Shown here: piece after piece, positions 1 through 64,000 of the stretch | Layout: the number at the start of each line of letters is the position of its first letter | Numbering within the stretch: the stretch's first letter is position 1 | Origin: Thiorhodococcus fuscus | GTDB lineage: Bacteria; Pseudomonadota; Gammaproteobacteria; Chromatiales; Chromatiaceae | Assembly (NCBI RefSeq): GCF_042682685.1 | Contig: NZ_JBHUHX010000009.1 | Coordinates: 55,805-119,804 of the forward strand | Reading direction: 5' to 3' | Length of the DNA: 64,000 nt | Made by a program: the position numbers and the translations under genes | The notes under the pieces: model-generated | Databases searched by the model: none | What the model was told of the DNA's origin: nothing | What the model saw: only the letters and a program-made list of their open reading frames with translations

Positions 1-495
1 GGCAGCGGCTGCGAGATCCAGCTCGCCCCGAGGGTCCTGCCGGAGGGGGCGTCACTGAACGAGGCGCAGGTCCAAGCGATCCAAGACGGCATCCAAGGCG
101 CGCTCGCATCGGGTCCGATCAATGGCACTCAGGTCATGGATGTGGCGATTCAGGTGACCGAGGTCGAACTCTTTGGACCCGGATCGACTCCCGAGGCCCT
201 CGTGGCCGCAACCTCGAAGGCCTTGCGCAAGGCCTTCGAGTCGGCGTCGCCAGCCCACATACATCCCATCATGCGTCTGGAGGCGGTGGTTCCGGCGACG
301 AGCCTCGGGACCGTGCTAGGTGACCTGCAGGCTCGCCACGCGCTCATCCAGGACACGGCGGCATTCGGCGATCAGGTGACCATCCAGGCCGAGGTCGCGC
401 TCGAACCGTTGCTCGGATACAGCACCCGCCTGCGCAGCATGACCCAGGGCCGGGGACAGTTCAGCATGCAGTTCGATCGCTTCGATCTCTGCTGA
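1..495 (+). CDS. Elongation factor G family GTPase, C-terminal fragment (5' end outside window)
   Basis: Frame 1 is open from nt 1 to the stop at 495. The C-terminal sequence ..AEVALEPLLGYSTRLRSMTQGRGQFSMQFDRF matches the EF-G domain IV/V signature (GY.T.LRS.TQGR..F.M.F..Y). Confidence 0.6.
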   Translation, partial: GSGCEIQLAPRVLPEGASLNEAQVQAIQDGIQGALASGPINGTQVMDVAIQVTEVELFGPGSTPEALVAATSKALRKAFESASPAHIHPIMRLEAVVPATSLGTVLGDLQARHALIQDTAAFGDQVTIQAEVALEPLLGYSTRLRSMTQGRGQFSMQFDRFDLC

Positions 496-516
496 GCCCG
501 TTCCACTCGGCGGAGA

Positions 517-1575
517 TCAACTCCCGCCCGGTGCCGGCGAACCCGCTCGGTCCTCGTTCACCACGACCCGGTTGCGCCCCAGGTCCTTGGCACGATAGAG
601 CGCCTGGTCCGCGCGCTCGATCAGACTCTCCACGCTCTCGCCCGACCAGGCCTGAACGACGCCGATCGAGACCGTGACGGCACTGATCACCTCCTGACTG
701 TTCTTGCGCCTGATGCGCACGCCTGCAGCTTTGTGCCGAATGTCTTCGGCGATCGCGCGGGCGGCGCTGATACCCTCGTTGACGATGACGACGAACTCCT
801 CGCCACCGTAGCGCGCGACAAACAGCGTATCGCTCTCGAACCCCTTGAGCAGACTGCCAAACATTTGGAGGATCCGATCGCCCATCGGATGACCATAGGT
901 ATCGTTGCAACGCTTGAAGTGATCCAGGTCCAGCAACAGCAGCGAGGTCGGTGCGCCAGGCAGGCTCAGCGACTGGAGTATGGCATCGTTGAAGGCGCGC
1001 CGATTGGCGATCTTGGTGAGCGGATCGACACGCGCGCTCTGCTGACTCTCCTCCAATTCGCTGCGGAGTCTCTCGACCTCAAGACTGGCCGATGCGAGCT
1101 GTTCCTGGAACGCCTTGTTGCGTTTCTCCAGCTCGACCGTCTCGGCGAGCAACCGACCGAGGACGTCCTGGATCTGTTCCTCGTCGATCGATAGGTCGAG
1201 GACCTCCATCGCATCCTTCAGCGTAGTGCCGTAGTCGCGCGCGCCTTCGGCGCTTTTCGAGACCGACTGCGCCAACTGCGCAAGCATACCGACGAGCAGA
1301 TGCTGGACGTCCGGACTGTTCGGCAGATAGTCCTTGATGATGTGCTCGAAAAAGAGCGACTCGCTTTTTTCTGGGTCGTAGCAGCCGGCACTCGGAAACT
1401 GTTCGAGCAACACCTTGCTCAGATCGGGGTTCGCGTTCTGGACATGCACATACCAGAGCGCATAGTTGTAGGGCGTCGGCGGAATCTGGCGCTGCACCAT
1501 CAAAGGGATGGCCATCCGCAGATAGTCCGAGGACGTGCGCAAATCCTCCCGAAACTCGATTCTCTTGCCAGCCAT
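517..1575 (-). CDS. GGDEF-domain diguanylate cyclase with N-terminal coiled-coil/sensor region
   Basis: 352 aa ORF. C-terminal GGDEF domain with RYGGEEF active-site motif and DLDHFKRCNDTYGH. Confidence 0.85.
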   Translation of the reverse strand: MAGKRIEFREDLRTSSDYLRMAIPLMVQRQIPPTPYNYALWYVHVQNANPDLSKVLLEQFPSAGCYDPEKSESLFFEHIIKDYLPNSPDVQHLLVGMLAQLAQSVSKSAEGARDYGTTLKDAMEVLDLSIDEEQIQDVLGRLLAETVELEKRNKAFQEQLASASLEVERLRSELEESQQSARVDPLTKIANRRAFNDAILQSLSLPGAPTSLLLLDLDHFKRCNDTYGHPMGDRILQMFGSLLKGFESDTLFVARYGGEEFVVIVNEGISAARAIAEDIRHKAAGVRIRRKNSQEVISAVTVSIGVVQAWSGESVESLIERADQALYRAKDLGRNRVVVNEDRAGSPAPGGS

Positions 1576-1907
1576 GAAAGGTCACTCTTGATCGCGCCCC
1601 GAAGCGGGACTCATCATCTAGTCGTCGGTCGATTCGTCGCCTCGGCGACCGCCATCATATTCCATGAACGAGCCGACGATACGGGTGTTTGGACACCATC
1701 ACGCCGGACCGAAGCTCCCAGCAGCCGTCGGGAACTGGCCGAGCGATTGCATCGTTCCTGGATCGGTCCCAATATGGAATCCGAGTCTAAACAGGCTTCA
1801 GCCGCCCAAGAATCCCGTATCCGCGCGTCTGTGGAAGCCCCTCCATTCGGGTATGCTTCCACCATCGACAATGTCACTCGCCCGCCCATCATCAGCAGTA
1901 CCGACCC

Positions 1908-2219
1908 ATGCCCCAGTCCGCCGAACTCATTCGATTGTCCGATCTTCCGCAAAGCACGCCGGCACGTCTGGCCGAAATCCAGGGCGGACGCCATCTGATG
2001 CGCCGCCTTCTATCACTGGGCCTGCGACAAGGCAGCCGGTTGAGCGTGGTACAGCGCCGCGGTCAAGGCCTGGTACTGGCGACCGGCGAGGTGCGCATCG
2101 CGGTCGGTTCCGGAATCGCCGACAAGCTCTGGGTCACCCTATGCGATCTCGCGGAGGAGGACCCAGGCCCGGATGCCGAAACGGCGACCGACCCCGCGCG
2201 GTCCAGCATGGGGCGGTGA
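1908..2219 (+). CDS. feoA: Ferrous iron transport protein FeoA
   Basis: 103 aa. SH3-like FeoA domain (LSDLP..G..ARLAEI.GG....RRLLSLGL..G..L.V) immediately upstream of feoB. Confidence 0.8.
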   Translation: MPQSAELIRLSDLPQSTPARLAEIQGGRHLMRRLLSLGLRQGSRLSVVQRRGQGLVLATGEVRIAVGSGIADKLWVTLCDLAEEDPGPDAETATDPARSSMGR

Positions 2220-2225
2220 GAAACG

Positions 2226-4571
2226 ATGACAGCGCCTAACAATCCACACACTGCCGCCGTCTCGGCACAGCCACCACGCCCACTGACCGTCGCACTGGCC
2301 GGCAATCCGAATTGCGGCAAATCCGCGCTCTTCAATGCCCTGACCGGCATCCGCCAGACCACCGGGAACTGGCCGGGCGTCACGGTCGAGCGCAAGGAAG
2401 GCGCCATGGAGCTGGATGGGCGCCGAATCAAGGTCATCGACCTGCCTGGCATCTATTCGCTCGATGCCAGCTCGCTCGACGAGGTGGTCACGCGGGATTA
2501 CCTCCTCAGCCGCGAGGCCGACCTCATCGTCAACGTCCTGGATGCGAACAACCTGGAGCGCAATCTCTACCTGTCCGTCCAACTGTTGGAGATGGGCGTT
2601 CCGGTCATCGTCGCCCTCAACATGATGGACGTCGCGCGTAAGCGCGGCGTGCGGATCGACATCGCTCAGCTCGCGCAGGCGATCGGCTGTCCCGTCGTCC
2701 CCGTGGTGGCGGTTGCCAAGGAGGGCCTGACCGAGCTCCAGGCACGTCTACTCGCCGTCGCCGAGGGGCGCGAACCGGCCGGACTGCCGCTGGGTCAGAG
2801 CGAATTCGTCGAGGAGGCGATCGCGGAGCTCGCACCGAGTCTGAGCGAGATCGCCGATCGGGCCAACAGCCGCTGGCTGGCGCTCAAGCTCCTCGAATCG
2901 GACCTTTCGGCCGAACAATCGGTCGCCCCCGAGATACTGGAACGCGCTGAGCAGTTGCGTCATCAGATCACCGTGCGCACTGGAGAGGACGCGGACCTCC
3001 ACATCGCCGATACCCGCTTCGGCCATGCACACGCTCTGGCGCAACGGGTCATGCGCGAGAGCCACCGGGTTGAGCGCACCCTATCGGACCGCATCGATCG
3101 GGTCGTTCTCAATCGCATCTTCGGCATCCCGCTGTTCCTGCTGATGATCTATCTCATGTTCATGTTCACCATGAACATCGGGGGCGCCTTCATCGACTTT
3201 TTCGATCTCGCCGGCCGGGCCCTGTTCGTCGACGGACTCGGAGCGCTGCTTGACGACCTGAACGCACCCGACTGGCTGTCCCTGGTGCTGGCCGAGGGCA
3301 TCGGCGGCGGTCTGCAGGTGGTCGGAACCTTCATCCCCATCATCGCCAGCCTCTACATCGTGCTCTCGATCCTGGAGGACTCGGGCTACATGGCGCGCGC
3401 GGCCTTCGTCATGGACCGCTTCATGCGCTCGATCGGGTTGCCGGGCAAGGCGTTCGTGCCCCTGATCGTGGGCTTCGGCTGCAACGTCCCGGCGGTAATG
3501 GCGACCCGCACGCTCGAAAGCGAACGCGAACGCAAGCTGACCATCCTCATGAATCCCTTCATGTCCTGCGGAGCCAGACTCCCGGTCTACGCACTGTTCG
3601 CGGCGGCCTTTTTCCCGCATTCGGGGCAGAATCTGGTCTTCGTGCTCTATCTGACCGGCATCGCCGTCGCCGTCCTGTCGGGACTGGCGATGAAGCACAC
3701 CCTGCTCAAGGGCGACAGCTCGGGCCTGCTGATGGAGCTGCCGCCCTATCACCTGCCGACCGTCAAGGGCGTGCTGCTGCGCACCTGGGACCGGGTCAGG
3801 CTCTTCCTGCGCGAAGCGGGCAAGGTCATCGTGGTGATGGTGCTCATCCTCAACGTGCTCGCCACCATCGGCAGCGACGGCACGATGGGCAACCATGAAA
3901 GCGACCAGTCCGTCCTGGCCGCCATCAGCCGCACCGCGACGCCGGTGTTCGCCCCCATGGGCATCCGCGAGGACAATTGGCCGGCCGTGCTTGGGATCTT
4001 CTCCGGCGTTCTCGCCAAGGAGGTCATCGTCGGAACATTGGATTCGCTCTACGGGCGCCTGGCCGAGGAAGAGCATCCGACCGAGACGCAGGAGCCATTC
4101 GATCTGTGGCGCGATCTGGGACGCGCGGCCTCCTCGATCCAAGAAAACCTCTCGGCGCTGGGCGCGCGCCTGCTCGACCCGCTCGGACTCGACGTCGGCG
4201 ATCTGAGCGATCAAGGACTGGCCGCAGAGGAACAGGGCGTCGGCAGCGAAACCTTCAACGCCATGACCGAACGCTTCGACGGACAGGCCGGCGCATTCGC
4301 CTATCTGCTGTTCGTGCTGCTCTACTTCCCCTGCGCGGCGACCATCGGGGCCATCGTCCGCGAGGCCGGCGTGCGCTGGGCGCTCTTCGTCGGGGCCTGG
4401 ACCACCGGGGTCGCCTTCCTCGCGGCCAGCATCTTCTACCAAACGGCGACCTTCGAGCGCGACCCGCTGGGCGCCGGACTCTGGATCGGAGGGGGACTGA
4501 CACTGCTGGTCGGGGTGCTCGTCGGGCTGCGGTTCTGGGCCATCGGCGCTCGCAAGGCCGACGCTGGCTGA
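2226..4571 (+). CDS. feoB: Ferrous iron transporter FeoB
   Basis: 781 aa. N-terminal G domain GNPNCGKSALFNALTG, DLPGIYSL, then a polytopic membrane domain with the gate motif region. Confidence 0.9.
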   Translation: MTAPNNPHTAAVSAQPPRPLTVALAGNPNCGKSALFNALTGIRQTTGNWPGVTVERKEGAMELDGRRIKVIDLPGIYSLDASSLDEVVTRDYLLSREADLIVNVLDANNLERNLYLSVQLLEMGVPVIVALNMMDVARKRGVRIDIAQLAQAIGCPVVPVVAVAKEGLTELQARLLAVAEGREPAGLPLGQSEFVEEAIAELAPSLSEIADRANSRWLALKLLESDLSAEQSVAPEILERAEQLRHQITVRTGEDADLHIADTRFGHAHALAQRVMRESHRVERTLSDRIDRVVLNRIFGIPLFLLMIYLMFMFTMNIGGAFIDFFDLAGRALFVDGLGALLDDLNAPDWLSLVLAEGIGGGLQVVGTFIPIIASLYIVLSILEDSGYMARAAFVMDRFMRSIGLPGKAFVPLIVGFGCNVPAVMATRTLESERERKLTILMNPFMSCGARLPVYALFAAAFFPHSGQNLVFVLYLTGIAVAVLSGLAMKHTLLKGDSSGLLMELPPYHLPTVKGVLLRTWDRVRLFLREAGKVIVVMVLILNVLATIGSDGTMGNHESDQSVLAAISRTATPVFAPMGIREDNWPAVLGIFSGVLAKEVIVGTLDSLYGRLAEEEHPTETQEPFDLWRDLGRAASSIQENLSALGARLLDPLGLDVGDLSDQGLAAEEQGVGSETFNAMTERFDGQAGAFAYLLFVLLYFPCAATIGAIVREAGVRWALFVGAWTTGVAFLAASIFYQTATFERDPLGAGLWIGGGLTLLVGVLVGLRFWAIGARKADAG

Positions 4572-4610
4572 AGGGCGATCGACGCCTGGAGAACGGAAAC
4601 CGGGGCGCCT

Positions 4611-5120
4611 CTAGAGGGCGCGCGGTCGAGTCAAGGACAAGAGCTGTGCACTCCCGGAATCGAGCTGCCCCCAATCGTCCGGCATTTCGAGCCGGGCGAC
4701 GGCGGCGGTGGGCAGGAGCTTGCCATCGTCTGGCGGCTCGTAATCGTCCGCGACGAGATGTCTCAGCAACGCTTCGAGTCCGGGGTTATGGCCGATCAGG
4801 AGCACGGTTGCGGCCTCGGGCGGAACCCGTGACAGCACCTCCAGCAGCTCGGGCAGTCCCGCCTCGTAGATGGCACTATCCCAAACGATGCGCTTCTTCT
4901 TGAAGTCCAGGCACTTGCATACCTTGGTCGCAGTCTGGCGGGCCCGCTCGGCCGGCGAGCTGACGACATGGTCGGGCACCAATCCCTCGCGATAGAGCCA
5001 GGCCCCCACCTTGGGTGCATCGTTCTTGCCGCGTTTGGCGAGCGGACGATCGAAATCGGTCGAGGCGCCAGAGTCCCAATCGGACTTGGCGTGACGGAGC
5101 AGCAGGAGTTCTCGAGACAT
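4611..5120 (-). CDS. sixA: Phosphohistidine phosphatase SixA-like (histidine phosphatase superfamily)
   Basis: LLLLRHAKS (RHG-type catalytic motif) and LLIGHNPGLE. Start taken at the internal MSRELLLL at 5120 rather than the ORF-track start at 5177. Confidence 0.65.
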   Translation of the reverse strand: MSRELLLLRHAKSDWDSGASTDFDRPLAKRGKNDAPKVGAWLYREGLVPDHVVSSPAERARQTATKVCKCLDFKKKRIVWDSAIYEAGLPELLEVLSRVPPEAATVLLIGHNPGLEALLRHLVADDYEPPDDGKLLPTAAVARLEMPDDWGQLDSGSAQLLSLTRPRAL

Positions 5121-5230
5121 GGAAAAGAAGGGATCGGCGTAGATCAATCTGGGTCGACAACCTGCCAATGACAACAATGGCGGTTTTTAACACATCCGTC
5201 ATTTTGGCGTAACCGCGCGACGCAATTCCC

Positions 5231-6106
5231 TTAGCGAATCTCGGCCAATAGGCGTGAAATCATCTGGCGCGACTGGCTGAGATAGCCGCCGCCAAAAAGA
5301 TTCAGGTGATTGAGGACGTGGTAGAGGTTGTAGAGCAGGCGGCGAACCCCATAGCCCGGGTCCAGTGGCCAGGCGGCACGGTAGGCCGCATAGAACTCCG
5401 AACCGAAGCCGCCGAACAGCTCGGTCATCGCCAGATCCGCCTCGCGATCTCCGTAATAAACGGCCGGATCGAAGATTACCGGCTGCCGGTCGGGGGTACT
5501 GCCGATGTTCCCGCCCCACAGGTCCCCGTGCAGCAGCGAGGGCACGGGATCGTGCCCGATCAGCAGGCCGAGATCCGCCATCAGGCGCTCGCCGTCGTGC
5601 TGCAAATCGCCGCCGTGTCCGTTGGCGGCGGCGAGTTTCAGCTGATGACCGAGACGCTGCTCGCGCCAGAAGGACACCCAGTCGCGCTCCCGGCGATTGG
5701 TCTGCGGGGTGGAGCCGATGGTGTTGTCCCGGTGCCAGCCGAAGGTCTCAGCGCTGGAGCGATGCATGGCCGCCAGCCGTTCGCCAGCGAGCGCGCCATC
5801 CAGCCTCCCGCCGAGATCCAACCGCTCCATGACCAGGAAGGACTGACCGTCGGCAACGCCGGTACAGATCGGACGGGGAACCCGAATGGCCTCGGCCGAG
5901 GCCAGCGCGGTCAACCCCTCGAATTCGGCCGCGAACATCTCGGCGCGGTCGGTCGAGTTCAGCTTGACGAAATAGCTGCGACGACCATCGCCGAGCACGG
6001 CCGCCCGATTGATGCAGCCGCCACCGACCGGTTGTTCGCGCTCGACCCGAAACGACTCGCCAGTCGCATCGCCGATCGCGTCGGCGATCCCACCCCATCG
6101 ACTCAT
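5231..6106 (-). CDS. Fructosamine/ketosamine-3-kinase family protein
   Basis: 291 aa. SLLHGDLWGGN catalytic loop and FDPAVYYGDRE..DLAM motifs typical of the fructosamine kinase family. Confidence 0.8.
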   Translation of the reverse strand: MSRWGGIADAIGDATGESFRVEREQPVGGGCINRAAVLGDGRRSYFVKLNSTDRAEMFAAEFEGLTALASAEAIRVPRPICTGVADGQSFLVMERLDLGGRLDGALAGERLAAMHRSSAETFGWHRDNTIGSTPQTNRRERDWVSFWREQRLGHQLKLAAANGHGGDLQHDGERLMADLGLLIGHDPVPSLLHGDLWGGNIGSTPDRQPVIFDPAVYYGDREADLAMTELFGGFGSEFYAAYRAAWPLDPGYGVRRLLYNLYHVLNHLNLFGGGYLSQSRQMISRLLAEIR

Positions 6107-6759
6107 GGATGAATCTCGCGTCCGAGCCGGCGCAACAGTGGGCTGTAGCGAGGAAAATGGGCACGCAGGAATTCCATCTGATCGGCCAGCACGTTGCGAC
6201 CCATCAGATAGACGTACTCGGCATGCGTCGGCGTGAAAGGAACCGCCAGCAACTCCATTCCAGCGTCCTCGGGAGAGCGGCCGGCCTTGTAGTTGTTACA
6301 GCGAATGCAGGCGGTGACCAGATTGTTCCAGTGATCCTCGCCCCCCTTGCTGGAGGGGCGGACATGATCGCGCGACAGCAGACGCGGCGAGAACCGCTGA
6401 CCGCAGTACATGCACATGTGATCGTCGCGCTGAAACAGGGTGCGATTGGAGAGCGGGGGGACATAGTCGTCGCTCTGCAGTTTATTCAGCGAGCGATGGA
6501 GGCCGACCGTGGCGATGATGGAGTGAATCCGAAGCCGGCTTTGCGTTTGGGTCGCGGCATTGATGCCGCCACGCAACAGAAATAGAGGGTCACCGCACGA
6601 GTAGGCGACCTGACCGAGAAAATAGAGTCGGGCGGCGGTCCGGTAGTCCACCCATTCGAGTGGCATACCGGCCAAATCCGTTCGCAGTACCTGTTGGTTC
6701 AATGGCAACATAGTCGGAAGCGGCTCGGAATTTGCGAGCATCATACACGCTTGCAGCAC
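6103..6759 (-). CDS. HNH endonuclease family protein
   Basis: 218 aa. CMYCGQ..DHVRPSSKGG..WNNLVTACIRCNNYK is an HNH motif with Zn-binding Cys pairs. 4-bp overlap with the preceding gene. Confidence 0.7.
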   Translation of the reverse strand: MLQACMMLANSEPLPTMLPLNQQVLRTDLAGMPLEWVDYRTAARLYFLGQVAYSCGDPLFLLRGGINAATQTQSRLRIHSIIATVGLHRSLNKLQSDDYVPPLSNRTLFQRDDHMCMYCGQRFSPRLLSRDHVRPSSKGGEDHWNNLVTACIRCNNYKAGRSPEDAGMELLAVPFTPTHAEYVYLMGRNVLADQMEFLRAHFPRYSPLLRRLGREIHP

Positions 6760-7184
6760 CTGCGCAAACGATGCTCGTTGGATGATCGGAAGAGGATCCT
6801 GCTCCTGGAAGCAGACCCAGAACCTCTGATGAGATCGAGAATCGAACAGCCTCTAAATGGGGTTAACCACTTGATCATTCACACCCTCTGAAGGGTCCCG
6901 GTTGAATTCCGAGCCTGTCAAGCCAGCCGCTCCACCCGAGCCGGGAATATCACGCAACCAATTGATTTTCAGTTACCAAACGGAAGCTGGTTAATCTTTT
7001 ACCAGAACCGCAGGAGCGCTTGACTGACGCCAACTTGGGAGCGCCCACGAAAGGCTATCCCCAGACTTATCCACAGGCATTGTGAACAAATGAAGATCCT
7101 TCTCGCTCGCCGGAACTGGCAGACGCCCCTCTCTGGCACCAACGGAGGACCAACACGGCCCTTGAATGGAGACACAGCGACGAC

Positions 7185-9422
7185 GTGAGCGTACACCTCG
7201 AACGCCCTTCCGATGACGCCACCACGGTCGTCTTGCGCGTCGCCATCGCGGCCCCTCTGCTCGGACTCTTCGACTATCTCCCCCCCTCGGATCCAACCGC
7301 CCGGCCGACCCCGGGACAACGACTCCTGGTGCCCTTCGGGCGGAGCCTGCGGGTCGGAATCCTGGTCGAGATCGTCGATGCGACCCAGGAGGACCCGGCA
7401 CGGCTCAAGCCGATCGAGAAAGCCCTGGATGCAGGACCCCTCTTCGGCGAAAAGGATCTCGCCCTCATCCAATGGGCGGCAGCCTACTATCAGCAGCCGC
7501 TCGGCACCGCACTCTTCACCGCCCTACCCGCCCGACTGCGCCAACCCAGCCCGATCTTGGAGGAAGCGGTCCCGGGGATCCGGGCGACAGCGCAAGGGCT
7601 GAGTCTAGACCTGACGACACTGGCCCGCGCACCCAAACAGCGTGTCTTATTGGAGACGGCCCGCGAGTGCCCCAACGGACTGCCACTGTCGGATCTCTCC
7701 GCTCGGCTCGGCGATTGCGCAGCCGCCATTCGCGCGCTCGAGCGCAAGGATCTGATCGAGCGCTGCCGACTGAAGGCGACGGCACCAGCCGCCGTGGATC
7801 TCAGCCCGGACGGTCCCGAGCTGAACGCGGATCAGCACAGGTCCGTCGAGACGATCGGCGAGGCGTTCGGCGCCTTCCGTCCCTTCCTGCTTCAAGGCGT
7901 CACCGGAAGCGGTAAGACCGAGGTCTATATCCGACTCATCCAGACCCTGGTCGCAACCGGACAGCAGGCGTTGGTGCTCGTGCCCGAGATCGGCCTGACG
8001 CCGCAGCTGCGCGACCGTTTCCGACAGCGCATTACCGGCCCCATCGCAGTGCTCCACTCCGCCCTGAACGCGAACGAGCGCGAGCTCAACTGGCACCGAG
8101 CCGCACGCGGAGAGGCGACTCTCATCCTCGGGACGCGCTCGGCGATCTTCGTGCCCATCCCGCGTTTGGGACTCATCCTAGTGGACGAGGAGCATGACGC
8201 CTCGCTGAAACAGCAGGACGGATTCCGTTACTCGGGCCGCGATCTGGCGGTGCGACGTGCCCAGCTGGTCGGCTGCCCGGTGGTGCTGGGTTCGGCCACG
8301 CCCTCATTGGAGAGCCTTCAGAACGCCACATCCGGACGCTATGGCTGGCTGAGACTGCCGCAGCGCGCAGGCGGCGCGCAGGCGCCGACGATCTCGCTGC
8401 TGGATATCCGCGCCCAGCCGCTCCAGGCCGGCCTCTCGCACGTGCTGCGCGCAGCCATGCAGTCGGAACTGGACGCCGGCAATCAGATCTTGCTGTTCCT
8501 CAATCGGCGCGGCTATGCACCGCTCTATACCTGCCACCAATGCGGCTGGGTCGGCGAATGCCCGCACTGCGACGCGCGCCTGACCCTGCATCTCGGTCAA
8601 CGGCGGCTCTGGTGCCATCATTGCGGCTGGTCGAACCGACTGCCGGAACGTTGCCCAAGCTGCAACGGCGAGGATCTGCGCATGATCGGACGCGGCACCG
8701 AACGGCTGGAGGATGAACTGCGTCCGCTCTTTCCCGAGGCTCGCATCGCCCGCATCGATCGCGACAGCACGCGGCGCCGGGGCGAGCTGGACCGCGTTCT
8801 GGAGTCGATCCGGCGCGGCGAGATCCAGATCCTGCTCGGGACCCAGATGCTCGCCAAGGGACACGATTTCCCACAGGTCACGCTCGTCGGCATCCTGGAT
8901 CTCGATCAGTCGCTCTATGCCAGCGACTTCCGCGCCCCCGAACGCACGGCGCAACTCATCGTTCAGGTCGCAGGCCGCGCCGGACGGGCCGAACGACCCG
9001 GTCGGGTGGTACTCCAGACGCGACACCCCGAGCACCCGCTGCTCCAGTCGCTGCTGCGCGACGGCTATTCCGGGTTCGCCGCCGCAGCCCTGGCCGAGCG
9101 GCAGGCCGCCGAACTCCCACCCTTCGCACACCTGGTTCTGATGCGCGCGGAATCCCCGCGCGCGGACCAGCCGACGGCCTTCCTGCGCGAGGCGCGCGCA
9201 CTGGCCGAAGGATTGGATCCGAGCGGGGTCCATCTGCTCGGTCCGGCACTCGCCCCGATGGAGCGCCGCGCCAACCGCTACCGCAGCCAGCTCATAGTGC
9301 TGTCGAGCGAGCGACCGGCGCTCCAACGTTTCCTCGCCCGCTGGAACCAGGCCCTGCATGCGCTCCGTCCTCCCAAGGGGCTACGTTGGTCGCTGGACGT
9401 GGACCCGCAGGACATGCTCTAG
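7185..9422 (+). CDS. priA: Primosomal protein N' (replication restart helicase PriA)
   Basis: 745 aa. Walker A LLQGVTGSGKTEVY, DEEH box, zinc-finger cluster CHQCGWVGECPHCDARLTLH..LWCHHCGW. GTG start. Confidence 0.9.
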   Translation: MSVHLERPSDDATTVVLRVAIAAPLLGLFDYLPPSDPTARPTPGQRLLVPFGRSLRVGILVEIVDATQEDPARLKPIEKALDAGPLFGEKDLALIQWAAAYYQQPLGTALFTALPARLRQPSPILEEAVPGIRATAQGLSLDLTTLARAPKQRVLLETARECPNGLPLSDLSARLGDCAAAIRALERKDLIERCRLKATAPAAVDLSPDGPELNADQHRSVETIGEAFGAFRPFLLQGVTGSGKTEVYIRLIQTLVATGQQALVLVPEIGLTPQLRDRFRQRITGPIAVLHSALNANERELNWHRAARGEATLILGTRSAIFVPIPRLGLILVDEEHDASLKQQDGFRYSGRDLAVRRAQLVGCPVVLGSATPSLESLQNATSGRYGWLRLPQRAGGAQAPTISLLDIRAQPLQAGLSHVLRAAMQSELDAGNQILLFLNRRGYAPLYTCHQCGWVGECPHCDARLTLHLGQRRLWCHHCGWSNRLPERCPSCNGEDLRMIGRGTERLEDELRPLFPEARIARIDRDSTRRRGELDRVLESIRRGEIQILLGTQMLAKGHDFPQVTLVGILDLDQSLYASDFRAPERTAQLIVQVAGRAGRAERPGRVVLQTRHPEHPLLQSLLRDGYSGFAAAALAERQAAELPPFAHLVLMRAESPRADQPTAFLREARALAEGLDPSGVHLLGPALAPMERRANRYRSQLIVLSSERPALQRFLARWNQALHALRPPKGLRWSLDVDPQDML

Positions 9423-9595
9423 TCGATGGATTCAGGTATTCTAATGGCCTGTGATCACAACCACTTCGGTCGCCGCGATCAGGTACCGAAGCATCCCGAT
9501 TCATCCCATTGCGGACCAGTTCTGGGCCCGACCCAGCCATCCAAGCGGCTGCGACGCGTGCTCGACCGTGTGCCAAGACCAAATCGTCAATCTGC

Positions 9596-11377
9596 ATGAA
9601 GCAAGACATCAAACATCTCATCGTCGCCGCGCTCCAGACCCTCGTCGACCAGGGTCAGCTCGATCTTCAAGAGTTGCCCGAGCCTCAGTTGGAACGCACC
9701 AAGGACGCCAGTCACGGCGATTTCGCCACCAATCTGGCGATGGTGCTCGCGAAGCTCGCCCGTACCAAGCCGCGCGATCTGGCGCAGCGACTGATCGAGG
9801 CATTGCCCGCCTCCCCGCTGATCGACAAGGTCGAAATCGCGGGCCCCGGATTCATCAACTTCTTCCTCGCCGAAGGCGCCTATCGCTCGGTCGTACCGCA
9901 GATCCTCACGACCGGACAGGCATACGGACTGAGCCAGGTCGGTGCCGGCAAGCGCGTGCAGGTGGAATTCGTCTCGGCCAATCCGACCGGTCCGCTGCAC
10001 GTCGGACACGGACGCGGCGCGGCCTACGGCGCGGTGGTGGCCGACCTGCTCGCTGCGGTCGGTTTCGACGTCCATCGCGAGTACTACGTCAACGACGCCG
10101 GCCGCCAGATGGATATCCTGGGCACCTCGGTCTGGTTGCGCTATCTGGAGCTGTGCGGCGAGGAGCTGCGCTTCCCGAGCAACGGCTACAAGGGCGACTA
10201 CGTCTGGGACATCGCCGCCACCCTGCACCGCGAGCACGGCGACGCCTACCGTGTGGACGCCGACCAGGTCTTCGCCGACCTCCCGGCCGACGCGCCGATC
10301 GACGGCGAACCGGAGAACGCGACCGGCGACAAGGAGGCCCATATCGACGGCCTCATCGCCGCTGCCAAGCGTCTGCTGGGCGACAACCGCTACCGCTATG
10401 TCTTCGAACTGGGGCTCAACACCATCCTCGACGACATCCGGGCCGACCTGTCGGAGTTCGGGGTCGACTATCAGGAATGGTATTCGGAGCGCTCGCTGAC
10501 CGAGAGCGGTGCGGTCAACCGGGCGATCGAGCGACTGCGCGCGAGCGATCACGTCTACGAACAGAATGGCGCGCTCTGGTTCCGCTCGACCGCGTTCGGC
10601 GACGAGAAGGACCGCGTGGTGGTGCGCGACAACGGCCAGACCACCTATTTCGCCTCCGACATCGCCTACCACATGGATAAGATGGAGCGTGGATTCGACC
10701 GCGTCATCGACATCTGGGGCGCCGACCATCACGGCTACATCCCGCGCGTGAAGGCCGCGCTGCAGGCGCTCGACAGCGACGCCGACCGGCTGGAGGTACT
10801 GCTGGTCCAGTTCGCCATCCTCTACCGTGGCGGCGAGAAGGCGCAGATGTCGACCCGCTCCGGCGAGTTCGTCACCCTGCGCGAGCTGCGCCAGGAGGTC
10901 GGACGCGACGCCGCTCGCTTCTTCTATGTGATGCGCCGCTGCGAGCAGCATCTGGACTTCGACCTCGACTTGGCCAAATCCGAGTCCTCGGACAACCCGG
11001 TCTATTACGTCCAGTACGCCCACGCGCGCGTCTGCAGCGTGCTGCGCCAGGCGGCCGAAAAGGGACTGGTGGTCGATCCGAGCCCAGGCACGACCAACCT
11101 GGAGCGACTGACCGAGGCGCACGAGGAGACCTTGCTGCGCACCCTCATCCGCTATCCGGAGGTCGTGGAGTCGGCCGCGCTCAAGGCCGAACCGCACCAG
11201 CTCACCCAGTATCTGCGCGAGTTGGCGAACGATTTCCACACCTATTACAACGCCCACCAGTTCCTGGTGGAAGACGGCGTCCTACGCGATGCCCGTATCA
11301 AGCTGATCCTGGCCGTGCGGCAGGTGTTGCGCAACGGCCTAGGGTTGATCGGCGTCTCGTCACCAGAGAGCATGTAA
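9596..11377 (+). CDS. argS: Arginine--tRNA ligase
   Basis: Class I HIGH motif [15 protein letters not shown] and the anticodon-binding C-terminal domain. Start taken at ATG 9596 (MKQDIKHL), internal to the ORF-track start. Confidence 0.9.
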
Positions 11378-11380
11378 CCT

Positions 11381-12010
11381 ATGCCCAGGGATTACCGGCA
11401 GAGCACTCCGATTCGAACGAGCCAGAAGCGCAAGCAAAACCGTTCCTGCGTCTGGTGGTTCCTGATGGGCACCGCGCTCGGTGTCCTGGCCACCAACATC
11501 CTGAGCTCGCGGCACAGCGACACCAGCGGCTCCCCCGAAACGGCCGCCAAGCCGGCGGCCGAGACGGAGAAGCCGCACGTCGCGCCGAACTTCAGGTTCC
11601 AGGAGATCCTGTCCGATACTCAGGTCGACATCGGCGACAACACACCACCTCCGCCACCCGCGCCACGCCCACAGCCGCGAGCGGAACCGGAGAAACCCGT
11701 CGAAAAGCCTGCGGCCAAGCCGCAAATGGCGGCCCCCACCCCCACACCGCCAGCCGAAACGGTGACACCACGCAGCGGAACCTATGTGGTCCAGATCGGT
11801 TCGTTCGGACGCCAGGCCGATGCCGAGCGACTCAAGGCCGAACTGGCGCTGCTGGGCATCTCCACCAACATCCAGACGGCGACCCTGTCGACAGGCCGGG
11901 TCACGCACCGCGTGCGCACCGGCGCCTACGCCAGCAAACAGGAAACCGAGAAGATCCGCGCCATCCTGAGAAAGCACGGCAAGGACAGCATGGTGTTCCC
12001 GATCAAATAG
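11381..12010 (+). CDS. SPOR-domain cell division/septal peptidoglycan-binding protein
   Basis: 209 aa. N-terminal TM segment, Pro/Ala-rich linker, C-terminal SPOR domain (YVVQIGSFGRQADAERLKAELALLGI...HRVRTGAY). Confidence 0.7.
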   Translation: MPRDYRQSTPIRTSQKRKQNRSCVWWFLMGTALGVLATNILSSRHSDTSGSPETAAKPAAETEKPHVAPNFRFQEILSDTQVDIGDNTPPPPPAPRPQPRAEPEKPVEKPAAKPQMAAPTPTPPAETVTPRSGTYVVQIGSFGRQADAERLKAELALLGISTNIQTATLSTGRVTHRVRTGAYASKQETEKIRAILRKHGKDSMVFPIK

Positions 12011-12059
12011 GGCACGCCGGACGGACGGGGCATCGCGCCGCGTCCGCGAAAAACCTGAT

Positions 12060-12095
12060 GGCCCAGCACAGCGGCTGGGCCATTCGTATTTTTGC
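12060..12095 (+). terminator. Putative rho-independent terminator downstream of the SPOR gene
   Basis: 8-bp GC stem ggcccagc/gctgggcc with a 6-nt loop, followed by cattcgtattttt. Confidence 0.4.
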
Positions 12096-12216
12096 GAACG
12101 ATTCATGGAGGAACCGACCGAAACGAAGCACGACGCGTCGCGACCGCATGATGCGCCGGAACAGGCCACTCGACTCGGCGGGTAATGACGAAGGACAGAC
12201 GAGAGGAGCAGACAGC

Positions 12217-13158
12217 ATGCTGTATCAACATACCATCGGAATCATTGGTGCCGGACAGGTGGGAATGGCGGCGGCCAACGCCCTCTTTCAGCAGCGCATC
12301 GCCAACGAGCTGATCCTCGTCGACCTGGATCGGAACCGGGCCGAGGGAGAGGCGATGGATCTGATGCACGCCCAGGGCTATGTCGGTCGGCGCCGGGTAC
12401 GAGCAGGAGATTACGCCGATCTGGCCCAGGCCCAGATCGTGATCGTCACGGCCGGCGTCGGACAACGGCCCGGCGAGGACCGACTCTCGCTGCTCAACCG
12501 CAACGCGGCGGTCTTCCGCCAGATCGCCGAACAGCTCGACCGTCACGCCCCCGAGGCCATCCTGATCATCGCCTCCAACCCGGTGGACGTGCTCACCTAT
12601 GTGATGCAGACGCTCTCCAAGCGCCCTCACGAACAGGTCATCGGCACAGGAACCATGCTCGACACCACCCGGTTGCGCACCCTATTGGCCGAGCACTACA
12701 TGGTGGATCCGCGCTCGGTCCATGCCCTCATCCTAGGCGAGCACGGGGATTCCGAGATCGCCGTCTGGAGCCATGCCAACATCGGCGGCACGCCGATCTG
12801 CGGCAACAGCATCCTCGGCAAGCCCTACGATCCGGCCCAGATGGACCAAATCCTGACCCAGGTGCGCCGCGCGGCCGAGGAAATCATCGCGCGCAAGGGC
12901 TACACCAACTGGGCCATCGGGCTGGTGCTCGCCCATCTGGTACGCACCATCCAGGAAGACCAGAACAGCGTGCTCCCCATCAGCGTACGGCTTGCCGGCG
13001 AATATGGTATCGAGGACGTCTGCCTGAGCATCCCGGTCGCCGTCGGACTCCGAGGCGCCGGGGGACGGGTCCCCATTCCGCTGAACGACACGGAGCGGCA
13101 AGCACTGACTGCATCGGCCGAGACCTTGAAACGCTGCCTGCACTCGCTCGATCTCTGA
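12217..13158 (+). CDS. L-lactate/malate dehydrogenase family (LDH-like) NAD-dependent dehydrogenase
   Basis: 313 aa. Rossmann motif IGIIGAGQVG and LDH/MDH catalytic-loop region ILGEHGDSE. Start at ATG 12217, embedded in a longer spurious ORF. Confidence 0.8.
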   Translation: MLYQHTIGIIGAGQVGMAAANALFQQRIANELILVDLDRNRAEGEAMDLMHAQGYVGRRRVRAGDYADLAQAQIVIVTAGVGQRPGEDRLSLLNRNAAVFRQIAEQLDRHAPEAILIIASNPVDVLTYVMQTLSKRPHEQVIGTGTMLDTTRLRTLLAEHYMVDPRSVHALILGEHGDSEIAVWSHANIGGTPICGNSILGKPYDPAQMDQILTQVRRAAEEIIARKGYTNWAIGLVLAHLVRTIQEDQNSVLPISVRLAGEYGIEDVCLSIPVAVGLRGAGGRVPIPLNDTERQALTASAETLKRCLHSLDL

Positions 13159-13201
13159 GCGCATACCGGAGCGCCTCCCCATCCGTCCAGCGGTTGAGGA
13201 C

Positions 13202-13240
13202 CTACCCCTTCACCGTCAAGACCTGCTTCCTTATGTGCAT
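13202..13240 (-). other. rtcB: Detached 3'-terminal fragment of rtcB (..MHIRKQVLTVKG*), split from the gene body by the inserted element
   Basis: The minus-strand translation ends RKQVLTVKG-stop. This is the canonical RtcB C-terminus that is missing from the rtcB body at 29.8 kb. Confidence 0.55.
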
Positions 13241-13281
13241 AATGGACCCCACTTCATCCAGCAATCCAAGTGGTGTCCTAA

Positions 13282-14832
13282 GTGCCGACCAAGACAGCAA
13301 GCGGCAGCCCTAAAGCCTTCTCATACCTTCGCTTCTCCACTCCTGAACAAGAGCGCGGCGACTCCTTCCGCCGTCAGACATCCCTAGCCCAAGCCTGGTG
13401 CATCCGTCGCGGGATCGACTTAGACGAGTCCAGCTACCAGGACTTGGGTGTCTCTGCCTACAGAGGAGCCAATGCCGAGACAGGCAAGCTCGGAGAGTTC
13501 ATGGACGCAGTGAAGGAGGGACTGATCCCTCGGGGGTCTTATCTGCTGATCGAGTCCTTGGACCGTCTGTCGCGCATGACTCCACGGCGAGCCCTTCGAG
13601 TGCTTACCGACATCTGCGATGAGGGAATCGTCGTGGTCACACTGTCAGACAACAGGGAATACACCTCAGAGACACTGGATGCTGATCCTCTGTCGTTCAT
13701 GGTGGCATTCCTGGTGACCATGAGAGCCAACGAGGAGTCGGCAGCCAAGGCTAGAAGGATCAAGGCCGTATGGGACAACAAGCGCAAGCAGGCACTGGAG
13801 CAAGGTAAGGCGCTGACCAGTGTGACGCCTGGATGGCTGCAGTTGGTAGATGGTCAGTACCGGCTGATCCCTGAGAGAGCGGCTGTGGTCAAGCAGATCT
13901 TCGCCTGGCTGGCTGAAGGCAGAGGCTTGGATCAGATCGTCAGGATGCTGAACACCCAAGAAATCCCCACCTTCGGGAAGTCCGAATACTGGAGCAAGGG
14001 TTACATCGCCAAGCTGAGAGACAACCCGGCAGTGGTTGGAACGCTGATCCCTCACGTTACGAGCTATGACAAAGGCAAACGGATCAGGACGCCTCAAGAT
14101 CCTGTCCCTGGCTATTTCCCGGCAGCCGTAGACCAAGACACCTTCAACACAGTGGCAGCAAGAGCGGCGACCAGACAGCCGAAGGTCAACCACGGAAGGT
14201 CTGTCTCATTCCTTCTGGCCAGCTTGGCGAAGTGTCCCGTCTGTGGTTCGAGCATGACACGGACCCAGAAAGGCAAAGGCATGGGACCAGGAGACTCAAG
14301 GCTTGTATGCACCAAGGGCAAGGCCGGCGCTGGGTGTTCTTATCGGTCTGTGGTGGTCCAGCGAACCGAAGATGCCTTGAGACAGCATGCTTCCTTCATC
14401 GTTGGGACTGCTCCATCAGGAGATGCCTTGGTCGATTCCGAGCTGACGGACGTTGAAGTCAAACTCACTGGTATCGAAGAAGTCATGGGCCACATCATGG
14501 AGGCAATCGAGCATGGAGGAGGCAGGGAAAGTGGATCGATGCCGCTGCTGTCCAGCAGGCTGGCAGCCTTGGAGGAGGAAAGAAGGGCATTGGAGCAGAC
14601 GAGACGAGAGCTGATGGAGAAGCTCTCGACAATGGACAGCACCATGGTCGACAAGAGACTTGCACGACTGGAGGATGTCTTGCTGTCTGGAGACATCCAC
14701 GCAGGCAACACTCTACTGAGAGAGCTGTTCACGAGTGTGGTGGTCGACTATGAGCGCGGGGAACTGAGGCTGCAGTGGATACATGGAGGAGAGACTTGCA
14801 TCCCCTACGCAATGCCGCTAAAGAGCGCATAG
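13282..14832 (+). CDS. Large serine recombinase (resolvase-type catalytic domain + recombinase domain + zinc ribbon)
   Basis: 516 aa. N-terminal YLRFSTPEQ..GDSFRRQ catalytic region, then LIESLDRLSR, and a later CPVCGS..C zinc ribbon. GTG start. An 11-bp imperfect inverted repeat (ggaccccactt/aagtggtgtcc) lies at 13244-13278, just upstream. Confidence 0.85.
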   Translation: MPTKTASGSPKAFSYLRFSTPEQERGDSFRRQTSLAQAWCIRRGIDLDESSYQDLGVSAYRGANAETGKLGEFMDAVKEGLIPRGSYLLIESLDRLSRMTPRRALRVLTDICDEGIVVVTLSDNREYTSETLDADPLSFMVAFLVTMRANEESAAKARRIKAVWDNKRKQALEQGKALTSVTPGWLQLVDGQYRLIPERAAVVKQIFAWLAEGRGLDQIVRMLNTQEIPTFGKSEYWSKGYIAKLRDNPAVVGTLIPHVTSYDKGKRIRTPQDPVPGYFPAAVDQDTFNTVAARAATRQPKVNHGRSVSFLLASLAKCPVCGSSMTRTQKGKGMGPGDSRLVCTKGKAGAGCSYRSVVVQRTEDALRQHASFIVGTAPSGDALVDSELTDVEVKLTGIEEVMGHIMEAIEHGGGRESGSMPLLSSRLAALEEERRALEQTRRELMEKLSTMDSTMVDKRLARLEDVLLSGDIHAGNTLLRELFTSVVVDYERGELRLQWIHGGETCIPYAMPLKSA

Positions 14833-14939
14833 GAAACCCTCAAAACGATCCTAGGCAAGACTGGTAGGCAGGCATCGCTGGTAGGCAGGCATCGTGCGAG
14901 GCATGCTCGCCCCAGTGAGGCTTAGGCGGCGTCTGAGAT

Positions 14940-15300
14940 GGCAGACAATTACTGCCACCCAGTAGAGGGAGGGAGCCGCCCGCTTCCCCTAGGTGATCCA
15001 GTCTCCAGAACACCCCGACCGACATCTACGCGAGAACCTCTGTAAGCCCTTGTTATGAAAGGCTCTCGCAAAAACCGGGTGATTAACACTCCCTAATAGA
15101 CCAGAGAAGCCGTCCGCTTCACCCAGGCGAGCCGCCCCCAGAACGCTCCAACCGACGCCCGCCTAGCCACGCTTGCAAGATTCTGTTCTAAAAATACTTT
15201 TCTTGAAACGGGTGATTAGGGCGGCCCTGTAGAGTAGAGAGCCGTCCTCTTCACTCAGGCGATCCAGCCTTCCAGCCATCCACCACGATGCCTCGTCCCT
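14940..15300. repeat. Three tandem degenerate ~110-120 bp direct repeats
   Basis: The unit ..cgggtgatta..tagag(g/t)agagagccg(c/t)ccgcttcac(c/t)caggcga(t/g)cc..cagaac..ccgac recurs three times between the integrase and the next gene. Confidence 0.5.
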
Positions 15301-15346
15301 GACGGACAACCATCACAGCCAACAACCTCAAGGAGGAGCCGACCCC

Positions 15347-15583
15347 ATGTCCACCCGCCGCCATGTGCAGGTCTCTCGGCACATCGAGCTGAGGACCGAG
15401 CTGGCATTCCTGCGTCTCCGCTTCTGCAAGCCCGTCTCGAAACTGGAGCTGTCCAGGATGACGGACGTTGAGCCTCAGACCATCCGCCGGATCGTGCGAA
15501 CGATGGAAGCCATCGAACAGGCTGGACAAGAACTGCCCGAGACCTGGAAGGACGCGAAAGCGTTGGCCAAGGTGCTCGGCTGA
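15347..15583 (+). CDS. Small HTH DNA-binding protein (possible excisionase/regulator)
   Basis: 78 aa. SKLELSRMTDVEPQTIRRIV looks like a helix-turn-helix. First gene after the recombinase. Confidence 0.4.
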   Translation: MSTRRHVQVSRHIELRTELAFLRLRFCKPVSKLELSRMTDVEPQTIRRIVRTMEAIEQAGQELPETWKDAKALAKVLG

Positions 15584-16276
15584 GAACGACGACACATCAC
15601 CCCGATAGGTCAGCCCAGGACGCTCTTGGTAGAGATTGAGAGTACCCGAGGCTGACTTGCCATTCAGCTGCTAATTCCCAATGCAGAAATTTGTGCATTG
15701 GAGACTGCCGGCAAGCGGGGCGGCAAACCCCGTAAGGATTACACCCTCAGCCGCAACCAGCAATCCAACAGGTTTTTCGCAGCTCAGAGAAAAACCCCTA
15801 GAGCGCACAGGCAAGGATGGTCGACTGGCTCAAGCTGGAGTCAGCCAAGGAATACCTGGCAGCCATGCGTCGTGCGCTCAAATGTGAGAAATCCTCACTT
15901 TTGACAACCACTCGGGGCAACGCTGGCCAGGGTCTCTTTTTGCTGGCTCGGCTAATGTCTATCGCCGATGTCGGTCCTTGGTTCCGATCACTCGGGACGC
16001 TTGTGCTACAGGCTCTTGAAGCTATCACCCTCTCAGCGGTGCCGTCCTTTCCCGGTCTAGCGACTCCTCGCACCTGCACTGCAGGAATGATCCATCCGGC
16101 AACACGCCAACTCTGATCATTCGATCAACAGCTCACACCAGGGCTACTCAGTCACACCAATCCATTCAGGTCAGCATCTACAGGCTTGCCAGCTAGCTTC
16201 CTTTTGTTCAGGGGAGTTGGTGGGCTAGCTGGATGGTGCTTGCCTGTGGGTGCTCACCTGAAAAGGAAACTGAACA

Positions 16277-17176
16277 ATGTCTATCACTGACAACATCAAC
16301 GAATACGAAGTCAAGAAGAACCGTAAGCGCCGCCGTGGTCCCAGCGATGGGAGAAGCCTCAAGGGAACCCACGACACAGCCACCGAGAAGCAGTACATGA
16401 TCGCAGGGTTCAGCGAGGAGTCGGCTAAGCGGATGATCAAACACCGTCACCGCTTCCCCTTCGAGCTGGACGGCACACAGCCAACGTATGACGCACGGAC
16501 GGTGTGGAGCTGGATCGGGAAGCCGCAAGGCAAATTTGCCAACTGGGTGAAGCGGGATCTCATGCCGACAACCAGTCACCTGATGTTTCAGTCACAGATT
16601 AGTGACCGAATCCTGACCCCCACAGGCAAACGAGGTGGGCAGCAGATTGACTACCTTCTGAGCCGCGATGTCGTGATGGATCTAGGCCAGCAAGCTAGAA
16701 CGCCTGAAGGGCAGGAGATCCGAGCCTACTTCCGTGACATGGAGAAGGCGGTCTACATCATGGGCTCGTTCCATCAATACCGAGTCTCTGACCTAGTGGA
16801 GCTGGACAAGACCCTGAAGCATTGGACACGCAAGACCTTCGGTTCTGCCGGTGCTAGCTGGGATGAGACGATCTTCAGTCTCGTTGCCCGTGCTGTCTCC
16901 GGCTATTCCGCTGGAGTGTGGAAGACTACATTCAATCGTCCAATCCGTGATGTCCTGAACATGAAAGACCTTGAGCGGTATGGGCGGTGCTTGGAGATGA
17001 TGATCACGCTATTGGATGCAGGGATCACCAACACCGACACGCTGTACGTCAAGGCTTCAGGCCGCTTCGGTGGAGATGTCGAGATTGGAGACTACATCAC
17101 TACAGTCGAGCAGACTGAACGCTTCCATCAAGCAACAGCCAAGAAGAAGGTCAAGGCACTGAAGGAGGTGGCGTGA
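16277..17176 (+). CDS. Phage antirepressor-like protein (ORF6N/ORF6C- or AntA-like)
   Basis: 299 aa. The central GQEIRAYFRDMEK resembles the KilA-C/ORF6C motif. Basic N-terminus. Confidence 0.4.
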   Translation: MSITDNINEYEVKKNRKRRRGPSDGRSLKGTHDTATEKQYMIAGFSEESAKRMIKHRHRFPFELDGTQPTYDARTVWSWIGKPQGKFANWVKRDLMPTTSHLMFQSQISDRILTPTGKRGGQQIDYLLSRDVVMDLGQQARTPEGQEIRAYFRDMEKAVYIMGSFHQYRVSDLVELDKTLKHWTRKTFGSAGASWDETIFSLVARAVSGYSAGVWKTTFNRPIRDVLNMKDLERYGRCLEMMITLLDAGITNTDTLYVKASGRFGGDVEIGDYITTVEQTERFHQATAKKKVKALKEVA

Positions 17177-17201
17177 CCATGACCCCCTGATAGAGGGGAC
17201 C

Positions 17202-17651
17202 ATGACGAGGGAGCGCTCTACAGACCATGAGCCCCCGGATAGGGAGACCATGGAGGCTGCCCTGGCTCCCGTCAGCCATGACCCCCCAGTCGAGGGGACC
17301 ATGGAACAACCGATCTCCGTCCCATCCGTCGAGGCACTGAGGCTCAATGCCCGTGGAACCAAGCGGTCCCTGGTCGACGCCTTTACCTGCCTGTTGAACC
17401 AGGGCATCTCCTTTCCCGAACACCTGGAGCCGTGGCACTGGGTCGAGGCTCTGGCTCCCAGGCTGAAGACCATGGCCAAGGAGCGCGGACTTCCATCCGC
17501 CCTGGAGCTGGCAAGCTTCTCGACACGCCATCGCAGCGCCTTTGCCGTCGACGAGATCGCCAGGGATTACCTGATCGACCTGAAGTCCTGGGCCAGACAC
17601 CCCAAGCGACACCATCCCCACCAACCACTGCAGGCCGTCCCTGCGTCCTGA
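17202..17651 (+). CDS. Hypothetical protein
   Basis: 149 aa ORF in the same orientation as the element's operon. No recognisable motif. Confidence 0.3.
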   Translation: MTRERSTDHEPPDRETMEAALAPVSHDPPVEGTMEQPISVPSVEALRLNARGTKRSLVDAFTCLLNQGISFPEHLEPWHWVEALAPRLKTMAKERGLPSALELASFSTRHRSAFAVDEIARDYLIDLKSWARHPKRHHPHQPLQAVPAS

Positions 17652-17665
17652 AGAGACAGAAACCC

Positions 17666-17860
17666 ATGAACGATCCAACCCATTCACCCGTCAACGGGAC
17701 CGACACACCACTCGGCTTGCCCGAGAGCTGCCCGTGGGCGGACCAGATCCTCCTCATGCTCGGTCGAATCGAAGGCAAGCTCGACGCCTTTCAGCGCCAC
17801 ATGGCCGTCATGGACCGGAAGCTGGAGAGCGTCTCGACTCAGCGCCAGCAGAAGCACTGA
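17666..17860 (+). CDS. Hypothetical small protein
   Basis: 64 aa. ATG at 17666. Confidence 0.25.
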   Translation: MNDPTHSPVNGTDTPLGLPESCPWADQILLMLGRIEGKLDAFQRHMAVMDRKLESVSTQRQQKH

Positions 17861-18001
17861 GAATGCCTCAGAGCCTCGCTGTACGTCGATCTCAGGGTCT
17901 CTTGTCCTTTCGGTATGACTCACATCACCGAGAGCGGCGGGAGGCTCAGAGAGCCGCACAGAGGGACTTAGGCAGAGACCCAGCAGAACAGGATAAACAC
18001 A

Positions 18002-18262
18002 GTGATCGAATCGACACCATACAAAGCATGTGCCACTGAGACCGGCGAGATGTCATTAGGCGGCATCCGAGTTGTCGTACCAGTGGCTGACCGATTAACG
18101 GACCCAGAGTACATCGTATTTCTTGAGACCCTCACCGTCGTGAGTGACGGACGGAAGATGGTGCGTCAAGTCCGTGAGACTGAGTACGGCGCACAGAATA
18201 TATTCATCGACGCAATGAACACGCTCGTACTGACATACCCAGAAGACGTGGTGACAGTATGA
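18002..18262 (+). CDS. Hypothetical protein
   Basis: 86 aa. Its stop overlaps the next gene's start (ATGA coupling). Confidence 0.3.
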   Translation: MIESTPYKACATETGEMSLGGIRVVVPVADRLTDPEYIVFLETLTVVSDGRKMVRQVRETEYGAQNIFIDAMNTLVLTYPEDVVTV

Positions 18263-18666
18263 GCAGGCAAGTCCACAGGATCGAACATCAAACCATCAGA
18301 GAGCTGGTAAGCGACGCTACAGAGTATAAGCGCCTGCTCAAGGTGTACCGTGCCTTCCGTGCGAAGAAACCAGAAATGCTGGAGACATGGCCCGCTCTAG
18401 TGGATTCGGTCGCCATGACTGTTCAGAGCGAAAAGCTGACAACGGAAGCAGTGGAGAAGTACATACACCACCTATGGCAAGGTGGACGTGCGCCTATCCT
18501 TCCTCACCTGGCCAAGGTATACGGGCTGAAGCGCGGCCAAGCCACACGCCTTGACAGCCTCAGATTCCATGTGGATCTGATGAAGCTGGAAAAGTGGACT
18601 GTCGACTACGAGAAGCTGCTCGAATACGACAGAGCCCTAGAGTACGTCCTGCCCGAATATGAGTAA
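18259..18666 (+). CDS. Hypothetical protein
   Basis: 135 aa. Translationally coupled to the preceding ORF. Confidence 0.35.
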   Translation: MSRQVHRIEHQTIRELVSDATEYKRLLKVYRAFRAKKPEMLETWPALVDSVAMTVQSEKLTTEAVEKYIHHLWQGGRAPILPHLAKVYGLKRGQATRLDSLRFHVDLMKLEKWTVDYEKLLEYDRALEYVLPEYE

Positions 18667-18827
18667 CACTGCCTGACCCCACAGGCCGCACTGCGCGGAT
18701 CCCCTCCGCGACCTCTGAATACTGTGCGTAATCAGCACAGAAACCCAATCGACACAACCCTTTCTCGTTGAGTCCTTCCGCATTGCCACAGGCACTGGCT
18801 TTCTCTTGAGCCGGTTGTGGGTGCTAT

Positions 18828-20846
18828 GTGGATGGGACTCTGCGGGAGGATTCAACAAGAATGAATCAAGAGACAATGACCCTCTACAAGCAACAACCTC
18901 ACGTCCTCCCTGAAGTCTTCGCCGCCACCATGCGCGAGCACTGGGAGACCTCCCTCGGCAACGTCCCAAGCCCAGCCCTGCAAGCCCTGTGGCGAACCAT
19001 GGCCAAGGCATTCAATGCGTCCATCAATGACGAGGAGCATCGCTGGACTGTGCTCCAACCGCCCACGGGCACCGGCAAGACTCAAGGTGCCTGCCTATTC
19101 TCGGCCATGACAGCCAAGAAGAACGAAGGTCTCTTCATGGACGAGCGTGTCGGAATCCTGATCGTGACCCGGCTCATCAGTCAGGCCAACGAGATCGTGG
19201 AAACCGTCAACCGCATGGCCGGCTTCGAGTGTGCCGCAGCCAAGCATTCCGAGTCCGACCTCACGGCGGAAGAGGCTCAAGCCTTCGATGTTCTGGTGGT
19301 CACTCATGCCGCCTATACCAACGCCCTGGAAGGGCTCTGCAAGGATGACAGGAGCCGCTGGGATGCCCTGGTCCGCTGGGAGCATGGCTACCGGAAGCTG
19401 ACCATCGTGGATGAGGCCATCGCCAACATCGTGGAGGAGTACAACGTCAAGGCGGACGATGTCCGACTGACCCTGGCCTTCATCACCCCGGACATCCGCC
19501 ACCGCTACCCGAATGAGGTCGCTGCCGTGGAGCTGGTCAGGGATCTGCTGGAGCGGATCGCCGAGATGCACAAGGATGCCGAGGGCGACGAGGACGACAC
19601 CACCTCCAGGTTCACCGAGTCCAAGGTGCTCTGGACACCCGAGCGCAAGGCTCAACTCCTCGGCTCTGATGCCTCCATCTCCCTCGACAACCTCCGTGCG
19701 GCCATGAAGGAGGTCCGCTATGACCTGATCGGCAGCAGACGGGAGTCCAAGGACGACCGCAAGCGTCAGGCTGAACGGTTCGACAAGATCCTCCGCAGCA
19801 TCGAGGCGATCATGAACAGGTTCATGTGGTACGCGAAGAAGGGCTTAGAGTACAGCTTCAACGGATCCGAGCTACTGATCCCGGATGACCTCCCGTCCCC
19901 CGTGGTCCTGGATGCGACGGCTCGACAGAACTTCCTCTGGACCCTCCTGGAGGACCGAGCGGTCATCCTTCCCGTGCCACCCAAGACTCGGAACTACCGC
20001 AACGTCACGCTCCATGTGGCTCGGGCGAGAGGGACCGGGAAGACGGCGATGAAGGAGAAGGGCAAGGATCGGATTCCCCGACTCATCCATCAGCTCCAGC
20101 AAGATCTGGATCCAGGCAGGAAGGTCTTCGTCGCTCTGCACAAGGACATCGAGCACCATGCCGTCAAGTACGACCCTGGCTTCTCTGAGTGGTCTGTCGG
20201 TCACTGGGGAGCCATCGACGGTCGGAACGATTGGATGACCTATGACACTGCCGTCATCTTCGGCCTTCCATACCGGGACACTATCTGGGCGACCAACGCC
20301 TTCTTCGCCACCCAAGGTGTCCAGAGCAACGAGTGGCTGAAGAACCCCGAGTGGAAGGGCTACAAGGATGTCCGGGAGGAGATGCAGATCAGACAGGTCT
20401 GTGTGTCCGTGGTCCAGGCCGTCAACCGAGTCCGCTGCCGGAAGGTGACCGATGCGGATGGAAGCTGCGATCAGTCGGATGTCTTCATCATCCTGCCGAC
20501 CGGGAAGATGGGAGAGCAGATGCTGAAGGCTCTGGTGGAGGAGATGCCAGGGATCCAGGTCAAGGGTTGGGACTTCGAGTTGGATGGAGCCAAGCCAAGG
20601 CAACGGATCAAGAAGGGCTCAAGTCATGAGGCGCTCCTGACTCTGATGCAGAACGCGCTGCCTGGAGATTACTCGGTGAGCCACTTGAACACCGAGCTGG
20701 GCCTAGCGCCCAAGGGGCTTGAGAAGATCAAGGCTGCCCTTCGCGATCCAAGCCACCCTCTGACCCGAGCCCTGCTGGAGGTCGGGGTCAAGGTTCAACA
20801 CTCTGGTGCCAAGCGAGGAGCAAGGACGACGCTCATCAAGACGTGA
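18828..20846 (+). CDS. SF2 (DEAD/DEAH-like) helicase-family protein, phage/island-encoded
   Basis: 672 aa (alternative start at 18861, MNQETM). Walker A LQPPTGTGKTQ, DEAH-like box LTIVDEA, a late QAVNRVRCRK resembling helicase motif VI (QxxGRxxR). Confidence 0.55.
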   Translation: MDGTLREDSTRMNQETMTLYKQQPHVLPEVFAATMREHWETSLGNVPSPALQALWRTMAKAFNASINDEEHRWTVLQPPTGTGKTQGACLFSAMTAKKNEGLFMDERVGILIVTRLISQANEIVETVNRMAGFECAAAKHSESDLTAEEAQAFDVLVVTHAAYTNALEGLCKDDRSRWDALVRWEHGYRKLTIVDEAIANIVEEYNVKADDVRLTLAFITPDIRHRYPNEVAAVELVRDLLERIAEMHKDAEGDEDDTTSRFTESKVLWTPERKAQLLGSDASISLDNLRAAMKEVRYDLIGSRRESKDDRKRQAERFDKILRSIEAIMNRFMWYAKKGLEYSFNGSELLIPDDLPSPVVLDATARQNFLWTLLEDRAVILPVPPKTRNYRNVTLHVARARGTGKTAMKEKGKDRIPRLIHQLQQDLDPGRKVFVALHKDIEHHAVKYDPGFSEWSVGHWGAIDGRNDWMTYDTAVIFGLPYRDTIWATNAFFATQGVQSNEWLKNPEWKGYKDVREEMQIRQVCVSVVQAVNRVRCRKVTDADGSCDQSDVFIILPTGKMGEQMLKALVEEMPGIQVKGWDFELDGAKPRQRIKKGSSHEALLTLMQNALPGDYSVSHLNTELGLAPKGLEKIKAALRDPSHPLTRALLEVGVKVQHSGAKRGARTTLIKT

Positions 20847-21556
20847 TCAGTTATCCCCCTGGAGACCCCTAAAGGAATACTTTAGAGATGTTGGGGGGGT
20901 ATTCGCATGGCCAAGGACGGCCAGGATCCACCTGATCCAAGCTTGACAAAGAGACTCCACTCCTTCGTCGCTACGTGCGTCGACCACCATCAGCCATCAC
21001 CCTGGACCACCTTCCTCCGGGCTTCGCCCTGATCGACATAACAGAGGATGGAAGGGAAGATCTTCATGGTCCCCTTCCACCTCAGCCGGCCTCAAGCTGC
21101 CTCAAGCCTCTCGGCTCGGAGTCCGATCAAGCTGCCTTCCTCGCTGATCGAGCCGGATCCCTTGGCTGTCCAGCTTTCTATGTCGATCAGTCGAGAGAAT
21201 CCGACTGAGCCAAGGAAGACCGTGGTCCCCTGATCTAGGGGGGCATGGCGCTGCTCTGGGCTTGTTGTCATCCGCTGCCGAGAGGCTTGAGCCCTCGCTG
21301 CGCCTAATCCTGCTGTCCTGGTGGTGCGAAGGTCGGCGGATCTTCTGGCTGTCTCTCTTCTTGTATCTGTGATTTTTCCAGAGGGACAGCTCTAGTCCCT
21401 CCATACCGCCTCCCTCTGCCTGCCTCTCTACCACCGAAGGTCTTCGTCTCCTTCGCTCTTGCACCCCACCCGCTGCCTGTCGGCCTTCGACAGTGACGCC
21501 CTTCGCCTCCCAGACAGCCGATCTGGTCTCCCTCATCCTCACTGGAGACAGACACC

Positions 21557-21751
21557 ATGAACGACATGACCTCTGCCCTTGGAGACGCCCTCGCCACTTG
21601 GGCGAGCGGTCGGCACATCAGCCGTGAGATCCGCAACAGCCTGCTTGAGTCCGGCTACAGCGCCGACGACATCGCAATGATGGAACTCCATCACTTCAAG
21701 CCCGCACACCTCCACCTTTCGCGTACCTCCCAGACTGGAGAGAACCAATGA
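21557..21751 (+). CDS. Hypothetical small protein
   Basis: 64 aa. 4-bp overlap with the downstream Bro-N gene. Confidence 0.3.
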   Translation: MNDMTSALGDALATWASGRHISREIRNSLLESGYSADDIAMMELHHFKPAHLHLSRTSQTGENQ

Positions 21752-22707
21752 CCGCACTGTCCACCTTCACCTTCCCCGTCACTGCAGCCCAGGTCCGTAC
21801 CGTCACTGACGAGAATGGCGATCCATGGTTCGTCGCCAAGGATGTGGCCGATGCCCTTGGGTATGAGAACACGATGGAAGCGGTGCGCTACCACTGCAAA
21901 CGCGCTAAGGCGTTGAATACATTGAAGCAGAGCAAAATGCTCTCCTTGCATCCGCACACGAAGCTCATCCCCGAGGCCGACATCTACCGTCTGGTGATGC
22001 GCTCCAAGCTCCCGTCCGCCGTTGAGTTCGAGGAATGGGTTGTCGAGGAAGTCCTGCCCTCCATCCGCAAGACTGGCAGCTACTCCATGCAGCCTGCTCT
22101 CCCTGACTTCACCGATCCGGCAGCCGCCGCTGAAGCATGGGCGAAGGAGTACCGGGACAAGATGGTCATGATCGACTTCGCCAAGAAGCAGGCAGCCCAG
22201 CTCACCGAGCAGGCCCCGCTGGTGGACTTCGCCGAGGCTGTCGTCGCCGACAGTGAGGACTGCTACATCCGCGATGCAGCCAAGACGGTCGATGTCGCCC
22301 CCTTCCGGCTCTACGAGATCCTCCGTCAGTACAAGTGGATCCCTGAGTCCGATGTCTACCGGATGGTGATGCGTTCCACCCTCTCGGCTGCCTCTCGATC
22401 ACTGAGCTGGTGGGCTCTCGTCACGACAAGGTCAAGCAAAGCATCGAGCGCCTCGCAAACCGTGGTGTTATCACTCAACCTCCAATGGAGGATGCGTCCT
22501 ACAAAGACGGACCCGGCAGCACCATCGTCACCTAGCTCTTCATCTTCTCCGGTGAGCAAGGCCGGCTGGACTCCTTCTCGGTGGTCGCCCAGCGGTTGCC
22601 CACACCGAGCGTCTCACCTGCATGCTGGATATAGACGAAGTTCAAAGCCACCGGTTTGGTGGGTTTGGACCTCGCGGGTCGATGCCGCCGAAGCACAAAA
22701 CCTATAA
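21748..22707 (+). CDS. Bro-N domain phage antirepressor, apparently frameshifted into a Rha-like segment
   Basis: N-terminal Bro-N signature: GDPWFVAKDVADALGY..EADIYRLVMRSKLP.A.EFE.WV...VLPSIRKTGSY. After ~aa 230 the frame becomes low-complexity, while another frame encodes SELVGSRHDKVKQSIERLANRGVI (Rha-family motif). Confidence 0.55.
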   Translation: MTALSTFTFPVTAAQVRTVTDENGDPWFVAKDVADALGYENTMEAVRYHCKRAKALNTLKQSKMLSLHPHTKLIPEADIYRLVMRSKLPSAVEFEEWVVEEVLPSIRKTGSYSMQPALPDFTDPAAAAEAWAKEYRDKMVMIDFAKKQAAQLTEQAPLVDFAEAVVADSEDCYIRDAAKTVDVAPFRLYEILRQYKWIPESDVYRMVMRSTLSAASRSLSWWALVTTRSSKASSASQTVVLSLNLQWRMRPTKTDPAAPSSPSSSSSPVSKAGWTPSRWSPSGCPHRASHLHAGYRRSSKPPVWWVWTSRVDAAEAQNL

Positions 22708-23640
22708 ATCGTCGGTTTTCGGACCTTGTGGCGTAAATTTAATAAACTAATCATAGGCTTACAATGAATCCCTCGGTGAAAGCGAGGCAGCAAATCACCT
22801 CAATGAGGACGAAGCACAAAACCTGCAAATCGCCGGTTCTGGAAATTGTGATGTGAATTTGATAAGTGAATCAGGGCTTTACGGGGCGATCCTTGGTAGC
22901 CACAAGGCGGAAGCCAACCGGGTTCAAGCGCTGTTCAGCAAGGATTTTCACGGCAACTCTCGCGAATCACGAGGGTCGCGGTTGCGTTCGGATACCAAGC
23001 TGAATCCCCGAGGCTGACATCTACCGTCTGGTGATGAAGTCCCGCTTCCCGTCCGCTACGCGGTTTTAGGAGTGGGGTGTCGATCCGTTCGACCCCCTTG
23101 GCGAGCGGGAAAGGGGCCGCATCCGTTGTGACCCCTGGCGCGTGGATAGGGTGGACGGCAAATTTCCTCCCCCTCTGAAAAGACCAAGCGGATAACCTCG
23201 ATTATGGTTCGCCTGACTGGAAGGGGGTTAATCCGATTAACACCCCTGGGGGAAATCAAGAGGTTACGGTGCTCACCGAGCAGGGTCTCTACTTCTTCGT
23301 CGCCCGCTCCGACAAGCCCTGCGCTCGGCCCTTCCAGAAGTGGAAGGGTACGAAACCGATTCGTACCCCTGGTGGAGCCCAGAAGGTGACCAAATCGTTG
23401 GTTCATGGACCCAAGGGTGGAAGGGGGCGAGCCTCGATTCCTGGCGTTGTATGTTGCACTGGTGCCGAGCCACTCCGATGCCCACAACATGACCACCAGG
23501 CTGGACACGGACGAAGTACAAAACCTGCAAATCCCAGGTTTGCTCACTCGCGGCGTGAATTTGATAAGCGAATCATGGCTTTACGAAGCGATCCTTGGTA
23601 GCCACAAGGCGGAAGCCAAGCGGTTCAAGCGCTGGGTCAA
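22690..23640. repeat. Array of degenerate direct repeats made of Bro-N antirepressor gene fragments
   Basis: Three copies of a 70-125 bp unit beginning gaag(c/t)acaaaacct(g/a)(c/t)aaatc.. at about 22690, 22811 and 23512. Copies 2 and 3 are ~90% identical over ~125 bp. Additional Bro-N-like peptides occur at 22990-23050 (ADIYRLVMKSRFPSA) and 23204-23350 (LTEQGLYFFVARSDKPCARPFQKW). Confidence 0.55.
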
Positions 23641-23995
23641 GCGTGAAGTCCTGCCCACCATCCGCAAGACCGGCAGCTATTCGCTCCAGCCTCAACCCCA
23701 GATCCCACAGTCCTTGCCCGAGGCACTCCGTCTCGCCGCCACGCTGGCCGAAGAGAAAGAGCGCCTCGCCCAGGAGAACGCGCAGCTCACCCACATCACG
23801 TCCGTCCAGAACGACATGCTTGAAGCCACTGCCCCCAAGGCTGCCCTTCTCGATCAAGCGTTCGAGGATGACCGCTGGGTTAACGTGACCGACTTCGCCA
23901 GCCGGCTGGAAGGCGTCAACCGCAACAGCCTGACTTCAGTGATCCGGGTTATAGGAGGCGCGGTTGCAGTTAGCTATCAAGCCACTCGTTTGTAA
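23405..23995 (+). pseudogene. Bro-N C-terminal half fused to a KilA-C-like tail (antirepressor remnant)
   Basis: ESWLYEAILGSHKAEAKRFKRWVKREVLPTIRKTGSYSLQ is the distal half of a Bro-N domain without its N-terminal half. Preceded by repeat debris. Confidence 0.45.
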
Positions 23996-25037
23996 CTTCA
24001 CGGTACTTGCCGATGAAGTCCTCACGACCACAAAGCCGAGGTTCTGTCAGCAAATGGTAGGCTCTATTTATGGCCTGCCCGATCTCTTCCCGAGTCAACT
24101 CTGCACAGAACACCGAGAAGAAATCAGATAGATCGACAACAGCAAGATCGAAGCTCAGGTGCTCGATGAAATCTATTAGTTTGGACGCGGGATATAGATC
24201 GCTATCACCCCGGACATCGGAAGCGAATATTACGTATTTTGGCAGATTGCCCCGAACCGCTTTCTTTTGAAAATCACTAAGTCGGTTCTTCCAATCATCC
24301 CTTACCGTTACCTCGAATGCCGCTATTAGCAAGTCCTCTCTGTATTCCTCAATATCTCCAGTTGCCCCATCGAATTTGTCAGATGCATGCGGGTGATGTG
24401 TAATAACTCGATGCCCATATCGCTTTCGATGGACTTCAATGAAGGCGGCAACCAAGAACTGCTGGATGTGACCCTCTGAGGGTACTTTCATCAGCCTTTC
24501 GCAGAGACGAAGACTTCTCGCATACGACAAATAACCCCTTGGTAAAACTGGCAGTGCTTGCGGAATCACCTTGGATTGTTCAAGTCTCCATACAATGTGA
24601 TTGACAAGCGCTTCCCTTTCTGCTGGCTGCAGGCATTCAAGGTTGCTCACGAATGATGCAAAGCGTATATCAGCCGAGAGATCAAACTGGCGCACCGCTC
24701 CCTTCCAGCCTAAATTTTCACCAAATGCCGTTATGCTGTTGTGAAGTGTGACATGCCGTTGAGTCAGCTCCCCTGCGAGTCTCTTATCACCATACTTACC
24801 TCGCGCCCCTACTGGGACGGTCTTAAAATCCCACTCTTCATCAATCAACGAATATGCTGCCAGGAAAGCACAAGCAAGTCTCACGCTTCCGCGCTGCGAT
24901 TCTATATGGCTATCAAATATCGCTTTGACATTTCTAGGCGCAGGCTCTCCAAGAACCTCTCCTTCTGATAGGCGATCAAGCCTATCAAGAATAATATCTA
25001 CAGCCTTCTCTACACTTTCATTTCGTCTTCGTTTCAT
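23970..25037 (-). CDS. Putative Type II restriction endonuclease (partner of the adjacent C5-MTase)
   Basis: 355 aa, markedly low-GC ORF. 4-bp overlap with the methyltransferase gene. No motif assignable by eye. Confidence 0.5.
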   Translation of the reverse strand: MKRRRNESVEKAVDIILDRLDRLSEGEVLGEPAPRNVKAIFDSHIESQRGSVRLACAFLAAYSLIDEEWDFKTVPVGARGKYGDKRLAGELTQRHVTLHNSITAFGENLGWKGAVRQFDLSADIRFASFVSNLECLQPAEREALVNHIVWRLEQSKVIPQALPVLPRGYLSYARSLRLCERLMKVPSEGHIQQFLVAAFIEVHRKRYGHRVITHHPHASDKFDGATGDIEEYREDLLIAAFEVTVRDDWKNRLSDFQKKAVRGNLPKYVIFASDVRGDSDLYPASKLIDFIEHLSFDLAVVDLSDFFSVFCAELTREEIGQAINRAYHLLTEPRLCGREDFIGKYREVTNEWLDS

Positions 25038-26083
25038 AGCGCCAATTCCATTTGATTGAAATCCTCATTTGCAGGCACAAGACCCGAAGGAGATTGAACT
25101 CCATTGGCCTGAGAATACAAAGCCGCGCCTATGGCAAATGCCAGATCAGGTGGAACTGCGTCTCCCACTTGCTTGTACTGAGACGAGCGTTTGCCAGAGA
25201 AAGCCATCTCGCTAGGAAAGGTCTGGATTATGGCGCACTCTTCCACGCTAAGGCGACGAGCACCAGGCACTATACCTTGCCACGGCTCTCCACCAGCGCG
25301 GAGATGAGAGTGGTACTTCGGGGCAATATTTTCCGTATCTATCCAGTGAGTCTTGTATCCGCCCGATGATGCCAGGATTGTGTGGCAGGGTCCGTTGGGA
25401 TCGATAGGGCGTCCACCTCCATTATAGACATGCCCAGCGTATGGACTCGGGCGTAAGTCTGGATACTTAGCGAAACGCACAGGGCAGTTCGGTGCTTCAC
25501 CGATAGGATCCGGGCCAAGCCTACTAGCCGCACTTACGTGCGGTAGCGATGTGTTTTCGCCATGGGTTGGCGTAGGTAGAAGTAAGCGATGTGAGCGGGA
25601 GCCGAGTATAAATAGTCGCCTTCTCTTCTGCGGCACGCCATAATCCGCAGAGTTAATTACAGACCAGTTAATGTGATATCCACATGCAGCCAGCCTTGAA
25701 AGGACTGACTCAAAATACGGGCGAGCCTTCTTGAGTGTAAGACCAGGAACATTTTCCATGAGGAAATACGCTGGCCGAACTTCGTTGAGACATCGGATGA
25801 ACTCTGGAATCATATCCCTTTCGTCCGCATGCCCTTTGCGCAACCCACCGATTGAAAAAGGTTGGCACGGAGGTCCGCCAACGACAATGTCAACTCGGCC
25901 TCGAAATGGCGAGAAGTCAATCTTGCGAACATCTTCGTTGAAGTGGTTTGAGCTGCCATGGTGCAAGGCGTATGTATCCATAGCATCTCGGTTGATCTCG
26001 ACATTTGCCACAATATCGAAACCAGCCCTCTGGATGCCTAAAGAAAGACCGCCTGGCCCTGAGAATAGGTCGATGCCTTTCAC
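25034..26083 (-). CDS. DNA (cytosine-5)-methyltransferase
   Basis: 349 aa. Motif I DLFSGPGG, motif IV GGPPCQPFS, motif VI ENV, motif VIII QKRRRLF. Confidence 0.9.
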   Translation of the reverse strand: MKGIDLFSGPGGLSLGIQRAGFDIVANVEINRDAMDTYALHHGSSNHFNEDVRKIDFSPFRGRVDIVVGGPPCQPFSIGGLRKGHADERDMIPEFIRCLNEVRPAYFLMENVPGLTLKKARPYFESVLSRLAACGYHINWSVINSADYGVPQKRRRLFILGSRSHRLLLPTPTHGENTSLPHVSAASRLGPDPIGEAPNCPVRFAKYPDLRPSPYAGHVYNGGGRPIDPNGPCHTILASSGGYKTHWIDTENIAPKYHSHLRAGGEPWQGIVPGARRLSVEECAIIQTFPSEMAFSGKRSSQYKQVGDAVPPDLAFAIGAALYSQANGVQSPSGLVPANEDFNQMELAL

Positions 26084-26496
26084 TGATATTGGTATCGCTT
26101 CTGGTCGGATAAGCCCCTGCTCTTGCTATCGGATGTGGGAGATCTTTCCGACAACGAGGCAGACAGGGCTAGTAGGGAACTTGCAGCAAAGAGGCTAGGC
26201 AAACCTAGCTTGCTTGACGTAGAGTAAAAGCCGTCCGCCGAGGTGCTGACAACACCCCGACGACAAAGCAAGGCCGCCACTAACGGCTTGCACCGGCTCG
26301 GACATGATACAGCCCCAGGGGTTGGTCTGTCCGCTCAAGGCCCAACTACGCTGATTCCTAGCCAAGTTGCGCCTGGAGTTCCCGTTCCTTCCTCCTGGGA
26401 GAGCCTCTGCCCCTGACGCTGCTGCCTCACCGACAGCGTCGGACTGCCTGTGTGAGCGGTCGATTTCTCAAATCCAACTCTTGGAGAGATCGACCC

Positions 26497-26793
26497 ATGA
26501 AATCCCATGAACAGCTCCTCGCCCCTGGCTCCACCGAGAAGACCGTCGCCACTGCCGACCTGAACATCCGCAGCACGATCAGTCTGGATGTTTACGCCGG
26601 AACCAGATCCTGGATGTGGAAGGTCTACCTCAACAAGGAGGAGCTGACGAGCCAGAGCGGCTACTCCACCCACGCCTTGGCCAGCCAGGCCGGATTGGCG
26701 GAATGGGACCGGATCGTCTCGGCGGTCACCGGCTCGAACATCAAGGCCATCGAAGCCAATGTCGCTGCCGCTGAGAAGGAGCCGTCCGCATGA
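26497..26793 (+). CDS. Hypothetical protein upstream of the replication ATPase
   Basis: 98 aa. ATG at 26497. Its stop overlaps the downstream start (ATGA). Confidence 0.35.
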   Translation: MKSHEQLLAPGSTEKTVATADLNIRSTISLDVYAGTRSWMWKVYLNKEELTSQSGYSTHALASQAGLAEWDRIVSAVTGSNIKAIEANVAAAEKEPSA

Positions 26794-28406
26794 ACCCAAG
26801 CCCCCTCCTTGCTGAGGGGGTGTCCAACACCTCCAGGCACACTTCCGTATCCAACGCTGTTGGAGCCTCAGCATCTAGCGCTGTTGAAGCCTCTGCGCCC
26901 AGCACAGCCGAAGCCCCCGACACTCCGCTGCCGGACTTCACCCCAGTCGCCACCATCCGCCGACCCGATGGTCAAGAGACCCAAGTCGTCCGTGACCGCT
27001 GGGGCAGCCATCTGCTGCACTCTCCCGACAACCCCGGATGGGTCCGGGTCCATCGAGACGGAGCGGGCAACTGGATCGAGCGCGAGACCGGGATCGTCCA
27101 TGCCACCGATGGCAGCGTGATCCACCCCAAAGACATCTTCGGCGCATCATCCGAGGGATTCATCGACGTGAACACCAAGGCAGCCTCGACCATCAAGCCC
27201 GACCCCGTGCGTTGGCTTTGGCCCGGATGGCTCGCGGCCGGGAAGGTCCACCTCCTGGCTGGAGCACCAGGCACAGGGAAGACCACCGTCAGCATGGCTC
27301 TGGCGGCGACGGTCTCGCTTGGAGGCAGATGGCCCGATGGAACCGAAGCCCTCCAAGGTGATGTCCTGATCTGGTCCGGGGAGGACGACATCAAGGACAC
27401 CCTGGTCCCGAGGCTCATGGCTGTGGGGGCTGATCTCAATCGCGTCCACTTCATCACGACCACCAACACCGAGGATGGCCTGAGAGCCTTCGATCCAGCC
27501 GTCGACATCGACCTCCTGGCCGACAAGATGGCCTGGATGGATCCTTGCCCTTCCTTGCTGATCGTCGATCCCATCGTGGCAGCGGTCTCTGGAGACAGTC
27601 ACCGCAACGCCGAGGTCCGGCGAGCCTTGCAGCCCTTGGTTGACCTGGCCGCTTCCCGTCACTGCGCTGTTCTGGGGATCTCCCACTTCAGCAAGGGCAG
27701 CTCGGGACGAGATCCGATTGACCGGGTGACCGGATCGCTGGCCTTCGGTGCCCTGGCGCGGGTGGTCATGGCAACCGCTCGGCTGCCGGACGACCACCCC
27801 AGTGGAGTGAGGCGGATCCTGGCCCGAGCCAAGAGCAACATCGGCGAGGATGGTCAGGGGTTCGGATACGACCTGGAGCTGGAGGAACCGGTCGAGGGAA
27901 TCGAGGCGACCCGAGTCCTCTGGGGCGAGATGCTCGAAGGCAGCGCCAGGGAACTCCTGAGCATGGCCGAGCCGGTCCCTGATGGCGAGGGTGAGAGCAA
28001 CGCCGATGTCGAGTCCTTCGTTCGCGGGCTCCTGGCCGATGGTCCAGTCTCCGCCAAGCAGATGAAGGCCGATGCCGATGGAGCCGGCTACTCCTGGGAT
28101 CGGGTGAAGCGAGCCGCCAGCCGGATCGGAGTGGAGCGGAGGAAGGAGGACTTCAGCAAGGGCTGGGTATGGTCGCTCTCCACGGACCATGACGGTCGAT
28201 CAAGAACGGTCGCTCTGGAGGAGCTGATCCGGGATGCCCTGGCACAGGGAGAACGCACGGCCCAGGAGATGAAGGTCATGATCGAGGAAGCCGGCTATTC
28301 CTGGGATCAAGGCAAGCGAACCGCCGCCAAGCTGGGCATCGAGCGCCAAAAGTCCGGTTACCAGGGACCGTGGACCTGGACGCTGGGAGAGGCTGCCGCC
28401 GCCTAG
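26790..28406 (+). CDS. RepA-like AAA_25/RecA-fold replication ATPase of integrative elements, with two tandem ~57-aa C-terminal repeats
   Basis: 538 aa. WLAAGKVHLLAGAPGTGKTTVSMALAATVSLGGRWPDG (Walker A in AAA_25 context), LLIVDPI (Walker B). The C-terminus has a duplicated module ..GAGYSWDRVKRAASRIGVERRK.. / ..EAGYSWDQGKRTAAKLGIERQK.. Confidence 0.75.
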   Translation: MNPSPLLAEGVSNTSRHTSVSNAVGASASSAVEASAPSTAEAPDTPLPDFTPVATIRRPDGQETQVVRDRWGSHLLHSPDNPGWVRVHRDGAGNWIERETGIVHATDGSVIHPKDIFGASSEGFIDVNTKAASTIKPDPVRWLWPGWLAAGKVHLLAGAPGTGKTTVSMALAATVSLGGRWPDGTEALQGDVLIWSGEDDIKDTLVPRLMAVGADLNRVHFITTTNTEDGLRAFDPAVDIDLLADKMAWMDPCPSLLIVDPIVAAVSGDSHRNAEVRRALQPLVDLAASRHCAVLGISHFSKGSSGRDPIDRVTGSLAFGALARVVMATARLPDDHPSGVRRILARAKSNIGEDGQGFGYDLELEEPVEGIEATRVLWGEMLEGSARELLSMAEPVPDGEGESNADVESFVRGLLADGPVSAKQMKADADGAGYSWDRVKRAASRIGVERRKEDFSKGWVWSLSTDHDGRSRTVALEELIRDALAQGERTAQEMKVMIEEAGYSWDQGKRTAAKLGIERQKSGYQGPWTWTLGEAAAA

Positions 28407-28419
28407 CGGTTAGCCGCCA

Positions 28420-28610
28420 AAGGGAGCGGAAGGGGGCGAAGAAGTGGACTCAAGTCTACGTGCTCCCTTCCGCGCTCTTTGCTCCCTTCTGCACTCTTTG
28501 GCTGCATTCTTCCGCATTCTTTGGCGCGACCACGGCTCAAAGGGAGCAGAAGAGTGCAAGGGAGCAGAAGGGAGCACTGGAATTTGAGTGCATCCTTCGC
28601 CTTCTTCGGT
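28420..28610. repeat. Iteron-like direct repeats inside a long imperfect palindrome (candidate origin/regulatory region downstream of repA)
   Basis: Direct repeats gcactctttgg / gcattctttgg / gcattcttcc, flanked by inverted arms gtgctcccttc..tgctcccttctgcact and agtgcaagggagcagaagggagcac. Confidence 0.35.
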
Positions 28611-29040
28611 GCTCCCTTCGCGTCGATTCATGCGCAGCCGAGGGACTGAGGCGCGTCCGCCGACTGTCCGCGCCGGTGAGAGTGAAGACCTTGGATGTTT
28701 TGCCATAAAAATCTGAAGTGGCACATCTAGAGCGCGGCTTCTGAATTCCCCCCCGTCCCGCCCCTGCATTCCGCCATTCGCCTTCTTTCGTCCCGCCTCT
28801 GGGGTATGCCCCAGTCTCCACCGCAAGCCAGCCGCCAAGCAGACAACCAAGCCTCTCCGGTCCACCGCTCCGGCCATCCACCGAGCCCTCCAAGCCTTGC
28901 CCTACCGGTGAAGCCCCGAGGCTCTGGCACCTTAGCGCTTCCGTCTTCGATGGAGCCTGATACATCGGCACTCTGTCGCCGCTCTTTCCGTTGCCGCAGC
29001 ACCAGCTCATCCGACTGCCAAGGGACGTGATGTGTCCCTT

Positions 29041-29190
29041 CGATGTCGTGTCCAGTGGGTACACCTTCTTGGACACTTCGGCCATGCCCATGGATCAGCG
29101 GGTTATCGTGTCCAACAAAGTTGATATTGCATTATCTTGACACTTGCAAAGATGAGCTTTAGGCTTTTTTGGACACTTCGAGACACGCCC
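29041..29190. promoter_or_regulatory. Candidate res-like site / resolvase operator
   Basis: Several TGTCCA/TGGACA half-site dyads (cgtgtccagtggg, ttggacacttcgg, cgtgtccaacaaa, ttgacacttgcaa, ttggacacttcga) and an AT-rich core directly upstream of the resolvase start. Confidence 0.4.
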
Positions 29191-29211
29191 ACATGAGAGG
29201 AGCGCACAGCC

Positions 29212-29769
29212 ATGTCAGGACAGCAGGTCGGATATATCCGGGTCTCTTCGGTCGATCAGAACAGCGACAGACAGTTGGTCGATGTCGAGCTGGACAAGAC
29301 CTTCACCGAGAAGGCATCGGGCAAGAACACCGCAGGTCGGCCAATCCTGGCTCAGTGCCTGGCATATGTGCGCGAAGGCGACACCATCCACGTCCACAGC
29401 ATCGACAGGCTGGCCCGGAACCTCGCCGAGCTGCAGTCCCTGGTGGACGATCTGGTGAGCTGTGGCGTGTCGGTCCAGTTCCACAAGGAGAACCTGACCT
29501 TCCAGGCTGGAGCGGGTGATCCGATGCAGCGGCTGATGCTGCAAATGATGGGAGCCTTCGCCGAGTTCGAGCGGTCGATGATCCGAGAGCGCCAGCGGGA
29601 AGGGATCGCGGAAGCGAAGCGCCAGGGCAAGCAGATCGGGAGAGCCAGGAAGCTGGACGATGATCAGATTGCAGCGGTCAGGGAACGCATCGCCAAGGGT
29701 GAGAACAAGAAGGCGATTGCTGCCGATCTGGGGATCTCAAGGCAGACGCTGTACAGCGCCTTGGGCTGA
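29212..29769 (+). CDS. Small serine recombinase (resolvase/invertase family) with C-terminal HTH
   Basis: 185 aa. GYIRVSSVDQNSDRQ catalytic serine region, DRLARN, C-terminal HTH ISRQTLYSAL. Confidence 0.9.
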   Translation: MSGQQVGYIRVSSVDQNSDRQLVDVELDKTFTEKASGKNTAGRPILAQCLAYVREGDTIHVHSIDRLARNLAELQSLVDDLVSCGVSVQFHKENLTFQAGAGDPMQRLMLQMMGAFAEFERSMIRERQREGIAEAKRQGKQIGRARKLDDDQIAAVRERIAKGENKKAIAADLGISRQTLYSALG

Positions 29770-30979
29770 ACACCCGAGAGACACTACGACCTAGATCAAT
29801 TATTTTGGGGTCTATTGTTAATGATGTGTTCAGCGTATGCACCACCTCGACCAGATCGCTCTGGTTCGCCATGACGGCGTCGATGTCCTTATAGGCGGCG
29901 GGGATCTCGTCGATGACCCCCTTGTCCTTGCGGCACTCGACGCCCTGGGTCTGGACCTCCAGATCCTTGCGGGTGAAGCGCCGGGTCGCCTCGCCACGAC
30001 TCATACGCCGACCCGCTCCGTGCGAACAGGAACAGAATGACATGGGGTTCCCCAGTCCGCGCACGATGTAGGACTTGGCGCCCATGCTCCCCGGGATGAT
30101 GCCCAGATCGCCCTCGCGCGCCCGGATGGCACCCTTGCGGGTCAGATAGACCTCCTTGCCGAAATGCTGCTCGCGCGTCACGTAGTTGTGGTGACAGTTG
30201 ATCGCCTCCGAGGTCGCCTCGAACGGCGGCAGCTGTCCGCGCAGCGCCTCGATGATGAGCCGCATCATCTGACGACGGTTCTCCATCGCATAGTCCTGGG
30301 CCCAGCCGACCGCCTCGACATAGTCGTCGAAGTGCTGGCTGCCCTCGGGCAGATAGGCCAGGTTGTGATCGGGAAGCTGGATCTTCCAGCGCTCCATCTC
30401 GCGCTTAGCCAGCTCGATGAAATGCATCCCGATCCGATTGCCGATCCCGCGCGATCCCGAGTGGAGCATGATCCAGACCTGCTGGGACTCGTCGAGACAG
30501 AGTTCGATGAAATGGTTTCCGCCACCCAGCGAGCCGAGCTGACTCTTCCAGCGCGCATTGACCTTGGGATGCTTGGCCAGGATCGGCTCGAGACCGGGCG
30601 CCACCCGGGCGAGCCCCTCCTCGCACCAGTGCTCCTGACCGTGTCCGTCCATCCCGACCGGCACCCTGGCCTCGATCGCCGAACGCACCCGGGCCAGCGA
30701 GTCCGGCAGCTGGTCCGCGCGCAGCGAGAGCCGCAGGGCGTTCATGCCGCAACCGATGTCGACGCCCACGGCTGCCGGGATGATGGCCCCGACTGTCGGG
30801 ATCACCGAGCCGATGGTCGCGCCCATCCCCCAGTGCACGTCCGGCATCGCCGCCACGTGCGAATGGATGAAGGGCAGATGGGAGACGTTTTCGAGCTGCT
30901 TCATGGCGTTCTCGGCCACGTCGTCCGTATAGATCTTGACCGGAACCCGGCCCTTGCTGATGACTCGCTTGATAGGCAT
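29678..30979 (-). CDS. rtcB: RNA-splicing ligase RtcB, native C-terminus replaced by the element junction
   Basis: Hallmark motifs GGGNHFIE, HSGSRG, CHHNY, SHGAGR. The native frame runs 30979 down to ~29834 (..DLVEVVHTL) and then reads 50 unrelated codons antisense to the resolvase gene instead of the canonical ..KQVLTVKG end. Confidence 0.85.
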   Translation of the reverse strand: MPIKRVISKGRVPVKIYTDDVAENAMKQLENVSHLPFIHSHVAAMPDVHWGMGATIGSVIPTVGAIIPAAVGVDIGCGMNALRLSLRADQLPDSLARVRSAIEARVPVGMDGHGQEHWCEEGLARVAPGLEPILAKHPKVNARWKSQLGSLGGGNHFIELCLDESQQVWIMLHSGSRGIGNRIGMHFIELAKREMERWKIQLPDHNLAYLPEGSQHFDDYVEAVGWAQDYAMENRRQMMRLIIEALRGQLPPFEATSEAINCHHNYVTREQHFGKEVYLTRKGAIRAREGDLGIIPGSMGAKSYIVRGLGNPMSFCSCSHGAGRRMSRGEATRRFTRKDLEVQTQGVECRKDKGVIDEIPAAYKDIDAVMANQSDLVEVVHTLNTSLTIDPKIIDLGRSVSRVFSPRRCTASALRSPDRQQSPSCSHPWRCVP

Positions 30980-31004
30980 GGTCTTCTCCGTCGATGAAGC
31001 TGGG

Positions 31005-31095
31005 TTCACCGAATCGAACCGCAAAAGCGCAAAGGGCGCGAAGCCGGAATATCAAAGCTCTTTGCGTTCTTCGCGCCTTTGCGGTTCAAACTGTC
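31005..31095. repeat. MITE/REP-like hairpin element, copy 1 (in the rtcB upstream region)
   Basis: Inverted arms gaaccgcaaaagcgcaaagggcgcgaag / cttcgcgcctttgcggttc. Related to the copy at 33661-33795. Confidence 0.5.
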
Positions 31096-31391
31096 TTATC
31101 CGTATTCCCGCGACCTCGCACTCGGTCCGATTCGACCGGATCGCGTCCGTGGAAGGCGTCGATGCCGTCCTCGATGGCCTGGCGATGGCCGGCGCGGATG
31201 CTGGAGGCGGATCGCACGTGCGGACCGCCCTTGCGCAACAGTGGCGATCGGGCCACCGGGTTTCTCCGTTTGTTCATCTCGATTCGTCCTTTCATGAAGG
31301 GCCGCCGTCCATGGCGGCATTCCGTTTCATCCTGACCAGCGCGACCTATCCCGCATTCGCTGGAAGCTGACCGCTGGAGGCTGGCCGCTCA

Positions 31392-32609
31392 TCACCCCTT
31401 GGGCGCCTCGATCCGGACCAGTCCCTGCAGCAGCGATTCCATGCCGCCGAAGACGGTCAGGCTGCCGACCCGCTCGGTGACGCGTTCGAGCGCCTCCAGT
31501 TCCTTGAGCCGCAGCAGCACCGGGTTCTGGTCCATCAGCTTGGCGGTGTTGAGCAGCGACCGGGTCGCGGCCGTCTCCTCGCGCCGACGGATGAGGTTGG
31601 CCTGAGCCGCCTTCTCCGCCTCCACCACCTGGTTGAGGATCTGCTTCATGTCGCCCGGCAGGATGACGTCCTTGATCCCCAATGATTCGATCGTGATCCC
31701 ATGCGGGTCGGCCCGCTCGCGAATGGCGACCAGCACCTCCTGTTCGGTCGTGCCCTTCCGCTCCAGGAGTTCATCCAGGGTCCGGTCTGAGATGGCCCGG
31801 CGCAGTCCGAACTGAAGCTCCCGGTACAGGAAGTCCTTGTGCTTGGGCAACCCGGCCCGAAGCCGGACCGGATCCATGACCCGATACTGGGCGCTCAGGT
31901 TGATCCGCAGACTTACCTTGTCGCGGGTCAGAATCTCCTGGCCCTGGACCTCGATCTCCTGCAGACGCAGATCCGTCAGCTCCACCTGAACATTGCGATC
32001 GAAGTTCCAGAAGGCGTGCACACCCGGCTCTAGGATCCCGACCAGCCGGCCATCGAGCAACAACAGACCCGTCTCATGGTCGGCGATCTCCTCCTCGATG
32101 ATGTCGTCCAGGAACTCGGCACCCGGCAGCTTGCTGCCGGCCGACCGTGCCTTGGCCCGATACTCGGCCGGGGCCCTGGTCCAGCCATCCCGATGACGCA
32201 TCCGGCGGATGCGATCCATCACCTCGGGCCCCACGGCGACACCCTCTGTCAGATCGATTCGCTCGACCCGCACCTCGACCGGCCCCTTCCAGTAGAAGCG
32301 ACGGCTCATGGGCGGAATCAGGCGGGTCAGCTGTCCGTCCAGATAGACGAGCCCGGCCTCATGCTCGCCGGTCTCGACCGTTTCGACCCACAGATTCCAG
32401 AGCGTTGAGGACTCCTTGCGGAACACCTCGGCATGCGGATGGGCCAGTTCCGGATCGGTCAGATCGAAGGTCTCGAACTCCAGCGATCCGACGATATCCA
32501 GCCAGCGATAGACGCCAGGTCCGAGCACCTGCTCCAGCACTCCATTCTTCAGTACCAGCACACGCTCGTGCTGGGCGACGACCTGTCGCTTGTATCCCAT
32601 GATGTTCAT
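31392..32609 (-). CDS. SPFH/band-7 (slipin-like) family protein
   Basis: 405 aa. The C-terminal half carries the SPFH signature (ITIESLGIKDVILPGDMKQILNQVVEAEKAAQANLIRRREETAA). Co-oriented immediately upstream of rtcB. Confidence 0.75.
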   Translation of the reverse strand: MNIMGYKRQVVAQHERVLVLKNGVLEQVLGPGVYRWLDIVGSLEFETFDLTDPELAHPHAEVFRKESSTLWNLWVETVETGEHEAGLVYLDGQLTRLIPPMSRRFYWKGPVEVRVERIDLTEGVAVGPEVMDRIRRMRHRDGWTRAPAEYRAKARSAGSKLPGAEFLDDIIEEEIADHETGLLLLDGRLVGILEPGVHAFWNFDRNVQVELTDLRLQEIEVQGQEILTRDKVSLRINLSAQYRVMDPVRLRAGLPKHKDFLYRELQFGLRRAISDRTLDELLERKGTTEQEVLVAIRERADPHGITIESLGIKDVILPGDMKQILNQVVEAEKAAQANLIRRREETAATRSLLNTAKLMDQNPVLLRLKELEALERVTERVGSLTVFGGMESLLQGLVRIEAPKG

Positions 32610-33137
32610 CTTCCCGCTCTCCTCTGTGCCGTCGCTGTCGGCGGCATGACCAGCCGTTTCGGCCTGCCCGCCGCCCCGATCAAGAATCCGGCATTGCTGT
32701 ATGTCCCGTTGTCGTTGGTCGGTTGGTGGAGCCGGAGTCGGGTCGCCAACGTTCGGCCCGATCCCGGCGTTCTATCGATTCGGTGTCCGGCTCGGACCGG
32801 ACATCGTTCGGAGCCGGCCGCTCGAAACCGCCGGCTGAAAGAAGGAAAGGCTCGCCCCGCGTCGCGCCGATGGGCCAGGACAGCTGCATGGCCGGAATCG
32901 TTCAGCTCGATCGATCCGCATCCCTGCGGCACCGCCCGCCATCCGGCGAGATCGCCCGAAACCGCACGATGTCTATCCATGCGTCGTATCCTGGCTCGAG
33001 ATCGCCACGACGCCCCCGATCCGGCCTCCCTGCCGGCCCGCCATTCGGCGCGCATATCCATCTGATCGGGCCGGGGCTCACCCTGTGGTCTTGATTGGAC
33101 AGGTCATCCAATCGAGTGCGACGGTCAGTCGCCAAAG

Positions 33138-33210
33138 AGACAGCGGCGGGATTCGAACCCGCGCCGGACTGGTTATCGGCCAGTTGCTCTACCCACTGAG
33201 CTACGTTGTC
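33138..33210 (-). tRNA. tRNA-like element, Ile(GAU)-like anticodon, noncanonical (C at position 33, A-C mismatch at 5:68). Possible pseudo-tRNA or tRNA-mimic ncRNA.
   Basis: Folds into a 73-nt cloverleaf: acceptor GACAACG/CGCUGUC, D-arm GCUC-AGUGGGUA-GAGC, anticodon arm ACUGG-CCGAUAA-CCAGU, T-arm GCGGG-UUCGAAU-CCCGC with GGTTCGAATCC. No CCA encoded. Confidence 0.5.
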
Positions 33211-33357
33211 GCCTCACGGCCGCCAGGCAATGGGTACGGACCGAGGGAACGCACTGGGCGCCCTGGCCCGCCACCGGGGCATACCGAACCCCAGGCGCTG
33301 ATCGCTCGACGATCGCCGCAAGATGGTGATGCCTGAAATCCTCGATCTTCAGGCATG

Positions 33358-33391
33358 AAAAAACCCCGACCAGTGCTCCCGGTCGGGGTTT
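33358..33391 (-). terminator. Rho-independent terminator (strong on the minus strand, weak on plus)
   Basis: Stem ccccgacc/ggtcgggg with a 9-nt loop. The minus-strand transcript is followed by UUUUUU, the plus-strand one only by UUU. Confidence 0.5.
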
Positions 33392-33660
33392 CGTATCCCA
33401 CCGGAAGGCCCTCCAATCGAGCCTTCCGAGATTGCAATCGCGAAATGACTCAGCGCAGAGACAGGGTACTCAGCGTCCGCCCCAGCAAGGAGCCGTGCTT
33501 CCCTCGTTGATCCATGTCGTCTCTGAATGTCATCTGAACTCTATTCCTCGCGATTCATTGATGCGTTGATTCGATGGGCGGTTAGTCTAGCCAGAAATTC
33601 AAGCAAGTCAACGAAAATATCAAGATTCTTGTAAAATCCATGTAAAGCGCCCATCAGACC

Positions 33661-33795
33661 GAAGCAATCGAACCGCAAAGGCGCAAAGATCACGAAGAAA
33701 AACAATCGGCTCTGCATATGTCGCGTTTCTCTCGATCCGAATGCATCGAACATATCGCATAGAGGTTCTTTGCGTCCTTTGCGTCTTTGCGGTTC
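33661..33795. repeat. MITE/REP-like hairpin element, copy 2 (upstream of the XRE regulator gene)
   Basis: gaaccgcaaaggcgcaaagatcacgaag ... ttctttgcgtcctttgcgtctttgcggttcc. Shares terminal sequences with the copy at 31005-31095. Confidence 0.5.
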
Positions 33796-33834
33796 CAAAT
33801 TCCCGTATCAGGAACAGGATCCAAACCACCCACC

Positions 33835-34425
33835 ATGCAATCAGCCAACATCCCTGGCCGTATCAAGCTCGCCCGCAAGATGGCGGGGTTTCGCACCCAG
33901 GCCAGTCTTCTCGCCCGGATATCTGGATGGAAATCCTCTCGTCTCGGCAACTACGAGGCCGGCATCTCCACGCCCAGCGCGGACGACATGCTGCTGATCG
34001 CCGAGGCGACCGGCGTATCGGCCTGCTGGCTGATGTTCGGACAGGGACCCATCCGGCCCAATGAGCGCGACCTGCAGGCGGTTCGTCATCAGAACCTGGC
34101 GCACGTACTGGATGGAATCGAAGGGGATCGGGAGCGTCTCGAGGAGACGGTGAAAGGGCTGCGGATCTCGCGCAAGCGGCTCAGGGAACATCTGGACAAT
34201 CCCTTCCTGCCGATCACGGACGAGTTGGCGCGACGTCTGGAACGTCTGCTCGGCACTCAGCCGGGCTGGGTCGACGAGCAGCATGTGGAGCGCGACCCGC
34301 TGTTCCTCTCGTTTCCCGAGGAGATGCGGGAACTGATGATGATCTATTCGGAGCTGCCGGCCGCCCAGCGGCCGGTGCTGATGGCGACGGTCCGAGCCTT
34401 GAGGGATTCGCTTCAGACCGTCTGA
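33835..34425 (+). CDS. XRE-family (Cro/C1-type HTH) transcriptional regulator with C-terminal domain
   Basis: N-terminal HTH IKLARKMAGFRTQASLLARISGWKSSRLGNYEAG. Start taken at the internal ATG 33835 (MQSANIPG). Confidence 0.6.
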   Translation: MQSANIPGRIKLARKMAGFRTQASLLARISGWKSSRLGNYEAGISTPSADDMLLIAEATGVSACWLMFGQGPIRPNERDLQAVRHQNLAHVLDGIEGDRERLEETVKGLRISRKRLREHLDNPFLPITDELARRLERLLGTQPGWVDEQHVERDPLFLSFPEEMRELMMIYSELPAAQRPVLMATVRALRDSLQTV

Positions 34426-34478
34426 GGGAATACCGATCGACGCACTGGCATGGATCGGCTCAGAAGAAGGCGCGTGCC

Positions 34479-35144
34479 TCAATCCAAATCCGGCGTATAC
34501 CCCGAGGCGACATAGATGGCGCGCTCCGCGACGTTGGTCGCACGATCCGCGACGCGCTCGTAGTTGTGCACGATCCACAGCAGATAGGTGCCGGTGGTTG
34601 CGAACGAGGCATCGGAGCGCATTCGGCTCAGCATCTGCTCGATGAAGGCGTCTTCCTCCCGGTCGACCTGCTCCTCCATGGAGACGGCCTCGCGAATGGC
34701 CGCCTCGTTCTCGTTGGAGGTAAAGGCGGACAAGGTGCCGGCCAGCATGCCGATCGCGTCGCTCGCGAGCTGGACAATGGCGGCCACGGGCTCGGGTGGA
34801 AGCGGGGTCTTTCCGTTTTTCAGGATGATGCGTGCCACGTCAGCCGCATAGTCGCCGATACGCTCCAGCTCCGAAACCAGCTCCATGCAGGCGCCGACGG
34901 CGCGGAGGTCTTCGCCGGCGGGCTTATAGGCGGCGAGCGTCACCAGACAGTCCTGCTCCAACATACGACGGTGCCGATTGATGGCGGCATCCTCGGCGAC
35001 GATGCGCTCGGCGAGTTCGAGGTCCTGGCGCTTGATGCAATCGACCGAGCGGTTCAGGGCCTCGATAACCAGAGCACCCAGCTCCCCTACCGCAGACTGC
35101 AAATGCTGGCGCCTCTTCTGCACAAGACTCAGGTTATCGGTCAT
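34479..35144 (-). CDS. PhoU-family protein (stand-alone, not in a pst operon)
   Basis: Two PhoU repeats (..ERIGDYAADVARII.. and ..YERVADRATNVAERAIYV..). Start possibly at the upstream ATG 35183. Confidence 0.7.
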   Translation of the reverse strand: MTDNLSLVQKRRQHLQSAVGELGALVIEALNRSVDCIKRQDLELAERIVAEDAAINRHRRMLEQDCLVTLAAYKPAGEDLRAVGACMELVSELERIGDYAADVARIILKNGKTPLPPEPVAAIVQLASDAIGMLAGTLSAFTSNENEAAIREAVSMEEQVDREEDAFIEQMLSRMRSDASFATTGTYLLWIVHNYERVADRATNVAERAIYVASGYTPDLD

Positions 35145-35459
35145 CGCTGCATCCTCGTCGATTATTCTGTCTGACTCGCTCAATAGGCCGCGCGGTGTTC
35201 GGCGCAGCGCGGGGGCGACATCTTAGTCTTCTAAGAACGCACGCGCATGAATAGTGTCTCCAGCGCCCCATGAGGCCAGCCGAAAACCGCGTTCCATCAT
35301 AGATAGTGTCTCGGTAGACCGCCGAACAGAGGAAGCAGTCGAAGGCCGTCGAAAGGTGCGTCCGGCACAGAAGCGCAACGTGGCGAACGAGGATGTCCAA
35401 CGAAAAACCGCCCCGAAGGGCGGTTCGCGAGAGAATGCAGCGTGACGGTCGCCTGGAAT

Positions 35460-35813
35460 CTAACGGAAACCCCAACGCAGCGCCGCGGCACCGTGCCCGA
35501 TGCTCTGGGCCGCTTGGCCGATCGAATTGAAGCCATTGGCCACATTGGAGGTGTTGGTGCCGAAGACCTCGGTGTTCTCGGTCCGATTCTTGACCCGAAC
35601 GCGGTTGTCCATATAGTCGGCACGGCTGTTGGTCAGGCGCGCGTTGGCGCGGGATTCTCGATCGATCGCACCTGCAGTCGCGTAGTTGACATCGGCCTGA
35701 CTGCGCAGGACTTCGTTACGGGCGCTGCGGTTGTAGACGTCGAAGCTGTCAGCAAAGACAGCCGTCGATGCCAGCAAGGCACTCACGGCGGCCAGGATCA
35801 TTCTTGCCTTCAT
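35460..35813 (-). CDS. Hypothetical secreted protein (signal peptide)
   Basis: 117 aa. N-terminal MKARMILAAVSALLASTAVFA signal-peptide-like segment. Confidence 0.4.
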   Translation of the reverse strand: MKARMILAAVSALLASTAVFADSFDVYNRSARNEVLRSQADVNYATAGAIDRESRANARLTNSRADYMDNRVRVKNRTENTEVFGTNTSNVANGFNSIGQAAQSIGHGAAALRWGFR

Positions 35814-35893
35814 CGCTCAGTCCTCAGGATGCGTGTAGTCACTAAAACATTCGCGGAACGCCAAACGGCTTCACGAATATCCTAGTCAGAGCA

Positions 35894-36175
35894 TCAGTCT
35901 TCATCAAGTTCCCCGCCCCGGTCACGGCGCTCCACCGTCTCGGGATCGGCGATGATGGGACGGTAGATCTCCACCCGGTTGCCGTCGACGAGCTTGGCAT
36001 CGAGCTTGGAGATCTTGCCGAAGATGCCGACCTTGTTGACTTCGAGATCGATCTCCGGGAACTGGTTCAGCAGCCCGGAGCGCTCGATGGCATCGCGGAT
36101 GGTGCTGCCCTCAGGCACATCCAGCTTCAGCCAGGTCTGCTTGAATTTGTCTGCGTAGGCGACGCCAACGAGCAT
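35894..36175 (-). CDS. rnfH: RnfH family protein
   Basis: 93 aa. VGVAYA..G.TIRDAIERSGL...FPEIDL..NKVGIFGK....D..L.DGNRVEIYRPIIADP is a ubiquitin-like RnfH signature. Last gene of the rnf cluster. Confidence 0.7.
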   Translation of the reverse strand: MLVGVAYADKFKQTWLKLDVPEGSTIRDAIERSGLLNQFPEIDLEVNKVGIFGKISKLDAKLVDGNRVEIYRPIIADPETVERRDRGGELDED

Positions 36176-36237
36176 CGGGGTCTACTCCGTATCGAATCGA
36201 AAATGTAGCCGGGGCACGTCGGCGGCGCCCCTGCCGA

Positions 36238-36945
36238 TCATGACGCCAGCGCCTGGGCGCCCCCGTCCTGACGTTTCCTGGCCTCGGCGACGCGGGTATC
36301 GATCAGACGCTTTCCGGCCAGCATGAAGCCCAAGGCGATGAAGCCGCCCGGCGGCAGGATCGCCAGCAGGAATCCGCGATAGTCCGGGATCAGCGTCACC
36401 TCCAGGAAGGACATGCCCTGTCCCAGCAGCAGCGAGGCGTTTGCAAACAGGGTGCCGCTGCCGATGATCTCGCGGACCCCGCCGAGCGCCACCAGAGCGA
36501 AGGTGAAACCCAACCCCATCATGAGACCGTCGAAGGCCGATGCCCCGAGCGGATTGCGCGAGGCGAAGGACTCGGCACGTCCCAGGATGGCGCAGTTGGT
36601 GACGATCAGGGGAATGAAGAGCCCAAGGATCTTGTGCAGGTCGTGCAGCCAAGCGTTCATCGCCAGATCGACCAGGGTCACCAGCACCGCGATGACCAGG
36701 ACGAAGATGGGGATGCGCACCTCGGGGGTCACCAGATTGCGGATCAGCGCGATCAGCAGGCCGGAGGCCACCATGACTGCGGTGGTCGCCAGCCCCATCC
36801 CGAGCCCGTTGGTCGCGGTCCCCGTGACCGCCAGCAGCGGACAAAGCGCCAGCAACTGGGCGAAGACGACGTTATTGCCCCAGATGCCATCCGAAGCGAT
36901 CTTGCCCCAGTTGGCCTTGGGCGTGGTCTCTGTGTCGTTGCTCAT
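36238..36945 (-). CDS. rnfE: Rnf electron transport complex subunit E
   Basis: Start at MSNDTE (36945). Polytopic membrane protein homologous to RnfA/NqrD-type subunits ([21 protein letters not shown]). Confidence 0.85.
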   Translation of the reverse strand: MSNDTETTPKANWGKIASDGIWGNNVVFAQLLALCPLLAVTGTATNGLGMGLATTAVMVASGLLIALIRNLVTPEVRIPIFVLVIAVLVTLVDLAMNAWLHDLHKILGLFIPLIVTNCAILGRAESFASRNPLGASAFDGLMMGLGFTFALVALGGVREIIGSGTLFANASLLLGQGMSFLEVTLIPDYRGFLLAILPPGGFIALGFMLAGKRLIDTRVAEARKRQDGGAQALAS

Positions 36946-37610
36946 GGCTGGCTCCGAGTCGGTTGATCCGTATCGGTTGTGGCGACCTCGGCTGGGGCCG
37001 TCAGCGCATCGCGATGCTCGGCGAAGAACTGCAGCCCCTCGCGGATGGAGCGCACCACGCCGCGCGGCGTGATGGTGGCCCCGCTGAACTGGTCGAAATC
37101 GCCGCCGTCCTTTTTGACGCCCCAACGGTCAAGCGGAGGATCGCCAATCGCGCGTCCGTCGAAGCCGAGGATCCAGTCGTCCTTGGCCAATTCGATCTTA
37201 TCGCCCAACCCAGGCGTCTCGGCATGGGCGAGGACGCGCACGCCGATGATGCGTCCCTGGGCGTCGAGCCCCAGGATGGAGTCGATCTCGCCGGCATAGC
37301 CGAAGCCGACGATGCGGTAGGCGACACCGGTGACATCGAGTCCCTTGAGCGCGCGATAGACCACCACGTCCTGCCCGTCGTCGCCCTTGACGACCAGGGG
37401 GTTCGCAAGCAGGTCGTTGTCGTGGATCTCGGGCGGAATGACCTGGGTCAGCGACGCCTTGAGATCCTCGGCATGACGCTGCTCGATGGCCCCTTCGGTC
37501 GCGAGATCTCCGATCACCAGGAGCGCGGCGGCCAGGAGGGTGAATCCGCCGAGCAATCCGGCCTGATAGCCGACGCTCTGACGATCGAGGGACTTTGCGG
37601 CAAAGTTCAT
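36942..37610 (-). CDS. rnfG: Rnf complex subunit G (FMN-binding)
   Basis: 222 aa starting MNFAAKSL. Covalent FMN attachment motif SGATITPRG. ATGA overlaps with rnfD and rnfE. Confidence 0.8.
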   Translation of the reverse strand: MNFAAKSLDRQSVGYQAGLLGGFTLLAAALLVIGDLATEGAIEQRHAEDLKASLTQVIPPEIHDNDLLANPLVVKGDDGQDVVVYRALKGLDVTGVAYRIVGFGYAGEIDSILGLDAQGRIIGVRVLAHAETPGLGDKIELAKDDWILGFDGRAIGDPPLDRWGVKKDGGDFDQFSGATITPRGVVRSIREGLQFFAEHRDALTAPAEVATTDTDQPTRSQP

Positions 37611-38698
37611 GGCTTCACCTCCACGTCGTTGGCGTACTCGATCGGCTGACCGCGACGATCGCGGCCGTAGACGCGCGGTTTGACATAGTGGTCGATCAAG
37701 GGTGTGCAGGCGTTCATCAGCAGCACCGCGAAGGCCACGCCCTCGGGATAGCCGGCCCAGGTGCGAATGACATAGATCAGCAGACCGCAGCCGGCGGCGA
37801 AGATGATCTGACCACGCCGGGTGACCGGTGAGGTGACCAGATCGGTCGCGATGAAGAAGGCGCCGAGCAGGGTCGCGCCGGAGACCAGATGATAGTAGGG
37901 GCCGGTGTAGTGCTCGGGGTCGATGAGGTGCATGACCGTCGCCAGGATGGCGATGGTGGCCATCATGGTCACCGGGATGTGCCAGCTGATGATCCGCTTG
38001 TAGATGAGGAAGACCCCGCCGCCGAGCAGCAGCAACGCGGAGGTCTCGCCCATGCTGCCGGCCACCGTGCCGATGGCGCCCGAGAAGGGACCGAAGACCT
38101 CGGGCAGGATTGTCGAAAGACCATGCCCTTGCCCCAATTCGGTGCGGACATGCCCGAGCACCGTGGCACCGCTGAATGCATCGAAACCCTGGCCGCCGAA
38201 GGTGATCGCTAGGCTCTCGAGCAGGCCGGGCGCATGCGAGGATAACAGCGGGGCCGGAACGACGAAGCTGGTCATCTCCAGCGGGAAGGTGATGAGCAGG
38301 GCCACGCGCGCGATCATGGCCGGATTGAAGAGGTTCTGGCCGATGCCGCCGAAGACCTGCTTGGCGACGACGATGGCCAGCACGCTGCCGACGACCCCGA
38401 TCCACCAGGGCGCCCAGGGCGGCAGAGTCATGGCGAGCAGCCAGCCGGTGAGGATCGCCGAGCCGTCCATCAGATAGGGACGCACCGGCTTTCCGGCCAC
38501 GCGCAGCGAGGCGGCCTCGGCCAGCACCGCCGCGAGGATGGTGACGACGAACAGATAGAGCGCGGGCCAGCCGAACTGGACGATGCCGAACAGGGTGGCC
38601 GGCAACAGGGCCAGCATGACCAGCCCCATGGTCCGGGAAATGCTGACCGGCTCGTGCGCGAATGGACCGGCCTTGGCCGCCGGTGTTTCGATACTCAT
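37607..38698 (-). CDS. rnfD: Rnf complex subunit D
   Basis: Start at MSIETP (38698). NqrB/RnfD-family membrane protein (..FSGATVLG.., ..GGGVFLIY..). Confidence 0.85.
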   Translation of the reverse strand: MSIETPAAKAGPFAHEPVSISRTMGLVMLALLPATLFGIVQFGWPALYLFVVTILAAVLAEAASLRVAGKPVRPYLMDGSAILTGWLLAMTLPPWAPWWIGVVGSVLAIVVAKQVFGGIGQNLFNPAMIARVALLITFPLEMTSFVVPAPLLSSHAPGLLESLAITFGGQGFDAFSGATVLGHVRTELGQGHGLSTILPEVFGPFSGAIGTVAGSMGETSALLLLGGGVFLIYKRIISWHIPVTMMATIAILATVMHLIDPEHYTGPYYHLVSGATLLGAFFIATDLVTSPVTRRGQIIFAAGCGLLIYVIRTWAGYPEGVAFAVLLMNACTPLIDHYVKPRVYGRDRRGQPIEYANDVEVKP

Positions 38699-38699
38699 C

Positions 38700-40241
38700 T
38701 CATGCCTCCGTCTCGGCTGCGGACCGAACCGGTCGATCCGTCTGGCCCTCTTGAGCCGCCTGAGCCTCGGCGGCGGCCTTCTTCTCGGCCTCCGCCTTCT
38801 TCTTCGCCGCCATCTCGCGCTTGCGCTTCGCCATGGCCTCGCGCTTGGCCTGCTTGATCGCCTCCATGCGCGCGGTGCGCTGCTCGGCGAGACGCTTGGT
38901 CTCGGCCTGCTTCTGCTTGGCCCGTCCGCGCGCCGCCATCTCGCCCTTGGCATAGTTGAAGAACTGGACCAGCGGGATATGCCCCGGACAGACATAGGCG
39001 CATGAACCGCAGCCGATGCAGTCCATCAGCCCCAGCTCGACCGCGCCCTCGAGATCCCCGATCCGGGTATGGGACGCCATCTCCAGCGGGACCAGACCGC
39101 AGGGACAGGCCTGGACGCAGCTTCCGCAGCGGATGCAGGGCATGGGCTCGCGCGCGTTGGTCTCCTCGGCCGTGAGGGCGAGGACGCCGTTGCTGCCCTT
39201 GACCATGGGGACACGGGTACTCGGCAGCGGCTGTCCCATCATGGGGCCGCCGCTGATGAGTCGCGTTGGATCGACCTTGAAGCCACCGCAGTGGTCCAGC
39301 AGATCCTGGACCTTGGTGCCCAGCGGAACGCGCAGATTGCGCGGCTGGGCGATGGCGCCGCCGGTGACGGTGACCACGCGCGAGACCAGCGGATACCCGA
39401 AACGCAGCGCCTCGTGCACGGCGAAGGCGGTGGCCGGGTTGTGCACCACGACACCGATCTCGGCGGTCAGGGCGCGGGCCGGGGTCTCGCGCCCGGTCAG
39501 GGTCTGCACCAGATGCTTCTCCGACCCCATCGGATAGCGGGTCGGCAAACGGGCGATGCGGATATCGGGATAGGCCGAGGCGGCAACGGCCATGGCGGCC
39601 TGAGCCTCGGGCTTGTTGTTCTCGATCGCGACGATGATCTGCTTCACGCCCAGGGCGTGGGCCATGATGCGGATGCCGTCGATCACCGCGTTCGCGCACT
39701 CGCGCATCAGACGATCGTCGCAGGTCAGATAGGGCTCGCACTCGGCGCCGTTGATGACCAGGGTGTGGACCTGGAATCGCTTGCGCAGGTTCAGCTTGAC
39801 CGCCGCCGGGAAGGTCGCCCCGCCCAGACCCACGATCCCGGCCTTGGCCACACGTTCGGCCACCGCCTCGGGTTCGAGCGCAAAGGGATCCTCGACGCCC
39901 TGGATATGGTCCGCCCAGCGATCCTCGCCGTCTGGCTTCAGGGTGATGGTCGGCACCGAAAGACCGGAGGCATGGTGGGCCGGATAGCTGCCGACGCCCA
40001 TGATGCGCCCGGAGGTCGGCGCATGCACCGGGGCCGAGATCACGCCCTGGCCCTGGGCCAGCAGATCGCCCTTGGCGACCATCTGACCGCGTCGCACCGC
40101 CGGACTGGCGGGCGCGCCGATGTGCTGCTGCAACGGGATATGCAGCAGGGCCGGCATCGGCAGCGACTCGATCGACTGCCCGGCGGCCAACTGCTTGCGG
40201 TCGTCCGGGTGGACACCGCCTCGAATCTTGAAGAGTTTCAT
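38700..40241 (-). CDS. rnfC: Rnf complex subunit C (NADH-binding, 2x[4Fe-4S])
   Basis: 513 aa. CIRCGSCVQACP and CIGCGSCAYVCP ferredoxin motifs. Lys/Ala/Glu-rich C-terminal tail. Confidence 0.85.
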   Translation of the reverse strand: MKLFKIRGGVHPDDRKQLAAGQSIESLPMPALLHIPLQQHIGAPASPAVRRGQMVAKGDLLAQGQGVISAPVHAPTSGRIMGVGSYPAHHASGLSVPTITLKPDGEDRWADHIQGVEDPFALEPEAVAERVAKAGIVGLGGATFPAAVKLNLRKRFQVHTLVINGAECEPYLTCDDRLMRECANAVIDGIRIMAHALGVKQIIVAIENNKPEAQAAMAVAASAYPDIRIARLPTRYPMGSEKHLVQTLTGRETPARALTAEIGVVVHNPATAFAVHEALRFGYPLVSRVVTVTGGAIAQPRNLRVPLGTKVQDLLDHCGGFKVDPTRLISGGPMMGQPLPSTRVPMVKGSNGVLALTAEETNAREPMPCIRCGSCVQACPCGLVPLEMASHTRIGDLEGAVELGLMDCIGCGSCAYVCPGHIPLVQFFNYAKGEMAARGRAKQKQAETKRLAEQRTARMEAIKQAKREAMAKRKREMAAKKKAEAEKKAAAEAQAAQEGQTDRPVRSAAETEA

Positions 40242-40284
40242 GACCGTGCGCCCCCTGTGGTCCGAAGAAGAGCCCCGATACCGT

Positions 40285-40818
40285 TCATGCCGCCACCGCC
40301 GCCGGCTTGGGCCAATGCCAGGTCTGCAGGGTCGGCGTCAATGGACGCATCTCGATGCATTCGGTGGGACAGACGTCGAAGCAGAGTTCGCAGCCGATAC
40401 AGGCATCGGCGAAGACGCTGTGGATCATGTTGTTCGCCCCCATGATGGCGTCGGTCGGGCAGCGCTTGAAGCACTTGGTGCAACCGATGCAGATGTTCTC
40501 GTGGATGTGGGCGATCATCGGCGGCTTGTCCTCGACGCCGGACAGATCGGCCGTCACCCCGAGCAGACTTGCCAGTTCCTCGGCCAAGACGCGGCCGCCA
40601 GGCGGGCAGATGGTGACGGGCGCAGCACCCGAGGCGATGGCCTCGGCGGCGGGACCGCAGCCGGGGTAGCCACACTGTCCGCACTGAGAGCCGGGCAGGA
40701 GGGCCGCCACCTGCTCGGTCGCGGCGCTGGACTCCACCTTGAGATAGCGCGAGGCGATACCGAGGAGCAAGCCCAAGGCGAGACCTAGCGTGGTGAGACT
40801 GGCGATCGCGGCAAGCAT
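40285..40818 (-). CDS. rnfB: Rnf complex subunit B (polyferredoxin)
   Basis: 177 aa. N-terminal CGQCGYPGC, then CIGCTKCFKRCP and CIGCELCFDVCP. Confidence 0.85.
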   Translation of the reverse strand: MLAAIASLTTLGLALGLLLGIASRYLKVESSAATEQVAALLPGSQCGQCGYPGCGPAAEAIASGAAPVTICPPGGRVLAEELASLLGVTADLSGVEDKPPMIAHIHENICIGCTKCFKRCPTDAIMGANNMIHSVFADACIGCELCFDVCPTECIEMRPLTPTLQTWHWPKPAAVAA

Positions 40819-40906
40819 GTCTGACAGATCTCCGTTTGGATGACGTGGAGTTCGATGGTTTCGCTGGTCGAGACGGACACGCCCACCAAGACGTATCCGG
40901 CAGGCA

Positions 40907-41482
40907 CTAGGTCAACCCGGCGAAGCCCATGAAGGCGAGCGAGAGCAGCCCCGCCGCAACGAAGGCGATGGGAGCGCCGGCGAAGGCGGCGGGCACCTGG
41001 GCGAGCGCGAGCCGCTCGCGCATCCCGGCGAACAGCACCATCACCAGGGTGAAGCCGAGCGCCGAACCGAATCCGTAGAGCACGCTCTCCAGGAAGCCGT
41101 GATCCTCCTGGACGTTCAGCAGGGCGACGCCGAGCACGGCGCAGTTGGTGGTGATGAGCGGCAGATAGATGCCCAGCACCTGATAGAGAGAGGGCGAGAT
41201 CTTGCGCACCGCCATCTCGGTGAACTGCACGACGGCCGCGATCACCAGAATGAAGGTGAGGATGCGCAGGAAGCCGATGTCCAGCGGCTGCAGCACGAAA
41301 TGCTCCAGCAGCCAACCGGCGACTGCGGCCAGGGTCAGCACAAAGGTGGTCGCAAGCCCCATACCAAGCGCCGAATCGAGTTTGTTCGACACCCCCATGA
41401 AGGGGCAAAGACCGAGAAATTTGACCAGCACCACATTGTTAACCAGTGCGGTGCCGAGGATCAGCATGAGATACTCGCCCAT
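40907..41482 (-). CDS. rnfA: Rnf complex subunit A
   Basis: Start at MGEYLM (41482). [21 protein letters not shown] is the RnfA/NqrE signature. Confidence 0.85.
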
Positions 41483-41525
41483 CGGTAACGAAACCTTTCG
41501 CATTCGGCCAGGATGACGTCACGCA

Positions 41526-41541
41526 TGCAAACGGGGTGCCA
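41526..41541 (-). promoter_or_regulatory. Sigma-54 (-24/-12) promoter of the rnf operon
   Basis: The minus strand reads TGGCAC-cccgt-TTGCA (perfect GG/GC spacing), ~45 bp upstream of the rnfA start. Confidence 0.6.
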
Positions 41542-41696
41542 TCTTGATCCTGCCTCCCACCGTCTCCATCTGTTCGGGCCTTGCGCGCATACTCCCCGGC
41601 GAGATCGGGAGCACCGAAACAGCCACTTGGCGGGTTCGTCACACGACTGGACGACGCATCCGAGCACCAAGCGCAACACCCGACAAAAACAGCGAC

Positions 41697-41712
41697 TGTC
41701 GTGCTGACAACA
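41697..41712. promoter_or_regulatory. NifA upstream activator sequence (TGT-N10-ACA) in the rnf/nifL intergenic region
   Basis: TGTcgtgctgacaACA. A second TGTtggaaaactgACA lies at 41740-41755. Confidence 0.5.
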
Positions 41713-41864
41713 GAATTCTTGTTGCGGCGCGGCTAGAAATGTTGGAAAACTGACAAGGGATTTCGCTCGGGCCGGCGCCCGAGACACTGCCGAAACGGAA
41801 GAAATCTGGTCTATTTTGTGCTTGACACTCGCATCAAGCCCGCTGAACTTCTCAGGAGAATGCC

Positions 41865-43505
41865 GTGCCGGTTCGACAAGCCCCGGAACCCGCCCAGCAA
41901 GCCGTCATCAATGCGCTGGGCGAATTTCTCGCCTCGCCTCCGGTCGGAACGCCACCGGAAGTGGTGGAAGCGCTGGCCTTGATGGGGGGCGACCCAAGCG
42001 ATCCCCTGCCACCGCGACTGTTCTTCGAGGCCGTTGAGCAATCGCCCATCGCCATCTCGATCACCGACGCCAAGGCGACCATCCTCTACGCCAACCATGC
42101 CTTCGAGACGCTCACCGGCTACAGCCGCGAAGAGGTACGGGGACAGAACGAGGCGATCCTGTCCAACAACGCCACCCCGGACAGCGTCTATCAGCACCTG
42201 TGGCGCACCATCCAGCATAAACAGACCTGGACCGGCACCCTAGTGAACCGCACCAAGCAAGGCGGCGACTACCTGGCCGAGTTGACCATCTCGCCGGTGC
42301 TGGACGGCGACGGCGACCTCAAATACTTCCTCGGCATGCATCGCGACGTCACCAAGATGCACGAGCTCGAGGGGGCGTTGCGCCAGCAGAAGACCCGCAT
42401 CGAGACGGTACTCGATGCCGCGCCGGTGATCGTGGTGCTGCTCGACAGCGAGGGACGGGTCATCCTCGACAACCAGGAATACAAAAAGCTGCTCGACGAC
42501 CTCCAGGGCAAGGAGCCGGTCGAGGTCTTGCGCAAGGCGGTCGGCGAGCAGCTCGGACTCGATGCCTTCGCCGCCTGTCTGGACGGACATGGATTCAAGA
42601 ACGTCGAGGTCAGCATCGACATCCGAGGCAATCAGGGACCGCGCTGGTTCTCCTGCTCCGGAACCCCGGTCGACGAGGCGGACCCAACGGCACGCAGCTT
42701 TTTCGGTCAGCAGGCGCCGAGCGATCGCCGACTGCTGCTGCTCGCGAACGACATCACCGGACGCCGACGCGAGATCGAGCGCGCCCACCTTGAGCATCTG
42801 CGCGCCCGGCTCGCCGAACAGCAGATGATGCACGGCATGCGCGAGGCGCTCGCCGCCGCCATCTACCAGATCCAGGTGCCGCTCAACGTCATCAACGCCG
42901 CCTCTGGCATGCTGCGCAGCGGCGCCGGCAACGTCGACACGCTGATCGGCATGCTCGACCAGATCAGCGACTCGGGCGCCAAGGCCCTGGCCACGCTCAA
43001 CGCCGCCCTACCCGAGGGGCCGCGCGAGTCCGGGGTGCGGGTCAACGTCAACGCCCTGCTGCGCCAGGTCCTGGAGCTGGAGACCGCACGACTGCTGGCG
43101 ACCGGCATCGTGGTCGACTGGCGGCCGGCGACCGTGCTGCCCGAGCTGAACGGCCACAAAAACCAGCTGCGCTCCATGTTCAAGCACCTGATCGACAACG
43201 CCATCCTGGCACTGCGCGAATGCAAGGCCCCGCAGCCCGAGCTCCGCATCACGACGCGCAGCCTGGACAAAGGGGTCGAGGTCGAGATCCAGGACAACGG
43301 ATCCGGCATCGCCCCGGAAGACCGCTACAGGGTCTTCGAGCCCTTCTATATCGGCTGGCGCAACCGCCAAGGGCGCGCCGGCATGGGGCTCGCCCTGTCG
43401 CAAGAGATCGTCAATGCCCATGGCGGATCGATCGAGATCGATCCCGACTGCAGCGATGGCTGTCTGATCCGCCTGTCCTTGAACGCCGTACTACCGGACG
43501 ACTGA
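41865..43505 (+). CDS. nifL: Nitrogen fixation regulatory protein NifL (PAS-PAS-GHKL)
   Basis: 546 aa. FFEAVEQSPIAISITDAKATILYANHAFETLTGYSREEVRGQNEAILSN..LWRTIQHKQTWTGTLVNRTKQG matches the NifL N-terminal PAS domain. C-terminal HATPase-like domain (..QDNGSGI..GMGLAL). Confidence 0.85.
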   Translation: MPVRQAPEPAQQAVINALGEFLASPPVGTPPEVVEALALMGGDPSDPLPPRLFFEAVEQSPIAISITDAKATILYANHAFETLTGYSREEVRGQNEAILSNNATPDSVYQHLWRTIQHKQTWTGTLVNRTKQGGDYLAELTISPVLDGDGDLKYFLGMHRDVTKMHELEGALRQQKTRIETVLDAAPVIVVLLDSEGRVILDNQEYKKLLDDLQGKEPVEVLRKAVGEQLGLDAFAACLDGHGFKNVEVSIDIRGNQGPRWFSCSGTPVDEADPTARSFFGQQAPSDRRLLLLANDITGRRREIERAHLEHLRARLAEQQMMHGMREALAAAIYQIQVPLNVINAASGMLRSGAGNVDTLIGMLDQISDSGAKALATLNAALPEGPRESGVRVNVNALLRQVLELETARLLATGIVVDWRPATVLPELNGHKNQLRSMFKHLIDNAILALRECKAPQPELRITTRSLDKGVEVEIQDNGSGIAPEDRYRVFEPFYIGWRNRQGRAGMGLALSQEIVNAHGGSIEIDPDCSDGCLIRLSLNAVLPDD

Positions 43506-43522
43506 CCTTGCCAGATCGATCA

Positions 43523-45118
43523 ATGAGTCCAAATTCTTCCGCCTTCGCCAGCGCCGAAGAGGCCAGCCGGCTCGCACTCCTCGAATCCCAACTGGCGGCA
43601 CTCTTCGAGGTGAGCAGCGTTCTCAGCCGATCGTTGAACCTGCGCCAGACCCTGCGCGAGGTGCTCAGCGTCCTGAGCGAGCGCGGACGCATGCACCATG
43701 GCCTGGTGTGCCTGCTCGACGAGGACCGCGGCGAGCTGATGATCAGCGCGCTGCACGACAAGGATGCCGAACCCTTCGAAAAGGTCACCTACCAGCCCGG
43801 CGAAGGTGTGATCGGACACATCCTCTCGTCGAACGAACCCTGGATCCTGCCCCGGATCGGCGACGAGCCGCGCTTCCTCGACCGTCTGAATCTCTACAAT
43901 CCGGATCTCCCCTTCATCGGGGTCCCCATCCGCGTCGGCGAGGAACACCCGATCGGCGTTCTCGCCGCCCAGCCACCACCGGGCGACGCGCTGCTCGGTC
44001 ACCAGGCACGCTTTCTGGAAATGGTCGCCAACCTCACCGGGCAGGCGGTCCGTCTCGCGCGCACGGTCGAGGCCGAGCAACAGGCGCTGCGCGAGGAGCG
44101 CGACAAGCTGCGCCGCGAGGTCAAGGGAACGCACGGCTTCGACAGCATCATCGGCCGCGCCGATTCCATGCGGCTGGTGTTCGAGCAGGTACGCCAGGTC
44201 GCCAAATGGAACACGACGGTACTGATTCGCGGCGAATCCGGTACCGGCAAGGAGCTGATCGCCAACGCCATCCACTACAACTCGCCGCGCGCGCGCGCGC
44301 CCTTCGTCAAGCTCAACTGCGCGGCGCTCCCGGACAACCTGCTCGAATCCGAGCTGTTCGGTCATGAGAAGGGCGCCTTCACCGGCGCCATCAACCAGCG
44401 CAAGGGACGTTTCGAACAGGCCGATGGCGGCACCCTCTTCCTCGACGAGATCGGCGAGATCACGCCGGCCTTCCAGGCCAAGCTCCTGCGGGTCTTGCAG
44501 GAGGGCGAGTTCGAGCGCGTCGGCGGCGGACGCACGCACAAGGTGGACGTCCGCGTCATCGCCGCCACCAATCGCGATCTGGAAGCCGAGGTACAAAGCG
44601 GGGAGTTCCGCGAGGATCTCTATTACCGGCTGAACGTCATGCCGATCCGCATGCCGGCCCTGCGCGAACGCATGGAGGACATCCCCGACCTGGCCCGCTT
44701 CCTGGTGAACAAGCTTTCCCGCACACAGGGACGCGATCTCCAAATCACCGACAGCGCGTTGCGCGTCCTGATGCGCTACGACTGGCCGGGCAACGTGCGC
44801 GAACTGGAGAACTGCATGGAGCGCGCCGCCGTCATGTGCGAAAACGGCCTCATCGACCGCGACGTCATCAACCTGACCGGACTGGATCTGAGCACGTCCA
44901 GCGCCGACCTGTCGCCGCCGGCCGCCGGCAGCAACGGTGGCAACGGCGCCCAACCGGTCGACCTCAACGACCCCAACCTGGATGAACGCGAACGCGTCAT
45001 CGCCGCGCTGGAAGAGGCCGGCTGGGTTCAGGCCAAGGCCGCCCGACTGCTCAACATGACGCCGCGCCAGATCGCTTACCGGATCCAGACGCTCAACATC
45101 AAGATGCGGCAGTTCTGA
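43523..45118 (+). CDS. nifA: Nif-specific sigma-54-dependent activator NifA (GAF-AAA+-HTH)
   Basis: GAF domain, AAA+ core with GESGTGKE and the GAFTGA sigma54-contact motif (HEKGAFTGA), ESELFGHEKGAFTGA, C-terminal HTH ..QAKAARLLNMTPRQIAYRI. Start 18 bp after the nifL stop. Confidence 0.9.
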   Translation: MSPNSSAFASAEEASRLALLESQLAALFEVSSVLSRSLNLRQTLREVLSVLSERGRMHHGLVCLLDEDRGELMISALHDKDAEPFEKVTYQPGEGVIGHILSSNEPWILPRIGDEPRFLDRLNLYNPDLPFIGVPIRVGEEHPIGVLAAQPPPGDALLGHQARFLEMVANLTGQAVRLARTVEAEQQALREERDKLRREVKGTHGFDSIIGRADSMRLVFEQVRQVAKWNTTVLIRGESGTGKELIANAIHYNSPRARAPFVKLNCAALPDNLLESELFGHEKGAFTGAINQRKGRFEQADGGTLFLDEIGEITPAFQAKLLRVLQEGEFERVGGGRTHKVDVRVIAATNRDLEAEVQSGEFREDLYYRLNVMPIRMPALRERMEDIPDLARFLVNKLSRTQGRDLQITDSALRVLMRYDWPGNVRELENCMERAAVMCENGLIDRDVINLTGLDLSTSSADLSPPAAGSNGGNGAQPVDLNDPNLDERERVIAALEEAGWVQAKAARLLNMTPRQIAYRIQTLNIKMRQF

Positions 45119-45227
45119 CCGCCCTGGGGTCGTGGGCGGCCAGACCGACCCACGGCCCGAATCGAATCCGCCCCGAACCGAGACAGGAAGTCAGAACGCC
45201 GGGGCCGCATTGACCGAGGTCTCGATC

Positions 45228-45887
45228 ATGACAGGGCTCGCGATCCTCATCGGCTCGATTGTGCTGTTTCTGCTCTCGAAGGTCTGGTCGAACCGACGAC
45301 GGAAGAAACGGGCGGACTTCATTCGCTCCCACCCCTTCCCGAACGGCCTGCTCGACCGGCTCGCGGCCAGACACCCGTCACTCTCGACGCACGATCGGCA
45401 CCTGGTCTCGCGCGCGCTGCGCCAGTTTTTTCTCGTCTATCTGGCCAGCGGACGCCGATTCGTCTCCATGCCGTCGCGGGTCGCGGACGATCTCTGGCAC
45501 GAGTTCATCCTCTATACCCGCCACTACGACGCCTTCTGCCGACGCGCCTTCGGACGTTTCCTGCACCACACCCCAGCCGTGGTCATGGGATCGGATCGAA
45601 TCGGTAACGCCGGTCTGCGGCGCGCCTGGTGGTTCGCCTGCCGCGAGGAACGCCTGGATCCGAAAAAACCGGCCCGGCTGCCGCTCCTCTTCGCGCTGGA
45701 CGCGCAGCTCGGGATCGAGGACGGGTTCCGCTACGCGCTCGATTGCCACCCGCAGCGGGGAAGCGACACGGACGAGCCGATCCATTGCATCGCCGATCTG
45801 GCCAGCGGCGACTCAAGCGACGGATGCGGCGGCTCCTGGTTCGGATGCGATGGCGGAGGCGATGGCGGAGGATGCGGCGGGGATTGA
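45228..45887 (+). CDS. Hypothetical membrane-anchored protein with Gly/Asp/Cys-rich C-terminal tail
   Basis: N-terminal TM helix (LAILIGSIVLFLL), conserved-looking DLWHEFILYTRHYDAFC..FGRFLHHTP block, C-terminal ..DGCGGSWFGCDGGGDGGGCGGD. Confidence 0.4.
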   Translation: MTGLAILIGSIVLFLLSKVWSNRRRKKRADFIRSHPFPNGLLDRLAARHPSLSTHDRHLVSRALRQFFLVYLASGRRFVSMPSRVADDLWHEFILYTRHYDAFCRRAFGRFLHHTPAVVMGSDRIGNAGLRRAWWFACREERLDPKKPARLPLLFALDAQLGIEDGFRYALDCHPQRGSDTDEPIHCIADLASGDSSDGCGGSWFGCDGGGDGGGCGGD

Positions 45888-46019
45888 TCGCCGCCTGCCC
45901 GGCGAATAATCCGCCTCAAAGGTTGCACGCTCGGCCCAAGGAAACCAAGATTCGCCCACTCCGGCCGCACCTGGCCTCAGCCGTGCCATCGACACGCCAC
46001 CGAGGAGAGTCAAGACCGA

Positions 46020-47465
46020 ATGCATTGGCGCGCCATCATTCGACTGTTCGGCATCCTGCTGATGCTCTACAGCCTGAGTTTCCTGCCCTCGATCGTCGTC
46101 GCGCTCATCTACAACGACGGCGAATGGCTGGTGTTCGGGGTCTCCCTGGTCATCACGGCGAGTATCGGCGTCTTCCTCTGGCTGCCCAACATTCGGGAGC
46201 AGACCGAGCTCTCGGTGCGCGACGGCTTTCTCATCGTCACCCTGTTCTGGGCGTTGCTCGGCATGGTCGGCGCCCTGCCCTTCATCCTGGGCCTGCACCT
46301 GAACGTCACCGACGCGGTGTTCGAGTCCATCTCCGGGTTCACCACCACCGGGGCCACCGTCATCGAGGGACTGGATCGGCTGCCGCCCTCCGTTCTCTAC
46401 CATCGCCAGCAGATCCACTGGCTCGGCGGAATGGGCGTCATCGTGCTCGCGGTCGCCATCCTGCCGCTACTCGGCGTCGGAGGCATGCAGCTCTACCGCG
46501 CCGAGACCTCCGGGGTCGCCAAGCACGAGAAGCCCACCCCGCGCATCGCCGAGACCGCGCGCGTTCTCTGGGCCATCTATTTCGCCCTCACCGCCGCCTG
46601 CGCGCTCGCCTTCTGGCTCGCCGGAATGAATACCTTCGACGCCATCGGTCATGCCTTCGCGACCGTCTCGACCGGCGGCTTCTCCACCCACGACGCCAGC
46701 ATCGGCTATTTCGACAGCCCGCTCATCGAGGCCATCGCCACCTTCTTCATGCTCGCTGGCGGTATCAACTTCACGATCCATTTTCTCGCTTGGCGCAAAC
46801 GCGACCCCGGTGCCTACCTGATCGATCCCGAGGTCCGTGCCTTCGGACTCATCTTTCTCGGCGGATCCCTGTTCGTAGCGGCCAGCCTCTACTGGGCAAA
46901 CGCCTATCCCGAAGGCTTGACCTGTCTGCGCTACGCCTCCTTTCAGGTCGCCTCCATCCTCACCAGCACCGGCTTCGGCACCGCCACCTACGCACTCTGG
47001 CCGCTACACGTCCCACTGGTGCTCGTGATCCTTTCATTCACCGGCGGCTGTGGCGGGTCGACGGCTGGTGGAATCAAGGTGCTGCGGGTGATACTGCTGG
47101 TCAAACTGGGCTTCCGCCAGCTCTTCCAGCTCGCACACCCGCAGGCGCTCGCCGTGGTGAAGGTGGGCAACCGCTCGGTGACCGAAGACATCCTGTTCTC
47201 GGTCTGGGGCTTCTCCGTCCTCTATGTGGTGACCTGCGTACTCCTGACCGTCGCCATGATGGCAGCCGGACTCGATCTGGAATCCGCATTCGGCGCAGTG
47301 GTCGCCACCGTCAACCTGCTCGGCCCCGGACTCGGCAAGGTCGCCACCAACTTCGCCACGGTCGACCCGGTCGTCAAATGGCTAGGCGTCTTCGGCATGC
47401 TCGCCGGACGCCTTGAGATCTTCACACTCTTCATCCTCTTCCTCCCGGACTACTGGCGGAACTGA
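46020..47465 (+). CDS. trkH: TrkH/KtrB-family K+ uptake transporter membrane subunit
   Basis: 481 aa. Repeated M-P-M motifs with selectivity-filter-like glycines ([31 protein letters not shown]). Confidence 0.85.
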
Positions 47466-47496
47466 TCCAGCAGGGTCAACCGGCTGATCCGCACCA

Positions 47497-47780
47497 GTGG
47501 CTCTTCGTCTCGGCTTCAAACATGCCATCGAGCATCGCCTGACCAAACCCAGAACCCCGCAGACCAATGGCATGGTCGAACGCTTCAATGGGCGCATCGC
47601 CAAGGTACTGGCCAACACGCTTCGACTCGTCGCAGAGTTTGGAGCAAACCATCACCCGCTACGTCCAGGTATACAACCAGCATATTCCGCAAAAAGCACT
47701 CAGGCACATGGCCCCGATTCAAGCCGTCAAGGATTGGGCTGAGAAACGCCCCGAACTATTCAAAAAGCAGGTATATAATT
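47497..47780 (+). pseudogene. IS481-family transposase, 3'-terminal remnant (5'-truncated, internal frameshift)
   Basis: ..TKPRTPQTNGMVERFNGRIAKVLANT then, after a -1/+1 shift, ..RFDSSQSLEQTITRYVQVYNQHIPQKALRHMAPIQAVKDWAEKRPELFKK is the rve-domain C-terminus typical of IS481-family transposases. It abuts the trkH stop. Confidence 0.6.
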
Positions 47781-47797
47781 TTCGGGGATTTTACACC

Positions 47798-47849
47798 GGC
47801 TTCATACTGCGTCCTTCGCTCTCGCTCAGGCCGCAGTATGAAGCCGGCT
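47798..47849. repeat. Perfect 15-bp inverted repeat hairpin between the IS remnant and the TIR gene
   Basis: ccggcttcatactgcg-N20-cgcagtatgaagccgg. Confidence 0.5.
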
Positions 47850-47880
47850 GTGCAAAGCTTTGGATGCTTGGAGAGAAGTA

Positions 47881-48702
47881 ATGGTCGATAAAAACGAGAA
47901 GTCGCTTGAAGAGCAGATAGTCGAGCGTTACCGAGCAGTTGTGGCCCAGCACTACCCCGAGCAGTTATCTGCGTGGCCCGTGCTGTCCGGCTATGACTCA
48001 AAAATCGGGAGTTACCAGGGTTGGCTCGTTGTCATCCTCAATCACACTGGCAATCCTGTGATGAGATCGTTCAGCGGGATCGGCGATCTTCCGCAGAATC
48101 TTTTGGGAGTCGCGCAGCTTGATGTAGCAAGCAAAGAGAAAGCTCGCTCAAGGCTTAACCGTCATTTCAATCTTCGCCCAACAGACGCAATAGTATTCAT
48201 AGATCCCGCTGGAAGCATCAATGACGAGCTTGGTCACATGCTCAAGAAGCACGAATTCGCCATGGGCCTAACACCGATGAAGATATTCCTCAGCCATAAA
48301 GGTGCCGACAAACCGCTAATTAGGGAATACAAGAAGACTTTGGAAATCATTGGATTTGATCCGTGGCTGGACGAAGATGCAATGCACGCAGGATTGGAGT
48401 TAGAGAGAGAACTCTTGAAGGGCTTCGCAGACTCATGCGCAGCCGTCTTCTTTGTAACCACCAACTACAAGGATGAAAACTTTCTAGCCTCTGAAGTTGA
48501 CTATGCAATTCAAGAGAAGCGCAAAAAGGGAGATAAGTTTTCCATCATTACTCTGGTCTTTCACGAACCAAGCGAGAAGGCGAAGGTGCCAGACCTCCTG
48601 ACACGCTATGTCTGGAAAGAACCATCTGGGCAGCTTGAAGGGCTTCGGGAAATTTTAAAGGCACTTCCCGTACAAACTGGTCAAGTCTATTGGCGTCCGT
48701 GA
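47881..48702 (+). CDS. TIR-domain protein with ~135-aa N-terminal domain of unknown function
   Basis: 273 aa on a low-GC patch. The C-terminal ~135 aa (MKIFLSHKGADKPLIREYKKTLEIIGFDPWLDEDAMHAGLELERELLKGFADSCAAVFFVTTNYKDENFLASEVDYAI) fits the bacterial TIR fold pattern (hFlSH...D, W.D, conserved Glu). Good RBS (ggagagaag) before ATG 47881. Confidence 0.65.
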   Translation: MVDKNEKSLEEQIVERYRAVVAQHYPEQLSAWPVLSGYDSKIGSYQGWLVVILNHTGNPVMRSFSGIGDLPQNLLGVAQLDVASKEKARSRLNRHFNLRPTDAIVFIDPAGSINDELGHMLKKHEFAMGLTPMKIFLSHKGADKPLIREYKKTLEIIGFDPWLDEDAMHAGLELERELLKGFADSCAAVFFVTTNYKDENFLASEVDYAIQEKRKKGDKFSIITLVFHEPSEKAKVPDLLTRYVWKEPSGQLEGLREILKALPVQTGQVYWRP

Positions 48703-48800
48703 ACGTCGCATCCAAACAGGTTCTAGCCGATGTCCCTGCCTCCGCTTCGCTCCGGCAGGGCCGCGCCTGAACCTGAGCGTTGGACGGATCCTGATCGCAC

Positions 48801-49982
48801 TTACGCGAGCTCGCTGTCCTGTTCCCGAGCGTTTACCGACTGGACCGATGCATGTCCCGGCGTTCCGGCTTGGTAGAGGAAGGCCGCGACCAGCGCGGTG
48901 AAGGGGGCCACGGTGATGAGTCCGAAGCTGCCGACCAGGATGTTGACCACCTCGGCGGCGACGAAGGGGGCGTTGAGGATGTTCGCGGCCGGGAGCCCCT
49001 TGGCCATGAACAGCAGGAACATGGCGATGTGGCTGCTCGAATAGGCGAGCAGCAGCGTGGTGGTCATGGTCCCGATCACCGCCCTTCCGACCCTCAGCCC
49101 CGAGGTCAGGTGCTCGAACAGCCCGATGCCCGGATGATTGCGCTGGATCTCGTCCATGCTGGCGGCGATGTCCATCGCCAGATCCATGACTGCGCCCGAT
49201 GAGGCGATGAAGATGCTGGCGATGAAGATATCGGTCAGACGCAGGTCGTAGTAGCCCGCATAGAGCAGCGTCTCGGCGAATGGCCTCACCGCGCCGTGCA
49301 GATGGAAGGCGTTGACGGACCAGAGCGCCAGGGCGCAGGTCAGGGAGACCCCGAGCATGGAGCCGGCGAAGGTCGCGATGCCGCGCCGGCTGAGTCCTCC
49401 AACCGAGAAGGTGATGACCCCGGTCAGCAGCGCAACCAGCGCCAGCCCGGACGGGATTGGCGAATAGCCGAGCAGTACCAGTGGAAAGAAGACCTTCCAC
49501 AGCACCAGGGCGGCGAAGACGAACGACAGCGCCGCCTTGAGCCCGGTGACTCCGGCGACCGCGATCAGCAGTACCACGAAGACACCGATCAGCATCAGCT
49601 CCAAGCCCAGCCGGTAATAGCCGCGCGCCATTCCATTGGCCGGCTTGCCGTTCTTGACCCCGTACTCGACCAGGATGACCTGGCCCTCCTCGTAGAACTC
49701 GTCGAGTTCCATCTTGCCGGTCAGGATGTTGGTGACCGCCAATTCCTGACCTTTGTATGGACCGTCGAGCAGACGCACGATGAGGAATTGATCCTCGGTC
49801 TTGACGATGAGATTGACCCGCACCTGACTGTTGTCGACCTGGGTAACCAGGGCGCGCGCGTGCAGACCCGTCTCGGCGGAGGGCACGGGCGACAGATCGA
49901 TCAAGGCGAGCAGACCGCAGATGAGCGCGATGACCAGGGCGAACAGCCAGTCTCGGCTCAAAACAAATCGAAAGGGTTTCAT
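48801..49982 (-). CDS. YibE/F-family membrane protein
   Basis: 393 aa. N-terminal periplasmic segment plus a multi-TM YibE/F-like core. Confidence 0.65.
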   Translation of the reverse strand: MKPFRFVLSRDWLFALVIALICGLLALIDLSPVPSAETGLHARALVTQVDNSQVRVNLIVKTEDQFLIVRLLDGPYKGQELAVTNILTGKMELDEFYEEGQVILVEYGVKNGKPANGMARGYYRLGLELMLIGVFVVLLIAVAGVTGLKAALSFVFAALVLWKVFFPLVLLGYSPIPSGLALVALLTGVITFSVGGLSRRGIATFAGSMLGVSLTCALALWSVNAFHLHGAVRPFAETLLYAGYYDLRLTDIFIASIFIASSGAVMDLAMDIAASMDEIQRNHPGIGLFEHLTSGLRVGRAVIGTMTTTLLLAYSSSHIAMFLLFMAKGLPAANILNAPFVAAEVVNILVGSFGLITVAPFTALVAAFLYQAGTPGHASVQSVNAREQDSELA

Positions 49983-50099
49983 CGAGGCTCCATGGCCGAA
50001 CCGCCGTCTCTCGCGCGACGCCGTGGCGGTCCGGTAAACAGGAACGGCGCCGTCGCGAGAACGGCGCCGTATGGCGGGAAACGGAGACGGCGGGAGGTC

Positions 50100-51620
50100 T
50101 TATTTGACGACCGGAAGGGTCTCCCGGAAGCCCATTGCCTTGGACAGATTCTTGGCGATGTCCGTGTTGTCGTAGAAGCCGGCAAAGAGATCTGCCTGAC
50201 CTCCTTGCGCGAAGACGGGTACCGGAACGCCAGTGTGGGAGTAGGACGTCCAGCCGATGCTGGCGACCTCGTTCAGGATGTGGGTAATGGTGACGACGAT
50301 CGGCTCGTAGCTGCCGTACAACAGCGTGTTCTCGGCACCGCTGTTGTCGTTCTCGCCGATCATGGACATGTCGTAGGCGTCTTCCAGCTTCTCCTTCTGG
50401 TAGTCGTTCAGGTCGTCCCAGACGAGTCCGAAGTCATCCTTCAGCAGGGCGACCATCTCGGCGTTGGAGGAGAGATTGTCGTCGGCCGTCCAGTCGTAGC
50501 CGCTCTCGTATTTCGCCTTGTGGGCCTCCCATTGATTGGCGGCGAAATACTCGAAGCTGTTCGACTGACCGAAGAGCTTGTCGTAATGGGCGCTATAGCC
50601 CGTGGTCGCGTGACCGATGGTCATGCCGCCGGTTTCGTGGTCGCCGGTTACGACGATCAGGGTGTCGTTCGGGTGCTTGGCGTAGAAGGCCAGCGCCTTG
50701 GCGATGGCCGCGTCGAAGTCGAGCACGTCATTGATCGCGGCGACCGCGTCGTTGGCGTGGCAGGCCCAGTCGACCTTGCCGCCCTCGACCATGATGAAGA
50801 AGCCGCGATTGTTCTTCGCGTAGAGGTTTTCGATCGCGACCTCGGTCATTTCGGCCAGCGAGAGATTGGTCGCCGGACGATCGATCGCGTAGGGCATGGC
50901 GGAGGAGTTGTCCAGGGTCTCGTTGATGGCGACGACCTTCTCCGGGGCACCACGACCCTTCAGCGCCAGGATGGACTCGCGATCGTTGACCACGGTGTAG
51001 CCGTTGGCGGTCAGCAGATCCCAGATGTTGTTCTCGGAGTCTCCGCTTCGAGCGGCACCGGTCGGGGCGACAAGGCCGCCGCCACCGAAGAAGTCGTAAC
51101 CGGACTCGGCGAGCTGGGTCTCGATCTGGTTCATGTAGCCACGGCTAGTCACGCTCGCGTAGTAGGCGGCCGGGGTGGCGTGATCCAGCGAGACGCTGGT
51201 GAGGATACCGACATTGCGGCCATGCTCGTGGGCGAGCTGGGCGACGCTCTTGTAGCTGGTGGTCAGGGTCTCGTCCATGCCGAGGACACCACTCTTGGTC
51301 TTGATACCGGTCGCGAAGGCGGTACCGGCCGAGGCCGAGTCGGTCATGAGCGCACCGGCGTCATAGGTAGTCTGCATGCCCTGGACGGGCAGCTTGGTCA
51401 TGTTCAGGCGATTGTCGGGGTTGAGCAGATCGACCGCCTTGGTCGCCGAACCGCCGTTCTTGGTGGTCAGATAGGCCTCGGTCGCCTGGATCTGGCCGCT
51501 CGCCATGCCGTCGCCAAGGAAAAAGAAAACATACTTCGCCAATGGTGCAGCGTCGGCCAAGCTGGCGGAGCAAAGCGCCGCCACGGCCAATAGCCGGGAA
51601 ATCGAATGTGTCGGGGTCAT
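50100..51620 (-). CDS. Alkaline phosphatase (PhoA family)
   Basis: 506 aa. Signal peptide, FLGDGM, active-site DSASAGTA (nucleophilic Ser), VVTGDHETGG, SYSHTG metal ligands. Confidence 0.85.
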   Translation of the reverse strand: MTPTHSISRLLAVAALCSASLADAAPLAKYVFFFLGDGMASGQIQATEAYLTTKNGGSATKAVDLLNPDNRLNMTKLPVQGMQTTYDAGALMTDSASAGTAFATGIKTKSGVLGMDETLTTSYKSVAQLAHEHGRNVGILTSVSLDHATPAAYYASVTSRGYMNQIETQLAESGYDFFGGGGLVAPTGAARSGDSENNIWDLLTANGYTVVNDRESILALKGRGAPEKVVAINETLDNSSAMPYAIDRPATNLSLAEMTEVAIENLYAKNNRGFFIMVEGGKVDWACHANDAVAAINDVLDFDAAIAKALAFYAKHPNDTLIVVTGDHETGGMTIGHATTGYSAHYDKLFGQSNSFEYFAANQWEAHKAKYESGYDWTADDNLSSNAEMVALLKDDFGLVWDDLNDYQKEKLEDAYDMSMIGENDNSGAENTLLYGSYEPIVVTITHILNEVASIGWTSYSHTGVPVPVFAQGGQADLFAGFYDNTDIAKNLSKAMGFRETLPVVK

Positions 51621-51852
51621 TTGCTCAACTCCTGCAAATAGAGATGGGCACCGCCCCGAAAACCGGGGCGGCGAAAAAATCGAGGGGAAATCCCAAGCGG
51701 TCCCCCTTGGTTTGACGCAGGAAATCTAACGAATAACCATTTCGACAGTGTGACAATTGGATGAAGCTGTTGCCCAACCGCCGTCACTGACGGCACGGCC
51801 TCACCGACCGAAAGCGCCCGCCGACCACCCGTTCGACAGGGATGTCGTCAGC

Positions 51853-51902
51853 TGTTCCGATTCTCACAAGCGCTCGCCCAGAGACCTGTCGTAATCCTCA
51901 CA
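51853..51902 (+). promoter_or_regulatory. Two NifA UAS elements (TGT-N10-ACA) upstream of nifB
   Basis: TGTtccgattctcACA at 51853-51868 and TGTcgtaatcctcACA at 51887-51902, followed by an AT-rich IHF-like stretch (aaatcaatctcataataaa) at ~51925-51960. Confidence 0.55.
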
Positions 51903-51964
51903 ACGTGGAAAAACGGCACAGAATAAATTTATTAAAATCAATCTCATAATAAATTTCATCACGC

Positions 51965-51980
51965 AGGCATGACAATTGCT
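51965..51980 (+). promoter_or_regulatory. Sigma-54 (-24/-12) promoter of nifB
   Basis: aGGCATgacaaTTGCT with canonical GG-N10-GC spacing, ~65 bp upstream of the nifB ATG. Confidence 0.6.
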
Positions 51981-52044
51981 TTCACCTGGATCAGATTCTT
52001 CGATCCACTGGGGCGGGCGCCCCCGATTCTCTGGAGGCAGCGTG

Positions 52045-53538
52045 ATGGAGTTGAAGGTAAAGAGCCAGGGCGGTTGCGCATCGAGCGGCTGCGGCAGCAG
52101 CACGGACCGACTCGCCCATCTGCCGGAGGCGATCCGCGCAAAGGTCAACAACCATCCCTGTTTCTCCGAGGATGCGCACCATCACTATGCGCGGATGCAC
52201 GTCGCCGTGGCGCCGGCCTGCAATATCCAGTGCCACTACTGCAACCGTAAGTACGACTGCTCCAACGAATCCCGCCCCGGCGTGGTCTCCGAGGTCTTGA
52301 GCCCGGACCAGGCAGTGAAGAAGGTGCTGGCTGTCGCGGCCAACATTCCACAGATGACGGTGCTCGGCATCGCCGGCCCCGGCGATCCGCTGGCCAACCC
52401 GGAGCGCACACTGGAGACCTTCCGCCAGCTCTCCGAGAAGGCCCCGGACATCCGTCTCTGCGTCTCGACCAACGGCCTGGCCCTGCCCGAGTTGGTCGAC
52501 GAGATCTGCAAGCACAACATCGAACACGTCACCATCACCATCAACTGCGTGGACCCGGACGTCGGGGCCAAGATCTATCCCTGGATCTTCTGGAACAACC
52601 GCCGCATCAAGGGCCGGAAGGCCGCCGAGATCCTGATCGCACAGCAGCAGAAGGGTCTGGAGATGCTGGTCGAGCGCGGCGTGCTGGTGAAGGTCAACTC
52701 GGTGCTCATCCCCGGCGTGAACGACGCGCATCTCAAGGAGGTCAGCCGCGTCGTCAAGGCGAAGGGCGCCTTCCTGCACAACGTGATGCCCCTGATCGCC
52801 GAGCCCGAGCACGGCACCTTCTACGGCCTCATGGGCCAGCGCGGCCCGACCAACGAGGAGCTTCAGACCCTACAGGACGCCTGCGCCGGCGATATGGCCA
52901 TGATGCGCCACTGCCGCCAATGTCGCGCCGATGCGGTCGGCATGCTCGGCGAGGATCGGGGACACGAGTTCACCCTCGACAAGATCGAAACCATGGAGAT
53001 CGACTACGCCGCAGCCATGACCCGCCGCGCCCAGGTCCATGCCGAGATCGAGGCCAATCGGGCGGCCCAACGCCAGCAGAGCGGCGAGGTCTTCGTCTCG
53101 CTCGCCTCGCTCAAGCGACCGGCCCCCAAGAAGACCGAAACGCGTCCGGTGCTGATGGCGGTCGCCACCACCGGCGGCGGTGTCGTCAATCAGCATTTCG
53201 GCCATGCCCGCGAGTTCCTCGTCTACGAGGCATCGAGCACGGACGTGCGTTTCATCGGGGTCCGTAAGGTCGATCTCTACTGCTCCGGCGGCGATACCTG
53301 CGGGGACGCGGAGACCACGCTGCAAAAAACCATTCGCACGCTGTCGGGCTGCGAGGTCGTGCTCTGTTCCAAGATCGGCTATGAGCCCTGGGGCATGCTG
53401 GAGGCCGCAGGCATCACCCCGAACGGCGAGCACGCGATCGAGCCGATCGAAGAGGCCGTCGCCACGGTCTATCGCGAGATGCTCGAATCGGGCCGCCTCG
53501 ACAGCGCGCCCGCCCCCGAACAACGCATGTCGGCCTGA
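52045..53538 (+). CDS. nifB: FeMo cofactor biosynthesis radical-SAM protein NifB (with C-terminal NifX-like domain)
   Basis: Radical SAM CNIQCHYCNRKYDC and the NifB signature around HPCFSEDAHHHYARMHVAVAPACN. C-terminal NifX/NafY-like domain. Confidence 0.9.
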   Translation: MELKVKSQGGCASSGCGSSTDRLAHLPEAIRAKVNNHPCFSEDAHHHYARMHVAVAPACNIQCHYCNRKYDCSNESRPGVVSEVLSPDQAVKKVLAVAANIPQMTVLGIAGPGDPLANPERTLETFRQLSEKAPDIRLCVSTNGLALPELVDEICKHNIEHVTITINCVDPDVGAKIYPWIFWNNRRIKGRKAAEILIAQQQKGLEMLVERGVLVKVNSVLIPGVNDAHLKEVSRVVKAKGAFLHNVMPLIAEPEHGTFYGLMGQRGPTNEELQTLQDACAGDMAMMRHCRQCRADAVGMLGEDRGHEFTLDKIETMEIDYAAAMTRRAQVHAEIEANRAAQRQQSGEVFVSLASLKRPAPKKTETRPVLMAVATTGGGVVNQHFGHAREFLVYEASSTDVRFIGVRKVDLYCSGGDTCGDAETTLQKTIRTLSGCEVVLCSKIGYEPWGMLEAAGITPNGEHAIEPIEEAVATVYREMLESGRLDSAPAPEQRMSA

Positions 53539-53552
53539 GAGGAAACGCGACA

Positions 53553-53831
53553 ATGGCACTGACAATCATCGAAAGCTGCGTCAATTGCTGGGCCTGCGAG
53601 CCCCTGTGTCCGAGCAAGGCTATCGTCGCGGCCAAACCGCACTTCCTGATCGACGCCAAGAAGTGCAGCGAATGCGACGGCGATTTCGCCGAGCCTCAAT
53701 GCGCAAGCATCTGTCCGATCGAGGGGGCGATTCTCGACGCGGCTGGACGCGCGGTAAATCCGCCAGGCTCCTTGACCGGAATCCCACCCGAACGCCTGGC
53801 GGCGACCCAGGCCGAAATCCGCGCCCGCTGA
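53553..53831 (+). CDS. fdxN: 2x[4Fe-4S] ferredoxin (FdxN-like) downstream of nifB
   Basis: 92 aa. CVNCWACEPLCP and CSECDGDFAEPQCASICP cluster motifs. Confidence 0.8.
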   Translation: MALTIIESCVNCWACEPLCPSKAIVAAKPHFLIDAKKCSECDGDFAEPQCASICPIEGAILDAAGRAVNPPGSLTGIPPERLAATQAEIRAR

Positions 53832-54031
53832 TCCAGGGCGCGAACTCGAAACACCATCGATTGCGTAGCGGGATTGCGTTGAACGCCACACAGAATCGCG
53901 TTGTGTCGCATTCAGGTCGAACGGACGACCGGCATCGGACGGCCGAACTCGGCGATCCGAATCATGACGAGCGCCGCGCCGCATCCAGGTGGAGGGCTCA
54001 TCGAACAGACTGACAAGAGGAGAAGGGCAAC

Positions 54032-54475
54032 GTGAGCAGGTCCGTGATCTTCTACGAGAAGCCGGGATGCATCTCCAACGCCAAGCAGAAATCACTGCTG
54101 AAGTCGCTCGGCCACCGCCTGAGCGTGCGCAATCTGCTGACCGAGTCCTGGACGGCGGAGCGGCTGCGTCCCTTTTTCGGCGAGCGTCCGGTACGCGACT
54201 GGTTCAATCCGACCGCGCCCCGCATCAAGGCGGGCGAGGTCGAGCCGGGTGCGCTCGATGCGGCGACCGCCCTATCCCTGATGATTGCCGATCCGCTACT
54301 GATCCGCCGTCCCCTGATCGAGTGCGACCTCGGGGTAAGCTGCGGTTTCGACGCGGATCCCCTGCTCGATGCCTTGGGCGTGCAACTGACCGAGGGCCAG
54401 GACCTGCAGTCCTGCTCGCAGACGGGGCCGGATCCCCATTGCGATCTGCCGAGCGCCGAGGCGGATCTACGATGA
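54032..54475 (+). CDS. nifO: ArsC/Spx-family nitrogenase-associated protein (NifO-like)
   Basis: 147 aa. IFYEKPGCISNAKQKSLL is the ArsC-family redox-active CxxN/S region. GTG start. Position matches nifB-fdxN-nifO-nifQ synteny. Confidence 0.65.
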   Translation: MSRSVIFYEKPGCISNAKQKSLLKSLGHRLSVRNLLTESWTAERLRPFFGERPVRDWFNPTAPRIKAGEVEPGALDAATALSLMIADPLLIRRPLIECDLGVSCGFDADPLLDALGVQLTEGQDLQSCSQTGPDPHCDLPSAEADLR

Positions 54476-55767
54476 CGCACCTTCCGCCGACTTCCCGAAA
54501 CGGCATGGCCGAGGCGACCGAGGCGGTCGAGATCCGGCCCGGTCTGCATTGGATCGGTGCGCTCGATCCGGGACTGCGCACCTTCGACATCATCCTGCGC
54601 ACGGCCAACGGTACCACCTACAACGCCTATCTGGTGCGCGGGAGCGATGGGGTCGCCGTCATCGATACCGTCAAGGCGGAGTTCGCCGACGACTTCTTCG
54701 CCCGGCTGGAATCGGTCGCCCGTTACGACGAGATCAAGGTCATCGTGCTCAATCATCTTGAGCCGGACCACACGGGCGCGCTGCCCGAACTCATGCGTCG
54801 CGCACCCCAGGCGCGGCTCCATATCTCGGTCCGCGCGCCGGCCATGCTCAAGGCGCTGCTCAAGCCGAGCGAGGAGCATCCGCTCGAATACCAGACCGTC
54901 GACACCGGAGACGAGGTCTCGCTCGGCGACCGCACGCTGCGCTTCCTGCATACGCCCTTTCTGCATTGGCCGGATACCCAATGCACCTATCTGGTCGAGG
55001 AAGCGACGCTCTTCTCCGGGGACATTTTCGGCTGTCATCACTGCGACAGCCGCATGTTCAACGAGCAGTGCGGGGACTTCCGTTTCTCGTTCGATTACTA
55101 CTACGCGCACATCATGCGACCGTTCAAGACGCACGTGATGGACGCCCTCAAGCTGATCGAACCACTGCCGCTCAAGATCATCGCGCCGACCCACGGCCCC
55201 ATTCTGCGCGACCGGCCCAGACGCTATCTGACCCGGTATCGCGAACTCTCGACATCGACCTTCGCCGAGCGGATCGGCAACGAGGACCCGACGCTGGTCG
55301 TCTTCTATATGAGCTCCTACGGCAACACCGCGCGGATGGCCGAGGCCGTTCGCACCGGTGCCGAGGAGGCCGGGGCGCGCGTCTCGCTCTACGACCTGGA
55401 AGGCGGCGAGATCCAGCCCTTCGTGGACCTGGTCGAATCGGCCGACGCGCTGGCCTTCGGATCGCCAACCATCAATGGGGACGCGGTAAAGCCGATCTGG
55501 GACCTGCTTTCCTCGCTCGCCGTGATCGAGCTCAAGGGCAAGCTCGGTGCCGCCTTCGGTTCCTACGGCTGGACCGGCGAGGCGGTACGCATGATCGAGG
55601 ACCGCATGCGCGGATTGAAGATGCGTGTTCCGGTGGCGGGGCTGCGCATCAAACTCATCCCGACCGATGAGGAACTGGCCGAGTGCCGCGACTTCGGACG
55701 TGCGCTGGCCGGTGCCATCGTGAGTGGAGAGAAGGGTCGAGTCATCGATTTCGCCGACTTGGGCTGA
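54472..55767 (+). CDS. Flavodiiron protein (metallo-beta-lactamase-like diiron domain + flavodoxin domain)
   Basis: NHLEPDHTGA (H-x-E-x-D-H diiron site), C-terminal flavodoxin-like MSSYGNTARMAEAV. ATGA-coupled to the preceding gene. Confidence 0.8.
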   Translation: MTHLPPTSRNGMAEATEAVEIRPGLHWIGALDPGLRTFDIILRTANGTTYNAYLVRGSDGVAVIDTVKAEFADDFFARLESVARYDEIKVIVLNHLEPDHTGALPELMRRAPQARLHISVRAPAMLKALLKPSEEHPLEYQTVDTGDEVSLGDRTLRFLHTPFLHWPDTQCTYLVEEATLFSGDIFGCHHCDSRMFNEQCGDFRFSFDYYYAHIMRPFKTHVMDALKLIEPLPLKIIAPTHGPILRDRPRRYLTRYRELSTSTFAERIGNEDPTLVVFYMSSYGNTARMAEAVRTGAEEAGARVSLYDLEGGEIQPFVDLVESADALAFGSPTINGDAVKPIWDLLSSLAVIELKGKLGAAFGSYGWTGEAVRMIEDRMRGLKMRVPVAGLRIKLIPTDEELAECRDFGRALAGAIVSGEKGRVIDFADLG

Positions 55768-55994
55768 ACAGGTCCGGGACCTTGACTCGACCTGCGGAGC
55801 CTATGCGATTGGCTAGGCTGTGCACCCTCTCCCACGGTCATTCTCCCGTCCGAGGGAGAGGAGAACCTGTCCGGCGCCCCTCGGGGATTCGGGTCCGGGA
55901 GAGCGGGAAATGGACCGAAAAGCGACGCCCCCTGGTTGTCCCGGGACGGCCCGCCGATCGCCAGCCATTGACCAAATCAACCATCGAAACATAG

Positions 55995-56291
<297 letters not shown>

Positions 56292-56308
56292 TACAGGGGA
56301 GAAGTATC

Positions 56309-56659
56309 GTGCCACTCGTAACCTTTTCGAACCCCGAGTACAAGGACAAGACCGTTTATGCCGTGGCGGGAAGCCACACCGAAACGCTGCTCAAGCTGGC
56401 CAAGGAGCACAAGATCCCGGTCCATCACGACTGCCAGGACGGCGAGTGCGGCAATTGCGTCGTGCGCGTGTCCAGCGTCGACAACAAGCAACAGCGGATG
56501 GGATATCATCTGACCGACAAGGAGCAGACCGTTCTGCGCCACCTAGGCAAACTGACCAAGGAAGACATCGAACGCCTGGCGCTCGATGACATGCCCAGCG
56601 AATGGCGTCTGGCCTGCCAGATGATCGTTCGCGACGAAGACATCCTCGTGGAGTACTGA
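56309..56659 (+). CDS. 2Fe-2S ferredoxin-like protein
   Basis: 116 aa. CQDGECGNC...C. GTG start with ggggagaag RBS. Confidence 0.6.
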   Translation: MPLVTFSNPEYKDKTVYAVAGSHTETLLKLAKEHKIPVHHDCQDGECGNCVVRVSSVDNKQQRMGYHLTDKEQTVLRHLGKLTKEDIERLALDDMPSEWRLACQMIVRDEDILVEY

Positions 56660-56661
56660 TC

Positions 56662-57243
56662 ATGTCGACCCTGGCCTACGACCTGACGCGGGAAGCCGAT
56701 CGCGTCTTCGCCCGATTGATGGTGCGTGCGGCCGGGGACGGCAATGATCGAGCCTTCGCGGCGATGATCGCAACGCGCGCCGCCGGTGGCGGTGCGCTCC
56801 CCGCCTGGCTGGGGCTGGATCTGGGCGATTTTCGCAATCTCATGGCCCATCATTTCCCGGGCGTCTCGCCCGACGTGCTCAGCGCCATCGACTCGGGCCA
56901 ACCTCTGACCGACGCGCGCCAGGACGAGCGCGATGAACTGATCGAACTCATGCTGACGCATCGCGCCAACCGCACCCTCTCCGAGGTCTGGATGGCCAGC
57001 GTCGTCGCCGCCGGCTGCATGGCCAGCGACCATCTGTGGCAGGATCTCGGGCTCTGGGAACGTCCCGAGCTGACCGCCCTGATGAACAGAAACTTCCCGA
57101 CCCTGGCCGAGCGCAACACCAAGGACATGAAGTGGAAGCGCTTCCTCTACAAGCAGTTGTGCGAGGCCGAGGGCATCTATGTCTGCCGCTCCCCGTCCTG
57201 CGAGGTCTGCGTCGACTACCATGTTTGTTTCGAATCCGACTGA
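56662..57243 (+). CDS. nifQ: NifQ (molybdenum donor for FeMo-co synthesis)
   Basis: C-terminal CRSPSCEVCVDYHVC (Cx4Cx2Cx5C) and overall NifQ-like sequence. Immediately follows the ferredoxin gene. Confidence 0.75.
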   Translation: MSTLAYDLTREADRVFARLMVRAAGDGNDRAFAAMIATRAAGGGALPAWLGLDLGDFRNLMAHHFPGVSPDVLSAIDSGQPLTDARQDERDELIELMLTHRANRTLSEVWMASVVAAGCMASDHLWQDLGLWERPELTALMNRNFPTLAERNTKDMKWKRFLYKQLCEAEGIYVCRSPSCEVCVDYHVCFESD

Positions 57244-58216
57244 CTCTTCGCCCATCCAAGGCCAAAGCGACCGGCTACAGCAACGCGCCATCGGCGCCTA
57301 TCTGGGCATGGCCGTCGGCGACGCCCTGGGCGCGACCGTCGAATTCCTCACCCCGCGCGAGATCCGGGATCAGTACGGCGAGCACCGCGACATCATCGGC
57401 GGCGGCTGGCTGCGTCTGCGCAAGGGACGGGTAACGGACGACACCGAGATGAACCTGGCGCTGGGCCGAAGCCTGCTCGCCGCAGGCGGCCTGGATGCCG
57501 TCGCCATCGCCGAGTCCTTCAGCGACTGGATGCGCACCAAACCGGTCGACATCGGACACACGGTCCGGCGCGGCATCAGTCTCTATCGGCGCACCGGACA
57601 GACCCAAGTCCCGGAGAACGAGTACGACGCCGGCAATGGCGCCTGCATGCGCGCCCTGCCGATCGCGCTCTACACCCTGGGCGCGACGCCCGACGAGGTC
57701 GACACGGCCAACCGCCTCCAGGCCCACATCACCCATCACAACGCCTTGTCCGATCTCGGTACGTTCGCCGTGATCCGCATGGTCCAGACCGCCCTGCTGG
57801 GCGGAACCGTCATCGATCTGGCGACGCTCGCCAAACAACTCGTCGACGCCGACGCCCATTTCCGCTACGACCGCAAACGCACCGAGAATCCCGGCGGCTA
57901 TATCGTCGAAACCCTTCAAGCCGTCATCCAGTCGCTGTTGCAGACCGACTCATTCGAATCGGCGCTGGTGGATGTGGTCAATCGAGGAGGCGACGCAGAC
58001 ACCACGGGGGCGATCCTGGGCATGATCGCGGGCGCGCTCTACGGTCCCGAGGCAATCCCCAAGCGCTGGATGAACACGCTGGACAAGGAGACGGCCAAGG
58101 CCTGCCGAGCGCAGGCTCTGGCCCTGGTGCGGGCATCCCCGCACCAGGGCGGGAATCTGAGGCTGAGCCTCAAGCCTGGCGAGCGGACGAGCACTCAGCA
58201 AGCCGCCCCTTCCTGA
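57221..58216 (+). CDS. draG: ADP-ribosyl-[dinitrogen reductase] glycohydrolase DraG
   Basis: AIGAYLGMAVGDALGATVEFLTPREIRDQYG..GGGWLRLRKGRVTDDTEMNLALGRSL..GGDADTTGAILG closely matches the DraG/ADP-ribosylglycohydrolase family. Overlaps the nifQ 3' end in another frame. Confidence 0.8.
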   Translation: MFVSNPTDSSPIQGQSDRLQQRAIGAYLGMAVGDALGATVEFLTPREIRDQYGEHRDIIGGGWLRLRKGRVTDDTEMNLALGRSLLAAGGLDAVAIAESFSDWMRTKPVDIGHTVRRGISLYRRTGQTQVPENEYDAGNGACMRALPIALYTLGATPDEVDTANRLQAHITHHNALSDLGTFAVIRMVQTALLGGTVIDLATLAKQLVDADAHFRYDRKRTENPGGYIVETLQAVIQSLLQTDSFESALVDVVNRGGDADTTGAILGMIAGALYGPEAIPKRWMNTLDKETAKACRAQALALVRASPHQGGNLRLSLKPGERTSTQQAAPS

Positions 58217-58607
58217 GCGCATCACGCCACAGATGGGCCGCCAGGGCGCTGTCCATCGTAAGTGCGTGCTGGGCGAACCAGTCCGGCATCTGCTCGATCA
58301 CATAGGCACGCGCCATGGCGACCTGCCCGCGCCGCACCTGCCGTGCGAACCGCTCCAGGTCGCCGAGGACGCGTTGATGATCGGCGCGATGCTCGGCGAT
58401 CGGGCCGAAGGCCGTCTCGCGCATCATCGCCTCCTCCGCTGCGAAGTGGGCGTGGGTGTGAAGCACCATCTCACCGAAGAGATCGGCGAAGCTCGCGTTC
58501 GACGCACCGTCCATGCGGTTGAGAAGATCGACGAACTCACGGTGGTTCCGGTCCATGGCGGGCATGCCCAACAGAAAGCGTGCCTCGAAATCCTCGATCA
58601 GGGCCAT
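58170..58607 (-). CDS. Hemerythrin-like (HHE cation-binding) domain protein
   Basis: 145 aa. H..F..L, HTHAHFAAEE, AEHRADHQR His/Glu ligand spacing of bacteriohemerythrins. The 3' end overlaps draG by ~47 bp, so the true stop may be earlier. Confidence 0.55.
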   Translation of the reverse strand: MALIEDFEARFLLGMPAMDRNHREFVDLLNRMDGASNASFADLFGEMVLHTHAHFAAEEAMMRETAFGPIAEHRADHQRVLGDLERFARQVRRGQVAMARAYVIEQMPDWFAQHALTMDSALAAHLWRDALRKGRLAECSSARQA

Positions 58608-58712
58608 GAATCCTCCTTGGCCAAATCGACGAGCCTGGGTATCGGTCCGAGGTCCGAATCGGCCCGCCGATGATTCGTCCCTCCGCTATGTCATCCGGTC
58701 ACCGGACACGGA

Positions 58713-59600
58713 TCAGCAGCCGCTCTCATGCGCGACAGGAATCAGCTCGCCCATCGGGTCCAGCGTTCCGGCCGCCGCCAGGAAATCCGGGATATCGGCC
58801 TCGATGATCTCCACATCCTTGGTCGCACAGAAACGGCGTTCCTTGTCGGTAGGATTGGGAATCAAGGCCCAGCCCGCCGGTGAGCCGGCCGCATAGATCA
58901 TATCCGACATCACCATCCGCTCGGTGTCGCGGTTGAGGCTCAGCCCGAGGAAGAGATAGCGCTTACCCGGCCGATAGGCCTTGATGAAGGATGGAATGGC
59001 AAAGCCGCCCATCAGTTCGGTGATGTAATCCACATAGTCGGCGTCGGACGCGATGTAAGTGGAGTCCGGGCGCGGACTGCCCATCGGCTTGAACAGGATC
59101 GGCAGACTCGGGTCAACCGCTTCCTGCGCCACCTCGCGGTAAACCGTCCCGTCGTAGGCATGGATTCGGAACCGATAGTCCGTGCCGCCGGTTCGGGCGA
59201 TCCCCCTAACCAGGGTGTGCGGCACGTCGGAATAGGAATCCTGCAGCTGCAGGTCGCGGTTGATGTCGATCAGATAGCGAGGGCGAATCGACCGCAACCA
59301 ATCGTGCAGGGGCGCACGCGTCCAGGAACGCGTCGCATAGGTCGCTTCGAGAAAACGGTGGACGGCACCACGCCCACGCTTGAGTTCGACATCCATGGCC
59401 GCGCGCGAGAACTCCCACATGAGACGGGGGGACATGGGTCGACCGTTGTTCATGGCCAGAATCAGACTGTCGCTATCGGCCGGAATGGGCTCGCCCGTGG
59501 ACGTATCCACGGAGCCGGTCAGAGCGCCGGCCCCCAGATAGGGAACCAGTTCGCCGCGAGCCACCTCGTTCGCGAGAGATTCAAGTCGTGCAGACACCAT
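58713..59600 (-). CDS. SIR2-like (SIR2_2 family) domain protein, solitary
   Basis: 295 aa. LVPYLGAGALTGS (GAGxS NAD-binding loop), YLIDINRDLQLQ (TTNYD-like), FRIHAYDG (His), YLFLGLSLNRDTE (lFlGySl.D). Confidence 0.5.
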   Translation of the reverse strand: MVSARLESLANEVARGELVPYLGAGALTGSVDTSTGEPIPADSDSLILAMNNGRPMSPRLMWEFSRAAMDVELKRGRGAVHRFLEATYATRSWTRAPLHDWLRSIRPRYLIDINRDLQLQDSYSDVPHTLVRGIARTGGTDYRFRIHAYDGTVYREVAQEAVDPSLPILFKPMGSPRPDSTYIASDADYVDYITELMGGFAIPSFIKAYRPGKRYLFLGLSLNRDTERMVMSDMIYAAGSPAGWALIPNPTDKERRFCATKDVEIIEADIPDFLAAAGTLDPMGELIPVAHESGC

Positions 59601-59855
59601 CGGTTTACCCCTGAGCAGCTTAACGAATCACTGAAGCTCAGCAAGAAATCTGCCATCAAACGAAGAACGAGGTGTGTTCGGGCGTTTATCGTGCCGATTC
59701 AATCGGCTGCGGGCTTCCGCCGATGCCGATCCAATGCCTGGATCGAAACGCATCGCGCGGGAGACCACGCATTTCGTGCAAAGGGGTACGCACTGTCGCA
59801 AAGACGACAGAGCCGTCGCCTTCCAGACCGCACGCACCCCTCGGGTCAGCCAAGC

Positions 59856-61763
59856 TCAATCGCGCGGTTTGCGGCCGCCCGGTCCGTGATCGCCACGGAA
59901 ACCCTTGGAGTCCTTGCTACCAAAGGATTTACGCGGCCCAGCGCCCTCGGCTTGACGACGGACATTGCCCGACTGCCGGAAGGTCTTCGGCTTGCCCTGA
60001 CCCGGGCCGCCCTTGAAGCGCGACGCGCCCGCGTCCTGACGGGGCTCCCAGGTGCGCCGCGCTGGGGAATCCTCGCTCGTGGCTCCAGCGGCCGAGATGC
60101 GCAACGCCTGACCGCAGACGAAGACGCGCTTGAGATGACTGAAGACCTCGCGCGGCATCCCGTCCGGGAGATCGACGATCGAATGGTCGTTCTGGATGTT
60201 GATGCGACCGATGAAGCGGCCTTCCAGACCCGACTCGTTGGCAATGGCGCCGACGATCTCGCGCGGCGTCGCCCCATGCTGATGTCCGACCTCGATGCGG
60301 TAGCTGACCAGGTTCTCGTTGTCGCGCCGCCCCGGGCCACGCTCCGGACGCGGCGAACGACCCTCGCGCGACTGATTGCGACCCTCGCCGCGACGCGGAC
60401 GCTCGTCCGACCACTCTCGACGCTGGGGCCGAGGCAGATCTTCCTTGACGTCCAGCGGACGCTCGCGCTGATAGAGATAGGCCAGGGAGGCGGCCACATC
60501 GATCATCTCGATTTCCTGCTCCTGACCGATACGGGAGAGCAATCGATAGAAGAAATCGAGGTCCTGCTCGTTCATCGTCTTGCGCACGTCGGCGATGAAG
60601 CGATCGATGCGCGACTCGCTGAGCGCCTCGGCGGACGGCGGATCCATCGGCGGCACACTGCGCCGGATGGTACGCTCGATCGCCTTGAGCAAACCGCGCT
60701 CGCGCGGCTCGACCAGCAGGATGGCGCGCCCCGAGCGCCCGGCACGCCCGGTGCGACCGATGCGATGCACATAGGCCGCCGGATCGGTGGGGATGTCGTA
60801 ATTGACCACGTGACTGATGCGATCCACGTCCAGACCGCGCGCGGCGACATCGGTCGCGACCAGGATGTCGAGCTGCCCCTGCTTGAGCCGCTCGACCGTG
60901 CGCTCGCGCATCTCCTGGTTCATGTCGCCATTGAGCGGCTCGGCCGCGAAGCCCTGCGCCTTGAGCTTATCCGAAAGCTCCGTGGTCGCATTCTTGGTGC
61001 GCACGAAGATCAGCATGCCGTCGAAGGGCTCGAGCTCCAGGATGCGCGTCAGGATGTCGAGCTTGTGAAAGCGGGTGACGATGCAGTGATGCTGATCGAT
61101 GGTATCGACCGTCTCGGAGTTGGCTGCGATCCGCACCTCGACGGGGTCGACGAGCCGTTCCTGCGCCACCTTGCGGATCGCCGGCGGCATGGTCGCCGAG
61201 AAGAGCGCAACCTGGCGCTTTGCGGGCGCCTGGTCGAAGATCCAATCGATGTCCTCGGCGAAACCCATGTTGAGCATCTCGTCGGCCTCGTCCAGCACCA
61301 GTGTGCGGATGCCGTCCATCGAGAGGGTTCCGCGCCGAATGTGGTCCATGACACGACCCGGCGTACCCACGATCACCTGCGGGTTGCGCTTGAGATGACT
61401 CAGCTGCAAGCCATAGCCTTGACCACCATAGATCGGCAGGACGTTGAAGCCCCGCAGGTGAGTGGCATATTGCTGGAAGGCCTCGGCGACCTGGAGCGCC
61501 AGCTCGCGGGTCGGAGCCAACACCAGCACCTGGGGCTGTTTGAGCGAGGGGTCGACCCGGCTGAGCAAGGGCAGCGCGAAGGCCGCCGTCTTGCCGGTGC
61601 CCGTCTGGGCCTGACCGAGCAGATCGCGCCCGGCAAGCAGATGGGGAATGCACTGACTCTGAATGGCGGTCGGGGATTCGTAACCGAGATCTTTTACGGC
61701 TTGTTCAACGCCGGGCGCAAGACCGAGTTCGCCGAAGCTGATGCTCGTGTCGGGGGTATCCAT
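59856..61763 (-). CDS. deaD: DEAD-box ATP-dependent RNA helicase DeaD/CsdA
   Basis: Q-motif FGELGL, AQTGTGKTAAF, DEAD, SAT, HRIGRTGRAGRSG, and a long Arg/Gly-rich C-terminal tail. Confidence 0.9.
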   Translation of the reverse strand: MDTPDTSISFGELGLAPGVEQAVKDLGYESPTAIQSQCIPHLLAGRDLLGQAQTGTGKTAAFALPLLSRVDPSLKQPQVLVLAPTRELALQVAEAFQQYATHLRGFNVLPIYGGQGYGLQLSHLKRNPQVIVGTPGRVMDHIRRGTLSMDGIRTLVLDEADEMLNMGFAEDIDWIFDQAPAKRQVALFSATMPPAIRKVAQERLVDPVEVRIAANSETVDTIDQHHCIVTRFHKLDILTRILELEPFDGMLIFVRTKNATTELSDKLKAQGFAAEPLNGDMNQEMRERTVERLKQGQLDILVATDVAARGLDVDRISHVVNYDIPTDPAAYVHRIGRTGRAGRSGRAILLVEPRERGLLKAIERTIRRSVPPMDPPSAEALSESRIDRFIADVRKTMNEQDLDFFYRLLSRIGQEQEIEMIDVAASLAYLYQRERPLDVKEDLPRPQRREWSDERPRRGEGRNQSREGRSPRPERGPGRRDNENLVSYRIEVGHQHGATPREIVGAIANESGLEGRFIGRINIQNDHSIVDLPDGMPREVFSHLKRVFVCGQALRISAAGATSEDSPARRTWEPRQDAGASRFKGGPGQGKPKTFRQSGNVRRQAEGAGPRKSFGSKDSKGFRGDHGPGGRKPRD

Positions 61764-62069
61764 GGTGGGCCTCGAAGGGAAGGGAGCGTCCTCGAGGCCG
61801 ACCTAATGCAACCTTTGGGACGACATGCAGAAGAACAGGGTATTATCCGCGCAAAAACGCACTCTGGCAACCCGGTTCTCGCAACAAGCACGACTTCGCA
61901 CCCTGTCGCGAAGACTCCCGGATCAGGCGATCGTTCTATCCCGGCGGCGACACACCGAACCACGGGGAGTGGTCGAAACGGGAACCGCCGCTTGACCGAG
62001 GGGTCTATCGGCAGCAGACCCGTGGCTCTCGGCAGCCGCACAGCACTCGCATCCTCAGGAAGTCATCCC

Positions 62070-63398
62070 ATGTCCGAATCGTCCGGCCCCCGTGGAACCG
62101 CCGTTCCCAGCAAACGACTGAGCCGACTCTGGCACCTGGGTCGCGCGACCGGCGATCTGGCCGCCGGCATCGGCGTCAAGGGGCTCGTCGACCTGGCCCG
62201 TAGCCGCAACAGCGACCAGCCGGCGCGCATCCAGCTCTCGCCCGATCGCACCCGCCGCTTCACCGACCGGCTCGCCCGCATGCGCGGCGCCGTGATGAAG
62301 ATGGGTCAGCTCATGTCGATGGACGGCTCCGACGTCTTCACCGCCGAGACGGCAGAGATCATGAGCGCACTGCGCGACAGCGCCGAGCCCATGCCGATGA
62401 GCCAACTCGTACAGGTTCTGGAGGGCGAGTACGGCCACGATTGGAACCGCCGCTTCAAACGCTTCGAGTTCACCCCCATCGCCGCCGCCTCCATCGGTCA
62501 GGTGCACCGGGCGGAGACGCAGGACGGCCGGCATCTGGCGCTCAAGATCCAGTTTCCGGGCGTGCGCGAGAGCATCGACAGCGACATCGACAACCTGGCC
62601 TTCCTCGGCCGCTCGCTCGGAATGGCGCCCAAAGGCGTCGATATCGCCCCCTTTCTCGACGAGGCCCGCCGCCAACTGCACCGCGAGGCCGACTACGCCG
62701 CCGAAGCCGAGGCGCTGGAGCGCTACCGGACACTGATCGGCGACGATCCGGATCTCGTCATCCCGAGCGTGCACCAGGACCTCACCACCCACAACATCCT
62801 TGCCATGGACTTCGCCGAAGGCGTCTCGATCGACCGTCTCTCCGGCCCGGACTACCGCCGCGCCGAGCGCGATCACGCCGCCGAGTCGCTGATGCGGCTC
62901 ACCCTGCGCGAGCTGTTCGAGTTCGGCCTGGTCCAGACCGATCCCAACTTCGGCAACTATCTCTACGACGCGTCGAGCGGGCGCATCACGCTACTGGATT
63001 TCGGCGCTACCAAACCGGTCTCGCCCGAGCTGGTCGAACGTTTCCGCAACCTGGCCCGCTCCACCATCGACGGCGACCGCGAGGGGATGCGCGCCGCCTG
63101 CGTGGCGATCGGCTATGTCGGCGAGGACGATCCGCGCGAGCATGTCGACACCATGCTCGATCTGTTGCAGATGGCCGCCGAACCGCTGCGCCATCCTGGA
63201 CAATACGACTTCGCCACCTCAGACCTGTTCGAGCGGGTCTATCGAAACGGCCGAGCCATGTTCCATTCGGGCGTCTTCAGCACCGCACCCGCGCCGGAAA
63301 CGCTCTTCCTGCACCGCAAGTTCATGGGCTCGTTCATGCTCTCGCGCCGTCTGCGCGCACGGGTCAATCTCGCTGAGATGGCCGAAACATTCATCTGA
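62070..63398 (+). CDS. ABC1/UbiB-family atypical protein kinase
   Basis: 442 aa, ATG at 62070. F.PIAAASIGQVHRA, ALKIQFPG, HGDLHPGN-like TDPNFGNYLY and LLDFG motifs. Embedded in a 1412-aa spurious ORF in the track. Confidence 0.75.
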   Translation: MSESSGPRGTAVPSKRLSRLWHLGRATGDLAAGIGVKGLVDLARSRNSDQPARIQLSPDRTRRFTDRLARMRGAVMKMGQLMSMDGSDVFTAETAEIMSALRDSAEPMPMSQLVQVLEGEYGHDWNRRFKRFEFTPIAAASIGQVHRAETQDGRHLALKIQFPGVRESIDSDIDNLAFLGRSLGMAPKGVDIAPFLDEARRQLHREADYAAEAEALERYRTLIGDDPDLVIPSVHQDLTTHNILAMDFAEGVSIDRLSGPDYRRAERDHAAESLMRLTLRELFEFGLVQTDPNFGNYLYDASSGRITLLDFGATKPVSPELVERFRNLARSTIDGDREGMRAACVAIGYVGEDDPREHVDTMLDLLQMAAEPLRHPGQYDFATSDLFERVYRNGRAMFHSGVFSTAPAPETLFLHRKFMGSFMLSRRLRARVNLAEMAETFI

Positions 63399-63596
63399 GC
63401 GCGGCCGGACTCGCCCCGCGCGGATGTTCGGTCAGAGGCAGGGCGTGGGACGGGCGTCGAGCGGATTCGGCGGCAACGCATGTACGCCATCTCGATCCTC
63501 CGCCCGAGACGCAGGATTCACCCAATATAATAGGGGTATCTCGCCCGATCCGATGCACAACCCCTCGGCCGGCATTCTTGCAATAGAGTAGCGACC

Positions 63597-64000
63597 ATGG
63601 AACTCAGCAGCTTCGTCTTCTCGGCCATCGTGCTCCTCTCGGCAGCCGCCATCTCGGTCGCACTCTTCAAACATCTCGGGCTGGGGTCGATCCTCGGGCT
63701 ACTGGTGGCCGGCATCGTCGTTGGTCCGCACTCGCCCGGCCCCTACGTCACGGCGCACGTCGACGACGTGCGCAACTTCACCGAACTCGGCGTGGTCCTC
63801 CTGCTCTTCATGATCGGACTGGAGATGCAACCCAAGCGACTCTGGGCGCTGCGCCGCGAGGTGTTCGGGCTGGGGACCATTCAGATCCTGCTGAGCGGCC
63901 TGGCGATCTCGGCCTACGTCTCCATCTACGAACCATCCTGGCGGGTCGCGCTTCTGATCGGGCTGACCCTGGCGCTCTCATCTACGGCGTTGGTGATGCA
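63597..64000 (+). CDS. CPA2 monovalent cation:proton antiporter (KefB/KefC-like), 5' portion; continues beyond the window
   Basis: N-terminus LGSILGLLVAGIVVGPH..FTELGVVLLLFMIGLEMQP is the Na_H exchanger/Kef signature. Confidence 0.7.
   Translation, partial: MELSSFVFSAIVLLSAAAISVALFKHLGLGSILGLLVAGIVVGPHSPGPYVTAHVDDVRNFTELGVVLLLFMIGLEMQPKRLWALRREVFGLGTIQILLSGLAISAYVSIYEPSWRVALLIGLTLALSSTALVM

Follow-up and report, generated by a model that had tools for sequence, protein, structure and literature searches.

Genes at the Locus

The window, i.e., the whole 64,000-nt stretch of Thiorhodococcus fuscus DNA that was analyzed, carries a SIR2-like gene at the edge of its nif region, between deaD and draG. 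The gene (58713..59600, minus strand) encodes a protein of 295 amino acid residues (∼32.7 kDa) with a SIR2_2 fold, and it is followed on the same strand by a gene for a bacteriohemerythrin-like protein of 145 amino acid residues (58170..58607). Both open reading frames are convergent to draG (57179..58216, plus strand; probable start at 57221), which encodes ADP-ribosyl-[dinitrogenase reductase] hydrolase and is preceded by nifQ. The draG gene was called with TIGR02662 (402 bits against a cut-off of 337) and PF03747. The 3′ ends of draG and of the hemerythrin gene overlap by 47 nt; draG is the context of the SIR2-like/hemerythrin pair and a separate transcription unit. This arrangement had been described in an earlier note on the same DNA, and the genes were found where that note had placed them. 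When the exact sequences of the SIR2-like protein and of its Imhoffiella homologue were looked up, no match was returned.

A putative sigma-54 (-24/-12) promoter, TGGCAGATTTCTTGCT (59640..59655, minus strand), was matched 55 nt upstream of the ATG of the SIR2-like gene, with one mismatch to TGGCAC-N5-TTGCW. Sequence reading combined with a motif script also located a putative NifA upstream activator sequence, TGTCGTCTTTGCGACA (59794..59809, minus strand), which is a perfect NifA site (TGT-N10-ACA). It precedes the start codon of the SIR2-like gene by 209 nt and follows the deaD stop codon by 47 nt. In the 76 loci used for the promoter scan, a sigma-54 motif was present 45–65 nt upstream of the orthologue start in 51 loci (0.26 expected by chance), and an identical or similar TGT-N10-ACA sequence was present 100–300 nt upstream in 51 (∼4 expected from the background rate). 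Both motifs were kept where the gene had drifted from the nif genes (L001, L006, and L011). At the level of motifs, the SIR2-like gene thus appears to carry its own conserved, putative promoter of the NifA/sigma-54 type.

Fold and Active-Site Residues of the SIR2-Like Protein

The SIR2-like protein is a single-domain protein, and its AF2 model (pLDDT 92.8) has a SIR2-type Rossmann fold. In Pfam, PF13289 (SIR2_2) was matched over residues 155–266 only (33.2 bits against a cut-off of 24.5, E 6.7e-8), and membership of PF02146 was not detected. The residues expected of an active sirtuin were only partly found. The earlier note had read a GAGxS NAD-binding loop, but the glycine loop is in fact G23-A-G25-A-L27 (GAGAL), with an invariant Leu in the position of the Ser; across 202 orthologues it reads G23-A/P-G25-A-L27, which is not the GAGxS NAD-phosphate loop, and in wider relatives it is more degenerate (e.g., LGLEIF or LGINVF). 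The region around the catalytic His, also named in that note, is present, although the His itself is replaced by Met173, which in the alignments takes the place of the catalytic His in KomC (H146), ThsA, and DSR2 and of the “KLHGS” His found in canonical relatives. Among the 202 orthologues this site is Met in 166, Leu in 33, Thr in two, and His in one, i.e., the His is missing in 201 of 202. The proposed TTNYD-like segment held up in part: the exact motif differs, the C-pocket (“TTNYD/TQNID”) being D-I-N114-R-D116, while its Asn, Arg, and Asp are kept and are invariant in the 202 orthologues.

The His site has thus been lost while N114, R115, D116, and ∼40 other positions remained invariant in the 202 orthologues, which indicates strong purifying selection on a target other than sirtuin catalysis. 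More distant nif-linked relatives are without the C-pocket Asn, and the broader family has Met, Leu, Ala, Tyr, Ile, or Phe at the His site and Trp, Cys, or Thr at the Asn site. The clusters of distant representatives yielded little taxonomic information. Judged from the sequence, the retained Asn114 and Asp116 may nevertheless support an unconventional NAD-dependent activity. Several longer homologues (P0183, P0126, P0237, P0137, and P0180) were considered as Rosetta-stone fusions and were rejected as frameshifted or chimeric metagenome calls.

Classical sirtuins (CobB, Sir2Tm, and SIRT1-7) and SirTM differ from the SIR2-like protein, which lacks the Zn-ribbon module, the catalytic His, and the Ser of GAGxS. 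A second nif-embedded SIR2_2 clade, group C, comprises RHE_RS30545 of Rhizobium etli p42d, probably Rcc03262 of Rhodobacter capsulatus, and the rhizobial “sir2” genes. Its members are ∼25% identical to group A, the clade of the window protein, are of similar length, and lie inside nif clusters. They, too, have no conserved His (consensus YKPxGS), and another residue stands in place of the Asn (DxWYD). The presence of the R. capsulatus protein (probably Rcc03262) depends on NifA. Unlike group A genes, group C genes have no hemerythrin or draT partner, their neighborhood being nifB-fdxN-nifZ-nifT-DUF6129-DegT-SIR2, and no group C gene turned up in the 10-kb surroundings of group A genes.

The Neighboring Hemerythrin

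The 145-residue protein matched PF01814 (Hemerythrin) with 48.4 bits, as well as TIGR02481, and its PDB matches were the bacteriohemerythrin of Methylococcus capsulatus and DcrH-Hr. The protein aligns to 4XPW, and all seven di-iron ligands are present (H22, H54, E58, H73, H77, H114, and D119), in the arrangement H-HxxxE-HxxxH-HxxxxD, and they are invariant in 34 homologues. The gene has a strong Shine-Dalgarno sequence (AAGGAGG) and starts 105 nt past the stop codon of the SIR2-like gene. Neither a sigma-54 motif nor a terminator was found in this 105-nt spacer; given a spacer without these elements, the hemerythrin gene is probably co-transcribed with the SIR2-like gene. Two “terminators” predicted inside the SIR2-like open reading frame correspond to the chance frequency.

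Distribution and Synteny

A relative of the SIR2-like protein is encoded in at least 573 species genomes, and the neighborhoods of the 79 best loci were surveyed. In 60 of these, nif or dra genes lay within 10 kb (alpha-, beta-, and gammaproteobacteria), and the protein is 59–94% identical across these three proteobacterial classes; in evolutionary terms, the gene is not the “solitary” one of the earlier note. In the typical layout, the divergent nifHDK genes are followed by draT, the SIR2-like gene, and the hemerythrin gene, all on one strand, and then by the convergent block draG-nifQ-…-nifB. Of the 79 best loci, 33 have draT upstream on the same strand, and in 16 loci it adjoins the SIR2-like gene (gap <500 bp). 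The convergent block lay downstream of the pair in 26 loci, and nifH was nearby in 32. At five loci (L054, L055, L057, L065, and L073) the pair adjoins nifH, and neither draT nor draG lies within 10 kb.

Hemerythrin co-occurrence in other genomes, which the earlier note had named as a check, was confirmed: a hemerythrin gene followed directly downstream in 28–31 of the 79 best loci (same-strand count, 31), while about half of the loci have none beside the SIR2-like gene (e.g., L003 of Imhoffiella and L001 of Thiocystis violascens). The linkage expected under the nif-connected alternative of that note was thus observed for both the nif/dra genes and the hemerythrin gene. Published data also support this linkage, namely nif-type induction and an O2-dependent nitrogenase-activity phenotype (PMC2820453 and PMC8467165). 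The deaD gene was also considered as a conserved neighbor, based on the deaD-SIR2-AMP-ligase arrangement of T. violascens (without nif genes), and was dismissed given that the 80-locus survey found it upstream only in seven Chromatiaceae loci.

Comparison with PnfA and azo0536-dcrH1

Two described systems resemble the pair. The first, pnfA (PST1325) of Pseudomonas stutzeri A1501, is NifA/RpoN-dependent, is divergent from nifH, encodes a 31.7-kDa protein, and is found in diazotrophs only (Yan et al. 2010, BMC Genomics 11:11; PMC2820453). A non-polar pnfA mutant retained 23% of nitrogenase activity at 0.5% O2 and was normal under anaerobiosis; it did not fix N2 while respiring nitrate, and nifH transcription was unchanged (PMC2820453). 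Such a microaerobic phenotype is known for P. stutzeri only. PST_1325 is now annotated as “SIR2 family protein” (PMC11332353). PnfA and the window protein have in common a single domain, a size of ∼32 kDa (31.7 and 32.7 kDa), nif linkage, and restriction to diazotrophs, and nif linkage of this kind was seen in 60 of the 79 best loci. For pnfA, NifA/RpoN sites are on record (PMC2820453), and the window gene has their like in its -24/-12 and TGT-N10-ACA motifs. The position of pnfA, divergent from nifH, recalls the orthologues in L054, L055, L057, L065, and L073. Members of PnfA subfamily 1 were reported to share 49–92% sequence similarity (PMC2820453); the two subfamilies of that paper are ∼20% identical, which is mirrored here by group A and group C (∼25%), and the Dechloromonas and Azoarcus homologues named there agree with the taxa of group A. 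There are also differences: pnfA lies beside nifH, whereas the window gene lies at the opposite edge of that region, with deaD on one side and draG on the other, and the window gene is followed by a hemerythrin gene, of which the PnfA paper makes no mention. The SIR2 fold and the missing His were not recognized in that paper, where PnfA was compared to UspA and ETF-alpha.

The second system is found in Azoarcus olearius BH72, where the order draT-azo0536-dcrH1 lies next to nifH, dcrH1 being hemerythrin-like (PMC8467165). As in the window, a hemerythrin-like gene comes after a conserved hypothetical gene, and draG1-nifQ lies in the vicinity, although azo0536 is preceded by draT and the window gene by deaD. 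According to PMC8467165, which cites Oetjen & Reinhold-Hurek 2009, azo0536 and dcrH1 were induced 60- and 64-fold under N2 fixation, while draT was not. A “secondary promoter” was postulated downstream of draT (PMC8467165), in agreement with the conserved sigma-54 motif described here. Neither gene has been assigned a function or phenotype. From the position, size, annotation, and promoter type, together with the taxa listed in the literature, we infer that the window protein is orthologous to PnfA and azo0536. By analogy with these presumed orthologues, the NifA/RpoN dependence, an induction of ∼60-fold, and a mutant's loss of nitrogenase activity that depends on O2 and nitrate, all described in the literature, would also apply to the window pair.

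Discussion

The SIR2-like protein of T. fuscus probably belongs to a diazotroph-specific SIR2_2 clade (the PnfA/azo0536 family) without the catalytic His, and together with the hemerythrin it would act as a NifA-controlled positive accessory factor of nitrogenase, rather than as a phage-defense NADase or a replacement for DraT. In the proposed mechanism, the SIR2-like gene, probably with the hemerythrin gene, would be transcribed from its own NifA-activated sigma-54 promoter, so that the pair would be made only when nitrogenase is made. The SIR2-like protein would most likely lack sirtuin-type catalysis and serve as a ligand- or partner-binding module. As a best guess, what remains of the Rossmann pocket would hold a nucleotide ligand such as NAD+ or ADP-ribose, although the glycine loop without its Ser counts against such binding. 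The di-iron hemerythrin would sense or scavenge O2 or NO, and the pair would keep nitrogenase, probably the Fe protein, active under oxidants.

The defense alternative of the earlier note would make the SIR2-like protein an antiphage NADase (Thoeris, DSR, or Kongming type) placed beside nif by chance, perhaps with a TIR protein 10 kb away as its partner. Its closest solved structures are indeed defense SIR2 domains (KomC, ThsA, DSR2, and AVAST5), and a TIR_2 protein is encoded at 47860-48702. The identity to the defense SIR2_2 NADases (KomC/Kongming, ThsA/Thoeris, DSR2, AVAST5/Avs5 SIR2, and SIR2-HerA) is, however, 11–16%, and these enzymes have the catalytic His and the GAGxS Ser where the SIR2-like clade has Met or Leu and Leu, respectively. 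The window gene has no sensor or effector partner, and it lies in a nif cluster, under the inferred NifA control, and not in a defense island. The protein has no sensor domain, its operon holds no defense partner (the neighbors being deaD, hemerythrin, and draG), and no cognate partner (TIR ThsB, SLOG, HerA, KomA/B, or STAND) accompanies the gene. A Thoeris-like SIR2-TIR link was discarded: the TIR gene differs in base composition, adjoins an integrase fragment, and is unlinked in all related loci. PADLOC returned 0 families, and in place of a patchy distribution, vertical conservation (59–94% identity) was observed in the nif clusters of at least 573 species, along with NifA/sigma-54 promoter motifs upstream. 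The phage-defense reading is therefore extremely improbable and effectively refuted.

The other alternative of the earlier note was a protein modifier acting with DraG in place of a missing DraT. The absence of draT from the window was verified, as tblastn with four DraT proteins gave nothing better than E 0.3. Nevertheless, draT lay beside nifH in 27 of 33 draT-bearing loci, and nifH, nifD, and nifK were not found in the window; since nifH lies outside it, the absence of draT is expected and uninformative. With a Sedimenticola DraT query, the best 120 matches were from Sedimenticolaceae and Thiodiazotropha only, with none from Chromatiaceae relatives, and no report of draT in these relatives was found in the literature. 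For the SIR2-like protein, Pfam gave SIR2_2 only and no match to DraT (PF07357). More generally, the protein might be an active NAD+-dependent enzyme with non-canonical residues, either a lysine deacylase, the activity assumed in papers on Zymomonas and Thalassolituus, or an ADP-ribosyltransferase of nitrogenase proteins, perhaps substituting for DraT here. The SIR2 fold, the invariant Asn114 and Asp116, and the window without draT would fit such an enzyme, as would the RefSeq name of its relatives (“SIR2 family NAD-dependent protein deacylase”) and the acetylation of Nif proteins in Z. mobilis (PMC8600466). Against it stand the general-base His missing in 201 of 202 orthologues, the invariant Leu in place of the GAGxS Ser, the variable His and Asn sites of the broader family, and the His mutants of DSR2 and KomC, which were deposited as H171A and H146N forms. 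Moreover, draT accompanies the gene in 33 of the 79 best loci rather than being replaced by it, and a draT of T. fuscus would be expected beside nifH, beyond the window. We consider an active enzyme quite unlikely, and the role of a DraT stand-in is unsupported. The two genes are thus read as a conserved, NifA-controlled accessory pair of nif clusters whose sirtuin fold has lost the catalytic His, which makes the SIR2-like protein neither a phage-defense enzyme nor a substitute for DraT.

The pair might also belong to the DraT/DraG switch as its third component, with the SIR2 fold as a sensor or buffer of NAD+, ADP-ribose, or nicotinamide and the hemerythrin as a reporter of O2 or redox state, which together would tune the timing of ADP-ribosylation and de-ribosylation of the Fe protein. 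The position of draT upstream on the same strand (adjacent in 16 loci), the convergent draG downstream in 26, and the retained C-pocket Asn114 and Asp116 are consistent with this, and a polycistronic draT-azo0536-dcrH1 mRNA was proposed according to an Azoarcus study (PMC8467165). The frequent adjacency to draT could mean that the gene is tied to the ADP-ribosylation switch more closely than to protection against oxidants. However, the pair occurs beside nifH at the five loci without draT or draG within 10 kb. P. stutzeri A1501 is not known to have draTG. The SIR2-like gene has its own NifA/sigma-54 promoter motifs, and ∼60-fold induction while draT was uninduced is given for Azoarcus in PMC8467165; the pnfA mutant loses activity, not switch-off (PMC2820453). 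A third switch component is therefore regarded as unlikely. Equally tentative is the idea that the His-less SIR2 protein and the hemerythrin form an oxidant-sensing pseudo-enzyme module. The hemerythrin would serve as the reporter of O2 or NO and the SIR2 remnant as the binding site for NAD+, ADP-ribose, or the ADP-ribosylated Arg101 of the Fe protein, and the module would shield the Fe protein or gate DraT/DraG. If true, this module would be the missing third component in the signal path of DraT/DraG that links oxygen or energy status to nitrogenase switch-off.

With the accessory-factor reading preferred, the window protein is a new member of a family that is already known and whose mechanism is unexplained. 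Genes of the PnfA/azo0536 type are among the most widespread nif-cluster genes without a biochemical function, being present in at least 573 species, with a sister clade on rhizobial symbiosis plasmids, and the literature labels them “conserved hypothetical” or presumes them to be lysine deacetylases. The His-less sirtuin fold, the conserved NifA/sigma-54 promoter motifs of the gene itself, and its habitual pairing with an O2/NO-binding hemerythrin, and often with draT, give a vague annotation more concrete content. A Pfam name alone is poor ground for calling such genes defense systems or deacetylases. The proposed role of the pair would bear on the oxygen tolerance of nitrogenase and on the transfer of nif clusters to new hosts.

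Gene neighborhood of the SIR2-like gene

The SIR2-like ORF (295 aa; 58713-59600, minus strand; Pfam SIR2_2) and the hemerythrin ORF (145 aa; 58170-58607, minus strand; Pfam Hemerythrin, PF01814) were found in the ORF list to lie tail-to-tail with a 345-codon ORF (57179-58216, plus strand), which was annotated as an ADP-ribosylglycohydrolase by Pfam and as DraG by NCBIfam (TIGR02662, 402 bits versus 337). The PF13289 (SIR2_2) match of the SIR2-like protein scored 33.2 bits (cut-off, 24.5) and covered residues 155-266 only, and no match was obtained in PADLOC or NCBIfam. The draG gene is preceded by nifQ, upstream of which the plus strand encodes two 2Fe-2S ferredoxins, a flavodiiron protein, an ArsC-like protein, a 4Fe-4S ferredoxin and nifB, with nifL-nifA and the rnf operon still further upstream. 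The SIR2-like gene is flanked on its other side by deaD, which is on the same strand, and by the gene of an ABC1/UbiB-type kinase. Neither nifH, nifD nor nifK is present in the window, and tblastn with four DraT proteins detected no DraT-like sequence in it (best E 0.3). The arrangement described in the earlier note, in which the SIR2-like and hemerythrin genes adjoin a convergent draG in a window without draT, was thus confirmed by ORF, Pfam, NCBIfam and tblastn analysis. At their 3' ends, draG and the hemerythrin gene share 47 nt (58170-58216), and a comparable convergent overlap was seen in three of the seven related loci where these two genes abut.

Active-site residues and the hemerythrin

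The SIR2-like protein was aligned with close and distant relatives (alignment A1), and the A1 profile was searched against the PDB, which gave an end-to-end alignment with defence SIR2 domains, e.g., that of KomC. The catalytic-His position (H146 in KomC; 'KLHGS' in canonical SIR2_2) is occupied by Met173 ('FKPMGS'); across 202 orthologues (at least 59% identity), this residue is Met in 166, Leu in 33, Thr in two and His in one. In the same orthologues, the GAGxS serine is replaced by Leu27 without exception, DINRD stands in place of 'TTNYD', with N114, R115 and D116 invariant, and about 40 further positions, including R77, D188, T194, E195, G219, R224, D225 and R228, are invariant. Of the motifs read earlier from the sequence, the N/D of the 'TTNYD'-like segment was therefore kept, and the GAGxS serine and the catalytic histidine were not. 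Judged from these alignments, the protein is strongly constrained, though not for sirtuin-type catalysis, and the deacetylase assumption of the literature is weakened by the same missing residues.

All seven di-iron ligands of the hemerythrin (H22, H54, E58, H73, H77, H114 and D119) are present and invariant in 34 homologues, the nearest solved structures being M. capsulatus bacteriohemerythrin and the DcrH hemerythrin domain. The hemerythrin is likely to have a functional site that reacts with O2/NO.

Distribution and conserved synteny

A homologue search found 4,642 relatives of the SIR2-like protein, the best 120 of which were 68-94% identical and all from purple sulfur bacteria, which places the window in a Chromatiaceae-like genome. 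Since an exhaustive profile-free search gave just 310 clusters among 50%-identity representatives, the family is compact; with one genome per species, at least 573 species carried a relative. The taxa represented in the best 80 loci are Chromatiaceae, Sedimenticolaceae and Thiodiazotropha, Thiothrix, Thiohalomonadaceae, Marinobacterium and Oceanobacter, as well as Gallionellales, Rhodocyclales, Methylocystaceae and Cohaesibacter.

Loci were compared by tblastn of the window proteins, clustering of all ORFs and Pfam annotation of the cluster representatives. Genes of the nif or dra type were located within 10 kb of the SIR2-like gene in 60 of 79 loci, and a hemerythrin gene followed it on the same strand in 31 (adjacent in 28), which bears out the linkage to nif and hemerythrin genes that the earlier note had put forward for checking. 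A DraT gene (PF07357, 329 bits) was found upstream on the same strand in 33/79 loci (gap <500 bp in 16), a convergent draG-nifQ-…-nifB array downstream in 26/79 and nifH in 32/79. In the modal layout (e.g., loci L045, L049 and L042 of other genomes), leftward nifK, nifD and nifH are followed by rightward draT, SIR2-like gene and hemerythrin gene, and these by leftward draG, nifQ, fdx, fdx, FDP, arsC, fdx, nifB, nifA and nifL. In loci without draT (L054, L055, L057, L065 and L073), the SIR2-like gene is directly divergent from nifH. The draT gene lies at most 400 bp from a divergent nifH in 27 of the 33 draT loci; because it usually adjoins nifH, and the window is without nifHDK, its absence here is expected. 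An upstream deaD was found only in seven Chromatiaceae loci and the window, and the T. violascens context is the atypical one.

The closest named relative is Imhoffiella purpurea (SIR2-like protein 85% identical), whose locus (L003) has a membrane-protein ORF (11043-12173; multi-pass, by eye acyltransferase-like) in place of the hemerythrin, so the hemerythrin pairing is optional even inside Chromatiaceae. In Rhodocyclales and some Sedimenticolaceae, a conserved ~185-aa ORF that matched no Pfam family (motifs LLFNxNF … PLVxGxPWNEVLDE … DFKGxSAA) separates the SIR2-like gene from the hemerythrin gene (e.g., L060 7384-7941, L024 10952-11512, L072, L077 and L066), and a ~550-aa ORF recurs nearby in several loci (L009, L010, L053, L055, L062, L066, L072 and L077).

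Promoter motifs

Two motifs were read in the 255 nt that separate deaD from the SIR2-like gene: a putative sigma-54 -24/-12 motif, TGGCAGATTTCTTGCT (59655-59640, minus strand), with one mismatch to the consensus, and a putative NifA site, a perfect TGT-N10-ACA (59809-59794, minus strand). In 51 of 76 loci a -24/-12 match stood 45-65 nt ahead of the start codon, versus 0.26 expected from the background rate, and TGT-N10-ACA 100-300 nt upstream also in 51/76 versus ~4 expected; both occurred together in 34/76. The motifs were retained even with draT immediately upstream of the SIR2-like gene, and also in T. violascens and Thiocapsa, where this gene is no longer in the nif region. The 105-nt spacer before the hemerythrin gene contained no sigma-54 motif and no terminator, and a strong Shine-Dalgarno sequence precedes that gene; we infer that the two genes are co-transcribed.

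A perfect sigma-54 consensus, TGGCACCCCGTTTGCA (41526-41541, minus strand), lies upstream of the rnf operon, and a weaker match, AGGCATGACAATTGCT (51965-51980, plus strand), precedes the likely nifB start by ~65 nt. These two predicted sites would fit a single NifA regulon extending across the window.

Published relatives and the sister clade

Full-text searches showed that genes of this type had already been described in the literature, without a mechanism. PST1325 of P. stutzeri A1501, named pnfA, is NifA/RpoN-dependent, divergent from nifH and confined to diazotrophs, and encodes a 31.7 kDa protein (PMC2820453); the calculated mass of the SIR2-like protein is 32.7 kDa. PnfA homologues were reported in A. 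vinelandii (72%), Azoarcus BH72 (55%), Dechloromonas (54%) and Halorhodospira (49%), together with a second subfamily at ~20% identity (PMC2820453). At 0.5% O2, nitrogenase activity of a non-polar pnfA mutant was reduced to 23%; the mutant was wild-type-like under anaerobiosis and could not fix N2 while respiring nitrate, with nifH transcription unaltered, and electron transfer or oxygen protection was the role suggested by the authors (PMC2820453). PST_1325 is currently annotated as 'SIR2 family protein' (PMC11332353), and the full-text search found no follow-up work on pnfA. For Azoarcus olearius BH72, PMC8467165 gives the order nifH (azo0538), draT-azo0536-dcrH1 (hemerythrin-like) … draG1-nifQ, with azo0536 induced 60-fold and dcrH1 64-fold under N2 fixation, draT not induced, and 'a potential secondary promoter' invoked for azo0536-dcrH1; this layout and suspected promoter match the conserved layout and promoter motif found here. 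A SIR2_2 protein adjoins nifH in 23 of 25 Thalassolituus diazotrophs in a published report, and nif-cluster SIR2-family proteins are induced or NifA-dependent in Z. mobilis (PMC8600466) and R. capsulatus. Position, size, annotation, promoter type and taxa indicate that the SIR2-like protein is very probably orthologous to PST1325/azo0536.

A sister clade, group C (alignment A2), which is ~25% identical to the window protein and forms a second large family (4,499 matches), corresponds to the 'second subfamily' of the pnfA paper (PMC2820453). In the four loci L083 (8001-8849), L084 (8001-8852), L085 (8001-8852) and L086 (6941-7879; R. etli p42d), the group C gene always comes after nifT, in beta-/gammaproteobacteria together with DUF6129 and a DegT aminotransferase; its context is nifB-fdxN-…-nifZ-nifT-DUF6129-DegT-SIR2 in Azoarcus KH32C, Methylolobus and Sulfuriferula, and nifA-nifB-fdx-nifZ-nifT-SIR2 on p42d. 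Matches by tblastn fell on 72 plasmids, nearly all rhizobial, among which p42d alone was inspected. The His is likewise not conserved in group C (YKPxGS), and the Asn is replaced (DxWYD).

Other features of the window

A low-GC island (~13280-29000; GC 0.50-0.59 versus 0.62-0.66 elsewhere) has a serine recombinase ORF (13282-14832) at its start and encodes a Type II restriction enzyme (23970-25037; PADLOC REase_II, 330 bits), an overlapping C5 cytosine methyltransferase (25034-26083), and phage-like antirepressor and primase-like ORFs; RtcB and tRNA-Ile (33137-33210, minus strand) lie just past it. Within the nif region, between trkH and the yibE/F gene, an integrase-core fragment (47567-47881) directly precedes the gene of a TIR_2-domain protein (47860-48702, plus strand; PF13676, E 2.9e-13), which has low third-position GC and weak PADLOC matches to SAVED_TIR and PDC-S66. 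Together, the fragment and the TIR_2 gene resemble a small inserted mobile or defence element with no relation to the SIR2-like gene. Immediately downstream of nifA, a 251-aa ORF (45132-45887, plus strand) with a Gly/Cys-rich C-terminus (…GDSSDGCGGSWFGCDGGGDGGGCGGD) had no match in Pfam or PADLOC.

Role of the SIR2-like protein

The earlier note had considered an antiphage NADase unrelated to nif, and this reading failed wherever it could be tested: the SIR2-like protein has no defence model match, no catalytic His and no partner, and its gene is conserved vertically, stands among nif genes and has promoter motifs of the nif type. A modifier standing in for DraT fares no better, because the SIR2-like gene co-occurs with draT, persists without draT or draG, and encodes a protein without the catalytic base. 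The frequent adjacency of draT could point to a closer tie to the ADP-ribosylation switch, which we regard as unlikely.

The evidence best supports a NifA-controlled accessory factor of nitrogen fixation. The sirtuin-derived fold, probably non-catalytic, would bind a ligand or partner, and the SIR2-like protein and the O2/NO-reactive hemerythrin may together sustain nitrogenase activity in the presence of oxidants, a model that fits the O2- and nitrate-dependent pnfA phenotype. The SIR2-like protein is a Chromatiaceae member of a known, mechanistically unexplained nif accessory family; this analysis adds that the family has a SIR2 fold without the catalytic His and a conserved promoter, and that it is systematically partnered with hemerythrin and draT.
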